Shown: one piece after another, positions 1-64,000 of the stretch | Layout: each line of letters starts with the position of its first letter | Position numbering within the stretch: position 1 is the first letter of the stretch | DNA from: Lytechinus pictus | Taxonomy: Eukaryota | DNA: 64,000 bases | Direction: 5' to 3' | NCBI RefSeq assembly: GCF_037042905.1 | Contig: NC_087250.1 | Coordinates: 26,476,001 to 26,540,000 of the forward strand | Program-made: the position numbers and the translations under genes | Notes under the pieces: model-generated | Databases searched by the model: none | What the model was told of the DNA's origin: nothing | The model's input: only the letters and a program-made list of their open reading frames with translations

Positions 1-573
1 TTTGCGAGAGTGATCACGAGTTTCCTTGTTTACCATAGTAGATTGCGAGACAAATGATACCCGCTAGCGATTATTTCAATCCGCAATAATGAACATATTT
101 AGTATTTGCAATTTTGTCATAATTTTTCTTTTTGAAAATTATGCTATTTTGTGACTAAGGCTACGTCTCGTATGCTCTTTTTACCGATAGTATCGATATC
201 AAGGTATTCTAGTGAGGAAGCCTTTCGAAAAACAGGTTTAGTAAGATTGGAAATAACTCCGTGGTTGGTGGATAAAGATATGACTAACTTGTCCATGTGT
301 CGAGAAACGGGCCCCAGGCCCTTTCATAATTTAAATCTAATCTGAGGTGGGTGAATCACGGCTAAACATAATGAAACGCATTTCTAATTAAGTCTCTTGA
401 CCTGGATATTACAAGCATACTGAAAAAAATTTTTTTTAAATAAATGAAGACCGAAGATGCATTTTTTTTTTCCAAAACATGAAAATTAAACATTCCCTCT
501 CTGTTTTAAAAGCATGATTGAGACTACTGTGAAAGTAGAGGGGGGACTCAAGAAAAAAAGAAGGTAAGAAATC

Positions 574-713
<140 letters not shown>

Positions 714-1462
714 TACAGCGCATTAAATCACTCTGAAAACGAGAAGAAGATACACATCAACGCAAATCAAATCGAATTTTTTTACTCTCTTCAATCAGTG
801 AATATAGATATTCTCACTTTAATGTTCTTCTTACCTTATTGCGGCTATTCTTGTTCCTTGCAGAGAGAGGGGTGGATTTAATATGCATCCAAATCCACTG
901 GGTCCTGGATTTTAAGGACTTTATTCATGTTGTTGTTATCATATACCACGTGACCGCTCACGTGATATGATAAAACGTTTGTCCCAGATGTATCATAGCA
1001 TCTGCAAAGTGATTAGAAATTTGATATAAAAAAATATACTATGTATACATAAACTTAAGTTCAAGTTCAACCTTCTTATATTTGCATTCATGGGGCGTGG
1101 ATAATAAAAACATAACATAAAACGTGTTTATGATGTATCAATTTGTAATTTCGATAAAGAATTTTCGCAAATTCAACCCAAGCACGCATCAACTGAAATG
1201 AAAATCTAAAACAAATCACAAGTACATTTTGTTCATTCGTCATCTTCTTCATATTTATCCAAGTTGTCACATTATCAGTGATGTTCGATGTGAGCTTCTC
1301 CGATTGGTCCTCCTTTTTTAATTGGAATAATCAGGACAATGGGTTCAACATAAAATACTTAATCGTTTAGAGTGCTCAGGAAAAAGGAGGACATTTGAAT
1401 AATTGAATAATTTCCTTATCAACGCAAATTACCATGACAGGCTCACAATCTTAATGTTTTGA

Positions 1463-2044
1463 AGGGATGCTCCGGGCAGTAAAATTTGAAGATAAAAATG
1501 CTAATTTTTTTAATCAAAATCAGAAACAAATAACGAAGTTATTGCATTTTAAAGATTTGCACTTTTCCGGTGAAACAGTTCTAGCATATATTCATGAATA
1601 TTCATTAGGTGGGCTGATGATGTCATATCCCCATTTGTTTTTTTGTACATGTATTTTATTATATGAATTTGGGTTTATTCAAAATGTATCTACCAAGAAA
1701 TAAAACAGTTCGATTGACAACTGATTAAGTGCATTAGATATTCATCGCTGCAATTTATTTCGTCATAATGGAGACACATCATTGACACATTTATGAAAAA
1801 ATGAAATAATTATGATTTCATGTAATAACATGAGAAAAAGGAAAGTAAGGATGTGACATCATCAGCCCATGTGATGAATATTCATGAAGGCATGCCTAAA
1901 ACTATTCAAACGGAATAATGCAAATATTTAGAATTCATTAACTTTGTTAATTGTTATTCGATTTTGATGAAATTTCCAGCATTTTGCTTAACGAATTTTT
2001 ACTGTATTTATTTAGATATAAATATCTTCATCCTGGAGCTCCCT
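1463..2044. mobile_element. Kolobok-like MITE (TTAA target)
   Basis: AGGGATGCTCC...GGAGCTCCCT-TTAA. Family copies at 6205-6784 and 30866-31446. Confidence 0.75.
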
Positions 2045-3023
2045 TTAAGTATTGCCCATGTTGGTAAATTTCTGTGACAAAGTTGACCATATTTTCAAAA
2101 TGAACACATTGAGTCAATCTATCGGAAAGCGCCCTCAGTCGTTCTTGTTATTAATTCCAACGCCTAGTCGTGTGTAGATGGGGATTTTCTCTCTCTCTTG
2201 TCTATTTTCTATGATATTTATTATTTTTTTCTATTATTTCAATATTTATATATTTATATCATGTATTCTTATCATAGCTTCATTCAAATTTTTGACTATG
2301 TTCTTCTATTAAACTTCTTACTCTTGGCATTATTATTATTATCATTATTGTTATTAACATTATCGATTGGGTTTGATTTTCTTATTCTTCTTCTGAGGGG
2401 TGGGTTCTTGTACTAAGTTGATAGTGTTTACAATTATATCCCTTACTTAAGATCGTTGTATTGAGAGTGTACACAACGAGAAAAAGGAATAGTTTTATTA
2501 CGAAAAACGTTTGCCATAAAATAGCATCTGCAAAGTGATTAGAAATTTGATATAAAAAATATATACTTTGTATACATAAACTTAAGTTCAAGTTCAACCT
2601 TCTTATATTTGCATTCATGGGGCGTGCATAATAAAAACATAACATAAAACGTGTTTATGATGTATCACTTTGTAATTTCGATACATAATTACAATAGAGA
2701 GTTTTTGCAAATCCAACCCTAGCACGCAGCAAATGCACTGACAATCTAAGTCAAATCACAATGAAAAGGTTGGAGGTCTTTGTCAAACATTGATGAATCG
2801 GAACAACAATTCCGTCCTACGTTTCCGAGCTGACAAAAAAACGCAATGCCGTTTGTCCAAAGTCACGGACGAACCCGTTGTATCAATTCACAAACCTTCG
2901 ACAAAGACATCATTGTCATGAATGGCATTTGATATCACATTCTCTATGTTTCAGAAGGTGTCCTGCTTAGTATTTACGAGAATGTCCTAATGTATTATAC
3001 TGTAGAAGCCTACGTTGTAAAGC

Positions 3024-3240
3024 CAGAGCCCTGAGAACGATTGTTTTTTTACTTGGGGTGCTGATGTAATTTTGACAAGCAAAAAAAAGGAGGTTTCACT
3101 GCAAAATATAAGTCATTTTCCTTTCATTTAACCAATTTGAACACCTGCCATATTTGAGTGGGTGCTGCCAGTGAAGAATAATACGAAGGAAATCTTGGGG
3201 GTGCTTCATCTCCCCAGCACCCCCGCTTCCCAGGGTCATG
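3024..3240. mobile_element. hAT-like MITE
   Basis: Degenerate CAGAGCCCTG..CAGGGTCATG termini, imperfect 8-bp TSD TGTAAAGC/CGCAAAGC. Confidence 0.55.
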
Positions 3241-3441
3241 CGCAAAGCCTTGGTCCGGGTTTACTGTATGGCAAACAAAATTAACGCGAGGAAGCAACGA
3301 GAGTGACAGATCATGACAAAATTCTCCTTCTGGTACCTGGTATGGTTAGGTCTTATTTACCGTATGAAAATTACGAAACACAATGAAAGTGTACAAAAGT
3401 GGATGATTGCTACAAAATGTGAACATAATGCCTATTCTTAA

Positions 3442-3872
3442 AGCCCCCATCACACTTATTCCGAATCAAGCAGAATTGGCTTGAATGAAAGGACTATTGT
3501 TTGACCACCAGATGGTCATTTAAATCTACTTCAAACACCGTTCGAAAATATCCCTCGAATGGTTTGAACATGACCAAAACCTTCGGGACGGCCAAAAGAA
3601 ATGACAAAAATATTTCGAATGCACTCAGAATGCAGTCAGGATATTTAAAATGCCCCTATAATGTCCAAGAACGTAGCACGAATTATCAATCTGACTCCAT
3701 TGCGGTTCATTTTGACTAGTGTATGATGATACACCTGGTCAATTTACTGAATTTCAACTCCAGTTTGGTGAATTCATAAGTTCCTCCCAAAAATGTCTAG
3801 ATTTTTTGAATATTTTTTTCTTTCCAGCTTCTGCTTGATTCCTGTTGATTCCGAATAAGTGTGATGGGGGCT
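3442..3872. mobile_element. PIF/Harbinger-like MITE
   Basis: TIR AGCCCCCATCACACTTATTC at both ends, TAA-like flank. Confidence 0.75.
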
Positions 3873-4071
3873 AAAAAATACAATACTGAACGATGACGCT
3901 TCTCTATCTGCGTCATTGATTTCATGGTTTTGTTCTTCCTATAGAGGTTCTTTTCAATATAACGGAATAAATAACATACGGATACAATTCTCAATTTTAA
4001 ATAAACCTGACAATGGTGCCGTGACCTGGAGACCTTGCTGTACAGTCCTATAGACGAAACCGACTCCAGAA

Positions 4072-4419
4072 AAAGGCCTTGGGAAGCAGGGTTACAGGGG
4101 GTGCTGAAGCACCAAAATTTCCTTTGGGATGCTGCGTGCATTATTTTTCATAGGCAGCATCCCAGAGTATTCTGGAAGATGTGTCGAATTTGGAAAGGGT
4201 AATCAAAATGAAGTTCACTTTGCAGTGAAACTTTTTTTTTTTTTTGGGGGGGGGGGGTTGATATTACTCTGAACCGATTTGACCTCAATTTTGTAGTGAG
4301 AACCCTTTTCCTCCAATTTCTTTATGAACCAATTTAAAATCCATGTAGTAGTAGGAAACCTTTTTTATTCTTTTTTTTTCATCAGCATCCCGAGTTAAAA
4401 TATTATTCCCAGGGCCTTG
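4072..4419. mobile_element. hAT-like MITE, related to 3024-3240
   Basis: AAGGCCTTGGGAA...TTCCCAGGGCCTT termini, imperfect 8-bp TSD. Confidence 0.55.
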
Positions 4420-5593
4420 CTTCAGACCGACCGAAATTCTTTACGTAACATTTCCAAAGAGGGGACATTGGTCGGTGTCGGTTTGGAGTCCGTGTTGTCA
4501 ATATTGGGATTGTTTGTAACATTTTTATTAGTATCTCTTTTTTTTTTTCAGGGTATCAATGAAGCGTGATGTAGTTAGTCTGGTGTAATGCACTTGATTT
4601 AAAGGGGTCTGAATGCAGTATAGAGCCTACAAAGCATTGCGAAAAGAAGCTCATCTCGCTGTCGCTAGAACTGAAACAGAAAAATTGTATTTGAGCTGTG
4701 CTTGTCTGGCGTCTACTTGCTGATTAAAGTTTTAATCAGGGTCTGCGCTCGCAGACTTTTAAGCGCAAGTGATCGTGTAAACATTATTTTCATTTATTAC
4801 CATTTGATTGGTGATACTTTCAACAAAGAATTTAAAAGTAGTAAACATAAATAAAACCATACATCTAGTCATTGAATAAACTATGCGTATCATCATGACA
4901 GCTATTAATTTTATCTTTACACTTTGATTAGTATATGATATGTAATCTTGCAATTTATTGCCCTCAACGATGACATCCAAATCAACCCATGACAAACCTT
5001 GTTCCCTAATAAAATGCATACATATATATATGTATATGTATATGTAATCATGATTACTGTGGCATGAAGGTAACAACTGTCAGATAAATAGAGATCATAA
5101 TCTTATTCGGTCCAGGATGTGTAAGAATATGCGAGCAAATATATCTGTTTATTTTGAAAAATGAGACAACATATTGCATTTGGTACGAGAGACTGACCAT
5201 CAATTGAGTTTTAAAGTACGTGCGTGGATTTCGACCGGGATGTATGTTTTATTGAGTGGGAGAAAGAGGGGGGGGGGGGTCGAGAAGGAAGGGGAGAGAG
5301 GAAGATAAGTGGGGGGCAGAGGATGGGAACAATGAACATTGTATTTTGTCTGATTTAAGTAAGTTATGTATGTCGACATTTGCCAGCAAACACGTATGGG
5401 AGAAGGGGGGTTTATTTTATATATCTTTTAAGCTCAAATATCATTAACCGTCTCGCATTTAATGCCAGTAATTCTTTATAGAAAATACGGCATGAAAGAG
5501 ACAGATATCATTAATTAAAAATGAGTGAATTTCGAAGTACATTTTTGTTCCTTCATCATCGTCATCATATTCATCCAAGTTGTTTCATTACCA

Positions 5594-5835
5594 CACTGCA
5601 AAAACTCCGGTGTTGATTTAACACCAGCCTGGAATCTATATATGTCCACACCAGAGAAGTGTTAACCAACACCAGTTTCGTTTTGGTCTAACACCAGATA
5701 GGTGTTTATACAACACCAATTAGTATTAAAACAGCATCGGTTTGATTCCAAACTGATGTTGCCTCAATACTTCGCTGGTGTGGACATATATAGATTCCGG
5801 GCTGGTGTTAAATCAACACCGGAGTTTTTGCAGTG
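5594..5835. mobile_element. CACT-terminal (EnSpm/CMC-like) MITE
   Basis: CACTGCAAAAACTCCGGTGTTGATTTAACACCAGC TIRs; absent from the paralogous site at ~1275. Relatives at ~19229-19460, ~42385-42445 and ~54610-54837. Confidence 0.85.
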
Positions 5836-6204
5836 TAGTGAGGTTCGATGGTAGCTTCTCCGATTATTTCTCCTTAATTTTTTAATTGGAATAAATTTTG
5901 GAAGTACGGTCCAAAATTACAATAATATGCTTATTGAATGTAAGCCCAAGAAACACCAAATACTTGTGTGTAATAAAATATAAAACAAACACAAAGACAC
6001 GACACACGAAATATAGTTATTGATGGTGACCAGTATGCTGCCGTCTCGTGCTTGTCTTTGCCGTTTATACTGTATAATCATGATTATGGGTTCAAAATAA
6101 AATATTGAATTGTTTTCACTGCTCAGGAGGAAAAAAAGTGACATTTGAATAATGCCCTTATCAACGCAAATTTCCATGACAGGCTCACAATCTTTATGTT
6201 TTAA

Positions 6205-6784
6205 AGGGATGCTCCGGACAGATAGAGTAACATTTACAGATCAAAATGCTGAAAATTTTATCAAAATCGGAAACGAATAACGAAGTTACTGCATTTTAAA
6301 GATTTGTATTTTTCCGGTGAAACAGTTCTAGCATGTCTTAATGAATATTCATTAGGTGGGCTTATGATTTCATATCCCCATCTGTTCTTTTATATTTTGT
6401 TTTATGAAATTGGGGTTACTAAAAATGTTTCTACCAAGAAATGAAACAGTTGGATTGACAACTGGTCAAGTGCATTATATATTCATCGCTGCAACTTATT
6501 TCGTCATAATGGAGACACATAATTGGCACATTTATGAAAAAATGAAACAATTATGATTTCATGTAATAACATTAGAAAAAGGAAAGTGGGGATATGACAT
6601 CATCAGCCCAGCTAATGAATATTCTTGAAGACATGCCTAGAACTGTTCAACCGGAATAATGCAAATCTTTAGAATTCAATAACTTTGCTGATTGTTATTC
6701 GATTTTGATGAAATTTTCAGCAGTTTCCTTTATGAATTTTACTGCATTTATTTGGATATAAATATCTTCAGCCCGGAGCTCCCT
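6205..6784. mobile_element. Kolobok-like MITE, paralogous copy
   Basis: TTAA-AGGGATGCTCCGG...CCGGAGCTCCCT-TTAA. Confidence 0.8.
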
Positions 6785-7172
6785 TTAAGTATTGTCCATG
6801 TTGGTAAAATTATGTGACAAAGTTGACCATATTTTCAAAATAAACAGCATTGAGTCATTATATTGGATAGCTCCCTCAGTCGTTATTGTTATTAATTCTA
6901 AAGCCTAGTCGTGTGTAGATAAGGGATTTCTCTTTCTCTCTCTTGTCTATTTTTATGATATTTATTATTCTTTTCTTTTATTTCAATATTTATCTATATA
7001 TATCATGTATTCTAATCATAGCTTCATTCATATTTTTTACTATGTTCTTCTATTAAACTCATTACTCTTGTCATTATTATCATTATTATTATCATATCGA
7101 TTGGGTTTGATTTTCCTTTTCTTCTTCTGAGTGGTGGGTTATTGTACTAAGTTGATAGTATGAACAACTATA

Positions 7173-9257
7173 CACAACAAAAAAAGTAAGTCCCCCCTAA
7201 ATCAAATAGCTGTAACTTTTGAACGGAATTATTTTGAGATATGATATTCCGTAGGTTATTTTCTACACTCATTAAGCAACTCCTGGAGAAATATAAGATT
7301 GATCGGTTGAGTCATGCATGAGTAATTAAAGATTGAATTAAAAATGAACATTTTTTAAAGTCACAAGAGTTGTTTTTCAGATTGTGCAAATACAAAGTTG
7401 GGCAAATGTTGTCTTTAGGTGAATTTTATGGTGTTATGCTGTTTTAATATCCATCATTTGGCCACTCCACACACAATTTTGATATCATATGTTAAATGTT
7501 GAGTGAGCACAATGTATTGCAGGGGCCGCGGAAGCGAGGGGGGGGCTGGGCGGGGAGCTTCAGTCCCCCCCCCCCCCACTTTTTTCCAAAAGCATGTACA
7601 AAACTGTAAAAATGACCATACGATTGTGATTTTTTGCATGGTCAGCCCCCCCCCCCCCACTTTGTAAACCCTTCCCCGGCCCCTGTATTGTGACGTATCA
7701 TCATAGGGGTTTATGGTAGTATCCTCTACAACTTGTTAGATCATGTTAAAATTTGAAAATGTTGGTGGCTACCCCGATTATAGGCCCCTCCCTCATTTTA
7801 AAATTCTGGACCCACCACTGATTTGTCCATAAATTAAACTGATCATGAGAAATTATTAGGAAAATAATACATTTATGCAGTATAAAGAGTATTCATTCCT
7901 AAGTTTTCGAATGTGCTCGCTCAACCATGAAAATGTTTAAATTTCGGAAAGTGTGTGGTGATAGAAATGATTGATGATAAACAATAGCAATTTAAGTCTT
8001 ATTTGAAACCGAATTTGCCCCCAATATTCACTTTATTACCCTTTAAAATGAGTCTGTGACATTGAAAATACAAATTTTCCCACTTTGATGCGTGCTCACT
8101 CATCCATAAATAACCAAATCGATTTTAATTTGCACAGAATTCTGCCCATAGGTTGATAAACATTACTGCCAAGTGACATTGCTAAAGACAGCCGTGAAAA
8201 AAAGTTCCACCATATTGAATAAGGGGTTACTTATTCTTAAACATGTGCACCCATAATGTACACAAGTCTATGAGAGACGAAGTCAAAATTTTAACAAATA
8301 TGAAATGAGGGTTTGTTTCATGGACGGTTTTTGTTACTTCTGCCAATAGTTATTTCATGAAACTTTGTACATGGCTTCAGAGTAACACTATCCAAAAGGC
8401 GCGCACACCAAAATAACCATTCGATACGACACAGAGTGGGGCCAAGGCCTTGAACTTTCTTCTAATTTGCATAATTTTCGAATATTGTGTGCTCACTGAT
8501 GCATTAAACATCGGGATTTTCATAAAAAATCAAATTAAATGAACTATGCAAGGAGGTTTGTGACAGATATCCATAGTAACAAATTGCATTTTTTCCAATA
8601 ACGTAAAAAAGAGCTAATCGCATTCCACATGTTCATTCAAGCGTTGATATTTAATTAAACGCATTTGAATCATTGAAGCATGTTAATTGGTCATGAACAT
8701 AAAGAAAAAGTTGAGAAAAGATCATTTTCAGTTCCCAAAATGAACCGATACTTGCCTATGATATTTGAAAATCGTATTTTTTGTTTTCCATAAATGTTCA
8801 TTGAACCGTGAAATGATGAATATTGTTGAAGAAACTCTTCCAAAAATAATTGTCATCATATTCTATCATTTTTATTGATATAAATGTGTAAAAAATCAAA
8901 TTATAGCAAATTTGGACTTGTGTTTATTCAACCGTGAAATTTAGCCAAAAAAGTTGTATCGTCTTTTAGAGACTACCTTTTACAAGCCTTCTGACTATTT
9001 TTTATGATGAGAATGTGGAATTAGTTCCAATAAAATGGAATCAAAGTCATGATATTTGGCTTGTGACTTTTGAAAAGTGACATTTTTGCCTTCTGACGGT
9101 GCTCACTGAAGCATGAAGTGAAATACGTCCATAACGTTTACTCAGAGGGTAGCTTCTAAAATTACCTACACGCTCATGTAAAAATATATTAAAAACTCGC
9201 ATTGGTTCGGAAATTATTGATGTTTGTTTAAGGGGGGACTTACTTTTTTTGTTGTGT
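7173..9257. mobile_element. Non-autonomous Tc1/mariner-like DNA transposon
   Basis: TIR CACAACAAAAAAAGTAAGTCCCCCCT at both ends, flanked by TA. The paralogous empty site is at ~2430-2440. Confidence 0.85.
7520..7685. mobile_element. Small MITE nested in the 7173-9257 element
   Basis: CAGGGGCCG...CGGCCCCTG termini, TATTG repeated on both flanks. Confidence 0.7.
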
Positions 9258-9469
9258 ATATATCACAGTAATGAAACTGCAGACTAGACGCTTGAATGGG
9301 CTAATATCATGATGGTCGTTGAAGTGTTGCATTGAGTTTTCGACATGACATTCCGCGTTACCTAAATACATGTACCTTTCTCCTGCCTCCAGGTGGCGTC
9401 CTTCGGGTCTAGGAAGTTGATGGGTTTGCCCGTGTATTGTGTTTCTTGTTTTGCATATATATATATATA

Positions 9470-10710
9470 CAGTGGCGTACCGTGGGTCACGGCATTGGGG
9501 GGGGGGGCACCAGCAAAAAAATTTGAGTCACTTAATGAGCGCGCTTGCCAGGTATACTGACCTAATAGAAACATTTAAAGGACAGTGCCATTAAACGGAT
9601 ATGTATCTCACAGATCAAATAATGCGAGCGCGAAGCGCGAGCTGAAATTTTTTAATATTCAGACCGAGAAAGGGACATTCTAAGCAAATTTCTGTTATCA
9701 TGTTATGTACTGGTCTCACGAATAATACAATCAGAGCGCGAAGCGCAAGTTGAAATTTTTGTATGTATTGACCCCAAACAGGGACATTTTAAGGACTGTA
9801 TTTTAGGAATCCATTTAGAGTATACATATCTCACCATAGTCATCTAATGCGAATGCCAAGCGCTTGCTGATTTGGTTAGAATTACATCTAAACACATGAA
9901 GCACATTTCATATATTATTGTAATCTTGATTATCATATACATCTCACTAATCAAATATTGCGAGCGCGAAGCGCGAGCTGAAAATATTGGAAATTCAGAC
10001 CTGAAGAGGGGCATTCTACGGCTTCTTTGTAGGAATTCACTAAGACCATACGTATTTCACTAACCAAACGATGCGAGCGCGAAGCGCGATCTGAAAATTT
10101 TTTATATTCAGATCAGAAAAAGGGACATTTTGAGGATTGATTTTAGGAATTCATGAAGAGCAGACATATCTCACTAATCCTTTAATGCGAACGTAAGCAC
10201 GGACAGGAAATGTTTTATATTAATACCTTAAAATGGGGCTATCACTTTAAGTAGTCATGAAAAAGAAGCATATATATGTCACCAAATAAAACAATAATAC
10301 GTGCGAGGAAATATATTTGGTGTATATTGACTTAATTTTACAACGTCACGTCTCTCAAATATACTTGAAAAGAAAACTATAGTATTCCGAAAAAATATTT
10401 GATCTATTCCAACTATACAGACAATGCGAGTACCAGGAACAATGAAGCAAATTATGTATCATACAGTTATTAAAAAAAAAAAATTAATGTAATATACAGT
10501 AACATAACATAATTATAATATAATATAATATAATATAATATAACATTATAATGAACAATAATTTCTTCTTTCCCACTACGTTTACTTTTCCTTTCTCTCT
10601 CTTATTCTCCTTTTCCCCGTTTTTTTTTTTTTTTTTTGGGGGGGGGCCAGCCGATTGGGGGGGGGGGGGGCACGTGCCCCCCCCCCTGCCCCCCCGTAGT
10701 TACGCCACTG
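9470..10710. mobile_element. Non-autonomous DNA transposon with internal GCGAGCGCGAAGCGCGAG subrepeats
   Basis: CAGTGGCGTA...TACGCCACTG termini within (TA)n. A related inverted partial copy lies at ~42446-43125. Confidence 0.8.
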
Positions 10711-10834
10711 TATATATATATATATATATATATAATGTGATTACAAATTTACTTGTGCCAAACGCTCTTGAGGTGTGAGTATGAAACATATTGTGATGAG
10801 GCCAACTCAAAATATTACGCAGGACATCATTTTA

Positions 10835-10872
10835 GCTTTAGCTTTCGTCTTTAATAAGACTTCGTCAGGAGC
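10835..10872 (-). ncRNA. Second hammerhead ribozyme copy, inverted
   Basis: Reverse complement reads GCTC-CTGACGA-A-GTCTTATTAAAGAC-GAAAGCTA-AAGC; one stem I mismatch. Confidence 0.65.
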
Positions 10873-10943
10873 GTCTGTAATTACAGACTATTATGGTCAG
10901 AATACGGTAGGCAACCTGACCATAATAGACTGTAATTACAGAC

Positions 10944-10981
10944 GCTTCTGACGAAGTCTTATTAAAGACGAAAGCTAAAGC
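10944..10981 (+). ncRNA. Minimal type I hammerhead ribozyme motif (Penelope-like-element type)
   Basis: GCTT-CTGACGA-A-GTCTT(atta)AAGAC-GAAA-GC-TA-AAGC: stem I, CUGANGA core, stem II, GAAA, palindromic AGCU stem III, CUA cleavage triplet. Confidence 0.75.
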
Positions 10982-11024
10982 TAAAATGATGTCCTGCGTA
11001 ATATTTTGAGTTGGCCTCATCACA

Positions 11025-11058
<34 letters not shown>

Positions 11059-12332
11059 TTATATATATGTATATATATTTATATATATGAATATATATTT
11101 ATATATATGTATATATTTATATATATATATATATATATATCGGTTAAAGCATGGACCTATTACGAATAGGTCCATGGTTAAAGTGAAGATGAAAAAAAAG
11201 TCACCATATAATAAACGAGAAAAAAGGGTACATCCACTTTATTTTGGGGCTACGCAGGGTGAAGAAAACTGTCACCGGGTCTTCAAACAAATTAATATTT
11301 TTTATCAATATTACGCACCTGGGAGTACAACACGTACAACAACTGTACAAATAGGACTGAAAAGAATTGTGTTCAATAGAATTGGTCTCGCCATGACGTG
11401 TACGAGGCTATCAACCGTGACCAACCTCAAACAGCTCTTTGGTTTATAGTATTATGCACGGGTGTACGTCGTATCACATGTATCAGGCGATAATCGGTGG
11501 CCTGCTTCGCCGGCTGCTCGCACGTTGTCTTCGGCGGATCCCCTGGAAATCTTAATGCCGTAATCAAAGACTTGCTTAACCATTCCTGCGTGTTTGATTG
11601 GGGAATACCCTCGTGGAACAGGGAATATCTGAATTTCAACAAGCTTTGTTTTGACTGTGTCAGTAAGCTCTCATTGGAAGTTTCATGCTACAAATTATGT
11701 TGCTTCTGCGGCGACACTACATGTGTTTTAAGCAGTATAGCAAGCCGGAAGTAATCAAAGTGTAGATAAGCATGCCATCGAAGCAGATTTTACAGGGGTA
11801 ATAATCTTTCTTTCAATTGGAGAAACTCTGTAAGTATTAACCATTCAATTTCCTATTGTTTTCTAGATTATTCTCTCAATATAGGCTTACTGGTAATTCA
11901 CATGGGCAGTATTCCCTTTTAGTTTTCATATTCACTTGTACAAAACCCGGTCTGGGTTTGTTGACGGTTAGTTGAAGGAGTTTCTACTCTATAACTTACA
12001 TCCTGATATTAATAGCAATGTAACATACTATGTCAATCAGTATATTGTTATGCAGGGTGAAAAATAAGACAAACAAGCAAACAAAGAGACAAACTTATTC
12101 GAGCTTGGACCATTTTCATGTCCGACTAACTGGGTTGATCCGATATATAGGCCGACACCAGCCACATATACTGTTTTTTCACATTGCAAACATTTATTCA
12201 CAGTGCATAGGCCTATATGTGTATTTTCATAGTTTTATGCATCTTTAGATATTAATTCTAACAACAACTTACTGCAATATACCATGAGTTTTATGCGACA
12301 TATATAATTATTTTACTTGACCTAAATATATA

Positions 12333-13324
12333 CAGTGCGTATAAAAAAAACGGGACAGTTTTAAAAGTCTATAAAAATTGTTTCAAATTATGATATCTAT
12401 ATTTTTATGTTAATAAATGCTCTGAATTCTTATCTTTGAAATGCCATTTAAATTAATAAATTTTGTTCATGCTTGAGCGAACATGGGACGTTTTTGTCGG
12501 TGGTTCAAAAAGAGGCTTGCGCCAAAATGGCAGAAATGAGAAATTTGATGATCAGACTTATTGCTAATCAGCAGACTTCCTTTTTAACCTTTTCATTATC
12601 TTTGCCATGATTTTTGAATTATGCTGTCAAATTTCATTTACAAACTTATTTATTTACTTGAATTATTTTGTTTTTCATTAAAACTTCTTTAACCTTTGAA
12701 TTTTCCTTCATAAAGAAAAGAGGACTTTTTTGTCAACCCAAGCAAGAAGATTTGCATTATCAATTGAGAGAACTTGTAATCATTCAAATCGTATTTTATT
12801 ATGTGACACAAATTATGTTATGGTACCTTTAATAAATATGAATCCTATTTGAAGGGCTATTGATTCCTTGACCAAGTTTAATTTGGAAAAAAATACACGC
12901 TCTCCCATACATCGGTTGAAAAAAAATTGTTTTTGCTTAAAGAAGGAATCTTGAAAGCTAAAAGAGAGCATATTAAAAAGAAACAAAAACAGAACAATTC
13001 AAGCAAATAAAAAGATTTGAAAATGAATTGTGACCGTATAATTCGAAAATTATGGCAAAGATAATGAAAAGGTCAAGAGGAAGTCTGCTGATTAGCAAGA
13101 AGTCCGATCATCATATTTATCAGTTTATGCCATTTTGGCGCAAGCATCCTTTTAACCCCAGACAAAAACATTATGTGTTCACTCAAGCATGAACGAAACT
13201 ATTTTTTTTAATGGCATTTGAAAGACTTCAGAGCACCTATTAACACGCAAATATAGACATCATAATTTGAAACAAAAATTTTATAGACTTGTCAAATCTG
13301 TCTCGTTTTTTTTTTTACGCACTG
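12333..13324. mobile_element. Tc1/mariner-like MITE with long imperfect TIRs
   Basis: TA-CAGTGCGTA...TACGCACTG-TA; the arms are complementary over several hundred bp. Confidence 0.85.
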
Positions 13325-14749
13325 TATATGTGTGTGTGTGTGATAAAATGTTATACGATATTCATTTCGTGTTTACATAAAATACAAATTTATAAGTTAT
13401 AAAGGCACATTGCTAGTCTCCTTGTACAAAAAAACAATGACGAATTTTCTGTATTAATATTATTTTGCAGTCTCTCTTACAAGGCAACATTCCTACAGTA
13501 CGTCGCATGTCGATATAACGCAACGCTCAGTATTAATTGTACTTAGACTAGTACTTCTTTCATTTTAAAATCTACAGGACATTTTTGTTGTACCAGATAA
13601 GATTTCATTTATGTGTATGTACATGTACGGGCTTATGGGCTGCGTCAAATTGGGAGCGACCACCCAATCTCTCCCAAAGATAGTTAGGTACAATGGAGAA
13701 CGCCCTCACAAAAAAGGAAGAAAGTAGACAGTATCGCAATGGTGCTCTTGGAAAAGAAACTAAGTTAACCCCCCCCCCCTCTCTTCACACTGTTAAATTT
13801 GAGTATTATAATTGTGTGAAACACATATCAAAATAGTTGACTGTGTGAACACACTGTCAACACTATAACACTGTCGAGAGGTCCTGAGTGTGAAAATGTC
13901 TTCGCATGGCTGAATTCGAGCATTCACACTGAGAGTTGCATGACACTGACAGTGTTCTTTCCTGGCGAGAGGTCTGCAGTCTGAGACCCCCTACGTTCAG
14001 ACGGGGTACCATGCCCCCCCCCCCCCCCCACCTTCCATAAAGAAAAAGTTTCACGACAAAGAAAATATGAAAAAAATCGAAGGAGGGGTAAACGTGACAC
14101 TATTTTCTGAATGTCATCTCAATCTATCATAAAATAATATTTTCGCATGAAAAAGGTGAAAAGGGGGTCGCCGGATTTTTTTTATATTGCCCTATATAGG
14201 ATGTCTGGCACCCTCTTGTTGCTCATCGCGCTATTTTCTCTTTTTTAACTTTCTTTAAAAGTGCACCCATCAGTTTAGTTTCATTACAAAAGTTACACTC
14301 TAAAAGGTAGTACCATTCATGTTTTGGGTTTCTGTTCAAGACATTAGAATTAGGTTTGAGAACAGTTTCTTCAGGATGGATCTAAGCCCTACTCCACTTT
14401 ATTAAAACCTATCCTGAAAGTGTTCTGCAAGGGTCCGTTTTAGATCTGGACTATTGAAGTTTTTGATGTAGGTCTCAACCTCAAAATGTGATGTCGGCTA
14501 AGGTATTAAATAAATCGTCACTACGTTTACTTCGGAATTACCAAAAGGAAGTTGTGTTCTAGCCAAATTCCACGTATGTTATCCTAAATATGATATATTT
14601 TTAGATAGAATATATGATTTTCGTGTACACATCCCCCTCCCATCGAAAAAAAATATTCGGAGCCAAACTGTATAGATATAATTCATATGAATCATTGAAT
14701 AGCCGGTGGCAAAAGGGTCACATGAACAAACACAAATAAGAACTCCGTG

Positions 14750-14949
14750 CACTCTAAAAAAGGTTTACCCAATATTGGGTAAAATGGGAACATGCATGTT
14801 GGTTTGGTAAAAAGATACCCAGTATGGTGTCAATTTAACGAAATGTTGCGTTGAAATAACCCAATATGGGGTAAAAAAATACCCAGCAAACATGCATTTT
14901 CCCTTTCTACCTAATAGTGGGTAAAATTTTACTCAGTGTTTTTAGAGTG
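14750..14949. mobile_element. CACT-terminal MITE
   Basis: CACTCTAAAAA...TTTTTAGAGTG. Similar element at ~23650-23885. Confidence 0.7.
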
Positions 14950-15779
14950 TGGAGGATGCAGTGTTTTGTTTATGAAGGTTAGCGAAGTTGTGAGAGAAAG
15001 CGGAATTAAAATAATATATTTTGTTATTTGTCATGCAAAAAAGGACAAAGCAGAAAAATATCGATAAAAAGATAAATAAAAAAAAAACTGTAAGGATAAG
15101 ATAATAATAATAATACGGGTTTGTGAGTAAGACCATATGTTTTTTCAGCCTTGTTCATAAATCATTTTATAATAAGCCATTTTAATGCGCTCATAATTTT
15201 GTAAGCACAAATTCAAATTTGACAGTTCAACCAAAACCATGTATAAAGTAAAGACTAGACTTCAAGCTCTTTGTGTCAAAGAGTCAGCCACAGTACGTAG
15301 TTATTCTAGTGTCACAACTTCAGATTCACCAGGTATTTAAGTGTCTGTGTCTGCAGACTATGCGTATACTAAGATTCACTCTGAACCAGTTTATCAAGTG
15401 ATGGCAGACATGGTGTTGTGCACGTATTCTTTTCTCTACTGTCACGAGTAAGATAATTACAATTTGTGTATTTTTGTATGACTTTGTTTCAACTATGAAA
15501 CCATTGTGGAGAATCTCTTAACAAAATTCATCCGCTGATGTCTCAATTTGACTTATTTTATCATCATTCTGGCGATCGACATTGATCAGCTGATCTGTCA
15601 CGTGATTTTGATCTTAAAGTACATACAGTAGCCTTGATAGCATCACCTGAAGTTATCAATTACTCATATCTGGTCAGGCTCATTACCCACAATGCAACAT
15701 TCTCATTAATGTATTGTAATACAGGCGTACTTGAATCATAACAAACCGCTTCACTCCTCGACACATTCATTTATGACGT

Positions 15780-16081
15780 GGGCGCGTCGTGGTCTAGTGG
15801 TTCTGGCTCTCGCCTTTCAAACAGAGGGTCGTGGGTTCGAATCCTAGCCATGGCGTGCTTTCCTTCAGAAAGAAATTTATCCACACTGTGCTGCACTCGA
15901 CCTGGGTGAGGTGAATGGGTACCCGGTAGGTCTGGCTTAATTCATTGAATGCTATAGCGCCTAGGCAGCCCAGCTAAAGCCGGGGTAATAATAGCAGGGC
16001 CCGCTGGGAGAACAGTTTTCGGAACTGAAGCGGCTACCCTGGGTAAATATACCGCTAATATTATTATTATTATTATCATTA
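15780..16081 (+). mobile_element. tRNA-derived SINE
   Basis: A box TGGTCTAGTGG, B box GGTTCGAATCC, body shared with other copies (TGCTGCACTCGACC...GGTGAATGGGTACC), (ATT)n tail. Confidence 0.9.
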
Positions 16082-16829
16082 TGAATGTAGAACAAAAAAA
16101 CACATTTTTATTCCTTCACACATATAAAATTGTATGCCAATTTTATCCTTTTATAAGTTTGTTCATCTTCTGTATTTTTTTGTATACCTGTTGTTTTTTC
16201 AAAAGGTTTATTTTAAAACAATAGCCATTCATTAAACCATGGAATACAGTCAATGATAGAAAACGCATGGATTTCGTCCTTTGATCCCCCTTTAAACACC
16301 ATTGAACTCTATTTTCATTTTCAAAGTCCTTTAAAGTTTCCCTTGAACTTTGGACCTGTACATATACAGGTAAATTGTAAAGGAATTCGTGCGTCTTGTA
16401 TATGGTTCTATATCTACTGGCTGAAGGTATACTCTATACACTGATACATGTACACTAAAAGGGGGACGCTATTCTAGCATGCAATAAAATGTAATTATCG
16501 ACTTGAAAACTATTTGAACATGGTTCTTGGCAACAATCTGGTGGCACAATAAGCCAGTGCTTTGGGTGCCAAACTTCTGTTTAAAACAATATTTATAATG
16601 TCTAGATCATAATGAGCCACACGAACGTTCGTCTCCTTTAAAATTTAAATTTCTAAGCCATAAAGAAAGTTCGTAAGAACTAAGAACGGAGAGAAGCTCT
16701 TAATTCGAAGTCATGGTAGTAAACATGGTAAAAGGAGGGAAACATTTTGCAATCAGACCATGCAAGGATAAACTGTTAGTATTTGTTTAGCGTGCATGGG
16801 TGCAAATCGCATTTCGAGACGGAACTCTT

Positions 16830-17445
16830 TTATTATTGGGGAAAATCCCTTTTAGAATCAACACCAATTTGAATAAAATCGCGTTCAATTATTAAATACA
16901 TTAAATTTTTCTTTTCTTGTTTTAAAAACCACAAAATTGGGATTTGTCAGATCCGGGGACAAATATATGTTAGTCTTCGCTGGGCATTTTTCTCACAGCT
17001 TTCCGTTATTATCGGGGAAAATCCATTTTAGAATCAACACCAATTTAAATAAAATCGCGTTCAATGATTAAATGCATTAATCATGACATGTTTCTGTAAT
17101 CTTTCGCCTATGAATAGATTTCTTTTTTTTTTTCTTTTCTTGTTTTAACAACCACAAACTTGGGATTCTTCAGATCCGTGGACAAATATCTGTTAGTCTT
17201 CGCTGGACATTTTTCTCACAGCTTTCCGTTATTATTGGGGAAAATCCATTTTAGAATCAACACCAATTTAAATAAAATCGCGTTCAATGATTAAATGCAT
17301 TAATCATGAAATGTTTCTGAAATCTTTCACCTATGAACAGATTTCTTTTTTTTTTCTTTTCTTGTTTTAACAACCACAAACTTGGGATTCTTCAGATCCG
17401 GGGACAAATATTAGTCTTTGCTGGACATTTTTTCACAGCTTTTCA
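16830..17445. repeat. Tandem repeat, three copies of ~175-220 bp
   Basis: TTATT(G/C)GGGAAAATCC.TTTTAGAATCAACACCAATTT recurs at ~16833, ~17007 and ~17229. Confidence 0.9.
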
Positions 17446-17799
17446 TTAAAACATGAATGACTCTGTTGTATGTTATACAAGTACAAATATAATAGGTGGT
17501 GGGATGGTGCTATGTGGTGCTTTTTTTTTAAGAAAGACACAAGTTCGATATTCTAATGTATAATGGACATATCCCCCCCCCAAAAAAAAAAAAAGAATAA
17601 AATGGAATTCCTCGATCAGTTGACAGTAGTCACAGGTTTTCGGAAAAAAACTGAATGTCAAGCCTACTTTAATTGTTCTGTGCATTAAGAGACATTGCTG
17701 TCAAGACTAGCCGTTTGACAAGGCCTCGCGACTTGGCCCCTTTCCTCGTCAAGCGGTGGCTGAGACGAGACTAGCGGCAGACGACGAAAATTGGCGATA

Positions 17800-17848
17800 T
17801 TAGTAGTAGCTGTAGTAGTAATAGTAATAGTAGTAGTAGTAGTAGTAA

Positions 17849-17902
<54 letters not shown>

Positions 17903-18004
17903 AAGTAGTAGTAGTAGTAGTAGTAGAAATAGTAGTAGTAGTAGTGGTAGTAGTAGTAGTAGTAGTAGTAATAGTACTGGTAAAAATTATTATTAGTAGT
18001 AGCT

Positions 18005-18058
<54 letters not shown>

Positions 18059-18222
18059 ATAGTAGTAGTAGTGTAGTAGTAGTAGTAGTAATAATAGCAG
18101 TAGTAGTAGTAGTAGTAGTAGTAGTAATAATAGCAGTAGTAGTAGTAGTAGTAGTAGTAATAGTAGTATAGTAGTATTAGTAGTTGTAGTAGTAGTAGTA
18201 GAAGTAGTAGTAGTAGTATGTG

Positions 18223-18271
<49 letters not shown>

Positions 18272-18309
18272 GAGTAGTAGTAGTAGAAGTAGTAGTAGTA
18301 GTAGTAGGA

Positions 18310-18345
<36 letters not shown>

Positions 18346-18346
18346 T

Positions 18347-18400
<54 letters not shown>

Positions 18401-18401
18401 C

Positions 18402-18442
<41 letters not shown>

Positions 18443-18444
18443 CG

Positions 18445-18517
<73 letters not shown>

Positions 18518-18518
18518 T

Positions 18519-18581
<63 letters not shown>

Positions 18582-18582
18582 T

Positions 18583-18627
<45 letters not shown>

Positions 18628-18658
18628 CTAGTAGTAGTAGTATTAGTAGTAGTAGTAG

Positions 18659-18720
<62 letters not shown>

Positions 18721-18747
18721 TGTAGAAGTAGTAGTAGTAGTAGTTAT

Positions 18748-18794
<47 letters not shown>

Positions 18795-18870
18795 ATAGTA
18801 GTAGTAGTGTAGTAGTAGTAGTAGTAATAATAGCAGTAGTAGTAGTAGTAGTAGTAGTAGTAATAATAGC

Positions 18871-18901
<31 letters not shown>

Positions 18902-18986
18902 ATAGTAGTATAGTAGTATTAGTAGTTGTAGTAGTAGTAGTAGAAGTAGTTGTAGTAGTATGTAGTAGTGGTAGTAGTAGTAGTAC

Positions 18987-19037
<51 letters not shown>

Positions 19038-19075
19038 GAGTAGTAGTAGTAGAAGTAGTAGTAGTAGTAGTAGGA

Positions 19076-19108
<33 letters not shown>

Positions 19109-19112
19109 TTAT

Positions 19113-19210
<98 letters not shown>

Positions 19211-19220
19211 GGTATAGTAG
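17800..19220. repeat. (GTA)n microsatellite, ~1.4 kb
   Basis: Direct inspection; explains the poly-V and poly-S ORFs. Confidence 0.98.
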
Positions 19221-19874
19221 TGTTGTTGCACTGCTAAAACACTGGTGTTACATCCGGTATATCACAAAAAACCAGGCATGTGTTGAAAGAACGGCAGATA
19301 ATAATCCAACCTATATTGTCTTAACACTGACATGTGTTGCTGAAATGCATATCCTGGTGTTACCCTAACGCCAGTCCGGTGTTGTTTCAACACCTGTAAT
19401 GTGTTTCCCGATGTACATATCGAGCTCGTATTAAATTAACACCAATGTTTTTTTGCAGTATGCCCATTGTGACTAATGTTGACATTATTCCTGCTGATTT
19501 AATCATAAAAAAATGATTGATAACAATTATAAAAGTTTGCAAACCATCGTCCTCAAAATACTCTGATACTTGCATTATTCCTTTTATTGTAATGATTTGT
19601 TTTCAATCTATCTCTCTCTCTCTCTCTCTCTCTTTCTTGGACTTACTTGTAATTATGTTATGACAATGATTAGGCTTATAATATTCATTTTACACGTACT
19701 AATATGATTTATTTTGTTATGGATATGGGATTAATTTATACAAACAGTTATTTTATTATTTGACCCCTTCGACATATATTTTTAACTGTAGAAATAAAAT
19801 TGAATTGAATAATCTTTCAAATAAGGTAATATCAATATTATCAATTTTCTTTGTAGATATAGAAGGGCGGGAAG

Positions 19875-20015
19875 ATGGCAAGTACTTTTAAGCTAACGCA
19901 GATGCAACTTTACAAAGTAGCAGAGCAGATCAACCCAGACGACTGGCTGAGCCTTGGGATTCGTCTTGGTTTCGTGTATAGTCAAATCCTGCACTGGAAA
20001 GAAGAATATAAAGGG
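19875..20015 (+). CDS. Gene A exon 1: N-terminal half of a death domain (MASTFKLTQMQLYKVAEQINPDDWLSLGIRLGFVYSQILHWKEEYKG)
   Basis: Acceptor ttctttgtag just upstream, ATG at 19875, donor GT at 20016 (phase 0). The pattern L..VA..I...DW..LG..LG....QI is typical of death-domain helices 1-3. Confidence 0.8.
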
Positions 20016-20029
20016 GTATTACATGCTTG

Positions 20030-20863
20030 GCCACCGTCTTACAGAGAGTTACGATTGATCCAATCAATATCAACTGTATTAAAATTCATCCATACCATAA
20101 TTTCTTCTAAAGGAAATTTACACAATATCCTAAAGAGAATCACAGTGAATCTGCAAGAAAATGATGAATATATGATTATCCCGGGGGGGGGGGGCGCTTC
20201 CATCGATGAGTGCGTACCATGCGCGACCATGGGCTCTCGAAAAGCACCCTAAACACGTATTTTCATTTTTTTGAAAATGCACCCCTTAACAAGTATTGGC
20301 GTGTGAAACCCTACCCTTAACAAGTATTGGAAACAAAACGATACTCTTGGCAAGGTCCCTGAATTGACCCCCTAAACAAGAACAGCGAAATTTTTCGGAC
20401 GTCGGTTTTACCTTCACCTACATCATTGGGTCTAGTACAGCCCCACCTCCCTCATCTCGCCCAAATCGTACTCCAAACACGTAGTGTTGACTCTTTGGGC
20501 AAAAATACATCCTTTATAAAACATTTTAGTATTGATGTTTTACACCCTCGCAAATTTGACCCTAAACACATAGCTTTCCTAGCGACAATATATACCCTTT
20601 TTTCATTAGTTTAGTGTTTTTGACACCCTTATAACGTTACGTACGTAACGTGCCCTATCTTGAAAAAGACAATCTTTTTTACGTGTTTTTTTTTGGTCGC
20701 GCATGGTATTCACTCGTCAATGTAAGTGCCCCCCCCCCCCCCCCCGGATGAATATACATCATATGTAGAAAATATTTTGGAAAAAAATGCATTTTAGATG
20801 TTGACATTGCTGGCAGTACATAGTTGTGATTGATCATTCGAAACTCTTTGTAAGACGGGACCC
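20030..20863. mobile_element. MITE (CCGTCTTAC...GTAAGACGG) interrupted by a second TIR element at 20180-20747
   Basis: The outer family also occurs uninterrupted at ~48840-49124. The inner element has CCGGGG...GAGTGCGTACCATGCGCGACCA TIRs. Confidence 0.75.
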
Positions 20864-21366
20864 TGATAATATACCAATCCAACTATTTCTCTCTCTATCT
20901 CTTTCTTAAAATGGGCGTGGCCTCTTGCAGCACTGTGCAATAAACCGTATAAACAATGCTTTGTATAGACTGTTATGTCAGATATCGAAAACAAATCATG
21001 TTCACACGAGATTTCGCAAGGAATTTTTGTCTGAAATAGGGTCATAATTTGTATTCAATTCAATTACCTTGACTGTGAAGATATCATTTCCTATTACTAG
21101 TAGTATTTAATGTCGAAATCATCATCACGAATGTTCTCATTTATATTGTGCATTGTCTTGATAATATGAAGTTAATGATAGTGTAGAAGGTTTCACGGTA
21201 CACCATGTATCTTTCTTGGCCGATTTTTTGTCCTGGAAAGGACCACCCAAACTCGACGTTTCAACAAGTGTATTCCTGTTTCCCCCAAAGACGACAAAAT
21301 AACACGTCGAAACGTCGAGTTTTGGTGGTTCTTTTCAGGATCAACAATTGCCCAAGAAAGATACAT

Positions 21367-21680
21367 GGGCCCGTATTCTGAAGTCGGGTTTAACTTAAAC
21401 TCGGGTTTAAAGTTGTGGTTTAAGTATGGATAGCCAATTGTTACATAAATCACTAACAGTAGAGATATCATACTTCAGCTCATTTGGCTCTCAAACCATT
21501 CATTATTGTTTAGGAAGTATGAAAAGATTATTGTCTTCACCATCGATGAATCAGGAAAGAGCACAGTAAACATAAGAAACATACAACTTGATAAAAAAAT
21601 GTTGATACTTTTGGCTTCCCATACTTAAACCACAACTTTAAACCACAGTTTAAGTTAAACCCGACTTCAGTATACGGGCC
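21367..21680. mobile_element. MITE with GGCCCGTATTCTGAAGTCGGGTTTAAC TIRs
   Basis: Inverted termini of about 65 bp. Confidence 0.85.
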
Positions 21681-22988
21681 GTGGTGTTCCGTAAAACCTA
21701 CGCTATTCTTCTTCACCATGGAAACCTTCAGGAGTTACATGAAGTAAATGAATTATCATTATAATCAAAAGGAAGAGTGACAGCCTTATCCACATTTTTA
21801 TACCCAACCTTGCTGAATCCAAGGGGAACTTTACCCTGACGAAAAGTTCGTTGTATGAATAGCCCTAAAATAATTAAATAGCTGTTGAAGATTTGAGGAA
21901 AATTCGCCAAAGGTTAAATAAAAATATGTTATTTTTGAATTTGTTACGTTATATACATGCACGAGAAGCTGGCCCATCGGTTATGCAATAAAACATGCGT
22001 AATTTTTTTTTCTTTTAGACTACTTCCATGATCGGATGTAAGCTAATTTGTTTATCAATATGCTGAAGGTACAATAAAAAATTATTAAATTTTTACCATA
22101 TGAAACGAATGAAAGCTGCTCGCATATGACGTAAAAAAAAACCCTTAAGTTTTATTATTTGATTGATTTACCTCAAACCTTCACCAATACGTCTTTGAAT
22201 GAATGTTTTCTGTTATTTTTGCAATAAACTTTTTGTCAGGGTGACCTTTAAAGTGGTAAATGCAACATTTAGAAAAAAAGGTTTGTCACTCCGATCTTTT
22301 AACTGTTAATTTAATATATCAATGTTCAGTGTGTACTATACAGCGTTCCCTTGTATAATTTGTTCAATACAGAATATAAAACCATGCTAATGTTCCTGGC
22401 CGACCTCCAATCCCCACCCCCTCCCCAACTCTGACTGTCTATCTCTCTTTTTCTTTTTGTCAAGTTGGGATCCTATGAAAGAGAAGCCACTTTCGTCAAT
22501 GCCCAATTAAGCCAACACCTTCTATTGACTGCTTCTACTGAAGTGGAAGGAGGGGGGGGGGGTTCTCCCTCTGTCTTTTGGGGCAATTAGGGAATATTCG
22601 CTCACCTACGTGCGAATGATTCAAGAACAGAGTAAATCCTTTAAATGCCCGTGCAATTACAAAAAGCTGGGGGTCTTTGTCGAAAATTAGTAAATCGGAA
22701 CAGCAGTTTCGTGTTAAGTGTCAGAGCTGACGAAAATTTGCAAATATGTAGTACGTTTTGAATAGAGGTCTGAACTGCTGTGTTGATTCACCAATTTTTG
22801 ACAAAGACTTCTATGTTGTTCTTCGTCATGACTGGCATTCGACATCTGTAAGCCGCTAAGACAAAATTCATTGTCAGCTTCCCTCTCAAAAAGGGCCAAT
22901 ATAGGACTCCCTTCTATCAACAACGCCTATCATCAATGATGACATTTATTCAATTTCTCACTCCCACACCCATAATAAAACTCGAAAG

Positions 22989-23133
22989 GATATCAAGAAT
23001 GGGATTTTCAATATGCTGCTCACCTGGCTTGACATGTATCCCAACTATACCCAGCCGGACGCAAGGAAGTTCTTGATAGACCAATTCAAAGAAATGGAAC
23101 GGATGGATCTGGCGCACTTGCTTACCAAAACAG
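22989..23133 (+). CDS. Gene A exon 2: C-terminal half of death domain 1 (DIKNGIFNMLLTWLDMYPNYTQPDARKFLIDQFKEMERMDLAHLLTKT)
   Basis: AG at 22987-88, donor GTAAGA at 23134. Joins exon 1 in frame. ML..W and L...F..MER.DLA are death-domain helix 4-6 signatures. Not present in the supplied ORF track. Confidence 0.8.
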
Positions 23134-24108
23134 GTAAGATAAATGTTCACCCTGATTAAAGAGATGTTTTAATAATACGCATAAACATAAATAATACTAT
23201 TATGATGGCATAAGAAAAATCCATTAGATAATGAGAAAGAGGAATTAGCACATATCTGAATTTGTGATGACATCCTTAAATTCTTGTTTTATAAGGTTCA
23301 CGATGACTGGACTGATTTGTTTCGGATATAAAATGGCGTTTCTGATGACTTTATATCTCACATAAATAAAATCATTCTCATTTCTTAAGTAAATGACATG
23401 AAAAACGAATGACCGATTTGAATGAAGATAACTCTGTATAAAACACATTGCTCAAATATTTTTTTTCACAATTTTTCTTCAAATTTTAGAAGTCGGTTTC
23501 GTACCACCCCATAAAGTTGCAGTCATTGGTTCATCGAGACAATTCGAGTACGAGGTCAGGACTTATCAGCAAGAAAAGGGTACGTTTTCCAACTTGGTTT
23601 TGGTTTAATGGGGGGGGGGCACTCATGTATATAATGTCAGTTTGTGTACACTCTAGAAAAATATTGGGTAAAAGTGATCCATAGTGGTAATTTTGTGTCC
23701 AACCAACATTCAGCATTTCTTTTGGGCATTTTTATTTATCCAGTGTGATGAAAATTTTGCCCATTCTAAAGTAATTGCTGCTTATTTTTAACCTTACCGG
23801 ACAATACGTTTCCCGCAATGGGTAAAATACTGTCCCAAATTGGTTGGACAAATAAATACCCTCGTGGTGGTAATTTTTTTACAGTGTATATGCGGCCCCA
23901 AGCCCCCTTTTACACGCATCTCCCGTTTTCACTAACCAACTGGTTCGAAGACCCCAGTTTATATCACATAAGGAAGTACCAGTTCTTAGTGTTGCCAACA
24001 GTGTGACATCGCTGCCTGATCGCAGTCCACGTCGTTCGTGCTATGGTACTAAATGGTACAATACAAAATTTGACATTAAACATCTCTCATGAACACTTTC
24101 TTTCCCAG

Positions 24109-24498
24109 AACTTTCATTCAGGGTGTCCATGCATTCGAGCGAGGGACAGGTACCGCTCTCTCTGATCTTAGACTGCCTGACCGAACCTAACGAGTTTGCC
24201 ATCAGGCTGTGTACATGCATCCATATACTCGGACTAAGACTCATCCGGATGCAACTACCCGACGATGGAACCGGAAGTAGTATGAAGGTCACGGTCGCTG
24301 CGATTGATGAAGATGTCGTTCTTGAGTTGCAGAAGAGGGTGAAGTCATTACCGAATCACTTTGCAGATGACCTGAAGGATGTCATTTGCAAACATATTGC
24401 CGATGGTATGGAGAGGTCAACAATTTCTCTGAAAACCTGGTTCTCTGAGAAGGACGAGAAGGACATTGGACAGATCATCGAAGACTTTCGAAAAGAAG
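24109..24498 (+). CDS. Gene A exon 3: ~130-aa alpha/beta domain, possibly TRADD-N-like
   Basis: Acceptor tttcccag, donor GTATGC, phase 1-1, open frame matching ORF 24123-24527. Confidence 0.75.
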
Positions 24499-24713
24499 GT
24501 ATGCGAAAATTCCAAACCAGAACGTAATTTTGTACTATTTTCCCCTGCATGAGTATGGGGTTGTATTGCATAGTATTGAAAAACATCATCTTCTACCCCC
24601 CCCCCCCCCCACTCCCCTGCAATTTTCCTTTTTTGGGAAAATGGGGGTACGAACTGAAGCATGTATTATCCAACACTCACCATACTTTCTGACTGCCCTG
24701 CCATTGTAGTCTG

Positions 24714-27700
24714 GTAGGGAGGTAGGGTTCCCATGCACCCGAATGATATATTTTTTTAACCTACATTTTTGTAATCCTTAAGATGTTTATTGAATGAATT
24801 TTGATGTTCCCAAAACGAAATATTGTCCCATGGGGTTCAAATTCAAGATGGCGTCCAAAATGGCCGCCATATTCATGGGATTTGGATTTTCGTACATACA
24901 TTCCGACACAAACATTCATTTGCCACAGAATTAGTGTCATATGAAAGATAAATAAATTTTCTACAAGTTGATACTATTCATGGGTGATGAAATGGTAATT
25001 CGGCTGAGATTTTAGTAAGAAAAGTACAATTTTGAGAATTTTTTCCAAAGAATTGAAAATTTGTGAAATACATGATTTACCATAAATCTAAGGAAAATAA
25101 AGAAATCGTCTCGAAAATTTGTAGAAAACTTTCCTAATATACAATTATTAAGTGGACGAAATTCCAAATTGATATCATTATTAGTCACAAACTTATTATG
25201 TCTCAAACTTGAAAATTCAATTTTCAAAAATTTAGCTTTTTTTACTGCATATCGGAGACTTGAATATATTAATGTATATTGTCACATTTTCAACCCAGAA
25301 AATGGAAATAGGCCTTAATAAAATGCGAAATTATCTATTATTTTGTAGGTAGAATTTACTACAATCCCTTTATTCTTCGATTTCAAGTCGGTTGATATAG
25401 TTTTTAAAAGAATTAAGACTTTCGGCCAAAATTTGTGTTTTTGGTTAAAAAAAATTGCACATGCACTGTTATTGATCAGATTTATTATGAATATCAGTAA
25501 TAAATGCACAATCTCAACATTCGATATGAAAGATGATGTATCAACGAGAATATTGGCAGGCTTCATGCCACCATGAGTATCTTCATTTGCTTCAGATAGA
25601 AGGAAAATATGCTGAATGTATTAAGCGATTTTGCGCTAAAGTGAGGCCAAAAAGCAACGTCGGTGTGGCAGTCACACCTATGAAAACGATTGCAAAGTGA
25701 TGAATGGTATGCCATTTAAATAATACAATAGCTCTGATCAGCCTTTCGCATCGTTTGTGTTGGTATGACTAACTGGTATGGAATTTGCTCTCCACAGTAA
25801 AAATCATTGGGGGTAATTCTGTCGTCAGTCAAAAAGTGATCATAGTTAAAAACCATAACGTAGTTCAGATGACCGAAGATCTGACATGGTATGTGATGGT
25901 CGTTTACCAAAACAAAAGAAATCACGATCAAAATCAAAACGTCGAAAGAACTAACCAATCAGCGAAATGGACACAGCACACGATACTATCACAGATCCTG
26001 ATCATTATCAGTCTAAAGGCAGTCTATCCAACTTTGCATAATTTGACATAATACATACCAATGGACCAAACACAGTTGTAAATTCAGAAGGCACAGTAGC
26101 ATTTGCTAACATTTACATATGCCCACAGAGCCGGTCAACATAAGCTCTACCTAAGAGTTGACTTAAGTGCAAGTACTAACACTATCATAGTCCGTACGCC
26201 AAGGAAATATAAAGTTCAAAGTGGGAATCATTAGTGAAACAAACACCAGTAAAACTTAAAGCTTATGGTGAGATTCCAATTAAATGTAAAGGTACACTAA
26301 TTTGACATAAAATGTTACAGTCCAAAATGGTCAACATAGACATTCTATGTACCAGATGTCAAGGTTTCAGCTATCCTTGGGTTGTTAGGTTGCACTGACC
26401 TTGGAATTATCACAATGTACTCAATGTACAATTATGACACACCAACACCTAACCCTAAACCTGAACAAATACTTATCACAAGTGATGAGGATCTCGAACA
26501 AGCATTTCCAGAGCAGTTCGATGCTATTGGTAGTTTCAAAGGAAAAAACGATGTTTCATGTCAAGGATATCGCTAAACCTACTATAGACGCACCACGCAA
26601 GTGCAGCACATTAATTGAAGGACAAGATCAACGTGGAGGAACACGACAAGAATCGGTACTTGTTCATGGAGACGGCAAAGCAAGAAGGCTCAGTGTTCAA
26701 CAGCTCCAAGTGCACAATCAAGAAAGAAGCTATCAACTTCTTTGGCTCCAAGTGCACTAGATCAGATATCTACTCAGATCCTAGCAAGGTAGAAGCCAAC
26801 ACATTACCCAAGTACTATTACCCAAGGACGAAGAGGATGATGTTCAGAAAGGCCTAATATTGTTCAAATACCTAGCAGCATATATTCCTAATTTGTGGGA
26901 AAAGTCAGCACCACTTCGATAACTTCTCCACAAGGAAGTACCGTTCATCTGGGACGATGATCATGAACATTCCTTGAACAGCCTGAAATATGCAGTATCA
27001 TCAGGTGCATGCCTATAGTTCTATGACCCAGAGAGAGAGGCCTGTCGAGATGGATACATCAATGAAAGATCTAGGAGCATGTCTTGCTTCAGGATGGTTA
27101 CCTGCTGCGTTTGCATCCAAAGTCTTTCCACTGCACAGTCCAACTACTCAAACATAGAGGGAAATCTTAGTCCTAATGTTTGGTATCAAACGCTTCTATA
27201 ATATCAGTTCGAGAAGGAATTCACAGTCATAATCAATCACAGACCACTGGAAATTATATGGAAAAAATTCTTACAAGTGCACTGCCGCATCTACAGCGAT
27301 CGCTTTTAATCAAAGTCCAAGGAAACAGGTTTCAAGTCAATTACCGACCTGGAAACAACATGATTCTTTCCGATTCATTGAGTTGACTTTGTAATCCCAA
27401 GGAAGCATGCGATGTACCGTTAGGTGTCAGAGTTAAATCCATCTGCTCTTAGGAAAAAGATTTGCATATGCGATCGACTTATTACTCTTCGGAAAACACA
27501 AGAGGACAGAACTTCAGAGAGGAACAGCTAATGATCCAATACCTAGATCATTATGGCAGATAGTTACTAAGAGTTGGCCTGAAACAATCCAAGAGTTATT
27601 GAAATCCCTTATGCAGTATTGGTCGTATAGAGATAACATCGGATTATCACATGGAATACTCTTCACGGGAATTCAAGTCATCGTACCGAAGTCACTGAGG

Positions 27701-30700
27701 AATGATATCATTGGACAGCTTCACCTAGGACACATGGGAAAGTACCAGCTGACTTACTCGTGAGACAGTGTTCTTGTCAAACATCAACGAGGACATCGAC
27801 CAGTTGATAAAGCAGAGTGAAACATGCCAGAAACATCAAGCAAGGCAGCAGAAAAAAAGAAGTGGAATATCAAGCACATTACTTCTTCTCCACACTATCC
27901 AAGATCAAACGGATTAGCTCAGAGGATGGGTCGTACAGTCAAGAATCTGTTGACAAAATGTTCTCAGACTGGCCAAGACAGTCAACTAGCAATGATGAAC
28001 CTGAGAGCAACACCAGTCGAAAGTTACTTTAGATCACCAGCAGAAATGTTATTTGGTTGACCCATCAGAACCACATTATCAAGTCACTATTTCTCGAGAG
28101 ATTCTACTGCCACTGATTTTCTCTTGAATAGGCAAGGCAAGGTGAAGGAAGTGCATTATCGACATGCAAGTTCTGATCTACCACCTCTGCATGTAGGACA
28201 GCCAGTGAGAGTTATACATCCAAGATAACACACTTGGATACCAGCTAAAGCATCCAAAGTCTGTGAGGAACCCAGGTCTTACGAAGTATCAAAGCCAAAC
28301 GGAGGAATCTTGAGAAGGAACGTATCACACGTGAGGGAAATTCAATCCACCATCCCCACTCCAAAGCAGGAATCGAAATTAGCGGTCGCCCGGGTGACGT
28401 TGGCAACCAAAACTGCCATCATGGTTGCCAGGATGGCAACCAAGAAAATTCCATGTTTTTTTTCTCAAAGAGAATAAAATTCTCTTGAATTTTGCAGTAA
28501 GCAAAATTGCTTTTCCAGTCCAAAGTTTACAACTTCTGGATCAGGAATATATCTTTCAAGATCCCATTGGCACAAAGTTTTTGCTAAAAAAGATCGCCCA
28601 AATGTAGCACATGAGCCTGCCAATGACTTCTAAGATTGACTGTCTGTTTGTCAAAGTCCTCCCTAAGAACCATAAAGCTTGCATTTTGACATGATATAAG
28701 TTAATTGTTGGAAGTTGTGAAATGCAATTTACAGGAGGCCTTTTCCGTGGTACTGATTCGTCACCACATTTTCTACTTTTGAAAATATTAAATAGATAAA
28801 TAACACAGCCATACACATCTCAATGTTCCAAAAATGCCTTCCCCTTCTTTACATTGGTCAACAGAAAGAGGTTTTTGTCATTTTTGGCACTTTAATGTAT
28901 CAGATTTGTTTGATTTAAATTGTAAGAATAAAGATAACCCACTCAATTAATTTCTCATACTAGGAATACCCTCAAAATATTTGTAAGAGTTCTTTTTGTC
29001 AGAATCCAAGATGGCCGTCAAAGTGGCGGCCAAGGGACAATATTCAAGTTTTCAGAACATCAAAATAAATTCATTTAGTATACGACTCCAGGATTGAAAA
29101 GGTGAAGGTTAGAAAAACTTATCAATGTGGTGAAAAGGGGTGGTAAAGATAATGACAATATAGTAATTTAAGTCTGTAAAATGCAGTAAAAAAATCAATT
29201 TCTTAATAATTGTATATTAGGAAAGTTTTCTAGAAAGTTTCAAGGCAATTCCTTTATTTTTCTTAGATATATGGTAAATCAAGTATATTGCAAATTTTCA
29301 TTTTTGGGGAAAACAATTTCAAAATGCACTTTTCTTATTAAGATCAGCCGAATTACCTTTTCATCACCTATAATTAATACCAACTTGTAGAAAATTTATT
29401 CATATTTCATATGACACTAATTTTGTGTTCGAAGATAGACCTGATTTAGGAATACAGGCCATAGATTCAAAATACAGATAAAGTGGGGGTAGCTTTGACA
29501 TGTTCCTTTCAGTTATGTATTGATATGTCATGTCAGAACTTCATCTCTATTACCTGCAGTGCTAGTGTGTCTTATAAATGTTTCCAAAAGACTTCAAAAA
29601 ATAAATTTCTTTATGATGTAACAGAAACACCCTTTTTCCCTTTACATCCTTCTGAATCAGATACATTTCTATTACCATGCACATTCTATACTGTACATTA
29701 CGGTGTGTTAGTCATACCAACACAATCGATGCGAAAGGCTGATCAGAGCTATTGTATTATTTGAATGGCATACCATTCATCACTTTGCAATCGTTTTCAT
29801 AGGTGTGATTGCCACACCGACGTTGCTTTTTGGCCTCACTTTAGCGCAAAATCGCTTAATACATTCAGCATATTTTCCTTCTATCTGAAGCAAATGAAGA
29901 TACTCATGGTGGCATGAAGCCTGCCAATATTCTCGTTGATACATCATCTTTCATATCGAATGTTGAGATTGTGCATTTATTACTGATATTCATAATAAAT
30001 CTGATCAATAACAGTGTATGTGCAATTTTTTTTACCAAAAACATACAAATTTTGGCCAAAAGTCTTAATTCTTTTAAAAACTATATCAACCGACTTGAAA
30101 TCGAAGAATAAAGGGATTGTAGTAAATTCTACCTACAAAATAATAGATAATTTCGCATTTTATTAAGGCCTATTTCCATTTTCTGGGTTTAAAATGTGAC
30201 AATATACATTAATATATCCAAGTCTCCGATATGCAGTAAAAAAAAAGCTAAATTTCTGAAAATTGAATTTTCAAGTTTGAGACATAATAAGTTTGTGACT
30301 AAAAACGACATCGATTTGGAATTTCGTCCACTTAATAATTGTATATTAGGAAAGTTTTCTACAAGTTTTCGAGGCGATTTCTTTATTTTCTTCAGATTTA
30401 TGGTAAATCATGTATTTCGCAATTTTTTAATTTTGGGGAAAAAAATCTCAAAATTGCACTTTTCTTACTAAAATCTCAGCCGAATTACCATTTCATCACC
30501 CATGAATAGCATCAACTTGTAGAAAATTTATTTATCTTTTATATGACACTAATTTTGTGGCAAATGAATGTTTGTACGAAAATCCAAATCCCATGAATAT
30601 GGCGGCCATTTTGGACGCCATCTTGAATTTGAACCCCATGGGACAATATTTCGATTTGGGAACATCAAAATTAATTCACTACACATCTTACGGATTACAA

Positions 30701-30760
30701 AAATGTAGGTTAAAAAAATATATCATTCGGGTGCATGGGAACCCTATCTCTCTCCCCTAC
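24714..30760. mobile_element. Foldback-type element with ~1.06-kb terminal inverted repeats, in intron 3 of gene A
   Basis: 24714-~25773 is the reverse complement of ~29707-30760; mirrored ORFs MKPANILVDT appear on both strands. No clear TSD. Confidence 0.85.
26090..28360 (+). pseudogene. Degenerate Ty3/Gypsy pol relic (protease, partial RT, RNase H, integrase)
   Basis: VDLSASTNT (protease-site remnant), FNSSKCTIKKEAINFFG, YRPGNNMILSDSLS, HLGHMG, HITSSPHYPRSNGLAQRMGRTVK, SPAEMLFG. Many stops, frameshifts and deletions; no LTRs seen. Confidence 0.9.
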
Positions 30761-30865
30761 TATTGATGCAAGGTTGTTATTTTACCCATGTCGGTGTGTT
30801 TATGTTGCCCATCACAACATAAAACCAACATAAAGGCGCCATGCAAGGTGCTCTTTGGATATTAA

Positions 30866-31446
30866 AGGGATGGTCCGGGCTGAAAATATTAATATTTAAA
30901 TAAATAGAGAAAAATTCACAAAGCAAAGTGCTGAACATTTTATCAAAATCGAACAACAAATAAAAAAATTATCAAATTTTCAAGTTTATATATGCACATC
31001 GTCATGAACATTAATTAGGTGGGCTGATGATGTCATATCCCCACTTTCCTTTTGCTTATGTTATTACGTGAAATCAACATTAATTCAATTTTTCATACAT
31101 GTGTAAATGATATGTATCCAATATGATGAAATAAATTGCGGCAATAAATAACTAATGCACTTAATCAGTTTTCAATCTAATTGTGTTAGTTCTTGGTATA
31201 AAAAAATTGAAGAAACCTAATTTAATAATAGAATACCAAAGAACAAGTGGGGATAAAACATCATCAGCCCACCTAATGAATATTCATGAGGACATGCCTA
31301 GAACTGTTTCACCGGAACAATGCAAATCTTTATAATTCAATAAGTTTGTTATTTATTTTCCGATTTTGATCAAATTTTCAGCTTCTTGCTTTGTGAATTA
31401 TACTCTATTTATTGAGATATGAATATCTCCAACCTGGGCCATCCCT
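30866..31446. mobile_element. Kolobok-like MITE
   Basis: TTAA-AGGGATGGTCC...GGGCCATCCCT-TTAA, with the same internal sequence. Confidence 0.8.
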
Positions 31447-32149
31447 TTAATGATAGTCATTTGATTGTCAATAAGTTATACATTGAGAATTTGGTTGTCT
31501 GGAAGAAAACGATTTGGATTTTCTGGGACACCTTTTTATTTCTTTGACGATTCAACAAGATTGTGCAGTGTGGACATTTCATACATGAGTGAATCTCCAA
31601 CCTAGTGTCTCCTTATCATGAAAAGCACTGAAATCCCTCTACGTCCAATAAAGTACTTGATTATGTTATTAATGGTCAATTTGAGAGACTAGTTAATTCG
31701 AAGTCTTCGGATATATCTTTTAGGTTCAATACAACAATATAAATATATTTATGGCGACTTATATTGGCTGGAGTAACAGCTTACATCTACAGGAATCACA
31801 TTTAAGATTTTAATGATTTTCTTTAAAGGTATTTGGGCCCTGTAATTATGATTGCAATTCGTCGTTAGAATTATCGAAACTTTCACACGGAAAATTTGTA
31901 CCGTAATTTGAACGAAACTTAACTGGAATTCACCTCCGGAGTAGAATTTGAATTCGTGATTGTGATAAGCGTTCGTGATTTTAGTTTGATTTCACACGTT
32001 CTAAAATTCGTCATTTGCCTTATTTTTCACTGGAATCATTTAAATTACGATGTTTTTTTTTACCGTGTGAGAAGGCGGTTAATGGTTTAATGGCCCTAAG
32101 TTTCATCTGAGATTTCTTGAAATTATGATCCCGATCTGATGACCATCAA

Positions 32150-32435
32150 CTTCGTAGCTCACAAGATACACTCGCGATGCAGGTATCCACAAACAAGACG
32201 AAAGTAACACGAGGAGATTCTAGGAGCTTTTTTCTATATCGCACCACAACTATGGAACAAACTTCCCTTGACATTATAAATTCAACAACTTTACAAAATT
32301 TCAAATTAAAGTTTAAAAAACCCTTACATATTCCAACAGTATTGTACAGCATCTGGGAAGCTCTTCAGCGCAATATAGAGTAATATAGAAATATGTTTTG
32401 CGCTATAAAAATGCATATTATAATTTTTATTTTTA
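32150..32435 (+). mobile_element. 3' fragment of an L2/CR1-group LINE
   Basis: Frameshifted RSFF...APQLWNKLP.DIINSTTLQNFK C-terminus, followed by a GCGCTATAAAAATGC...ATT tail. Confidence 0.65.
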
Positions 32436-32596
32436 TTTACACTTTGTCGCACCATATGGTATAAGGCCGGGGCATTAGGTTGAGGCGCTATTGGCACTTT
32501 GGTATGGCGCCACCTCTAACAGACGACCACGACCCACACATGTCACCTGGCGGATTGCTTATATGAATATTCATTAACTGTTTTTTCTTCTTGCAG

Positions 32597-32707
32597 TAAA
32601 CACAAGACCATCTGATGCTAAGCCTTTGCGTGTCAATGACCTAGAACTGGTGAGACTCGCAAAAAAACTAGATGCCTCGTTGGTAATGGAGCTCGGGTTA
32701 AAATTAG
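32597..32707 (+). CDS. Gene A exon 4: start of death domain 2 (VNTRPSDAKPLRVNDLELVRLAKKLDASLVMELGLKLG)
   Basis: Acceptor ttcttcttgcag, donor GTGAGT, phase 1-1. L..LA..L......LG..LG motif. Confidence 0.8.
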
Positions 32708-32819
32708 GTGAGTTTGGAAACATTCACCGTGTTTAGTGGTCATTATGTCATTGAATTTATGATGGTGGTGGGGGAGGAGATAAAGCTGGTAATGATCATG
32801 GAGCTATAGCTCCATGGTA

Positions 32820-33080
32820 ATAATGGTGGTGGTGTTGATGATGATGGTTATGATGATGGTGGGGTGGTGGTGATTGTGATGATGATGATGATGACTATGA
32901 TAATGATGCTGGTAGAAATGATGATTATAGAGATGATACTGGTGGTGGTGGTGATGATGATGATAATGATGATGATGATGATGGTGATGATGGTGATCAT
33001 GATGATGATGGTGATGATGATGATGTTGATGATGATGATGATGATGATGGTGGTGGTGATGATGATGATGATGATGGTTG
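32820..33080. repeat. (GAT/GGT)n microsatellite
   Basis: Direct inspection. Confidence 0.95.
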
Positions 33081-33271
33081 ATTATCTTGCCTCCGTCTGG
33101 AACAAATATCTATCTAGTCTGGGAACCATACAACTTTCAAAAATAAAACAAAGAACAATGATTACAGACCGATGATCCAACGTGCCGATGATTCAAAACG
33201 AATTCCTTATTTGAGTACGTATGTGAGATGTCTTTGACCTGAATTGATTAGTTTTATTTTATGTTTGTCAG

Positions 33272-33472
33272 GCATGTCGGACGCCGAGATCAATAACCTT
33301 CGAGCCATGTCAAGCAGATCAAAGTTCGAGCATATACTGTTTAGTTGGAAATCGAAGCACAGTCCGTGTATGAACGACCTTCCTGATTTGGCTAAGATTT
33401 TGGAGTCGCTTGGTGCCAGTCGTCTCGCTTCGAAACTAAAGAAAGGGGAGCTGAGGGAAAACGAGAAAGAGG
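33272..33472 (+). CDS. Gene A exon 5: rest of death domain 2 (MSDAEINNL...ILFSWKSK...LAKILESLGASRLASKL)
   Basis: Acceptor tgtttgtcag, donor GTAAGA, phase 1-1, death-domain motifs. Confidence 0.8.
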
Positions 33473-33816
33473 GTAAGATATTTTTATGTTTAAGTTCCTA
33501 TTTTATATTGTAGATTTGCCCTTCAAACACAGTCATGGTGACAGTCTGCAATTTGCCAGTCTCTCAGTTCTAGCTATGAATATGTATATTCAAAAGTAAA
33601 CGAATGTTTACATTTCTTCATCAGGAGGATTCGCGAAACGAAAATGTGTTACATTTTGTACTCCGATATCATGAAATATTATAAATCGCAAATTGTCCCT
33701 TTTCACTTATCATTTCGTTGCCTGCTAAACCGATCTTCCTGTAATAGTCTATTTCTCATGAAATATACGAAAACTCTGCGAAATCAGTTTTGTCTTTATA
33801 TGTTTTATTTCTGAAG

Positions 33817-34185
33817 AACAAAGAAGAACGTACCTTCAGCGGGTGTCTGCTCACTCTTCAATGATTGGCGCCATGAAGTCCCTTAGATTAAATCGTCCAA
33901 GTATCAATCAAGTCCCAGCTTCAGGTGAAGCTTCTGGTGCGGGAAACTCACAGTGCCACAAATACGTGAACTACCCACTTGAGGACACCCAAGAAAATAA
34001 ATTTGGACAACACACGTACGTTAACACTACAGGTTTGCAGGATGAAGGGCGCCCTCCCCAAGGGCAAGACACTGCTGATTCTGGCACCAACGAACCCGAC
34101 TACGAAAGCATCATCTTTCGCACTGAAGATGCGAAGCCAACGGAGAGACAACAGGCTAATAAAGCAGCTGAAGCGAATCCTGATT
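33817..34185 (+). CDS. Gene A exon 6: low-complexity linker with tyrosine motifs (YVNY, YVNT, YESI)
   Basis: Acceptor tttctgaag, donor GTAAGT, phase 1-1, in frame with ORF 33843. Confidence 0.75.
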
Positions 34186-34709
34186 GTAAGTCTTATCTGT
34201 GTGTTGGTCGGGTAATATTGAAATACTGTTCTACAAAGCAAATAAGAATCAATAAAGGAAGATGTATTTACGTCCACTTGTCCCTCAAGAAGAAAAAAAA
34301 AGAAGAAGGGAAGATACGTGTAGAAAGATAGAGAGAGAGAAAGCCATATTTTTTTTTTTTTGGGTGGCTGGATGGGTTGGATACGAAGGCACACTTTATC
34401 GACTTGTACCGAAAACGGTGGGTAGAATCTCGTTGATGCAATAATCATCGACCTAAATGTGCGCATTGGCAGTAAAAGTGCAATGTTAGGATTTGGTTAA
34501 CTGAGTACCGATCTAAATTTTAATATGGTTACTATCACACAGTGTCAATTTGTCAGTCCTAAACATGTTGGACGCTTTCGTCAAACGATGACCAAGTACG
34601 ATATTCTTGACTTGATTCGACCTTTCAGCTTTCCTGTTTTGATGCAAAGAACGAATTCATCTTTTAGTATATGATATAGACATATATTTATGTTTGTTTG
34701 TTTATCTAG

Positions 34710-34793
34710 ACGAAATGATTAAGGATGCAAACGGAGGAGAGACGCAAACTGATCAAGATGAAAATTATCATACTTATGTACAACTAAGAGAAC
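34710..34793 (+). CDS. Gene A exon 7 (YEMIKDANGGETQTDQDENYHTYVQLRE)
   Basis: Acceptor tttatctag, donor GTGAGT, phase 1-1. Splicing creates PDYEMI, which echoes PDYESI in exon 6. Confidence 0.7.
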
Positions 34794-35106
34794 GTGAGTA
34801 ATTTATTCAGACAGAAGACTTTCTTGAGCTTTCTTTAAATGTGGATTATAATTTGCTGATACCGACAACAAAATATAAATACTTAATGTATGTTGCGTTA
34901 TTAGTGCTCAAGCTTACTCTGTCCCATCGACCATTCATTAATTCATTGGCAGGCATCAAACGTTCTTTGCCAGAATATCAATTGCACCGTACGAGCATTT
35001 AATTCTTCCGTTTGACAGTTTAAATAAATTGCCGTGCGTAGAACGGATAGAAATAGCATCAGTAAAACAAATTCAAACAACCATTATGTTAAATTTCATT
35101 TTATAG

Positions 35107-35172
35107 CCGGCATTCGGAAAGGCGGTGAAATGAGAACCTCTCATAAGCGACTGGGAACATCTGCGATACCAG
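35107..35172 (+). CDS. Gene A exon 8 (PGIRKGGEMRTSHKRLGTSAIP)
   Basis: Acceptor attttatag, donor GTAGAT, 66 nt, phase 1-1, open frame. Short exon, so less certain. Confidence 0.5.
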
Positions 35173-35539
35173 GTAGATTGAGAATTCATAATTCTTACTT
35201 TTCCTCTTAAGCACCATTTTACGAAAATATTCAAAATTATCTTTATTGATATTTCTCCGTTCTTTGTTTCTTTCGTTCTTCCTTTTATCTTCCTTTTCTT
35301 CTACTTTTTCGTCTTCTTCTTTTTTTTTCTTCTTTTTCTTCTTCGTCTTCTTCTTTTTTATTCTTCTTCGTCTTCTCCTTTTTTTCTTCTTTTTCCTCCT
35401 TCTCCCTCTCTTTCTTCCTCATTTTCTTCTTTTCTGTCCTCTTCTTCGTTTACTTCTCCTTTCTCCTCATTTCAAACTTTATTTTTTTCTTACATAGAAA
35501 GATTTTATTCAAAATCAAACACGAAAGCAATTCAATTTA

Positions 35540-35990
35540 CAGAAAAATCATGAAGCGAACATGTGTACAATAACTGTACATTCGTACTATTATCTAATGA
35601 TAAAACAAAATTATGTTATTGACTGAGAACCCTTTCAATTTCACAATAGCGTTTTTATACGTTCTTAAAAGAGCTAAAACACCACCGATCACCTTTACAA
35701 CGTGTCGGAAAAAAAATTTAGCGTAAAGAATATAACGGTTTACAGTAGAGTATTGAGCGCTAGGGCAAACGAACAAAAATAAATTCTTATTTAAATACAC
35801 GTCATTGTTCAAAAAAGAGGTTTGGGAGTTTTTAATAAGATGTTGAGTTACAGGGCAGTCCCAAAACAGATGTGAAATACTTTCAACAGAGAAAGAATTT
35901 TGAATTTCATATTTCAAACTAAACACACAGATCTCACTACAGCTTTTAACCCATAAGAAGGCGCTTCCTTGATAAAATTGAATTTTGATT
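35540..35990 (-). mobile_element. 3' fragment of an L1/Tx1-like LINE ORF2
   Basis: ESISHLFWDCPVTQ is a CCHC zinc-knuckle remnant typical of L1/Tx1 ORF2. Confidence 0.7.
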
Positions 35991-36139
35991 TTAACGATAG
36001 TTATTTAAACAGTGAGCAAAGATGTGATCCAGTGACTATCTAAACCCATTTGTAAAGCGGTTACACGTAAAGTTATTTATTTCAAATATTTAGAAAGAAT
36101 TCAGCTTGATTTTTTCCACATACTTTTTATCCTTTCTAG

Positions 36140-36301
36140 TTATTGACAGCATGGACTTTTCCATTCTTGAACCAATGTGGAACAAGCTAGCTGTTTTCGG
36201 CGTTACTATCAATGACACGATGCACATAGCAGGCTTGGTGAAGCTAGCAAACGCTCTCGATCGTATAAGTGAACATGACATTGCGGATACCGTATGGATA
36301 T
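36140..36301 (+). CDS. Gene A exon 9: partial (C-terminal) death-domain-like segment (...GLVKLANALDRISEHDIADTVWI)
   Basis: Acceptor cctttctag, donor GTGAGT, phase 1-1. L..AL..I...DIA resembles death-domain helices 5-6. Confidence 0.7.
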
Positions 36302-37404
36302 GTGAGTTTGTTTGTGCAGAGTAAGAATGTCGTTTGAATTTGTGAACCTGACAATGGTTTTTAAGCGGTTTAACCCTTTCTAGGCCGGGGTATTTCGGGA
36401 GTTCATTTGGCCGGGGGGCTCCCAGCCCCCCCCCCCCCCCCTTGAGATCTCGGTCGCCAAGGACTGCGCGATCGCGCCGAAAATTGGCACGCTAGTCATG
36501 CTAGTTGTCTAGGACATAATCTACAAAATTGTATACTAAATTGTTTTATGCAAATTGCTATTAAGTGATCATGCTCATTTATGCGTAATTAGTATGCGAA
36601 ATCATACTGTTTCCTCCAATTCCATATGAAAGCCCAAAATGTTATAAATTTTGGTTGAGAGACTCTTTGTGGTGTTTTTAGCAAGTGTACATGAAAAAAA
36701 TAAGTGATATCAGATCAATTTCTTATGCATACAAAGTGAATAGAGTTGAGAGCGTTCTATATAATTTTAGACAACTTGTTTTATTTTATACCCAGTGTTA
36801 CAATATGAGCTCGTTTTCTTATATTGCTATTTACCAACTCTACTCCAGTTCATCATCGAATCATAATCGGGCAATTGTTCCTCAATGGCCTTTTGTTTTA
36901 CCATGTATATTATGCACAATTTAATACAACTCGTTCATCGTTCGCCGTCTCCTCGCAGGTTGACCACTATAGTTTCGTATCCATCTTGTAGCCGTAGTCT
37001 GTTCTACAGACTTTACAAAGTACAGTACATACCCGTCACATCCAGTCGTTGTATCACATTGCCTTGGTGGAACATACTGCATTAAAAAGATACTCTCATG
37101 ATGTGGGAATACACTTAATTAGTCAATTATTATCACGATTAAGTAATGCTACATACATTGAATAATTATTCATTTATTTATCTAACTATTTTTTTTCCCC
37201 GCCCTTTTATTTTCAGAAAAAAATCTAGCTCCATTTTCCTACCCTTTTATTTTCATAAAGAATTCTAGCTCCAATCGCTCCAAAATGTTGATGAATCTAC
37301 CTTCCAAGCAGTTCCCAATTTACATTTTGTCTCTGGTAATCGTACGGTATCCGGTGGGGGTCGTATCATGTTAATCGTACGATCTCCCGAGTCCTGAGGG
37401 TGCT

Positions 37405-37632
37405 ATTATTATTATTATTATTATTTTTTTTTTTTAATTATTTTTTTTTTTAAACAAGTGCACACCTAGTTACCAATAATGCATAAAGCATTTCCATTTA
37501 TTTGAAAGCAGGATAAAAGAGCATTGTTGATTAAATGCCTTGCTCACGGGCATAGGCGCCGCGGCCGGGGATCGAACCCCGGACTTTCCATGTAAAGCCA
37601 GGCGCCTTAGACCACTCGGCCACGGCACCTCC
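37405..37632 (-). mobile_element. tRNA-derived SINE, second family
   Basis: Minus strand GGAGGTGCCGTGGCCGAGTGGTCTAAGGCG...GGTTCGATCCCC...GAGCAAGGCATTTA, with an A/AAT-rich tail. Confidence 0.8.
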
Positions 37633-37924
37633 GCTATACGACAACCCTACGATTACCAACGGATAAATGATGATTGCAGGGTCAACGGTAATGTTTAGTG
37701 CGAAGTTATATGAAGGCTTTGTGTGGCAATAGTTGTGTGACAATGAATGAAGTCGAGGTTAACCAAACCTTCGATGCTAATGCACTATTTCCATTTCTGC
37801 CAAGACATGGTATCGATCTTTTGGTCTAATGTTTCCAAATCAATTTTAATAAGTACAAAATAAAACTAATGCACGGAACCGGAATATAATCCATTATTTT
37901 TCATTTTTCCTCCTTTTCATCCAG

Positions 37925-38562
37925 CGCTGATAAGTGAGAACATGAAAAACGAATACCTGCATAAATTTGATACCGGAAGTATAAATGTTGTTCCACGGGT
38001 CATCACGAATAGACAAGACTTTGACATGGGACAATGGACAACTCTTGAAGAGGTCATTAATCGCACAAAGGCTCTCGAGTATCCCAGTCGCATTTTCATC
38101 GAGGCCAACGAACCACTTGACCGGCAAATGGTGGCGGAGAAGCTCGGCTACGATTGGGCCATAGAGAAGGATCCGAAGAGTCCGTTGGGGAACGTTGATT
38201 TGCTTTACGTCCTGAACGTTGCAGACATCGCTCCTGGGTCAACCGTTGGGGGCGCTGTAGTATCTCAACGCGTGTGTAAGGAATTCAAGCTGACTCAATC
38301 TCGAATTGAAGATTATTTCAAGAGCACCATGACAGAATATGTCATAGTCTTAAGGGGAGATGAAGATGATTTTCGGAAACTATTATCAGTCTCCCCATCT
38401 GCTGAGCGTAAATCTGGATTCAGAGATCTAATCAACGGAAGCTATCTAAAGGATTGTATTGTGATAATGACAATAGGTCCCCATGCGCTTTCGGACGCTC
38501 CTAAAAGCTTTGCATATTACAAACTTCTGCAAACCCCATACTCAGCAACGTCGGATTGCTAA
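37925..38562 (+). CDS. Gene A terminal exon: degenerate, truncated NACHT-like (STAND NTPase) domain
   Basis: Long polypyrimidine acceptor ending ccag, in frame to the stop at 38562. RIFIEANEPLDRQMVAEKLGYDWA, DLLYVLNV, VIVLRGDED and LINGSYLKDCIVIMTIGP occur in NACHT motif order (Walker A region, strand 2, Walker B, sensor-1). Confidence 0.8.
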
Positions 38563-41496
38563 AGAATATATTTGGGTTTCTTCACATGCAATGTTGTCCC
38601 CATTGAAATAATTCAATATATTATAAGGTATGTGGTATCTTTACTCTTACCATGGACCTTACTATGAGTCCATGCTCTTACTGTAACGGTAGCAGAATAA
38701 TCTCAGGAGGGCTTCTGCGAGAAAATGTGACTACTTAAATAAGTTTTTATTGGCACAGTTGATAGCAATGTCATTGCGATGTTATTGTTATGCTGCCACC
38801 CCCGTGTGTTTTGTTTTAAATTTATTTATTCTATGATATAGAAATGTAGTATATTGGTCGTTGGAAAGCGGAGGAATTGATCCCTTCTCTAACATCAAAA
38901 CCTTTCCAATTTATTAAATGAAATCCACAAAATGCTGCCAAAGGTATAAATAATCCGTGTAATTATGTTCCAATGTATTCGAAATAATCGTTTTCTTAGA
39001 TGCACGGTCCACCGTTCACCAAAGTGAATCAAGTAAAACCGTTAGTTGTATCATTATGGTAATGATAATTCTATAGAAAATTGTGCAGAGAAGGATACAA
39101 TAATTGCTTTACTGATGATTATAATAACATTGCTAATAATAATAAGAAGAATTATAATTATAGGAAATGTTGAAATAAATTAGACACCTAAATTCTTGCC
39201 CATTATTTCATTATTTTTATTGTATTTTTTCCTTGCATCAATTGGTAAATGTTTATATTAGTTTTGATCTGTTTATATTTTTATGTATATATACCTTTAT
39301 GCTAATGTGGCTTTGTTTGATCGTAAAAACCCGATATTCATAAATCATTATTTTGTGTCTGAAATCTCATTCATCTAGCAGGGTTTTTTTTCCTTCATTT
39401 TTTTTAGAGGCATCATGACAATCATTATAGTTATTATGTATAGTTCAATATTTTCTTTGATGGGTTTATGCTTGCCATGCTTAATGGAAACTAAACAATA
39501 TGAATATGATCTGGGGCCCGTATAACACAAAGCTTAGCAATGATCGCATAACATTTTTCTACGATTGGTTCCATTGAATACAATGTACAATCAGCCGTGA
39601 AAATCGAAAGTACAATTAATCGCTAACCTTCGTGTTAAGGGATCCTGCGAGTGTTTTCTCAAAAAATTAAGTATGACTTAAAATCGCACTTAAATGCCGA
39701 CGCGTATATGATATGCAACACGCAATCTTATTGCAAGCAACTAAGCATTTAAGTGCGACTCTGATGCATACTTAAATCTTTGTGAAACACCCCCTGTTCA
39801 TATACATGTATGTAGGTAGATGATGCATTGAACTATTTGTAAGTTTATACGAACGACGTTACTAACGACCTTTTGAACATTAACACCGATCGTAATGTGG
39901 GTGGCGTTTCATGAAAGGACCTGTCAGACGTTTTATCCGAGAATGGACTGTTTTATCCGACAGTTTATGGTAACACTGCATCTCAGCCAATCATAATCAA
40001 GGAAAGTTGTCAGACCAGGGGCCCTTTGCAGAATGAGTTAAGATCAAACGCAACTATGTCATCAAACCAGTTCTAACTAATACATGAAAGTTTAAACAAG
40101 TCTTCTCACTAAAGCATGGTACATTTAGTATCATTCAGGAATGAAAGTTGTTTTGTGCCTTTGACGTTAATATCAAATTATTTTTATACATTTATATGAA
40201 GTAGTATGTATGCTGCATAATGCTTATTAAAATCTTTGTAGTATTTTCATTTTCATATGATATCTCGATTTTTATTGGTTTGTATATTGGTATTTTGTCT
40301 CTCTATCTACCTTTCCCTCCTCGACTCCCCCTCCCTCTCTTCCCCTTTTCTGCCCATCCCCCCCCCCCCCTCAGACTATCGCTATTGCTCTCTTTCTCTA
40401 TACACAATTGCCCGTTAATATAAACACCTATGAATGATAACTATGTTATAAGTAATGAATAGTCTGGAGAGTTACAAGAACATCATTCTAATATAGGGTT
40501 AGTATGGCGCCGTATCCATCTCCCGCTTAAGGGTATGTCAAGATGTAATTAAAGATGCTACGAAAACTATGCATGGGGAGGTGGAACTAAAGTGGTATGG
40601 GGTGCAGATCTTGGGGAGGTGGAGCTAACGGTTGGAAAAAAAATCAGCTGTTGAAAGCAGAAAAAGGGGTACAAAATTCGTTTTGCTTGCCAGTGTTGGT
40701 ATTCCTATGCCTCAGCGGGAGGGTGCATGCGAGCCCATTGCACTCCCCCGCCCGCCAGCCAACGCCCTTGAAAAATAATAAATGGGAACCTTATTTGTCT
40801 CTTTGGGCATGGATTTACTTTATTACATTCCTTTTATTTTTCTTTAGAGCTAGTGCATTGTCAATGCATTGGGATCATTTGATGTTCTTCATTTTGATAA
40901 AAACTTATCAGGTGACTTCATTGGAAATATCTTGCCGTCAATTCATCAAATATGTTAAACATATATCCAGATCCTGTCATGAAGCTTTGCATCCCATTTA
41001 GTGCAATTTGACGAATGCCCGCTTTCGATTCCGGCAATCTTCCCTCGCAAATGGGCTAGAACAGTAGAACGAGACTTCATCAGTCACTCCCGTTCTCGAT
41101 ATCATATCCTTTGTGACATCATCACGTCCATTGACGTCATAGTGCCTGTTTACGTCATAAGTGTGGAATATGATCTTGCTCAAGACGTTTAGATGAAGGC
41201 TGGGTGACCGGGGAAGTAAGAGAGCAGATTTTTTTTTTGCCACTTTCGATGACATTAAAGGGGTAGATCACCGTGATAGCAAGTTTATTTTGCTCACGTC
41301 AGAAATCCTAGAAAAGCATTATTTAACGAAGGTTTGGGGAAAAAGCATCAGAGAGTAAGAACGTTAATTATTGTTTAGTGTTTGAATTAAGTAGCGTCAA
41401 ATGTGAACCATTGCCCCCACATGCCATGCAATATCAAATCATATATCCCTATCCATTGATTGATGACGAGGTTTTTGCTCTCTTCCTCCCCCTCTG

Positions 41497-41532
<36 letters not shown>

Positions 41533-41626
41533 TCTCCCCCTCTCTATCTGAGTCATGAATGAAATGTCTCCAGTAATGGATTCACAAGGGAAAATGTTCC
41601 CTGATTTCGAAATAAACCAACATATA

Positions 41627-43535
41627 CAGGGCCGTAGCTAGAGGGGTGGGGGGGGGGTATGGGGGGTGTGACATCCCCCCCAACATTCATGGCAGTCGGC
41701 AAAATCATGTACCAGTTGGCAAAATGGATGATAGGGGAGAAAAAGAAAGAGGGAAAGAAAGGAAGAGAAAAAAAGAAAGGAGAGAAGGGGAGAGAGAGAG
41801 AGAGAGAGAAAGAAAGAAAGAAAGAAAGAAAGGAAGGAAGAAAGAAAGAAAGAAAGAAAAAAAGGAAAGAAAAATAGAGGTATCAACTTCGAAGAAGGTT
41901 ACGACTTATGGAGTAAAGACAACCAGTTGACAAATCCAAGTCCATGTAGCCAGGCTTAGAGCCCTACTAGTCAGCAAAATACAAAGGAAAAAAACAGATG
42001 GAGCTATAATAACGCACAAAGTAAGCCCCCGGTCCTCCCCTAATATAAACAAGCTTGTGAGTTTGCAAATTATACCACAATTATTGACGATTTAACATAC
42101 ACATTAGTTTTGTAAAATTAGAGGCAAGAGTACTGCCCCGTTTCAGAACTGAAAAGAACAGAACACAAGACTTAAAAAACTGGTAACTCTGCAGTTGGCA
42201 AATTCATGAAGACAAGTGTACAACTTGTAGGCTTGTCTACAAGTTTGCAGTTGGCAAAAAACACAAGTTATTATTGTTTTGTGTAGTGATATATACTTTT
42301 TTCATGACTATATACTTGAAATTACTGCCCCCTTTTAAGGCCGTAATATAACACATTTCCAGTCTGTGTTTACGTTCGCATTGGTGTGGACCGATATAGG
42401 TACCGGGCTGGTGTTAAATCAACACCGGCGTTTTTTTTGCAGTGCACAAATTCCTAAAGACAGTCCTTAAAATGTCCCTTTTTCTGATCTAATTATAACA
42501 AATTTTCAGTTCGCGCTTCGCGCTCGCATCACTTGATTAGTGAAATAGTAAATTCCTACAAACAAGCCATAGAATGCCCCTCTTCAGGTCTGAATTTCAA
42601 AAATTGTCAGCTCACGCTTCTCGCCCGCAATATTTCATTAGTAAAATACGTATCATGTTCATGATTACAATGACCACAAAAAGTGCTTCATGTGCTTAGG
42701 TGTAATTATAACAAAATCAGCAAGCGATTGGCGCTCGCATTAGATGACTATGATGAGATACGTACGCACTTCATGAATTCCAAAAGATAGTCCTTAAAAT
42801 GTCCCTTTTTAGGGTCAAGTTATACAAAAAAAATCCGCTCGCGCTTCGCGCTCGCATTGTTTGTTTTGTGAGACAGGTACATATCATGATTACAAAACGT
42901 TGCTTATAATGTCCCTTTTAGGACTGAATATCAAACATTTTCAGCTCGCGCTTCGCGCTCGCATTATTTGATCACTAAGATACATATCCGTTTAATTGCA
43001 TAGTCCTTAAAATGTCTCTATTAGGTCAGTATACCTGGCAATTGCGCGCGCTTCGCGCGCCCACTTAATGACTCAAAATTTTTGCTGGTCCCCCCCCCCA
43101 TGCCGCGACCCACGTTACGCCAATGTTAGCAGTAAGCACTCTTGAAATTTTAGTTGAGACATCTTGCACAGAAGGTCAATACAAAATTAACAAATCTTTG
43201 ATTTTGATATTATTAATGCATAGGGTATATCATTATACTGCAAGTTAGCAACTACGGCACACTAGCCTTTCTATTTTGATCCAAAATGTTTATTTTTACA
43301 GTGAAAATATCTTTGTATAATTTACCTTAAAGTATTCACCAAATGCCACTAATTTAAATCTAAAAATTCAAAATCTTTTGGCATGTGATTATTGTAGGGG
43401 GGGGGCACATCCCCCATCAGACTCCCCCCCCCCCCCCCCCTGTGCTCACGTTGGCGCTGTCACGCCAAATTTAGTTGGCAAATTTAGCTGGTACACCCCC
43501 CCCCCCCCAACAAAATGCTTCTGGCTACGGCCCTG
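41627..43535. mobile_element. hAT-like non-autonomous element with nested fragments
   Basis: CAGGGCCGTAGC...GCTACGGCCCTG TIRs and a perfect 8-bp TSD AACATATA. Confidence 0.85.
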
Positions 43536-45984
43536 AACATATATATTAGGGAGCTTCTAGCATGTTAAACCAACATGCAAACATGCTAAGAATCATAGCT
43601 ATGCATGTTCCTATCAAATTCGTTCTTCTAAAGTCGTAATCTAGGCTGGAATTAATGATTAAAAATTGAAGTAGAATATATCATATTTGGAAGCTTCACG
43701 CCTGTTACATAAAAATGTCAAACATGGAGATAATCATAACTATGATTCACTTTAATTTGTTGCTATCAAATTCATGTTTTAAAGCAGTATTCAGGCTGGA
43801 AGTAATAATCGCAAATCGAATTAAATCGACGAAATCGCTCATAATTCCATTAAAATATCCATAAAATACATTTTAATGCATAATCAGCATTTAGCAGTAT
43901 AGTTTTATGCATGAGGTCATCAATATGTAAAAGGTGTATTGGTGATCATTATCACCACTTTTCTTTGTTTAATTTTTCTTACATGAAAGCAAAATTATGT
44001 CATATCTTTATACCTTTCATGGATCCTATTTTCTCAAGTTATCAGTGTTGATTAATTACTAGTTAGTAATTTTCTATATCCATTCTTTCCTTACAATTGA
44101 GGAAGTCTCCTAGTATTTGAACACTATCATTCCACAACTCTTTATACCTCAGTCACATTTCTCCTACGGCGGCCGCTCGTTTGTTGTTATATTAAAACCA
44201 CCTATATGTAGCTGGTAGGAAATGGGCCGTACGTCCGCCGTGTAGGTGAAGTGTGACTGGGGTATAACAGCCCGAATGTTCGTTATGCTTGGGTTGAAAA
44301 ATACATGTTAAAACCTTTCATCGTGACAACAACATCGTGGATCTAGTTACAGTTACGATCTTATCCTATTTCGATATTAGTTTCTATGCTAGAGTTTTCA
44401 ATGGTGAAAATGTCATAATCTCTGATTGTATGACAAAAAAACACGTTTAATTTCCATAAAATCTGATTGATGAGTATTTATATATTCATAACGCGATTTG
44501 CTAAATTCGTTTTAGGTTTCATATGTAAAGGGAGATTGTATCATGATTCCACTTGGAAAATAATGAAAGCAAAATAGCACACTTCATTTAACAATATTAA
44601 CAGACATCGTGGCACCCTTGCAAGATACATGCAGCCTAGGAATAGTTCGTATATTTATTGAATACAGATATATTTCTGATAACATGAATAACCAAAGAAA
44701 ATGTAATGTTGATTAATTTTCTATTTTATCCCTGTATGTTTTCTCTCTATTACTTCTACTTTATTCATCCCTCATGAAATATGATCATTTACCTTTTGCA
44801 TGCTTTCATCATATCATTATGTTTCTACCCATTGTAATTAGTTCATCCTTGGCTATTGCATCTATGTCTCCATTTCCGTTCGCCTATTACGTATTAGTAA
44901 TAACCTTGTATATTTCCCTATTCGCTATTCGATGCCTTCTTTCTTTGACTACAATAGCTATCCACTACCTCTCCCGGCGATTACACAGTCTCTAAAATCC
45001 CTTTGCATCTCATTTTCCCTTTATGACGTAATCACTTTAACATCTTCATATGCGACGCCCAGACTTGCCTTGCAGCGCTATTGCCACGCACGCACAACAA
45101 AACCCACACCCACACGCGCAATCTTTATCACATACACACACGCATAACCGAGCGTTGTGTGCCATACACGAAGCCACACACATAGTCATCATATTGGCGT
45201 CACGTATGCATTTATCTGCGCAAAAAGCTTTAGATCGGGGTATTTTGTTGGACGTTAAATGCATTGCCTGTTCGCTCTTGCTAGCATTATTCGACCCTGG
45301 GAAAGGCTTATACACGCTGGGTAAAAGAGGTAGAAGCGATATTTTGCTTAATTCGAAGCAACCAGGTCTGTCACTGTAGCATTTCACTGTGTGTCTACGG
45401 TAATTCACAGTTACTCCAAGCATCCATTCTTTACTCCGAAAGTAGGTAATTATTGTCACAATTTTCATTATTTCCTCTTTTGTAGTATCTAATAATTTTC
45501 ATTTTTCACGTAAATTTTCTAATTAATGTTGATATTTTATTTTCTTTCACTATAACAAGTTCATTTTTCTGATTCTTATTCATTGTCGTGCCGTCGTATT
45601 TCGTACTCCTTTATGTCAGATGAGTTTGGTGTACAGTATATTTCAAAATTTTAATTATATTTCATAATTATTAATTTCACTTCCTTCCGGTGTTGTTTTT
45701 TTTTTTTGCATTTTTATCTGTATTAGCAATTATATCAGCATTACGAATTGGTTGGTTGGTTTTAACCTAAACAGCTGATATATGTTTATTTAATCGATCA
45801 TAGCGCGCTGAATGTCAAATAACTCTTTCTCGTCGAAATCAATTAAATATCAAATTTTGTAGGAGTGTTTTTGTGTCGCAAATGCCCGAAAGTAAAGTGC
45901 CACATATATTCTAATAATGTATGGGCAACCTTAGGCATTAACCACTGCGCTATAATTACGTATTTGTAAGATTCGCATATCATT

Positions 45985-46235
45985 AATGATAATAATAAAA
46001 ATAGCTGGATTCATAAAGCGTTTTTGCCTGAGGTTACAAAGCTCTGCTATTATTACCCCGGCTTTAGATCGAGCTACCATCACCGGCGCTCAGTGCATTC
46101 AAGGAAATAATCCTACCGGGTACCCTTTCACCTCACCTGGGTCGAGTGCAGCACAGTGTGATTACATTTCTTGCTGAAGGAAAACACGCTATGGCTAGGA
46201 TTCGAACTCACGACCATCTGTTTAAAAGGCGAGAT
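45985..46235 (-). mobile_element. 5'-truncated SINE copy
   Basis: B box and body match the 15780 element. Confidence 0.85.
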
Positions 46236-46444
46236 TTGATGATAATGCTGGCATATATACTCTGGTTTGATCAAGCGTGGACCAACTCGGCATGAGATTT
46301 CGAATAGAATAAATTAAATGTTTATCTTAATCTTGTTTAGATCTATTTCAGAAATTTAGAAAGTAATCCAATTTAAATGGATATCTGAAAACCTCATTTC
46401 GGTTAATAATACACACAAAAAACTAATTTGTTTGTTTTTGTTAT

Positions 46445-46790
46445 TTGTCATCATCTTCGCTATCATCATTATCACAGTCGTCATCATCAACACTTAACAA
46501 AATTGAAGCATTATCATCATCACCATCATCATTATCATCACCATTATGACCATCACAACCTACACATCGTAATTTCAACATCATCATTACCATCGTCACC
46601 ATTATCATCATCATCATCGTCATTATTATTATTATCATCACCGTCATCATCATCACCATCATCATTACCATCATCACCGTCATCATCATCATCGTCACAT
46701 TAACGTCGTCATCATCGTCATTATCCTCACCGTCATCATCATCATCGTCATCATCATCGTCATCATCATCAACATCATCATCACCATCCG
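46445..46790. repeat. (CAT)n microsatellite
   Basis: Direct inspection. Confidence 0.95.
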
Positions 46791-47109
46791 AGATAGAGTG
46801 AGAAGGTGAAATGATCTAGGATAAGCTAATACTCACCACTTGTCTTCTTCTGCCTGAGTTTGCTTCTATGCAATGAATCATTAACCTTACACTAGTGGAT
46901 TACTTAATAACTAAATTATGAAAATATTGTGTTGCATTAGTGACTCAGCTAAAGCGAAATATCATATCTGTATAACGCTTGTAAAGGTATGTGTACGTAG
47001 ATCTTGGGATGCATTGAATGCATGACTACTGGTGACTGTATTATCATTAAAACTAGTAATATAATTTTCATCACCATGTTGCGGTAGGTAAAACTAAAAG
47101 TTGCTGTAG

Positions 47110-47173
47110 AAGTAGTAATAGAAGTAGTAGCAGTAGTAGTAGTAGTAGTAGTAGTATGTAGTAGTAGTAGTAT

Positions 47174-47230
<57 letters not shown>

Positions 47231-47235
47231 ATAGC
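47110..47235. repeat. (GTA)n microsatellite
   Basis: Direct inspection. Confidence 0.95.
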
Positions 47236-48241
47236 AGTGGTAATAATACTATAATGACACTACTAATAGTTAAAAAAATGATAATAAAATGATGACAATA
47301 AAAATGATTCTAATGATAATAATACTTTTGCTACCACGACTGTATGTCATTTTCTATTGCATTTTAAATATTGCCTAATCTGCTACATGTTCATACCAAA
47401 AAACAATGTTACTTCCGTTTATTTTTGTGTATATGTGTATAGCCCTAATTCATATACACGCGCCAATAATCACCATGTGAATACTCGCCCTATACATGCT
47501 ATATCCATGATATCAGACAGATATCTCTTCTCTTTTTTTTTCTCGAATATATCATATCCATGTGTATGTACTATAATTAATTACTTGACGTTGATTGATT
47601 CCAAGGCTTGCAACCTGTACCGACCTAACCAATGAATAACAATCCTTTCATCGCGTCTCTATTTTCAGGATTACTAATCATTTTAGAGAGAAATTTGGTT
47701 GATGAATTTTCAGCCCCTACCCCTCCCCATGAAACATAACTTGCTCTTCCTCTCTGAAATTATTTTCTCTATATTTCTCTCTTCTACCCCGCTCCCTTCC
47801 CGCCCCTTCCCGCCCCTTCTTCCTTTTATTGTAGCAGTTTGATATCAATAAAAATGAAATAAAACGAACAATCATGGCAATTTCTACTCATGTTTCACGG
47901 GACTGTTATCTTCTAAAAACCATCTCTATTCAGAACTGTTTTGGGAGGGAACCTCAACTTAGTTTTATTGCCTTTATAATTCCTTTTGTATTTCATCACA
48001 CCCATTTACACTTTTTTTTCTTTACAAGGTAATGGGTATATTGATTTTGCCGATAACGTTATTACATATATCATAAATAAATTGTAAATTACAATATATA
48101 TTCGAAATGCGATTGACCTTCTCTCTTAACAAACCTTTAAATAACGAACGAGTAAATTTGACATTGCACTTTACCTGTATATATCATCATGACTTCCATT
48201 TTATATCTCATTCAATATAATAGAACGCCCTAGCTGCTCCG

Positions 48242-48397
48242 ATGTCAATGATGACGGAGGAGAAGACTGCTCGATATCTATCACAGATAGGAAGATGTAG
48301 CGACGAAGGCAGAGCAAACTTCGAGAGCCTGGTCGAGAGTATTACATCGGCTACCGAGGAGGACGTCGATAATGTTGAAAAAGAAGCGCGAGTTCAG
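48242..48397 (+). CDS. Gene B first recognisable coding exon (helical/coiled-coil, MSMMTEEKTARY...EKEARVQ)
   Basis: Acceptor at 48222-23, frame open from 48224, donor GTTTGT at 48398 (phase 0), joins 52576 in frame. The true start could lie further upstream. Confidence 0.65.
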
Positions 48398-48426
48398 GTT
48401 TGTATTCACCCCGGGTATCGACAGGG

Positions 48427-48822
48427 GTTTATTTCCAATTCGTCCACTTGCCAACTCCTCTACTATCATCATGATCATTTGGTCTACCATTAGTTCGTCC
48501 ACTCACCATATGGTCTGATGTCATTCCGTCTAATGACTAGTTGGTCCATTAGTCATTTAGTCCATATATCATTTGGTTTAATAAAATTAAAGTGCTAAAT
48601 GTGCAAAATGAAGGAAAAGATGAATGGGTATTAGACCAACTGTTTATTAGACGAAATGGTAATAGAAGAACTGGTGATTAGACGAAGTGATTATTGGACC
48701 GAATGGTTATTGGACCAAATGGTTGTTAGACGAAATGTTGATGGACGGAATGGCATTAGACTAAATGAAGGTAGACCATAAGGTGAGTGGACGAGTTGGC
48801 AGTGGACGTATTGGCAATTTAC
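48427..48822. mobile_element. MITE with internal TAGACGAA/TGGACCAA subrepeats
   Basis: CCAATTCGTCCACTTGCCAACTC...GAGTTGGCAGTGGACGTATTGG. Relative at ~58215-58495. Confidence 0.7.
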
Positions 48823-49252
48823 ATTCACAGGGACGCTCTAGGCTCCGTCTTATTAAGAGTTAGGATTGATCCAATCAACCACAGCCATGGAAATCCAACA
48901 ACGCCAGCATCTTAAATGAATGTCTGTTCAAAATGTTTTCTTTAATACAGATATAGATATGATTATATGTCCACATGTTTATTGTTGTCTGGATACTTCA
49001 GTATGCTCATTTTTGTTAACAAAGGACAATTTGCACATTTCCTGTATAAAACATTGACATTGATGGATTTTCATGTAGTTGATATTGATTGGATTAATCG
49101 ATACTCTTTGTAAGACGGGATCCAGTTTTGTATTTCCCGGGTATTCAGCAATCATTGGAAGTAGTCGTTCATTCATGGTTGCACGCAGCGAAAAGTGTGG
49201 TATTCATTGGTTTAAATAAAGGACAAGGCAATTTACTTTGGTGTCAAATTTT

Positions 49253-49540
49253 ATTAATAATAATAATAATAGGCATTTATATAGCGCCATCTATCTAGAA
49301 ACATTTTATTCCGAGGAGCGTTGTTATTATTATTATGACCCCGGTTTTAGCTCGAGCTGCCTTTCAGCGCTCATGCATTAAATGAATTAATCCAGCCGGG
49401 CACCCATTCACCCCACCTGGGTCGAGTGCAGCACAATGTGGATAAATTTCTTGCTGAAGGAAATTACGCCATGGCTGGGATTCGAACCCACGACCCTCTG
49501 TTTCAAAGTCAGATGACTTATCCACTGGGCCACAACGCTC
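49253..49540 (-). mobile_element. tRNA-derived SINE, same family
   Basis: Reverse complement of the 15780 element with A and B boxes. Confidence 0.9.
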
Positions 49541-51852
49541 CATTAATAATATATTATCAAGAGCTATTTGATCACTAATGGTTGTCATAAGAACACCTCG
49601 AGCACGCATTTTGTTGTTGCTGATGTTGTTGTAAAAAAAAAACCATTGAAACTTGGGGGGGGGGGCTAACTGTTTTGGGGAGAAATTGCTCCCTCTGATT
49701 TTTCAAGGGAAAATTATAGATTAATTTTTTTATAAATCAATGAAAATATACAAAATTCATAGCATTTTCCCTTTCTTGATTGTTTACTTTATTTACGGAT
49801 GGGTCCCCACCTGTTCCATCTCTTTTTCTTAATACTTTATGTTACACACACACACACACACCCTCACCCTCACACACATATATATATATATATTACATTA
49901 ACCTAATTTATTTTTTTTCATTCACAACATCTTTGAATACAAGAGTTGCGAAAAAAGTTGCACATGTATAATATCAAATATATATCTAATTTAATATAGA
50001 TCGTCCTTGCTATCTCAATTCGAACAGATAAGCGAAAAGGTACTAGAATCCTTAAAAACGAGAATTCCTGAAAGGTCACACGAAATTGAATTAATATTCC
50101 TCATAGTATAGTGCGAGATGGATCTTGATATGATTCATGAAGCTATTTCACTTGCCCACTGTAACAGAACTATCTATAAATGGCTATGGAGGTTAGAGGA
50201 AGAGGTTAGAGGAAGGGAGATAAAGAACTAGAATCGCAATAGAGGGATGAGTAGAGATGGTAATGAAGTTGCAGGCGGAGACAGGGAAAGAGCGGGAAGA
50301 AGAGAGTGACAAAGAGTGAGAGAGAGATAGAGAGAAAAGCGAAAGTGCTTTGCATATTTCATGTACATGATGTATATATCTTTATAGCAACGAATTCTCG
50401 GCGGTGCTATGATAGTTTGACATAAAAAATAGTGAGGATGTATTATTCTCAATTATGATTGCATTGTTAAAAATACTAGTAATAATAGAGAAAATACAGG
50501 ATGTATTACAGACAGACGACATAATGACTATACAAACTAAACTTATTTATGCAGTGAGATGTAATGTAGAATTAGAAGTTAAATGCAAAACAAAGTAAAA
50601 TCTAATAATTTTGGTAAATATAACGACGAACTATCGTGTTTTTACCTTGATTGCAGTGCATCTATCGGATAAAGCGTGTTTGTATTTGTAAATTAACGGC
50701 GAATTTTATGTTACGTGAGTTTTAAAATGGCGGGTTGTTTTAATATACAGTTATCCAGCTTTTTTTTTCATTTTCACAGCCCATCCTTAATACTTTAATT
50801 GTTTATACTGTTTGTGAGTCCCAGCTGCCATTAATAACTACTGTTTTTTTTTACAGTTTTATTTTTAACAGTATGGTTATTAAAAAGATTCTTTAAATAG
50901 ATCTCATCGTCTCCATTATAAGGGAAATAGCAATCAGTAAACAGAAAATTGTTCATTATATATTTTGTAATATCCATAATCGATTTTCACATTTGCAGCT
51001 GGTTTTTCAATTACTAAAGGAAACTCATTCCGAAAGCCCGGATGCTCAGATAATGAGGAGTGATTATCATATGTGCTATCTTATCTCAAGGTTTCTAACC
51101 CCACACTCGACGTTTATCAAGATTTCATTTTTTAATTACATGGGACAAAATACGATGATTACAAATAAAGCAAAAGGCCATTACGAAATCGTTTTTAAAA
51201 ACTCCATGGAACAATCATTCTATTGAAAAGGAAAAGGGGGGATCGATCGAATTGTTAAAAAAAATCGTAATAATTATTTACTGATGAACTGTCATACATT
51301 TGTGTATACATTATTTAGATATATTTCCTCTCTTTGTTTGTTTTTGTATATGATTTTCCATTCTGTTGTACAATAAATTATTATTTTTTTATTTCTTATA
51401 AATGAAGGGAAAACAAAATAAATGATAACGCCGAAGTTACTGGTCCTTAACTAGCATGACAAACGTAACATGAGATTGATTCAATTGACAAGAAAAATAG
51501 TATATGTCATCTTATATATGCGTAATATTGTAGGTTTGTTGGCGGAAATTGGAAATGATATGATATGAAATGAATCATCCATGCAATCAATAAAAAAAAA
51601 AGAAATCATTTATTATCGGTGATAATGTTAGTGATTTTATTGTGGGCTCTCTTGAACTCGATGAAAAGCGAAATATCATTGTGAGTATAGGTCCATGGTA
51701 TGATCGTCACGACCATATACATGATGTATTAATTCTATTTCCTAGAATAAACACCTTCTTTGGGATGAAACCCATTTTGTTTTGTCTATTTTTTTTCCGG
51801 GGGGGGGGGGGGAATGGGGGCAATGACCAAGATGTGAAGTTGAGGATGTTAA

Positions 51853-52297
51853 AGGCCTGAATACAACGCCCGAACTTTGTTGGAGCGTTCCTTGAACGAT
51901 AGAGAGGGGAGGGGGGCGAATTTCGACAGCGCTCGTCACCGCGCACGAAATGGGTGAAAAATATCGAAAACACGGGCGTTGCCTTAGCGGTGCCACGTTC
52001 GAGATTTTTGCGTTGGCCTATCGGACCCAAGTGTCCACGAACTTGCGTCTAGCGGTGCCAAACTTTTGGAGCGGTGGTGAACTTTGCCGGAGCGGAAATT
52101 GCCTGCTCCTCACCGCTCGCAATATTTTGTGCAGCTCAAAAGATTCGGAGCGGTAGGAGGGACCATCAGCGGTGGCTGATTGTACACAGTGTTAACGGGG
52201 GCCATCTTAACGGTGGTTAACGGTAACGAGCGGTGATGATTTTTTTTTCACCGCTCTAGGACCGCTCAAACAAAGTTCTAGCGATGTGACCAGGCCT
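51853..52297. mobile_element. PIF/Harbinger-like MITE
   Basis: TAA-AGGCCTG...CAGGCCT-TTA, internal AGCGGT repeats. Confidence 0.7.
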
Positions 52298-52575
52298 TTA
52301 GTTCGATTTAAAAAATAAAACATTATAGATATTGAACAGTAGACGTCTAAGACATACCTCTTAATTATTCATTAAAAAAAATCCGCTTAATGAGTTCCAT
52401 TTTCTTCCTATTTTCCTTTGCTCCGACTATTCTTTTTAAATCACAGTGACGGGTAAAGTAAATGTGGCTAATGTACAAGCCTCTCTTCTTTCATGCGCCA
52501 CGTCTGACCTGTCGAGCACTTTATCATAGAGTGCGTAATATTATTTGATTTTTTTTCTTTCCTTTTTTTAAACAG

Positions 52576-53775
52576 GCAAGTCGAGCAAAACAAGAAGCAG
52601 ATGATGCCATCAGAAAGATTTCGAAGGAAAGGGATCGCCACATCCGAGAAATCCACCAAAAGACCGAACAGAAGGAAAAACTGATTCGAGAACGAAAAGG
52701 GTCTTTGCTTGCCGAAATCAGCAGACTACGGGAAAGCTTCGAGAACACGATGAAAGAGAGACGCGGTCGCATTGAAGCACAGGTAAAGATGCGGTCAGGA
52801 GCTAAGGCCAGCCTTACAGCGGTCGAAGAAACCGAACCATGCGACACTCTGCAGAACGTCGCCAAGGATAGTCTTGATACGGTGCGCCTCGTCACAGCCT
52901 CGTGCAGGAAGATCAAATTCACCCGACAACAAAATGACTCGGAAGATCTCGTGGGGACACTCAATGGAGTACAACACTCGTGGGAGTTGCAGCGTAATAT
53001 CCCAATACCCACAAACATATCTTACCCAGAACTCCTTGCAAAAACCAAAGGCAACAGCGGTGTAATCATGACGAACGAGGTTAGATCCGGGCTCTTTGAA
53101 ATAAATACCGATACCGAACAAGCGCGCACGATCATTGCGGACGCGCAGTTCGATATTTGTGACTGTGCATGCGCGTACAATGACACACTCGTTGTAAGTG
53201 ACTACAATAGTAAGACTATTCATATTTATGATTTGACTGGTGCATCGGTGAAATCAATAGGCATCCCGTCGGCCCGCGCTAGGGTAGCCGTGACAAAGGA
53301 TGGCTTGGTGTTGGTCGGAGATGAACTCAACGGGAAAATCTATTTCCTGAATCCCAGGAACGGGAAAATCATCCGAACCTTACCCATCGACGGGAAGAAA
53401 ATTAATGGAATATATTATATGAGCCGTGGCTGGATCGTAATACAAACCGGCATTACGGTAATCAGTGTATATGATGATTTAGGAGTCCTCAGGGAGACGA
53501 TTCAGGACAGTACGTGGAGTGAGCTGCGATGCGCAGTGAGTCGTGACGTCATCTACATCATGTATAAAAAACAAGATGACCCAATCACGTACGTCGGAAT
53601 GCGTTCTCCAAATTCAGGTCGCATCGAGGTGATCGTCCGATGCAAGATATCGAGGTTCCTGCTATCGGAATTCATTGTGACGTCCTCTGGAAATATCGCC
53701 ATCAACGGTGATAATGAGATATTGGTATTTAACCAAGCACCGGGGTACGAAGCTGTTTTGAAGAGGTTAAAGTAG
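52576..53775 (+). CDS. Gene B terminal exon: coiled coil plus NHL-like beta-propeller (TRIM-like family)
   Basis: Acceptor ttttttaaacag, 399-codon open frame plus stop. Heptad-rich K/E/R region, then KIKF...DLVGTL linker, then NHL-like blades (LVVSDYNSKTIHIYDLTG; VAVTKDGLVLVGD..NGKIYFLN). Confidence 0.85.
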   Translation, partial: ASRAKQEADDAIRKISKERDRHIREIHQKTEQKEKLIRERKGSLLAEISRLRESFENTMKERRGRIEAQVKMRSGAKASLTAVEETEPCDTLQNVAKDSLDTVRLVTASCRKIKFTRQQNDSEDLVGTLNGVQHSWELQRNIPIPTNISYPELLAKTKGNSGVIMTNEVRSGLFEINTDTEQARTIIADAQFDICDCACAYNDTLVVSDYNSKTIHIYDLTGASVKSIGIPSARARVAVTKDGLVLVGDELNGKIYFLNPRNGKIIRTLPIDGKKINGIYYMSRGWIVIQTGITVISVYDDLGVLRETIQDSTWSELRCAVSRDVIYIMYKKQDDPITYVGMRSPNSGRIEVIVRCKISRFLLSEFIVTSSGNIAINGDNEILVFNQAPGYEAVLKRLK

Positions 53776-53838
53776 TATATTAAAAAAAAATGATAAACTT
53801 ACAGTGGCAATATAATTCGGACCCGTTGCTTTATACGA

Positions 53839-53874
<36 letters not shown>

Positions 53875-54287
53875 CCTCTCAATTTTTTACACGATTTCAT
53901 TATTGTATTAAAGTTAATAGCCGCATAATATCTACCCACTAATCAGGTCTTATCGGATTTTTATGCGACAGGCACATGGGGCCCGTAACACAAAGCTTAG
54001 CAATGATCGTAGAACATTATTCTACGATCGATTGCATTGACTACAATGTACAGTCAATTGTGAGAATTGAGTTTACGATTAATAATTAATCTTTATTTTA
54101 CTGCACCCTGGAAACCATCAACTTGTTGTAAACTACGGTCTACAACATTCATGTGCAATATCAAGCTTTGCAATGGAAATGTATGAGCAATATCGATTTA
54201 AAAGAGATATATTGAGATTATCGTGTTTTTTCATGTATATACCAGATGTGATGAGATTCAAAACATTTTGTATGCAATGCGATACAG

Positions 54288-54474
54288 GTGGGTGTTTCAT
54301 AAAGCTGTTCATAAGTTAAGAGCGACTTTAAGAAAGACTGGTGATCCTTTCTAGTGGCAAATGGTAAATGCACCAAAAATGTTCATTGGCGACGTTTTAT
54401 TACGTAAGAAAGGGTCACCGCTCGGTCATAAAGTCGCTCTTAGCTTACGGACAGCTTTATGAAACATCTACCCG
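54288..54474. mobile_element. Short MITE (GTTTCATAAAGCTGT TIR)
   Basis: Inverted termini; second copy at ~59923-60047. Confidence 0.7.
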
Positions 54475-57209
54475 GTCTGTAATGTTAAATTAGTTACAAT
54501 TAATCTGTTTTTAAGTAGTCTTTCTCGTTTGTGTGACCTCAAAAAGGATAGGTTAATTTCAACAAATATCACTTAACCAGTATATCAACCCATACTCTAT
54601 TAAATTCCACACTGCAAAAATACCGGTGCTAAAAAATACCAGCTCGGAATCTATATAGGAAAACAACAAAGAGGTGTTGAAACAGCACTACTTTAACACC
54701 AGGAATTATTTAAACAACACTAACGTGTTAAACCAATATCGACTTTATTCTTTACTGGTGTTGTTTCAACACTTCCCTGGTGTTTTCCTATATAGATTCC
54801 GGTCCGGTGTTAAAGCAACACATGTGTTTATACAGTGTAACCAGTAAATTAGTTGATTTGGGTCATTTCTTTCACATATTCACTTACAGACTGGTTACTT
54901 TGGCCAATCCTTTTTAAGAAATCATATTTATGAGTGATGCCAAAATCGCGTGTAAAAATTATGTGTTTTCCATATTGTGTGCAGTGAATAATCATGTCTA
55001 TGTTATTGGGGCCGTCGTGGTCTAGTGGTTAAGGTTTTCAATCTTTCAATCCGTGGGACGTGGTTTCGACCTATAGGAAGTAATTCCTCAAAACGCTGCA
55101 TAGCACCAAAATCTGTAGAAGGATACGTGGGCTATATGAATTCTGTATTAGGGCTATTCTATCATTGTTATTGGGGCTATTGTAAATTTATTTTATCAGG
55201 TTTGGGGTGTAATGCAATTGCTGATGGGTAAGGCTAATCAAAGTCATTTCATTTTTTTGGGAACAATTACAACAGTTCCAATGTTTTTTACTAAGAAATT
55301 TTAAGAAAATGTGTTGTATATTATTGGTTTGCCTGCGTGGTTATAAGCATGATAAGTAATCATTTTCATGTAAATAAAAGTAGTAGTAATGTCATATATC
55401 TTTATGTTTTTTCAAACTGTTTACTGTATAGACTACAGAGTCATTGTGTAGCAATTATGATATATTTCGTTTTTTCTATATCCTGGCGCCGGCCGTCCCT
55501 GTTAGATTTTATAAGTAATTTTGCCTGGTTTGTAGAGGAAAATTAGGTTAGAAGTAGAATCAGAATTCAGCAATGATGTTTAATCTTTGAATGTGATTCA
55601 AATGTTGTTATTTAAAATCATCTTTTTTTTTTTTTTTTTTTTTTTTTGGGGGGGGGGGGCATTTTACGTGTATATGATTTATTATCATGATTAGGCTCTA
55701 CATCAGTAATCATGTTTATACAGGGAAAATCGTTTTGAAAAGGAAATTCGGCTTTTTCAGTCAAAATGCGTTTCGGGAAACATAATTTGTACTTTTCTAA
55801 AGAATTGTGTGGATTTCAAATGTGTAAGGTGTGGGTTTTTTGTTTTGTTTTATTTTGCATCATTTGTTTTCTCTCAATAGCGAGCCGCTAGTGTTTTCAT
55901 ACTCAAGGCGAAGCGGAGTTACTCCTGAGTAACTCCGGATAGAGTTGATATGCTTGTACTGCGGACCGACATTACACCCCCTTTCAAACTGGCAAGCTCC
56001 GCAGCGGTGTATCCGAAGTCGTTTCCGTGGTTGTGATGCGGCGGAGTCTCCCCCATGCGGAAATGAATGAAGTTACTCGCGATATAGGCGATACAGCACT
56101 TCCGGTGCGGACTAACTCCGTTTGTAACCCTCTTCACGAAGTGGGTTGAGTACGCCCGCTTTGGACCCGGATCGAAATAATCCTAAAATTTGCATACTGC
56201 CCTCCAAAGTGGAGTAACTCATTCTGGACCCTGGAGTAACTCCACTTCGTCTGTCAAATTGAAAGTGGTATGAGAGAGAGCCACAAGTTGAACCTTAACG
56301 AAACAAAAATTAACAGAGCAAGAACACACCTTTGGGTCCATTTCAAACATTTAAAAGTATTCCAAAAGTTCAAACACGGTAAAAGTTCCACATTTTTCCT
56401 CTCTTCTGCTGTACTTTTTTTTTACGGGTGGGTTTTTATGATACCATAATACTGTTTTTTGTGTCATGGAGTACCTTTCCCTATAGCTTCAAGCTCATGT
56501 TTGCGGCGCCATACATCAAGCTGTATCCTTATCTGTTTTCGTGAATTTTGAAGTGATGTGGTCTATAGATCCTATGCATGGTGAAGTCATAATTGAGTAT
56601 ATGAATATAAAAACAACAAAAAGCCCAAGTCAATAGGAGGTCATTTTGAGGAAATAAAAAAATGATATTATTATTTTTAATTTGGGCAATTAAAGTAATT
56701 TGGCCAAAATACATCAGAGAACATCCTAAAACAAATTTAAGTGTACATTTTTTTTATGAACATTAATATTCACTTTTCTTGTGGGCGGGGCCTTTTGTCT
56801 GGTGGACTTGTATCGTTTTTAGAATCATACGGACTTGGGTCATTCTTACATTTATATACATGGTAGACTTCTGCATGTGTATGTGTGTATTTGATTTTTG
56901 TCAGACGTGTATCAATCAGATATGATTATTTACGTCTGGGCCGACCTGTAGTAAGTAGTAGTAGAAGTAATAAGAGAGGGCGCTATGATATCAATGTACG
57001 AAAAGTCCAAATCCTGGACTTGATCTTTTTTTACACACATACCAGATTTTCCTCATTTATTAAAGGCATTTCTGAGATGATTTCAGAATTATCATTTATA
57101 CACAAGTCATTGTAAAAGGAATTTTCCCCATATTTAACTAAATTTCGCCCCAATTTGGACTAGGGTCGTTTTTAATATCCGGATACTCAATTTCAAAGCG
57201 CCCTCCATC

Positions 57210-57356
57210 AGGGGCCCATTGCAGAAAGAGTTGCAATCAAACGCAACTCTAAAAATAAAGCGCAGTCTCAAATGCGCGCTGTTGATTGGTTGAAAATCGA
57301 GTTGCGCATGATTTTTAGAGTTGCGATTGATTGCAACTCTTTCTGCAACGGGCCCC
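57210..57356. mobile_element. Short palindromic MITE
   Basis: GGGGCCCATTGCAGAAAGAGTTGCAATC...GATTGCAACTCTTTCTGCAACGGGCCCC. Confidence 0.8.
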
Positions 57357-60300
57357 AGATGACATAGCCATACGCGTAAACGGGGGAGTTGTCGGAGATG
57401 CGTCAGCTGCATATTATCACCAACGCAAGGAGGGCAATGGCTTCAAGCTCCAAGATGGCGGCGTGATGACTAATGACGTCATGTGTCTATTCACTTGATT
57501 CTGCCCATCAGCTTGTAATCAGAGTTACGTGTTCTAAACGAATATCAAACTGCAGAAATTACCGTCCATCAGCAAGACCGTGTTGACAACAGTTATAAAC
57601 TGGTTAAAACGGTATGGTGTAATAGTGAATTAACTTATATAAGCACTTACTGGAATGCTCCCCAGGGAGTAGAAAGATGAATTATCAAATGCATACGTAA
57701 ATCAGACCAATAACAGGTGCAATAAATTAATAACGTATATGTAAAGCTCGTAGATTTTTTTTATTCGTATGATTATAAATTTGAGGGTGAATGTATAGTT
57801 GAGAGATTTGTATTGCATTGTCAACATTTCTACCATTCTTAGTGAAGAATTGTAAGCCAATCAGCTCGACAAAGCTCGATGTCAACGCTTGTTTGATGCT
57901 TGTGTGTGTGTGTGTGTGTGTGCTTTTTTTAATTCTTATTATTTGAGGAAAAATAATAAAGTTCATATTAAACCTATGTGCAAACCCCCTCATTGATTGT
58001 ATTTCATTTTGATTTAAAATTGTCCATGATTGATAAAACATGGTATGGCCTAATATTTATATTTACATTTCTAAATCTTCACATGCTTTTGTTAAATCTC
58101 CTTTCTTAAAAAAAGAAATGTTACTTTCCCATGCCCGATTCGAGGGGCTTTTCTTGGCTTTGATTGTTTTGCTTGCCTGTTTGTCTAGATCTCTCTCTCT
58201 CTCTCTCTCCCTCGGTCCAATAACCATTTGGTCCAATACTCACTTCGTCTAATCACCATTTTGTCTCATAACCAGGTTGTCTATAATCAATTTCAATGTC
58301 ATTCGTTTCGCCCAATTAACACCTATTCCAATTAGACCAAATGGTATGGACTAAATTGATATTGGACCAACTGTGTATTAGACGAGATTGTGAGTGGAGG
58401 AAATGGCAATTAGATCATGTGGATAGTGGACGAACTGACGGTAGACCAAATTGAAGTAGACGAGCTGGTAATTAGACGAATGAGAATGAGACCATTTAAA
58501 AATAAACCCTCTCGGCTACCCCCCCCCCCCCTTTATCTCTTTATCATAATACACACTCACTCACTCACGGTATGCTTGGAAGACAAGGAGACGTGAAGTG
58601 GTACATGATGTGCGCGAAAAAAAGTTCTCTATTTCAATTCCCCCCCCCCTTTATTGTATCACGTTAATAATACCCTTTCAATCATCACCTTTCTTCTCTC
58701 TCTCTCTTATTTATGTACATGTATATCTGCCCCTCCCCCCCCCCCCATTCCGTCACTCATATCATCATGTTGTACACTATTATTACCACGTCCCATTGCA
58801 TTCAAACATTTCTCGCTGAGCAGACCAATAAAAATATATTGTACTTTGTTGTCCGATTGACACAATTTTATTGTGAATCAAAATAATCTTTTGATTAAGG
58901 AGCACAATCAATGTGTACATTATATTTTACCATACACCAATTTATCGGCGATCACATCAAGTTTCTTGGAATAAATTCCCAACAATTATTGCTTTAACAT
59001 ACATTCACATGGAGTTACATGTATTCTTTCAATTAAATTGATATTGATTTAAATCAATTATAATCATTTCCATGTTTTACTGAATTACTTTTACAAAGGC
59101 ATCCATCTCCCATCATTGATTACCACTTATTCGCATTAATGCAACAAAGACATTGTTATTGCACCAATTGACCAATATACAACCACAATACGAACATGGT
59201 TCACCCTTTAGGTACATACCCTGTTAAGGAAGGAAACACCTCGTACGATTCTATATTACATAAAACGACTGATCAATATGAATGACAAGACGTTAGTGAT
59301 AATAAGTATATGCATCGGTTGTTTTTATGTGTATTATGTACTGCATTTTACATATCGCGGGATTACTTGGAAGTATAATAGTTATTCAGAAAATGCGAAC
59401 TAGCCAATATCAACATCATATAAATAAGTATTTTAATGATTTGAGCATCCGTTGACAGTGTGTCTGCGGAACGCCGACATCACTATGAAAATGATAATAA
59501 AGAAACAACTCACAGTGATAACTCACAACACGGAGGAAAACGTAAACGCAGGCAAGGTATCGTTCTATTTACAGTTTTTGAGCGTTCCAGCTAGACCTAT
59601 TTCCGGTCCAATTCAGTATCAGACTTGGGCCGATAACAAATACAGTTACACAGAATGAAACACAAAAACTTAGTTATTCAATATAATATAATATAACATA
59701 AACACGAATATTTTCAGACAAGGTGTTCATTAGTTACATTTTTTTAGTTTGATCTTTAAATTCAAGTTGCTGCATGACGCGTTCGAACTCACAGCTACCC
59801 ATGAACAACAACATGACATATCAGACATCTTAGAGCCAGTATTACCCTTGTTGAGTTTAGCCTATAAATCGAGCGCCGCTCTTTTATTTAAGACACTCGT
59901 CGATTTGTCTTTAACAAGAACTGGTGGGTGTTTCATAAAGCTGTTCCTAAGTTAATAGTAACTTTAAGAACATGGTAATTATCATTTACCACAACAAAGG
60001 ATCACCAGTCACTCTTATCTTAAGAACAGCTTTATGAAACGATCCCCTGAAATGCATTCTTAAACGATTACTAATACAGCTTAGATGAGAAGTTATATCA
60101 TGCTTTCTTTTCCAAGGTAATTTCATCCTGATTAACAGTTTCATTTACATTTACAAAAAAAAATGGAAGACGGTTTAAGAGTGTTCAAAATAGACCAAGA
60201 GATCTTTGGCGCACCATACACCCCATAGCAGAGGCTGCAACATTCCATTATATTTTAGCTTTAGTACAGTTCAACACCCCACCATGGAGGCAAGCATAAC

Positions 60301-62641
60301 AAATCATAATGGTTATCATTCATAAGACGATATTAAAATTTATACCATCTTATTTCCGACCTGTTAAATAAATCAAATAAAGCAACGCAATATATTGTTT
60401 CAATTTCTCACCCTGTGAAAGAAGCTGTGCACTTCTCATAACAAATGTATTCTTTGCTATATATATATTATAAATCTGTACGTCATTATCGCTTTCAGCG
60501 AAATCAATTTCAGGATAACAGTAGCTGAATATAAATAAACCGGAACAATTTTCACTTGAAACGCCCATCATTGTCATATGTACAAAATAATAAATTAAGC
60601 ATTTCAGAACACCAAGCGATATATTTCAATTATGATTATCACATTATTATCAGACTGATCAAGACATAATATATGTCGAATACTTTCTTTTCAGTACGCC
60701 TCATATTTACATGCATTTATTACAGCCTCTGAAATGAATAAAACCATATTCCTTTAGATTCAGCGAAGAATACACGGAATGGATAACCAAAATGAAATAA
60801 ATAAATATTACCTTCTTAAATATAAATTCATCTCCTTGAACACGTATAATTTGAGCTGCTTTTCAAATTACATTTACATTACATTACATATGTAGAAATG
60901 ATATCATTTATATATATATCATTAAATAAATAAACCATTAGACGACTAGACAACCCAACAGAGTGGCCAGTTGAACTTAACAAAAAATGTGATGCAAATT
61001 AATGGAAAGAAAGAAAGCACTTTCGAAGTAGGAGAACATACCATTTCTTCAAGGGGGGTAGTATATGCTCACACATGCTTTCTCGTTTCAGGACACTAAA
61101 CTTTGGTTTTCAGCGTAAAACATGCTAATATACTTATATTATATTATAATATAACTTAATCAACAACAAAATGGAAGTAACGAATTTACCAAGGACTCAC
61201 ATTGCTTTGATGTATTTGTCATATAATTCATTCAATAACTCAATAATTATCGCAATGACATGACTTAGTAACCCTGTTAGGAATTCAGGCGAAAAAGAAT
61301 AAAGTAATCATGAACATTTCTTTGAATTAAACGGTGAAAAATATCATATTGCTTGATCACGCCATACCTTCAAATGGGACAATTATATACATTATCAAAA
61401 TATATCTATTTCATCATTTAATATTTACAGGACGGAAAATGCTCAAAAATTAAGAACAGATTCACGGCACATAATTACACGGTGGTATTATCAAAGAACA
61501 TCACTGCATACCTTCAGAAATCATGCAAGATTCCTTTGACAAAAGACAACACATTATCTTGTTCACTTTTTAGTTTATAATCATTCCATTACAGAGTGAA
61601 CAAGAGGAGAAAGAGTGAATATATTCTTCACCCTCTCTATCACATGAAATTAAATTGTATTTTTGCCTCTCACAATCCTTTAAAACCGAAGGGGAAGCAG
61701 GAATATAGATTAGAAAGCGCTTCGATTATAAAGAGCGGAGAGGCAGCGGCGTGGATAGTTACCCTGTTCATCCATTTCCGCAACTATCTGCACCTCATCT
61801 TCAGATTCGGGGCAAGGTTATCTAAAAAAAAAAAACAACAAAAAAACGCGGCATTGTCCCTCTGATAGGCTGTAGAATACAAGCCCTGTGAGAAGTAGTG
61901 TCCATGTCCTTGCACGTATAAAACACAGGGCATTATTGTTGTGCACGAAATAAATCCCAGTTCAGATTGGAATCATCATGCCCTTCTTCGGAGAGGAGTG
62001 ATATATTAGACCCTGTAAAAGGAACTCTCACCGTGATTGCACGTTTAGAAGTTCAATCACGCATTGTGTAGCTTCTGTAATGGTGCAAGGACGGTCAACA
62101 GTTTCACCAGGACTGAGTTCTGCACATTGCACCGTGTTATGGCTTCCACATGCAGAGATTGTTCTTCCCGTAGAATAGTGTTCATCAGAAAGGATGAAGA
62201 ATCGAGTCACGAGGGGAAGAACATTCACAAGGAAACGGCCAAAGTAGACCCTATAATCCATACATGGAGAATCTCCATTTCAGTTTGTTCATGGAGCCGA
62301 GACTGCTTGCTGTAACTACCGAAGGCAAGTCATTGTTCTCTGATCGGCTCTTAACAACCTTGCAAATAATCATCTTTACGATTAGAAATTGTTTATCCAT
62401 ATCTTGTGAGTCGTATATATGATAAAACGTTCTGGACCCTAATTATCTGAGCTCCAATTCAGGATCACCGTAGGGCAATAGAAGGTAGGACTATCTAAAG
62501 GTTTAGATGAAGCTACCATGGCTACAAGATTGTGTAACCTGCGAACGTTGAAGTGTATGCTTCATACAATACAAATATTGTAATGTTTACTGATCGTGGA
62601 ATTTGTCAATGTATTTGAGTGTTCATTGATTCTCTTTGGTT

Positions 62642-62727
62642 TCAGAGAGGTGTCTTCACTTCGTCTTTCTCTTTGTAGCTGGTAGGTATAACGAAGAACA
62701 ATTTCTGCAGAAATCTTGTCAGGGAAT
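62642..62727 (-). CDS. SLC7A9-like: Gene C last exon (NSLTRFLQKLFFVIPTSYKEKDEVKTPL*)
   Basis: Acceptor ttctcag, phase-1 join, typical LAT tail motif T.FLQKL..V.P, TGA stop. Confidence 0.85.
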
Positions 62728-63312
62728 CTGAGAATTCAAGAAATAGATGAAAGGGGGATGTCATATTTAGCATTCAAGTAGGCTTTTCATTTCAAATATG
62801 CCAACTAATAATGTTTGAGATTAGACGTTCAAAGTCTTACAAACAAAATCTAAATTAAAACGTTGAAAGGTTGAATGCGAATTGCAGTTCTGTCTCTGTT
62901 TACTTTGTTCCTTGTTCTTCCATCATTACCCCCCCCCCTCCCTCTCTGTCTCTCTCTTTCTCTCTCTCATACTGTCTCTCCCATCCCCATTCATTCCCAA
63001 TCCCTTTTTTTGCTGTTGCTTTATTGGTTTGGTTCTGTTCATAATCGAGGGGACTCCAAGCTTCCTTTGTTGTATTTTCTTTACTAAAGTACAAGTATAT
63101 TTCAATAAAATAGGCTATACTTAAATAATGACTCTGAAAGCTCCTGGAACAAAGTCACCAAAATTCGTGAACCCCACCAGAAAATGAACAAAATTAAAGT
63201 TTTCAAGTTCTGCCATGTTTAAGTTTGTTTCTCAACATTAAACACTCAGCATGAAGAGGTACATTGTCGGGTGGGGTTCACTAACTTTTTAGCACCACGG
63301 TATAATACTCAC

Positions 63313-63481
63313 TCATTCCTCGGAGCTGCAGCTTATGCCAGACAAAGAGGAAGTAGACTGCAATGCCTGATATGATGAAGATGAAGGCATAGAGAAACTC
63401 CAGGGCAGGTGAGTTGATGATAGGAGCGAAGATAAGATACAGAGATGCGCAGAAGAACAGGATCGGAACTACCAACGGAAC
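63313..63481 (-). CDS. SLC7A9-like: Gene C penultimate exon: L-type amino acid transporter light chain (SLC7, b(0,+)AT/SLC7A9-like), last two TM helices
   Basis: VPLVVPILFFCASLYLIFAPIINSPALEFLYAFIFIISGIAVYFLFVWHK matches the SLC7 LAT C-terminal TM pattern. AG and GTGAGT splice sites on the minus strand. Confidence 0.85.
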
Positions 63482-64000
63482 CTATGAAAGAATAGAGGAA
63501 AGGATGTTACACTTTGTTTTTAAGAAATTTAGTGGGTATTCCATGGACAGTGGTTGTCTTGACAAGTTGCCGGATCTGACAATTTTCCTTGATTGTGACT
63601 GAGAAGCACTTTTAAATGACTTTCATGAAACACACCAATGGACGGTCTCAAGCTATATATGCAAGAATATGTATACGTGTGTGTATACAACAAATTAATG
63701 TATAAACTTATGAATCTCATTGGCTGAGGGCAACTATTTCAATGTAAATCGGTCAGTGACAATTATAATTATAATGAAATGCCTCTAATGAAGTATCTCA
63801 TGAAGTATCTTCAAAGAGAGAAATACAAATGACTACCAAAACGGGGCAGAATACCATACCTAACATAATTGGGAGATCTTCCTTGAGGTTAAATGTCAGA
63901 AAATAAATATTTTGTCTTATTTTGTTTCTCTCTGGGATAATCCAAGGTTGATTGTGATTGTCAAATTCATTAATTTGCTAAGCTATTACTTTAAAAAATG

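Follow-up and report, generated by a model that had tools for sequence, protein, structure and literature searches.

A probable Penelope-like end fragment with head-to-head minimal hammerhead motifs in a (TA)n microsatellite

The 64-kb stretch of DNA analyzed here (the window) contains, at ~10735-11028, an insertion that is very probably an end fragment of a Penelope-like element (PLE). It has the form expected if an endonuclease-bearing PLE had inserted into a (TA)n microsatellite in a state that is heavily 5'-truncated and encodes no protein, the product being one pseudo-LTR end with a tail, head-to-head with an inverted, tail-less copy of the same end. What the analysis establishes is the anatomy of the unit, its membership in a multicopy family, the two 3' ends of that family, 53 nt apart, and a junction that recurs at position 10900. 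The first-pass annotation had described a 240-bp hairpin at 10788..11028; its inverted pair is confirmed by the two arms, but the size is not, the span being 241 nt with a 113-bp stem, and the element reaches left beyond those limits, to ~10735. That annotation had overlooked what is most diagnostic of the element, namely its 53-nt tail and the (TA)n target. The features are as follows (X1, X2, X5, and X6 are public RNA runs, introduced below).

10711-10734, no strand: (TA)12, the left part of the target microsatellite; its boundary with the tail is uncertain by 1-2 nt
10735-10787, minus strand: one-sided tail of 53 nt, with which the minus arm finishes at its 3' end; X1 record 3, X2 record 6, and reads of X5 and X6 show arm and tail joined in other copies
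10788-10900, minus strand: arm 1, a pseudo-LTR fragment, sense on the minus strand (from the repeat search, arm comparison, and other copies)
10835-10872, minus strand: minimal type I hammerhead with its predicted cut at 10839^10838, next to which the stem I pair is a C-A mismatch; other copies have the pairing letter at 10869
10873-10888, no strand: 16-nt palindrome directly 5' of stem I; the plus-arm copy, 10928-10943, has one mismatch
10901-10915, no strand: loop of 15 nt where the arms meet head-to-head; a diverged copy (X5, behind 10900, four reads) has its reverse complement with 14 of 15 letters matching
10916-11028, plus strand: arm 2, an inverted, tail-less copy of the arm 1 pseudo-LTR fragment; three contigs have the equivalent end point followed by (TA)n
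10944-10981, plus strand: minimal type I hammerhead with an intact 4-bp stem I, a 5-bp stem II, and a palindromic AGCU helix III half-site; predicted cut 10977^10978
11025-11140, no strand: (TA)n-rich tract that continues the target microsatellite on the right and shares 4 nt with the arm end

On the minus strand, a (TA)n tract leads into the antisense arm, and the loop, the sense arm, 53 more nt, and (TA)12 follow. The arms (10788-10900 and 10916-11028) are 113 nt each, are 98% complementary, and lie 15 nt apart; they differ at two sites (10887/10929 and 10869/10947), which makes the insertion fairly recent, in agreement with its earlier description as young. The inverted 5'-truncated copy adjoins at the 5' end, that is, head-to-head, and the extension is found on one side of the unit only, beyond the minus arm, where its 53 nt exceed the usual 30-40 nt. 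An ATG at 10789-10787 on the minus strand, ~50 nt beyond the predicted cut site of that arm, starts a frame without a stop up to the tail end; the six variant sites in the tail across copies comprise two silent and four residue-changing sites and no stops. No target-site duplication is readable, the insertion site being a (TA)n microsatellite, and the 64-kb window holds no further copy of the element or of the hammerhead.

That each arm carries a minimal type I hammerhead, the minus copy with one mismatch, had been proposed in the first-pass annotation and was verified in the sequence; a descriptor-based hammerhead search of the 64 kb returned only two cores, these plus and minus copies. The plus motif consists of stem I GCUU/AAGC (10944-10947 with 10978-10981), the core CUGACGA, an extra A (A10955), stem II GUCUU/AAGAC (10956-10960 with 10965-10969, closing a 4-nt loop), and then GAAA and GC. 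With C3 at 10948, U16.1 at 10976, and A17 at 10977, the cut predicted earlier, after 10977 on the plus strand, is correctly placed by core numbering. The conserved core positions on the plus strand are 10948-10954, 10970-10973, and 10976-10977, and the minus copy (C3 at 10868) is likewise complete, so that both strands have C3 U4 G5 A6 N7 G8 A9, G12 A13 A14 A15.1, and U16.1 H17. The extra nucleotide, A10955, lies between positions 9 and 10.1, the G10.1-C11.1 pair is G10956-C10969, and helix I is short (4 bp on the plus strand, 3 bp behind the mismatch on the minus strand). Positions 15.2-16.2 are palindromic, permitting a dimeric helix III (AGCU self-duplex, -2.5 kcal/mol). An Rfam scan of 8000-14000 at E up to 1 gave no hammerhead family and three weak miRNA matches only, a silence on hammerheads that is uninformative for so reduced a motif. 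Six of 200 simulated 64-kb windows (second-order Markov) contained one passing motif, a chance level of ~3% per window under a descriptor that in the real window is passed by the plus copy alone; the second copy is a duplicate, not independent evidence against chance.

The motif shows all four traits listed for the minimal hammerhead ribozymes (min-HHRs) that PMC4209133 (Cervera and De la Pena 2014) defines in metazoan PLEs: the extra nucleotide between 9 and 10.1, G10.1-C11.1, the palindromic 15.2-16.2, and the short helix I (here and below, published work is represented by the available portions of each paper). It is also of type I and has no loop 3, as they do. Unlike most rows of the available supplement, which have C-G, it has G15.2-C16.2, and it differs further in its 5-bp helix II and CUA triplet; moreover, the published min-HHRs lie in PLEs, whereas the link of the window family to a full PLE is putative. 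The alignment in that paper includes CUGACGAA cores, one of them from a sea urchin. Dual min-HHRs ~100-700 bp apart on opposite strands are described there for Schistosoma mansoni, and the inverted opposite-strand pair is thus an arrangement already published, in 2014, from other animals.

The anatomy points the same way. In Adineta vaga Pen2a_Av and related Penelope insertions (PMC3846280), pseudo-LTRs are likewise inverted head-to-head, with an optional tail at one 3' end (31 bp), palindromes at the junction, near the pseudo-LTR 5' end, and a pseudo-LTR plus tail that cover the first ORF codons; the available text gives head-to-head as the usual orientation of inverted PLE copies and proposes self-priming. 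The window element differs in having no ORF, no direct pseudo-LTR, a tail of 53 nt, and no readable target-site duplication. PLE insertions with an adjacent inverted truncated copy and a 30-40 bp tail at one end are also described in PMC8557442, where a microsatellite bias is hypothesized for Neptune and where Naiads are said to target (TA)n and to be without hammerheads. A microsatellite target combined with a hammerhead makes Neptune, a clade marked by a CX2-5CxxC linker between reverse transcriptase and endonuclease, the likeliest clade here, at about an even chance. Together, motif traits, tail, anatomy, and other copies support the first-pass reading of the insertion as the terminal fragment of a Penelope-like element, with an inverted end and a minimal hammerhead of the dimer type. 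The label of retrozyme, also raised there, does not fit: the available text of bioRxiv 10.64898/2026.07.22.740005 defines retrozymes as tandems, and non-LTR retrozymes, although similarly short, non-coding, PLE-derived, and equipped with a type I hammerhead, are head-to-tail with two ribozymes on one RNA, whereas the window pair is head-to-head on opposite strands, with no head-to-tail tandem. No reverse transcriptase (RT) or endonuclease ORF, such as the telomerase-like RT plus GIY-YIG ORF expected of a full-length copy, was found in the 64-kb window; a tblastn search of the window with two PLE proteins matched nothing but 24 aa at 10780-10851 (E 0.072) and the mirror of that segment (E 0.63), which lie antisense to the hammerhead and are attributed to chance.

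When metagenome contigs were scanned for the hammerhead core, the stem II loop being left free, eight loci representing seven distinct elements came up (L005 and L008 are one element); a looser motif gave 0 matches in viral contigs. A GIY-YIG ORF lies on the strand of the motif in three of the eight loci, or two of the seven elements (E 1.1e-4 and 1.9e-4), a PLE-like ORF being absent from the other five loci. In L004, the motif is 19 nt past the stop of the GIY-YIG ORF (E 1.9e-4, just below the Pfam cut-off); in L005/L008, it is located between a second ORF and an 838-aa frame that has a GIY-YIG domain (E 1.1e-4) as well as a stretch resembling RT (E 0.0015, to a group II intron-like RT), and stem I is UUCC/GGAA as against GCUU/AAGC in the window element. 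L002, L003, and L006 have no ORF of 120 aa, and L001 and L007 look bacterial, with the motif probably there by chance. These loci share with the window only the motif by which they were selected, and they show what the motif marks rather than which element was the partner of the window family. Two of them, L006 (620-797) and L002 (372-487), belong to an unrelated genome and have a similar head-to-head inverted hammerhead region in which the second core is diverged or shortened. The L005/L008 element (~5.09 kb; L005 1-5165, L008 1-5215) was assembled twice in circularly permuted form, possibly from a collapsed tandem array or a true circle; one of its two ORFs encodes ~640 aa, of which the 460 aa scanned matched nothing in Pfam, and the other encodes RT plus GIY-YIG; the hammerhead lies ~60 nt before the first ORF, and the Cys-rich linker between RT and GIY-YIG is one that we take to be Neptune-like.

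Other copies of the family come from a search that yielded 10 runs of one organism, four of which contained part of the stretch and none of which was listed as a source of RNA from this locus itself; the best share of words was 0.30, and the source organism may therefore be a relative rather than the species of the window. One arm plus tail and loop (10735-10915) served as reference, and four of the 10 runs were compared with it: X1 (five contigs), X2 (four contigs), X5 (11 reads), and X6 (12 reads), with ~6% of X5 and X6 sampled. Identities to the window element range from <90% to >99%, indicating a multicopy family; none of the 23 aligned reads (from ~6% of these two raw RNA runs) reaches 99%, and two fall at 95-99%. 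In three contigs (two from X1, one from X2), the match to the element stops at 10788, the point where arm 2 stops, and a loose end of (TA)n follows; other records, including reads from a clearly diverged subfamily, pass 10788 into the tail. Because some copies stop at 10788 and others cross it, the tail belongs to the element, which has two alternative 3' ends 53 nt apart, the signature of a Penelope tail. At the other end, copies break at 10867 (two contigs), 10892 (two), and 10900, that is, they form a dispersed family with variable 5' truncation. Position 10867 lies inside the hammerhead core, and the two contigs that break there come from different runs and have different flanks; it is possibly a preferred truncation point.

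The copies also show which letters of the arms are their own. Since other copies mostly have the stem-I-restoring letter at 10869, as the plus arm does, the mismatch of the minus arm is private to it, and the letter of the plus arm at 10929 is private as well, since no alternative letter is listed at 10887. At 10813, 10816, and 10827, both arms have the same letter and differ from other copies, which is consistent with one template for both arms. In the nine contigs and 23 reads, a small sample drawn from RNA, there is no compensatory change in the stems, which counts against the PLE reading, as do the long tail and the lack of an RT or endonuclease ORF in the window. None of the 13 listed substitutions falls in the 30 nt of core and stem II, which is not significant (~0.07, calculated by hand), and the diverged X5 copy has a 6-nt deletion that takes out the 3' strand of stem I. 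No pile-up of read ends is listed at the cut site, at a depth of at most 7 and with 23 reads in all.

The hairpin has a computed folding energy of -195.2 kcal/mol (z = -34; none of 200 shuffles was equally stable), and its read-through RNA would be long dsRNA, as the first-pass annotation had anticipated. Because that RNA is predicted to form a 113-bp duplex, both cores would be blocked from folding: whichever strand is read through, the first stem II pair forms with a computed probability of ~4e-15. Taken alone, in an RNA that starts in the loop and runs along the plus strand, the plus copy has stems I and II as its predicted fold (pair probabilities 0.91-0.97); in an RNA running from the loop along the minus strand, stem II forms and stem I rarely does (at most 0.09), the two test RNAs differing in length. 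Helix III is predicted only between two RNAs (4 bp, -2.5 to -4.5 kcal/mol), and hammerheads on opposite strands cannot supply each other's helix III within one RNA. The proposal of a potential self-cleaving site on both strands is thus not supported, for three reasons, namely the duplex that buries both cores, the lack of a helix III in cis, and the mismatch at the cut in the minus copy, and on these models working self-cleavage on both strands is unlikely. The head-to-head arrangement would mask the ribozymes rather than double them. In either direction the antisense arm would be transcribed first, and the core would meet its complement on emerging; one hammerhead would be exposed only in a transcript that begins in the loop or close to it, and to cut it would still need a second molecule or the protein of the element. 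The hammerheads would then be passengers in the insertion, the self-cutting motif is probably inactive at this locus, and the locus is most likely inert or, at most, a predicted source of dsRNA.

We propose that the RT/GIY-YIG protein of a partner element acted in trans and nicked the (TA)n target, that reverse transcription started at two sites 53 nt apart, and that the two cDNAs, one per site, were joined near the pseudo-LTR 5' end; alternatively, a single cDNA may have folded back near that end and copied itself. Each arm would later have acquired one substitution. The route by which PLEs arrive at inverted pseudo-LTRs is called unresolved in the available text of PMC8557442. An experimental parallel is Poseidon PAc of Anolis carolinensis (PMC11167929). 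In vitro, its protein acts on both strands of AT-rich DNA, nicking and extending each, and reverse transcription begins at two sites that bound the tail. PAc resembles the window fragment in its AT-rich target, its two alternative ends around the tail, and a hammerhead near the junction of pseudo-LTR and ORF; it differs in being autonomous and assayed, and in a start codon that is overlapped by the hammerhead; in the window, the candidate ATG lies past the cut site. The PAc hammerhead needs the protein of the element and is dispensable for insertion in vitro. The window fragment is thus one more case of the published Penelope anatomy, compact and clean, with both 3' ends, tail, and junction in <300 nt.

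A refinement of this reading is that the whole fold-back unit, a ~300-nt hairpin of inverted arm, loop, arm, and tail, is a mobile, non-autonomous PLE derivative copied whole by a PLE protein, and the junction bears on it directly. Four X5 reads (two starts), from a copy <95% identical, leave the arm at 10900; there follow the loop in reverse complement, matching at 14 of 15 letters, then 10 additional letters and the five with which the arm begins. At exactly the same position, X2 record 6 (depth 80) switches strand, and one X6 read, with the letter of the minus arm at 10869, enters the loop by ~4 nt as judged from depth bins. The recurrence argues against an artefact and means that the fold-back point is not random; it may reflect either a fixed fold-back site or a hairpin moving as a unit. 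A fixed site in the pseudo-LTR would yield the identical junction without any movement of the unit, other copies break at 10867 (with different flanks) and at 10892 instead, X2 record 6 is without most of the second arm, two molecules and one contig are a thin basis, and library fold-back chimeras are possible; movement as a unit is rather unlikely. A narrow literature search, covering few subscription journals, found no paper on a hairpin-only PLE family mobile as a unit. If it were true, the family would be a fold-back retroelement, non-autonomous and with an RNA that hides the ribozymes it carries, hammerhead cleavage would be dispensable for PLE movement in vivo, the step that makes inverted pseudo-LTRs would be pinned to a definite site, and family-specific dsRNA could readily arise from every new copy. 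Where a junction recurs throughout a family, the joining of twin cDNAs would also be testable against fold-back self-priming.

The long, near-perfect arms with TA at both outer ends, and the several TA-flanked inverted-repeat elements elsewhere in the window, would also suit a MITE-like DNA transposon with long terminal inverted repeats and a TA target that holds the hammerhead-like sequence by accident. However, the 53 nt outside the left arm accompany it in diverged copies, so the arms are not the termini of the element, a contiguity that largely refutes this origin; with single-arm fragments truncated at differing points and a motif that has every PLE min-HHR trait, we regard it as very improbable. 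Still less credence goes to the view that the host retains the hairpin for a function, as a two-way ribozyme or regulatory element that cuts transcripts of both strands upstream of the neighboring gene. The plus copy folds when alone, and related copies are present in RNA runs, but the read-through duplex blocks both cores, helix III is intermolecular only, the minus copy is damaged, and there is no sign of age or conservation; in addition, published min-HHRs are inactive as monomers and cleave at low levels as dimers (PMC4209133), and the Anolis hammerhead depends on the element's protein (PMC11167929), as far as the available texts go. Near-perfect inverted repeats are a known type of assembly or library fold-back artefact. 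This is the least probable of the explanations for the hairpin, given that the arms differ at two sites, each difference being private relative to other copies, that the tail is on one arm only, that the tail-less end and the junction recur in independent runs, and that the X6 read combines the minus-arm letter at 10869 with entry into the loop.

The sequence just before helix I has, in both arms, a branch-point-like pentamer with an AG 22 nt further (10900-10875 on the minus strand, 10916-10941 on the plus strand), which are putative splice signals; the D. virilis Penelope intron ends at helix I (PMC4209133). Immediately to the left of the fragment lies another element (9470-10710), bordered by (TA)n at either end; its terminal inverted repeat is perfect over 10 bp, and it contains diverged ~113-bp tandem repeats. 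The (TA)12 on its right also flanks the Penelope-like fragment on the left, so that insertions have entered the tract more than once. Next to the (TA)n tract, on its right, is a perfect 12-bp hairpin with a 3-nt loop (11150-11176), possibly the end of a third repeat. A ~1-kb inverted-repeat element at 12328-13329 is MITE-like, with 74% arm identity and TA-flanked ends, and other palindromic elements are located at 1509-1972, 5590-5839, 21203-21368, 30861-31451, 54287-54472, and 57206-57361.

As for coding sequence, the likely first exon of the neighboring gene (gene A; 19863-20252, plus strand) lies ~8.8 kb from the hairpin and has no Pfam match at E 0.01; its product presumably has a death-domain-like character, and the analysis gave no evidence of a connection between this gene and the hairpin. 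A 408-aa open frame at 52549-53775 (plus strand) resembles B-box/NHL-repeat proteins (Atlas score 0.96), with a weak beta-propeller match only in Pfam; the NHL/B-box clusters that a window protein resembles are mostly from Mollusca, with one from Echinodermata. A short frame at 35594-36004 (minus strand), without a Pfam match, contains a motif that we take to be that of LINE C-terminal zinc fingers. Finally, 17700-19250 is occupied by ~1.5 kb of trinucleotide microsatellite with a strong GC skew.

Follow-up and report, generated by a model that had tools for sequence, protein, structure and literature searches.

LOC129263955 of Lytechinus pictus, a transcribed sea-urchin gene combining two death domains with a truncated pseudo-NACHT

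Receptor-derived proteins and the sea-urchin gene

Some derivatives of receptor families have no sensing part, among them NLRP10, which retains an intact NACHT, and the Pyrin-only and CARD-only proteins (POPs and COPs). In the available sections of PMC11492288 and PMC3775265 these are proposed to regulate the assemblies of their parent families, and the latter source describes POPs and COPs as small, one-domain proteins confined to higher primates. An NLR is defined in the available part of PMC3879445 by a NACHT plus LRRs. TRADD-N domains, as portrayed in the accessible portion of Kaur et al. 2021 (PMC8195603), usually lie between two globular domains, adjoin death-like domains, carry a 'tiny residue-Ser' motif and number 18–23 copies in echinoderms; inactive STAND versions, according to the same portion, are without functional precedent among the well-studied STAND systems of eukaryotes.

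LOC129263955 of Lytechinus pictus, annotated by NCBI as "uncharacterized", occupies positions 19875–38562 (+) of the 64-kb window (the whole stretch of DNA analysed) and is a genuine sea-urchin gene that is both expressed and conserved. Its product comprises, in order, death domain 1, an alpha/beta domain, death domain 2, a linker, a basic exon, a helical exon and a NACHT core. The succession of death domain and NACHT core is shared with the L. pictus Death-NACHT-LRR NLR LOC129262971 (P0048, 1899 aa), to which the NACHT (E 2e-10) and death domain 2 (E 5e-4) align colinearly by BLASTP, which bears out the original prediction that the gene is NLR-derived. Three NLR paralogues also have, like LOC129263955, a NACHT exon that begins in phase 1. 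In contrast to these NLRs, the protein is without Walker A, Walker B, sensor 1, winged-helix, helical and LRR parts and adds a death domain at the N terminus as well as a middle domain; its death domain and NACHT are 266 residues apart versus 69 in P0048. By the NACHT-plus-LRR definition, as it stands in the available text of PMC3879445, it is therefore not an NLR. It resembles NLRP10, POPs and COPs in being a receptor-family derivative without the sensing part, and differs from the first in keeping several modules with a catalytically dead, truncated NACHT and from the others, as the accessible part of PMC3775265 describes them, in its multi-module composition. The iSTAND modules of bacterial conflict systems likewise retain the STAND-type NTPase fold without catalytic residues; they are, however, bacterial and predicted invader sensors, whereas the NACHT of LOC129263955 is eukaryotic, breaks off after sensor 1 and is joined to death domains.

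Gene structure and transcription

The gene model comprises 11 coding exons totalling 2397 nt (798 aa), running from an ATG at 19875, with an in-frame stop 12 nt upstream, to a TAA ending at 38562, and AG/GT at every junction. It reproduces the NCBI proteins letter for letter (100% identity to the annotated protein): P0001 (isoform X3) corresponds exactly to exons 1–8 plus 11, and P0002 to exons 1–3 plus 5–11 with six allelic differences. The start, stop, strand, canonical splice sites and open frame of the original prediction all stood; its count of ten exons and its length of 2307 nt (768 aa) did not, the difference of 90 nt being exon 3, whose omission preserves the frame because the exon is in phase 1-1. 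By the same arithmetic, the missing exon would account for the earlier naming of the 8098-nt intron as 'intron 3'.

The coding part of exon 1 (19875–20015; all exons are on the + strand) holds the start codon and the N-terminal half of death domain 1 and is exact to P0001 residues 1–47. An additional 5' exon, without coding sequence, is suggested by ttttctttgtag immediately before 19857. Exon 2 (22989–23133), the C-terminal half of death domain 1, is needed to match the NCBI proteins. Exon 3 (23490–23579; 30 aa), the start of the middle domain, is required for both P0001 and P0002 and matches L. variegatus at 100% identity and S. purpuratus at 67%. Exon 4 (24109–24498), single copy in the genome, encodes the middle alpha/beta domain, to which no family is assigned, and two spliced RNA contigs contain it (X1 record 1, X15 record 8). 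Death domain 2 is divided between exon 5 (32597–32707; N-terminal part, the best Pfam Death stretch being P0001 residues 275–350) and exon 6 (33272–33472; C-terminal part, Pfam Death E 3.5e-5 for the piece alone). Exon 7 (33817–34185) is a low-complexity linker with conserved tyrosines, contained in X1 record 1, and continues into exon 8 (34710–34793), which is backed by the NCBI protein match and tyrosine conservation. Exon 9 (35107–35172; 22 aa, basic) is absent from P0001 and has a core, S-H-K-R-x-G-T-S-x-I-P, common to most family proteins; exon 10 (36140–36301; 54 aa, helical by eye) is skipped in isoforms X2 and X3. Exon 11 (37925–38562), also single copy, specifies a pre-NACHT segment, the truncated pseudo-NACHT recognised by phmmer NACHT matches, and the stop codon.

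Intron 4 (24499–32596; 8098 nt) harbours inverted-repeat arms (about 24707–25773 and 29707–30762, 94% complementary) around retroelement-like ORFs (26340–28477) and is bridged by spliced RNA. In X1 contig record 1 (1731 nt) exon 4 lies at 575–963 and exon 7 at 1277–1646, and since the gap between them equals exons 5 and 6, one transcript crosses the 8.1-kb intron. X15 record 8 has 423 nt before exon 4 and extends 28 nt past it. Expression was low in two raw RNA runs, in which stranded reads covered the exon bins 2–7x on one strand only. Transcription is from the + strand, splicing joins the exons on either side of the 8-kb intron, and the 100% protein identity together with a spliced RNA contig at the predicted spacing puts the model far beyond chance. 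Contig backing covers the exon 4-5-6-7(-8) chain; the isoforms, of 668–798 aa, are NCBI model predictions that skip exon 4, exon 10, or exons 9 and 10.

Domains of the protein

Both predicted death domains were recovered with Pfam PF00531, as two stretches of 47.7–53.9 bits (cut-off 22.6 bits) in seven of the nine family proteins scanned. One stretch (42.6 bits) is present in P0034, a partial N-terminal copy, and, as expected, none in the C-terminal fragment P0040. The exon 1 piece alone covers Pfam Death profile positions 1–39 (E 0.007), and the genome-wide PF00531 scan picks up exon 6 (33271–33444; 24.9 bits), which aligns to the death domain of P0048 (E 5e-4). Among solved sequences, death domain 1 comes closest to the PIDD death domain (PDB 2of5 chain H, 9tuf; E 1.5e-5 to 8e-5, with 1.8e-5 for 2of5_H); in difference from PIDD, the match is confined to the death domain, Pfam scans revealing no ZU5 or UPA. 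The additional 'partial DD' once assigned to exon 10 has to be given up: hhalign against death domains matched its last 18 residues only (P 0.004, probability 9%), and the Pfam search returned no match at E<=10.

A phmmer search with the exon 11 region gave 30 proteins at E<=0.001, two of them the family itself, and all 28 others carry PF05729 above the cut-off over the matched NACHT region. The named nearest relatives are echinoderm proteins. Exon 11 itself scores 12.4 bits with Pfam NACHT (cut-off 26.7), and the genome-wide PF05729 scan does not pick it up. In the alignment, Walker A (the P-loop, G-x-x-G-x-G-K-S/T) is replaced by A-N-E-P-L-D-R-Q (38104–38127, +), Walker B by V-I-V-L-R-G-D-E-D-D, with Arg for the first Asp (38341–38370, +), and sensor 1 by I-V-I-M-T-I-G-P, with Gly for Arg (38458–38481, +). 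The Walker A expression G....GK[ST] matches 27 of the 28 relatives, Walker B 25 and sensor 1 23–24, versus none of eight family proteins in each case; the P-loop remnant differs between family copies. The protein ends about 25 residues past sensor 1, or 26 counted from the sensor-1 remnant. No NACHT-C or LRR similarity was found elsewhere in the window at E<=1, and neither the protein nor the 25 kb downstream contains a winged-helix or LRR part. A pseudo-NACHT without LRRs had been predicted, and both points hold. Having a NACHT without ATP-binding motifs, the protein is most likely a signalling scaffold or regulator, not an immune sensor.

The linker (about 170 aa, low complexity) follows death domain 2 and is 36–43% identical between L. 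pictus and S. purpuratus. Seven of its eight tyrosines are conserved (binomial P 0.012), in agreement with the tyrosine motifs noted earlier. By tblastn frame count, exon 7 contains YVNY (33963–33974, +), YVNT (34017–34028, +) and YESI (34101–34112, +); YEMI (+) spans the exon 7/8 junction and YVQL (34775–34786, +) lies in exon 8. Per orthologue there are two motifs of the YVN type and two or three of the type Yxx[I/L/V]. YVN and YExI are SH2-docking consensus motifs.

Proposed role and its alternatives

Orthologues were found in L. variegatus and S. purpuratus only. Between L. pictus and S. purpuratus the proteins are 60% identical overall and 74% in the dead NACHT core, the best-conserved part. 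L. pictus, two loci of L. variegatus and two full-length loci of S. purpuratus all keep the 2.4-kb, 11-exon frame uninterrupted, and the C-terminal residues are identical in all family copies; S. purpuratus also has the separate partial models P0034 (N-terminal, 467 aa) and P0040 (C-terminal, 415 aa). A midpoint-rooted tree groups all family members in a single clade (100/100); the stem leading to it measures 3.0 changes per site, and the distance separating the two genera is only about 0.37. Protein identity, the retained open frames and this tree argue that the gene is probably under constraint.

We lean, with modest confidence, towards a cytosolic, non-enzymatic, ATP-independent death-fold scaffold or regulator derived from a death-domain-NACHT(-LRR) receptor. 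The earlier suggestion of a scaffold, decoy or helper is accordingly a reasonable, if conjectural, one. The two death domains would recruit the protein into homotypic death-domain assemblies, for example those nucleated by the many sea-urchin death-domain NLRs, and the tyrosines of the linker, judging from their consensus motifs, may be phosphorylated and dock SH2 proteins. The pseudo-NACHT, having no ATP switch, may persist as a fixed protein-binding surface, and skipping of the in-frame phase-1 exons 4, 9 and 10 would yield isoforms with differing sets of modules. The middle domain might recruit a partner lacking the death fold, in the manner of TRADD-N within TRADD; because nothing related to this domain is detectable beyond the family, such a role is a guess.

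It is a serious possibility, if short of probable, that the middle domain (residues 96–255, about 160 aa, between the death domains) is a true TRADD-N-superfamily domain, so that the DD - TRADD-N - DD half acts like TRADD or the echinoderm Death + TRADD-N proteins and the domain switches partners where this constant death-fold part meets the variable C-terminal NLR remnant. Like those proteins, as the available part of PMC8195603 presents them, it has an alpha/beta domain adjoining death domains in mid-protein, and it comes from a marine invertebrate whose death-fold families are expanded. A crude secondary-structure estimate has strands and helices alternating in exon 4, where a G-T-G-S-S turn between two predicted strands (24267–24281, +, by exon-4 frame count), with G, G and S invariant across three species, is a candidate for the TRADD-N motif by resemblance to that given in the same excerpt. 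Language-model look-alikes, whose scores below 0.9 are leads only, include a TRADD cluster for the middle domain alone of L. variegatus (0.75) and of S. purpuratus (0.78, rank 3), a DEDD cluster at 0.76 in which 98% of members have TRADD-like_N, and sponge death-domain clusters at 0.78–0.80. Such leads, the G-S turn and the position between death domains are all that favours, weakly, the earlier label 'TRADD-N-like', which the profile, profile-profile and pairwise comparisons do not sustain: PF09034, PF20694 and PF13820 give no match to exon 4 at E<=10, a PDB profile search returns neither TRADD nor another match, hhalign against an own-genome TRADD-like_N ORF reaches a probability of 0.1%, and Smith-Waterman z-scores against shuffles are -0.2 to 1.0. 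Moreover, the available table of TRADD-N proteins in PMC8195603 does not list the S. purpuratus orthologue, and none of the S. purpuratus architectures listed there joins TRADD-N to a NACHT remnant.

Alternatively, the protein may work mainly as a negative regulator, its pseudo-NACHT inserting into or capping canonical NLR oligomers and so blocking their growth or keeping NLRs at rest, like truncated receptor-derived inhibitors elsewhere. We consider this unlikely. The pseudo-NACHT is a diverged NLR oligomerisation module and the best-conserved part of the protein, NLR exon clusters lie 0.8–1 Mb away on the same chromosome, and precedents exist, in the accessible parts of the sources, in POPs and COPs as competitive inhibitors (PMC3775265) and in LRR-less NLRP10, first proposed as a negative regulator (PMC11492288); but two extra death domains, a conserved alpha/beta domain and conserved tyrosines would be superfluous in a decoy, and the nearest NLR is only 29–30% identical, so that the protein does not evidently mimic any one receptor. 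Loss of the catalytic motifs and of every C-terminal receptor part, low RNA depth and a P-loop remnant varying among copies would all suit a decaying relic: an NLR that is broken and turning into a pseudogene, with weak transcription and no function. That reading is disfavoured, and indeed very improbable, in view of the frame kept open at the loci of three species, the pre-eminent conservation of the dead NACHT, the short branches after a long stem, the identical C-terminal residues and the uniformly canonical splice sites. The original prediction had named two separate genes, lack of expression and lack of death-domain hits as outcomes that would tell against it; the RNA contig and the PF00531 matches speak otherwise on each. 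A division at the 8-kb intron into a DD-middle domain gene (exons 1–4) and a DD-linker-pseudo-NACHT gene (exons 5–11) might be read from the length of that intron, the retroelement between its inverted repeats and the two partial S. purpuratus models, and is barely credible: X1 contig record 1 refutes it for at least one transcript form by linking exon 4 to exon 7 across the intron, X15 record 8 continues beyond exon 4, and full-length models exist in all three species.

Gene structure and transcript evidence

The gene comprises 11 coding exons on the + strand (19875–20015, 22989–23133, 23490–23579, 24109–24498, 32597–32707, 33272–33472, 33817–34185, 34710–34793, 35107–35172, 36140–36301 and 37925–38562), which together give 2397 nt and 798 amino acids with canonical splice sites at every junction. 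Each exon was placed by mapping the annotated proteins back onto the window using TBLASTN and by an exhaustive search of nearby AG/GT sites. The start and stop coincide exactly with those of the original prediction. Its 2307-nt frame and its count of ten exons both fall short by one exon: the missing piece is the 90-nt exon 3 (2397 − 90 = 2307), the omission of which leaves the frame intact since this exon is phase 1-1. The same phase applies to all of exons 3 to 10, including the 84-nt exon 8, and the annotated isoforms skip exon 4, exon 10, or exons 9 and 10 together.

The last exon is 100% identical to the L. pictus "uncharacterized protein LOC129263955" (isoform X3, P0001, 722 aa) and shows 85% identity to L. 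variegatus LOC121416911 and 70% to S. purpuratus LOC100890170, the latter named "Death domain-containing protein" in one source. P0001 is matched exactly by exons 1–8 plus 11, and an older 668-aa model by exons 1–3 plus 5–11 with six allelic differences. The locus is annotated, but the gene is unnamed, and none of the three locus names of the family occurs in the literature searched. A polypyrimidine-AG immediately upstream of 19857 suggests that there may be an additional, non-coding 5′ exon. Directly upstream of the gene lies a compound trinucleotide microsatellite of ~1.5 kb (17685–19247), where the ORF track displays long Y, L, T, V and S runs in all frames; the bin 18001–20000 has a GC skew of 0.56, the maximum of the window.

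Two contig sets (X1 and X15) and two raw stranded RNA runs, all from the same organism, were aligned to 19700–38800. Neither contig set is on record as RNA; the contigs proved to be spliced when aligned. X1 record 1 (1731 nt, + strand, no differing letters relative to the window) carries exon 4 at 575–963 and exon 7 at 1277–1646, and the stretch from exon 4 to exon 7 is exactly exons 5 and 6 (312 nt) after its edges are corrected for two bases of exon 4 that fall outside the listed piece and for a single chance match at the acceptor of exon 7. The 574 nt ahead of exon 4 fit exons 1–3 (376 nt) plus a leader of ~199 nt, and the 85 nt past exon 7 fit exon 8 (84 nt). In a second contig, X15 record 8, exon 4 is preceded by 423 nt and followed by 28 nt. 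The contigs support the exon chain by position for exons 4 and 7 and by length for exons 1–3, 5, 6 and 8. Since X1 record 1 holds both of these exons, at least one RNA spans both sides of the 8098-nt intron, which, for at least this transcript form, refutes the division into two genes at this intron that had been put forward with the original prediction as a way for it to fail. A processed copy is ruled out as the source of the spliced contig because exons 4 and 11 are single copy in the L. pictus genome.

In the raw runs the exon-bearing bins held ~2–7 reads in a single read orientation (4 and 6.9 versus 0 in the last bin), which fits low-level + strand RNA; the read-level table of joints was dominated by chimeras. 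At three G/C-rich spots (20728–20747, 24596–24617 and 36421–36441), RNA-seq reads with poly-C or poly-G tails, chimeric or soft-clipped, accumulate in their hundreds; they create false joints among these spots in both runs and look like a library or mapping artefact.

The introns contain several repeats. The stretches 19700–22247 and 30529–31802 reached a summed contig depth of up to ~50,000 in the two contig sets, which points to abundant or expressed repeat families; a piece at 21.3–21.7 kb has a further match outside the window, at the end of an NLR-exon ORF. Inverted-repeat arms of ~1.07 kb in intron 4 (24707–25773 and 29707–30762; 94% complementary) flank a 3.9-kb segment with broken retroelement-like ORFs (26340–28477), one of which has an integrase-like motif by eye; three of the ORFs had no Pfam match at E≤0.01. 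Intron 5 holds a (TGA)n/(TGATGA)n array (32836–33076), and intron 9 one rich in (TCT)n (35288–35457).

Death domains, tyrosine linker and C-terminal NACHT-derived domain

The two death domains of the original prediction were recovered by Pfam in each full-length protein of the family, that is, in LOC129263955 and its orthologues in L. variegatus and S. purpuratus. Seven of the nine family proteins scanned matched PF00531 over two stretches at 47.7–53.9 bits (cut-off 22.6). The partial N-terminal copy P0034 of S. purpuratus had one stretch (42.6 bits), and P0040, a C-terminal fragment which lacks the death domains, had no match. Exon 6 alone scored 24.3–24.9 bits, above the same cut-off. The nearest solved structure to death domain 1 is the PIDD death domain (E about 1e-5). 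Exon 10, the candidate partial death domain of the original prediction, gave no Pfam hit at E≤10; against 10 death-domain sequences, hhalign aligned only its 18 C-terminal residues, in a helix-5/6-like match (P 0.004, probability 8.8%).

Exons 7 and 8 specify a linker in which hydrophobic residues make up 15%, versus 30% across the whole protein. The tyrosine motifs noted there at the outset are well conserved: 7 of the 8 linker tyrosines are kept between L. pictus and S. purpuratus (binomial P 0.012), the linker identity being 43% for exon 7 and 36% for exon 8, and each orthologue retains two YVN motifs along with two to three of the type Yxx[I/L/V]. YxN suits Grb2-type SH2 domains and YExI those of the Src family. 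The conserved tyrosines look like candidate kinase-dependent docking sites.

The C-terminal domain was compared with 1.84 billion representatives by HMMER, using the 211-aa last exon as query. The 30 matches at E≤0.001 comprise two family members and 28 others (phmmer E 2e-8 to 1e-3), and 28 of these 28 are PF05729 proteins aligned over their NACHT. The PF05729 model itself gave 12.4 bits (E 0.14), under its 26.7 cut-off, and the 84 matches obtained by scanning the whole genome with PF05729 at E≤1 do not include exon 11.

In an alignment of the family with 14 of the 28 HMMER matches, the Walker A motif G-x-x-G-x-G-K-S/T is replaced by A-N-E-P-L-D-R-Q in Lytechinus and by A-G-R-Y-E-D-R-Q in Strongylocentrotus, the first Asp of Walker B (hhhhD-[GAS]-x-D-E) by Arg, and the sensor-1 Arg by Gly, the protein stopping 26 residues further on. 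The Walker A pattern G-x4-G-K-S/T was found in 27 of the 28 relatives versus 0 of 8 family proteins, and the Walker B and sensor-1 patterns in 25 and 23–24 of the 28, respectively, and again in 0 of 8. The P-loop remnant varies between family copies and its flanks are constant. The description as a pseudo-NACHT is upheld by both the homology and the replaced motifs; the domain, which falls below the profile cut-off and lacks every catalytic motif, is a NACHT homologue and not a working member.

Pfam detected no LRR in the protein, and the later parts of NLRs, taken from seven NLR exons of the same genome, had no similarity elsewhere in the window at E≤1, in agreement with the predicted lack of LRRs. 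The helical and winged-helix parts that follow the NACHT core in NLRs are missing as well. Because an NLR is defined as NACHT plus LRRs (PMC3879445), this protein is not one. We infer that it can act neither as an ATP-driven switch nor as a ligand sensor. The phrases "pseudo-NACHT", "degenerate NACHT" and "truncated NACHT" are absent from the literature searched, and the matches for "inactive NACHT" concern conformations of NLRP3, going by their titles and the start of their abstracts.

At the very end of the protein (38545–38562), every full-length family member has the same last three residues, S-D-C, and the three before these are nearly constant (S-A-T/A), while those further upstream vary; the tail may serve in terminal binding or as a lipidation signal.

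The middle domain and its possible relationship to TRADD-N

Between the death domains, exons 3 and 4 encode a conserved domain of ~160 amino acids, alpha/beta by a crude propensity estimate, which the original prediction had called TRADD-N-like. That it belongs to the TRADD-N superfamily is in our opinion plausible, if a little short of probable. Among language-model look-alikes, which are leads, both orthologues queried retrieved a TRADD cluster (0.75–0.80), and the S. purpuratus domain also resembled a DEDD cluster and sponge death-domain clusters in the same range. An invariant G-x-G-S lies between two strands predicted by the crude estimate, its G-S turn resembling the tiny-residue-Ser motif in the beta2-beta3 turn of TRADD-N, as described by Kaur et al. 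2021 (PMC8195603). The estimate is weakly compatible with an RRM-like beta-alpha-beta-beta-alpha-beta fold. The setting is also suitable, since TRADD-N domains, according to that paper, usually occur singly, with a globular domain on either side and death-like domains as neighbours, and have expanded in echinoderms.

Against this membership, the profile and alignment tests were uniformly negative. The middle-domain exon had no Pfam match at E≤10, and genome-wide scans with PF09034 (TRADD_N), PF20694 (TRADD-like_N) and PF13820 (NCOA6_TRADD-N) gave no match near the gene; these scans recovered 3 loci above cut-off in the whole L. pictus genome, and given this small number the models appear insensitive to the echinoderm expansions. 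A PDB profile search with the middle domain returned nothing, hhalign gave a probability of 0.1% in a comparison with a TRADD-like_N ORF from L. pictus itself, and Smith-Waterman scores set against 1000 shuffles had z from −0.2 to 1.0. A word-based search with a three-species profile retrieved the family itself only, and a paralogue chain started from the TRADD-like_N ORF returned only that ORF. The S. purpuratus orthologue is absent among the listed rows of the TRADD-N protein table (PMC8195603, supplement file 4). The name is favoured by position, a turn resemblance and weak look-alike leads, and gained nothing from Pfam, PDB, hhalign or shuffling.

NLR ancestry, conservation and possible role

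BLASTP of the L. variegatus orthologue against the L. pictus NLR LOC129262971 (P0048, 1899 aa) aligned the NACHT cores (29% identity, E 2e-10) and, in identical order, death domain 2 with the death domain preceding the NACHT of P0048 (E 5e-4). The distance between the two is 69 residues in P0048 and 266 in the family protein, and hence the tyrosine linker and exons 9–10 are extra relative to P0048. Among named proteins, the closest NACHT relatives come from echinoderms, namely Amphiura filiformis, a brittle star, and L. pictus. NLR exons cluster 0.8–1 Mb away on the same chromosome, and in three paralogous NACHT exons the candidate acceptor is in phase 1, as it is in exon 11. Genome-wide there are no fewer than 150 matches to death-domain exons and 84 to NACHT; TRAF MATH exons were also located. 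Two further death-domain exons lie on the − strand (C6:26575954–26576205 and C6:26615243–26615476), 36 and 75 kb beyond the end of the window, and the gene therefore sits in a death-domain-rich stretch of chromosome.

Word-based searches, which may miss distant members, turned up the family in no group other than camarodont urchins. It has one locus in L. pictus, two loci, 99% alike, in L. variegatus, and two full-length loci plus two partial models in S. purpuratus. Identity between L. pictus and S. purpuratus is 60% overall, 74% in the NACHT core, 66% in the segment preceding it, 67% in exon 3 and 58–61% in the death domains and exon 4. In a midpoint-rooted maximum-likelihood tree of 33 rows, namely six family proteins and 27 of the 28 HMMER matches (P0026 being left out), the family forms a single clade (100/100) with a stem of 3.0 changes per site; the path from L. 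pictus to S. purpuratus is ~0.37 and the median terminal branch 0.46. Fast change once, followed by slow change, argues for a conserved, constrained new role of the gene and against decay. P0034 (S. purpuratus LOC115927654; death domain, middle domain, death domain) opens with a DDE_Tnp_4 transposase tail (E 7.8e-5, 22.8 bits, just below the Pfam cut-off), recalling the transposon links that PMC8195603 reports for TRADD-N genes.

The death domains would draw the protein into homotypic death-domain assemblies, for which potential partners abound in sea-urchin genomes, the middle domain would probably recruit a partner outside the death fold, and the linker tyrosines could serve as docking sites once phosphorylated by a kinase. 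The pseudo-NACHT, the best conserved of all the parts, would offer a fixed surface to which canonical NLR cores might bind, and exon skipping would yield isoforms without the middle domain or without exons 9–10. Put together, these parts could make a pseudo-STAND adaptor, in which two death domains around a TRADD-N domain, SH2-docking tyrosines and a truncated NACHT couple tyrosine-kinase signalling to death-domain/NLR assemblies; as a whole this reading is speculative and rather improbable. In this reading the protein would act in echinoid immunity by docking onto canonical NLR oligomers or by replacing one of their subunits, and its NACHT would have persisted over tens of millions of years devoid of any nucleotide-binding motif.

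The protein may either promote or restrain signalling; a pure decoy is unlikely. The family protein resembles receptor-derived inhibitors such as the POPs and COPs (PMC3775265) and also the LRR-less NLRP10 (PMC11492288); from these the family is set apart by its several modules and its dead, truncated NACHT. According to PMC8195603, a functional precedent for inactive STAND modules is lacking among eukaryotic systems that are well studied, and the pseudo-STAND adaptor, if true, would be the first in an animal immune pathway. Sea urchins have very large NLR and death-domain repertoires, the wiring of which is almost unknown. In L. pictus, a genetically tractable urchin, a conserved single locus unites in one protein death domains, phosphotyrosine-type motifs and a dead NLR core, and for this reason offers a concrete handle on how NLRs are wired together or kept in check; the gene is also relevant to the general question of what role inactive STAND/NACHT modules play.

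The tRNA and Rfam scans, which covered the entire window, found nothing. Downstream of the gene, weak TBLASTN matches at 49088–49174 and 63414–63596 raised the candidate of a downstream paralogue, which was rejected: 113 of the 114 listed + strand ORFs at 39–64 kb had no death-fold Pfam match, the 114th (408 aa) being scanned separately. A short frame at 49079–49216 (+) resembles the peptide of the exon 2/3 junction without the intron (14 of 29 residues, TBLASTN E 0.07) and may be due to chance or be a relic of a processed or ancestral copy. The 408-aa frame (52549–53775, +) has a coiled-coil-like N-terminal part and a beta-propeller whose nearest matches (best E 1.5e-12) are a WD40 protein and the NHL repeats in TRIM2, TRIM3, TRIM71 and Thin; a neighbouring gene of TRIM-NHL-like type probably ends in this exon.

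Follow-up and report, generated by a model that had tools for sequence, protein, structure and literature searches.

A NACHT-derived domain without nucleotide-binding motifs at the end of a two-Death-domain sea urchin protein: a candidate docking module

The last coding exon of LOC129263955 in the sea urchin Lytechinus pictus encodes a domain whose genuine homology to the NACHT nucleotide-binding domain (NBD) is confirmed by sequence comparison and a predicted structure. We put at about 55% the probability that this NBD remnant, which ends a protein with two Death domains, is a non-enzymatic docking or scaffold module under selection.

The terminal exon and its gene

Positions 37925-38562 (+) of the window (the whole 64-kb stretch of L. 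pictus DNA that was analysed) are exactly the terminal coding exon of LOC129263955. The dinucleotide AG at 37923-37924 follows a pyrimidine tract, which identifies 37925 as a splice acceptor, and gene models P0001 and P0032 use 37925-37926 as the two last bases of a split codon. The reading frame then runs from 37927 to 38559 (+), encoding 211 residues with the C-terminal end SATSDC, and TAA occupies 38560-38562; a translation begun at 37925 is out of frame. The sequence-only reading had given 212 codons; its exon coordinates are exact, and its count takes in the stop or the split codon. All of the strings that it quoted are found in the exon (EANEPLDRQ, VIVLRGDEDDF and VIMTIGPH regions), and the end of the protein, which it placed about 25 aa after the last of them, lies 25 residues beyond VIMTIGPH and 26 beyond the shorter VIMTIGP that it cited. 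It had also treated the frame as a stand-alone protein, which it is not: the exon is the last of a 668-793 aa protein, encoded by LOC129263955 as isoforms of 668-722 aa, with the order Death domain, unknown domain, Death domain, Tyr-rich linker and degenerate NACHT NBD. In this two-Death-domain context a free cap becomes less likely as the mechanism, and an adaptor or scaffold that carries a docking domain more so. The gene is laid out as follows.

19875..20015, + strand: exon 1, start codon and N-terminal part of Death domain 1 (tblastn, P0001 aa 1-47, 100%)
22986..23132, + strand, 5' border approximate: exon 2, rest of Death domain 1 (tblastn, P0001 aa 40-95 on 22965-23132)
23489..23578, + strand, 5' border approximate: exon 3 (tblastn, P0032 aa 96-125, 100%)
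24108..24497, + strand: exon 4, middle domain, aa 126-255 of P0001 (tblastn, 100%)
32596..32709, + strand, border approximate: exon 5, start of Death domain 2 (tblastn, P0032 aa 126-163, 100%)
33271..33471, + strand: exon 6, core of Death domain 2 (tblastn, 100%; best Pfam Death stretch, P0001 aa 275-350)
33813..34185, + strand: exon 7, poorly conserved linker rich in Tyr motifs (tblastn, 100%)
34710..34793, + strand: exon 8, linker (GT..AG joints 34185>34710 and 34793>35107; tblastn)
35107..35170, + strand: exon 9, long isoform, missing from isoform X3 (P0001) (joints, alignment A1)
36138..36303, + strand: exon 10, small helical segment, long isoform only (joint 35170>36138; tblastn, P0032 aa 403-457)
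37925..38562, + strand: terminal coding exon, pre-NBD segment, degenerate NACHT NBD and stop codon (homology, fold model, X1 contig, X19 reads)
38101..38127, + strand: Walker A-equivalent loop EANEPLDRQ, DRQ in place of GK[ST] (alignments A2 and A4, motif tally)
38341..38373, + strand: Walker B-equivalent strand VIVLRGDEDDF, first Asp replaced by Arg, Lys or Asn (alignments, motif tally)
38461..38484, + strand: sensor-1-equivalent strand VIMTIGPH, without Arg (alignments, motif tally)
38563..39198, + strand: 3' UTR, AATAAA at 39174-39179 (X19 depth; X1 contig records 7 and 8, colinear to 39198)

The Pfam Death family (PF00531) matches P0001 in two stretches above threshold (51.6 bits, E 1e-13) and P0032, P0033 and P0034 in two stretches each (47.7-50 bits), with a weak match to the exon 1 open reading frame alone; PF00531 above threshold, which marks Death-domain superfamily adaptors, is thus present in the LOC129263955 protein. 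Scans for other families returned nothing but Death in P0001 at E<=0.1, and Death together with chance-level RasGEF_N and GcpE in P0032-P0034 at E<=1. The middle domain has no Pfam family above threshold, and its best look-alike in an atlas search, a mere lead, scored 0.76, below the counting level, in a cluster with Death in 92% and UPA in 34% of its members. Exon 4, which encodes this domain, is skipped in isoform P0032 (alignment A1). Searches of the L. pictus genome with exons 4 and 6 found only themselves, and it is on these two exons that the single-copy status of the gene rests. A C-terminal repeat sensor domain, the hallmark of NLRs, is missing, the protein ending after the NBD. ARAGORN and Rfam found nothing over the 64-kb window, where a tRNA-like stretch upstream is not a called tRNA.

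The terminal exon is transcribed and spliced. Raw stranded RNA run X19 covers 37812-39096 at a depth of 2.7-5.3 on one strand only and has zero depth over 36784-37297 in the upstream intron; over the 3' UTR its one-strand depth is 2.4-5.3 to 39096 and 0.14 in the next bin. X1 contig record 7 has its first base precisely at the acceptor, position 37925, and matches the window without a single difference as far as 39050. Upstream, the GT..AG joint 34185>34710 occurs in contigs of X1, X5 and X10, and joints 34793>35107 and 35170>36138 are carried by 2 and 3 raw X19 reads, respectively, in addition to contigs. The three GT..AG joints spanning exons 8-10 are each found in one X5 contig of equal depth, and X5 contig record 17 aligns to exon 7 and to the last exon, with 312 letters in between that match exons 8-10 in summed length. 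The direct joint 34793>37925 of isoform X3 (P0001) is absent from the joints listed, so that X3 stands here as a predicted isoform.

NACHT descent and the loss of nucleotide-binding motifs

The NACHT origin proposed from the sequence holds across several kinds of comparison, with one partial exception. Taken alone, the Pfam NACHT profile (PF05729, cut-off 26.7 bits) stays below threshold with a score of 12.5 bits and E 0.13, its positions 16-141 (of 167) aligning with aa 64-191, and no NACHT match is returned for P0032-P0034 at E<=1 or for P0001 and P0002 at E<=0.1, whereas a profile-profile comparison by hhalign of the orthologues only against canonical sequences only gives 99.2% and E 1.4e-19 over 154 columns. 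The orthologue HMM matches 20/20 canonical NACHT sequences. A phmmer search with the 206-aa open reading frame against 1.84 billion proteins returned 31 matches at E<=1e-3, the best down to 3e-8; these include the gene's own model P0001 and P0002, the Strongylocentrotus purpuratus copy, and among the 29 others GxxGxGK[ST] is present in 28, with Pfam NACHT in all 11 of those scanned. The L. pictus genome itself holds 18 paralogous matches with long open frames at 24-31% identity, all 18 with a canonical P-loop (alignment A2), and DGxDEF is present in the four whole paralogue frames read (L002-L004, L006). Language-model features likewise place the terminal-exon domain nearest to NACHT clusters (0.92 and 0.90).

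Structure prediction also yields a NACHT fold match. The AF2 model made with alignment A3 reaches pLDDT 79.9 and pTM 0.81, although that alignment includes canonical NACHT paralogues, so that the model leans to the NACHT fold; a single-sequence model is poor (pLDDT 43.6). Foldseek places NAIP5, NOD2 and NLRC4 on top (E 2e-7 to 3e-6), and VIA-align gives Z 13-15.6 to NLRC4, NLRP3, NOD2 and NAIP5, the highest being NLRC4 4kxf (Z 15.6, rmsd 3.1, 186 aligned). The top 42 entries of the VIA-align ranking are NLR NACHT domains, followed by ORC/Cdc6 and plant NLRs at Z 8.3-9.5. The domain retains a five-stranded alpha/beta core together with the conserved ..YDWA.. helix.

What the domain has lost are all three nucleotide-handling motifs, as the sequence-only reading had seen. 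We assigned the motifs from a MAFFT alignment of the terminal-exon domain with 20 canonical NACHT sequences. Walker A in the form [AG]x4GK[ST] is present in all 20 canonical rows (9 of them with the strict GxxGxGK[ST]), Walker B as DGxDE in 18 and sensor-1 as [TS][TSC]R likewise in 18; the query has none of them, reading LRGDEDD at Walker B and TIGPH at sensor-1. The terminal exon sequence RIFIEANEPLDRQMVAEKLGYDWA contains the Walker A equivalent, EANEPLDRQ, at 38101-38127. This position reads EANEPLDRQ in Lytechinus and EAGRYEDRQ or EAGLHEDRQ in S. purpuratus, with E, A, D, R and Q invariant across the orthologues and the middle four residues variable. Walker B across the orthologues is VIVL[R/K/N]GD[E/D][D/N]D, its first Asp replaced, and sensor-1 is VIMT[I/V]GP[H/Q], without Arg; G....GK[ST] was found anywhere in none of 8 orthologue proteins. 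Where a canonical NBD has its phosphate-binding loop, Walker B aspartate and sensor-1 arginine, this domain has acidic and bulky residues. From these states we infer that the terminal-exon NBD can neither bind nor hydrolyse ATP canonically, and it would therefore have no STAND switch role.

The protein also stops before HD1 and WHD, as had been proposed. The alignment with canonical NACHT ends at the '..EGFS' border, which is the NBD/HD1 border; HD1 and WHD are missing after the NBD, where the transcript passes into the 3' UTR. When 17 full-length canonical NACHT proteins were searched against the 64-kb window by tblastn, only the terminal exon was matched and nothing else at E<0.25, so no downstream relic was detected. 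The C-terminus SATSDC is common to all orthologues, and by these comparisons the truncation is old and clean.

Constraint and the candidate docking role

Orthologues of the exon were found in L. variegatus (85% identity) and at three or more loci of S. purpuratus (at least LOC100890170, LOC115927302 and LOC115927316; 70-71%). All have the same frame, stop, length and motif loss, with 0 stops and 0 frameshifts; no orthologue in either species has an intact GKT or a broken frame. Queries with the last exon and with the first 360 aa of P0033, meant to reach more distant orthologues, matched proteins from L. pictus, L. variegatus and S. purpuratus only, in databases that may lack other echinoderm proteomes; the constraint sample accordingly covers two families and three species. 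The lineages of L. pictus and S. purpuratus separated about 40 My ago (PMC11688612). Orthologue frames, the slow evolution of this segment, structured substitutions and transcription together argue for selection on the open frame, in agreement with the sequence-only reading. Judged from these comparisons, the domain is under purifying selection in camarodont sea urchins over this ~40 My span, and the description as a selected pseudo-ATPase domain is well supported.

Judged by its motifs, this NACHT-derived NBD has become a non-enzymatic protein module. Less certainly, and arguing from the architecture, the degenerate NBD may form a constitutive docking or scaffold surface. Such a surface would tether the two Death domains to partners, most plausibly the NBDs of canonical NACHT receptors of the same lineage, and the LOC129263955 protein would not be a sensor but would serve NLR-type Death-fold signalling as an adaptor or regulator, through recruitment, capping or competition.

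The domain could instead be a passenger, a folded remnant with no surface of its own for binding partners, retained only because it keeps the C-terminus stable or soluble or because a short C-terminal signal resides in it, while all the work falls to the Death domains. We consider this unlikely but a serious contender. As mere maintenance of the fold would predict, the core strands and helices are the most conserved parts: the share of variable columns is 23% in strands, 31% in helices and 47% in coil (strand plus helix vs coil, Fisher p=0.004), and the sheet strands have 5/29 variable columns vs 72/182 elsewhere (p=0.022). The conserved SATSDC tail would suit a C-terminal signal. Constraint between the two Lytechinus species also looks only moderate from their sequences: they differ at 31 amino acids, which takes at least 36 non-synonymous changes. 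Set against the 55-64 differences in contigs of a coded relative, B, assumed to encode a protein like P0033, this gives an omega of roughly 0.3-0.5, which is no proper estimate. The first half of the NBD is 93% identical to L. variegatus and the second, faster half 75%. Against a passenger, the domain is more conserved over ~40 My than either Death domain. Between L. pictus and S. purpuratus the NBD has the highest identity in the protein at 72% (first half 77%), compared with 58% for Death-1, 60% for the middle domain, 65% for Death-2 and 42% for the linker. Moreover, loop and surface stretches are invariant in all orthologues, among them SPLGNVD and the residues flanking the former P-loop (E, A ... 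D, R, Q), which is more constraint than stability by itself should require.

In the mechanism that the sequence-only reading proposed, the dead NBD might insert into growing NLR oligomers and terminate them as a dominant-negative cap, much as truncated helper NLRs of plants compete with their full-length paralogues. An NBD-only module without HD1 and WHD could, by inference from NLRC4/NAIP disks, offer one oligomerisation face and no propagation, and the genome holds many canonical NACHT paralogues with the same fold. There is a precedent in the truncated NLR NRG1C, which inhibits full-length NLRs; however, NRG1C reportedly sequesters EDS1-SAG101 via its WHD-LRR part and does not cap an NBD ring (PMC12177489). 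The nearest paralogue is just 31% identical, so there is no obvious cognate partner, and two Death domains with a Tyr-rich linker suggest signalling output over mere blockade. We therefore regard capping as a distinctly unlikely function.

It is highly improbable that the pocket is not dead and that the domain works as a sensor without hydrolysis, binding a nucleotide or another phosphorylated ligand non-canonically, for example via the Arg of DRQ. In all orthologues Asp-Arg-Gln occupies the GK[ST] position unchanged, whereas the four preceding residues vary, and binding without turnover has been discussed for some NLR-type proteins (PMC7583971). Yet the P-loop glycines are all gone and three acidic residues (E, E, D) stand there in Lytechinus, the Walker B Asp has become Arg, Lys or Asn, the sensor-1 Arg is missing, and so are HD1 and WHD, the domains that close the pocket in NLR structures.

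A decaying pseudo-exon or annotation artefact, its frame open by chance, has a very small probability. Sea urchin NLR families are large and rich in fragments. The Pfam NACHT match is, as noted, below threshold, and for the Lytechinus pair alone the frame survives by chance in 11-21% of simulations: with 64 random substitutions, as many as one contig of B shows, it stays open in 11% and ~42 amino-acid differences are expected, if B encodes a protein like P0033. For the larger protein distance between L. pictus and S. purpuratus, by contrast, the fewest unconstrained substitutions that could produce it left the frame open in 4.75% of simulations. Identical frame, stop and motif states across three species, S. 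purpuratus contributing at least three loci, speak against decay, as do the indels, which occur in the UTR but not in the coding sequence. Contigs of B are free of gap letters over their coding bases (602 and 633) and have 4, 9 and 28 of them in three 3' UTR pieces of 249-389 bases. A point against constraint is that the coding mismatch to B is 55/602 and 64/633 bases (9-10%), about equal to the ~9-11% of aligned bases in the 3' UTR. With substitutions that are structured, a domain that is the most conserved segment of the protein, and spliced, strand-specific transcripts, the pseudo-exon reading is largely refuted by conserved frame, substitution pattern and expression.

Identity as a barnase-like or microbial ribonuclease domain, suggested by barnases being the sole matches in a single-sequence phmmer search of the PDB (~22 residues, E 1.3-1.6, with a second collinear stretch at -2.3 bits), has a practically negligible probability and was rejected, since these E-values are at chance level and the domain aligns end to end with NACHT NBDs and its model matches NLRs at Z 13-15.6.

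Significance and relation to known systems

Sea urchins have among the largest NACHT/NLR repertoires known, and to our knowledge signalling by these receptors is essentially unknown. With its two Death domains and a version of the receptors' oligomerisation domain that lacks the switch, the LOC129263955 protein is a concrete candidate adaptor or regulator of the NACHT system, and one that is testable in L. pictus, which is being developed as a laboratory model. The docking module would further be a clear case, in an animal, of a STAND-type NBD converted into a pseudoenzyme module; our literature search found no animal NACHT/STAND module of this kind in print and no paper that includes the S. 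purpuratus orthologue LOC100890170. If the domain were a structural passenger only, this would be ordinary domain decay inside a Death-domain gene. Degenerate and truncated NLR derivatives are already a known kind, of which LOC129263955 is a variant.

A bolder extension, speculative and improbable in our estimate, is that this NLR-derived, nucleotide-independent NBD with two Death domains forms a dedicated hub for the expanded sea urchin NACHT repertoire, plugging into the open NBD face of activated receptors and either capping the oligomer or passing it on to Death-domain signalling. If true, truncated plant NLR regulators would have a counterpart in animals, in the form of a class of pseudo-ATPase adaptors undescribed for animal NLRs.

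The domain shares strand order, pre-NBD segment, YDWA helix and SPL motif with canonical sea urchin and invertebrate NACHT/NLR proteins (L002-L019, P0003-P0031), at 17-33% identity. Unlike them, it lacks Walker A, Walker B, sensor-1, HD1, WHD, HD2 and repeats, lies C-terminal behind two Death domains, and is single-copy and conserved, not expanded. ATPase-dead AAA+-type subunits are a structural parallel, with ORC/Cdc6 chains the next structural neighbours after NLRs (Z 8.5-9.5); clamp-loader delta/delta' and some ORC subunits have a P-loop fold without nucleotide motifs and end or shape an oligomer. Unlike the LOC129263955 domain, such subunits keep a lid domain; they sit in defined rings.

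CARD-only and PYD-only decoys are interaction modules of death-fold pathways, and a similar likeness holds for the pseudo-caspase FLIP(L), reportedly a catalytically dead paralogue kept as an interaction module in such pathways (PMC7586951). FLIP(L) and the decoys are of caspase or death fold and have known heterodimer partners, whereas LOC129263955 has a P-loop NBD. The plant parallel is Arabidopsis NRG1C, which belongs to the NB-ARC lineage and has a known function where the role of LOC129263955 is a candidate only; NRG1C reportedly keeps its WHD-LRR with most of the NB domain lost, whereas LOC129263955 keeps the NBD only (PMC12177489). Both are nonetheless retained NLR fragments unable to oligomerise as a switch, and NRG1C reportedly acts on the pathway of its full-length relatives (PMC12177489; bioRxiv 10.1101/2021.01.27.428547).

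Structure of the terminal exon and its gene

Within the window (G000:C6:26476001-26540000 of an 812-Mb assembly), where G+C is ~31-45% and ORFs are sparse, a + strand frame of 211 open codons occupies 37927-38559 and is closed by TAA at 38560-38562; measured from stop to stop, it spans 37870-38562 (230 codons). Upstream of 37925 lie a pyrimidine tract and then AG at 37923-37924, and bases 37925-37926 finish a split codon in the gene models (Pro in isoform P0001, Ser in isoform P0032), with in-frame codons beginning at 37927, not 37925. The split codon and the AG indicate that 37925-38562 is exactly one exon, confirming the coordinates and the open frame of the sequence-only reading.

An exhaustive phmmer search placed the ORF at residues 517-722 of P0001 (722 aa) with 100% identity. 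A word-indexed search gave this record's name, uncharacterized protein LOC129263955 isoform X3 [Lytechinus pictus], and a second L. pictus isoform, P0032 (668 aa). It also gave two orthologues: in L. variegatus P0033 (LOC121416911; 793 aa, 85% identity across the exon) and in S. purpuratus P0034 (LOC100890170; 792 aa, 70%). Own-genome searches with two other exons of the gene showed the protein to be single-copy in L. pictus.

Exons of LOC129263955 located by tblastn
19875-20015, + strand, exon
about 22986-23132, + strand, exon
about 23489-23578, + strand, exon
24108-24497, + strand, exon
about 32596-32709, + strand, exon
33271-33471, + strand, exon
33813-34185, + strand, exon
34710-34793, + strand, exon
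35107-35170, + strand, exon
36138-36303, + strand, exon
37925-38562, + strand, last coding exon

Pfam recognizes two Death-domain stretches (E 1e-13) and no other family above threshold in this protein or its orthologues. In order, the protein has a first Death domain, a middle domain of 150 aa that matches no family, a second Death domain, a Tyr-rich and poorly conserved linker, an optional small helical segment, and a degenerate nucleotide-binding domain (NBD). The middle domain (24108-24497; aa 126-255 of P0001) is single-copy in the genome and skipped in P0032, with 94% identity to its L. variegatus counterpart and 60% to that of S. purpuratus; an Atlas look-alike at 0.76, a lead only, is a cluster in which 92% of members carry Death and 34% UPA. 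The linker (33813-34793; aa 359-510 of P0001) repeats Tyr motifs (YVNY, YVNT, DYESI, DYEMI, HTYVQL), several of which recur in S. purpuratus (RYVNYP, PDYARVI, PLYERI, HTYVN) despite 42% overall identity, and these may be phosphotyrosine docking sites. The small exons 35107-35170 and 36138-36303 together code for a conserved helical segment (..DFSILE..GVT..AGLVKLA..DIAD..WI) that the long isoform and both orthologues have and isoform X3 lacks.

Several features surround the gene. Just upstream of the last exon, 37456-37632 is probably a tRNA-derived SINE: the stretch resembles a tRNA (on the + strand as printed, GGGGATCGAACCCCGG looks like a T-arm), its depth is very high in each of the four runs, diverged copies are numerous, and neither ARAGORN nor Rfam calls anything there. 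Dispersed repeats at 36270-36783, 39354-40124 and 40382-40895 flank the last exon and UTR; in both species their contig depths range from the hundreds to the tens of thousands, and loose ends are numerous. About 1.5 kb of trinucleotide-type low-complexity DNA (17685-19247; period 3, AGT-like) and a GC skew of +0.56 in the 18-20 kb bin lie just upstream of the first exon. A 408-codon open frame at 52549-53775 (+), with a coiled-coil segment and then a beta-propeller-like region (weak Pfam propeller matches only, E 0.006-0.01), is probably the large exon of a separate neighboring gene.

NACHT homology, motif loss and truncation

Scored alone against Pfam NACHT, the ORF reaches 12.5 bits (E 0.13), below the cut-off of 26.7; the NACHT-like assignment of the sequence-only reading held in profile-profile comparison. 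When a profile made solely of motif-less orthologues was aligned by hhalign to one made solely of 20 canonical NACHT sequences, the probability was 99.2% (E 1.4e-19, 154 columns), and the orthologue HMM matched all 20 canonical sequences (E 5e-15 to 8e-6 at Z=1e6). The own genome, searched in all six frames, holds 18 further matches at 24-31% identity, each within a long open frame of 535-1422 codons and all 18 with the canonical P-loop; the whole frames of paralogues L002, L003, L004 and L006 are canonical NACHT exons (G..G.GK[ST], DG.DEF, VT[ST][RH]). Non-self phmmer matches carry GxxGxGK[ST] in 28/29 cases, and each of the 11 scanned matches Pfam NACHT (E 1e-15 to 1e-48). Language-model features for residues 512-722 also rank NACHT clusters first (0.92 and 0.90). 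Homology of the last exon to NACHT, as judged from these comparisons, is clear despite the sub-threshold Pfam score.

AF2 gave a model too poor to use from the single sequence (pLDDT 43.6) and a pLDDT of 79.9 (pTM 0.81) with the 29-row alignment A3; since A3 includes canonical paralogues, this model depends on the homology argument and is not independent evidence for it. The model has a five-stranded sheet (55-59, 92-97, 138-143, 178-182, 194-200) with flanking helices, and Foldseek returned NAIP5, NOD2, NLRC4 and NLRP3 first (E 2e-7 to 1e-5, TM about 0.6 on the query). VIA-align matched it to NLRC4 (4kxf residues 107-310) at Z 15.6 and rmsd 3.1 over 186 aligned residues; NLR NACHT domains fill its first 42 places, followed by ORC/Cdc6 and plant NLRs at Z 8.3-9.5. 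A barnase-like domain, a very unlikely rival reading, does not agree with these fold rankings.

In alignment A2, which sets the query beside the 20 canonical sequences, it aligns column for column, and the sequence-only reading proved right about the loss of all three motifs.

Motif positions in the last exon compared with 20 canonical NACHT sequences
38101-38127, + strand, Walker A: [AG]x4GK[ST] in 20/20 canonical (strict GxxGxGK[ST] in 9/20); here EANEPLDRQ
38341-38373, + strand, Walker B: DGxDE in 18/20 canonical (exceptions L007 EGYDE, L009 DGFGG); here VIVLRGDEDDF, Arg for Asp
38461-38484, + strand, sensor-1: [TS][TSC]R in 18/20 canonical (exceptions L002 TSH, L009 TSQ); here VIMTIGPH

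EANEPLDRQ lacks any P-loop glycine, replaces Lys with Arg and Ser/Thr with Gln, and places three acidic residues in the loop. G....GK[ST] is absent throughout all 8 orthologue and isoform proteins. Some canonical paralogues deviate at a single motif, and none of the 20 deviates at all three. Partial erosion elsewhere in the family is seen in L009 (DGFGG and TSQ) and L002 (TSH), both otherwise canonical.

A2 runs to the conserved ..h.h.GFS strand, with which the NBD closes; from there canonical sequences continue into HD1, and the LOC129263955 protein adds QTPYSATSDC and stops. Searched by tblastn over the whole window, 17 full-length canonical NACHT proteins hit this exon only (E 4e-14 to 1e-8), with nothing else below E 0.25 and no HD1, WHD or repeat relics downstream, in agreement with the earlier claim of a stop before the helical and winged-helix domains. 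RNA contigs and reads are colinear through the stop into the 3'UTR; X1 records 7 and 8 extend to 39198, and AATAAA lies at 39174-39179.

Expression and selection

An X1 RNA contig of 1155 bases begins exactly at 37925 and shows 0 differences through 39050. Raw stranded reads (X19, about 6% of the run used) cover 37812-39096 at depth 2.7-5.3 with the first mate on the minus strand only, which for the usual library type means RNA of the + strand. X19 depth is 0 at 36784-37297, within the upstream intron; in the intron bins to either side, dispersed repeats give high depth on both strands. GT..AG joints were found at 34185>34710, 34793>35107 and 35170>36138. For B, a coded relative, one contig (X5 record 17) maps to exon 7 and the last exon; the 312 letters between the two pieces match the combined length of exons 8-10, and each of the three joints over that stretch is found in one X5 contig of record 17's depth.

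Sampling of the gene covers three species, and S. purpuratus carries several copies; PMC11688612 places the L. pictus-S. purpuratus split at ~40 My. Frame, C-terminal SATSDC stop and motif states in L. variegatus and S. purpuratus are all as in L. pictus, the S. purpuratus motifs reading EAGRYEDRQ or EAGLHEDRQ, VIVL[K/N]GDDDDF and VIMTVGPQ, so the motif loss is common to these orthologues with the frame intact. The S. purpuratus copies are LOC100890170 (P0034), LOC115927302 (P0041), LOC115927316 (P0035; the 140-aa fragment P0002 falls in its 90% cluster) and LOC115927654 (P0044; N-terminal part only), and they vary at the former P-loop (GRYE versus GLHE) and Walker B position (K versus N).

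The NBD is the segment most conserved between L. pictus and S. purpuratus (72% identity, first half 77%), compared with 58% for Death-1, 60% for the middle domain, 65% for Death-2 and 42% for the linker. Across six sequences, the share of variable columns is 23% in predicted strands, 31% in helices and 47% in coil (strand plus helix versus coil, Fisher test p=0.004), with 5/29 variable in sheet strands versus 72/182 elsewhere (p=0.022). B contigs across the exon differ at 55/602 and 64/633 bases with 0 gap letters; the 3'UTR pieces have 26 differences and 28 gap letters in 314 bases, 27 and 4 in 249, and 35 and 9 in 389. Simulating 98 unconstrained substitutions, the fewest that reproduce the L. 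pictus-S. purpuratus protein distance, left the frame open in 4.75% of runs, and the true neutral distance surely exceeds 98.

Three observations speak against strong constraint: 31/211 residues differ between L. pictus and L. variegatus (minimum 36 non-synonymous changes), 64 random substitutions yield ~42 differing residues with the frame open in 11% of runs, and mismatch rates against B are alike in coding sequence and UTR. Decay of the exon, a very unlikely rival reading, would fit the 11% figure and is opposed by the frame shared by three species and the gap-free coding alignments. A rough split puts omega at about 0.3-0.5; this figure falls short of a proper estimate and assumes that the B protein resembles P0033. 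Overall, frame and fold are under purifying selection of moderate strength, as is usual for immune-type genes; the selection proposed in the sequence-only reading is upheld at that strength by the three-species frame, the best-conserved NBD and the substitution pattern.

Candidate role and known systems

A NACHT-derived NBD without nucleotide-handling motifs or lid domains is conserved and expressed at the C terminus of a two-Death-domain protein. From its motif states we infer that it would be unable to act as an ATP-driven switch, and a pseudo-ATPase reading of the exon is supported. Invariant stretches on the predicted surface of the orthologues comprise the E-A...D-R-Q flanks of the former P-loop, MVAEKLGYDWA, SPLGNVD and RIEDYF. 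We hypothesize that selection keeps the fold together with several such stretches, a pattern that would fit a constitutive interaction surface. The most economical putative partners would be the NBDs of same-lineage canonical NACHT proteins, and the Death domains would supply signaling output or compete for it. The protein may recruit, cap or compete; capping of NLR oligomers, as proposed earlier, is a possible though fairly unlikely mode. A structural passenger, a less likely reading, would account for the conserved fold and not for the invariant surface; a non-canonical ligand binder, less likely still, could use that surface, in a domain stripped of the canonical nucleotide-binding residues.

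In function, the degenerate NBD appears to resemble a pseudoenzyme module. It does not belong to the STAND NTPases, since Walker A, Walker B, sensor-1 and HD1/WHD were tested and all four are lacking. FLIP(L), reportedly a dead paralogue in death-fold signaling, offers a further precedent. Searches of open-access texts yielded no literature on the LOC129263955 gene and no motif-less, NBD-only NACHT derivative in animals. One review (PMC7583971) suggests that some NLRs might be pseudoenzymes without ATP hydrolysis; as described there, these still bind ATP. Truncated plant NLRs such as NRG1C are the closest precedents; according to PMC12177489, NRG1C inhibits through sequestering EDS1-SAG101 and keeps WHD-LRR, the opposite half to the NBD kept in LOC129263955.
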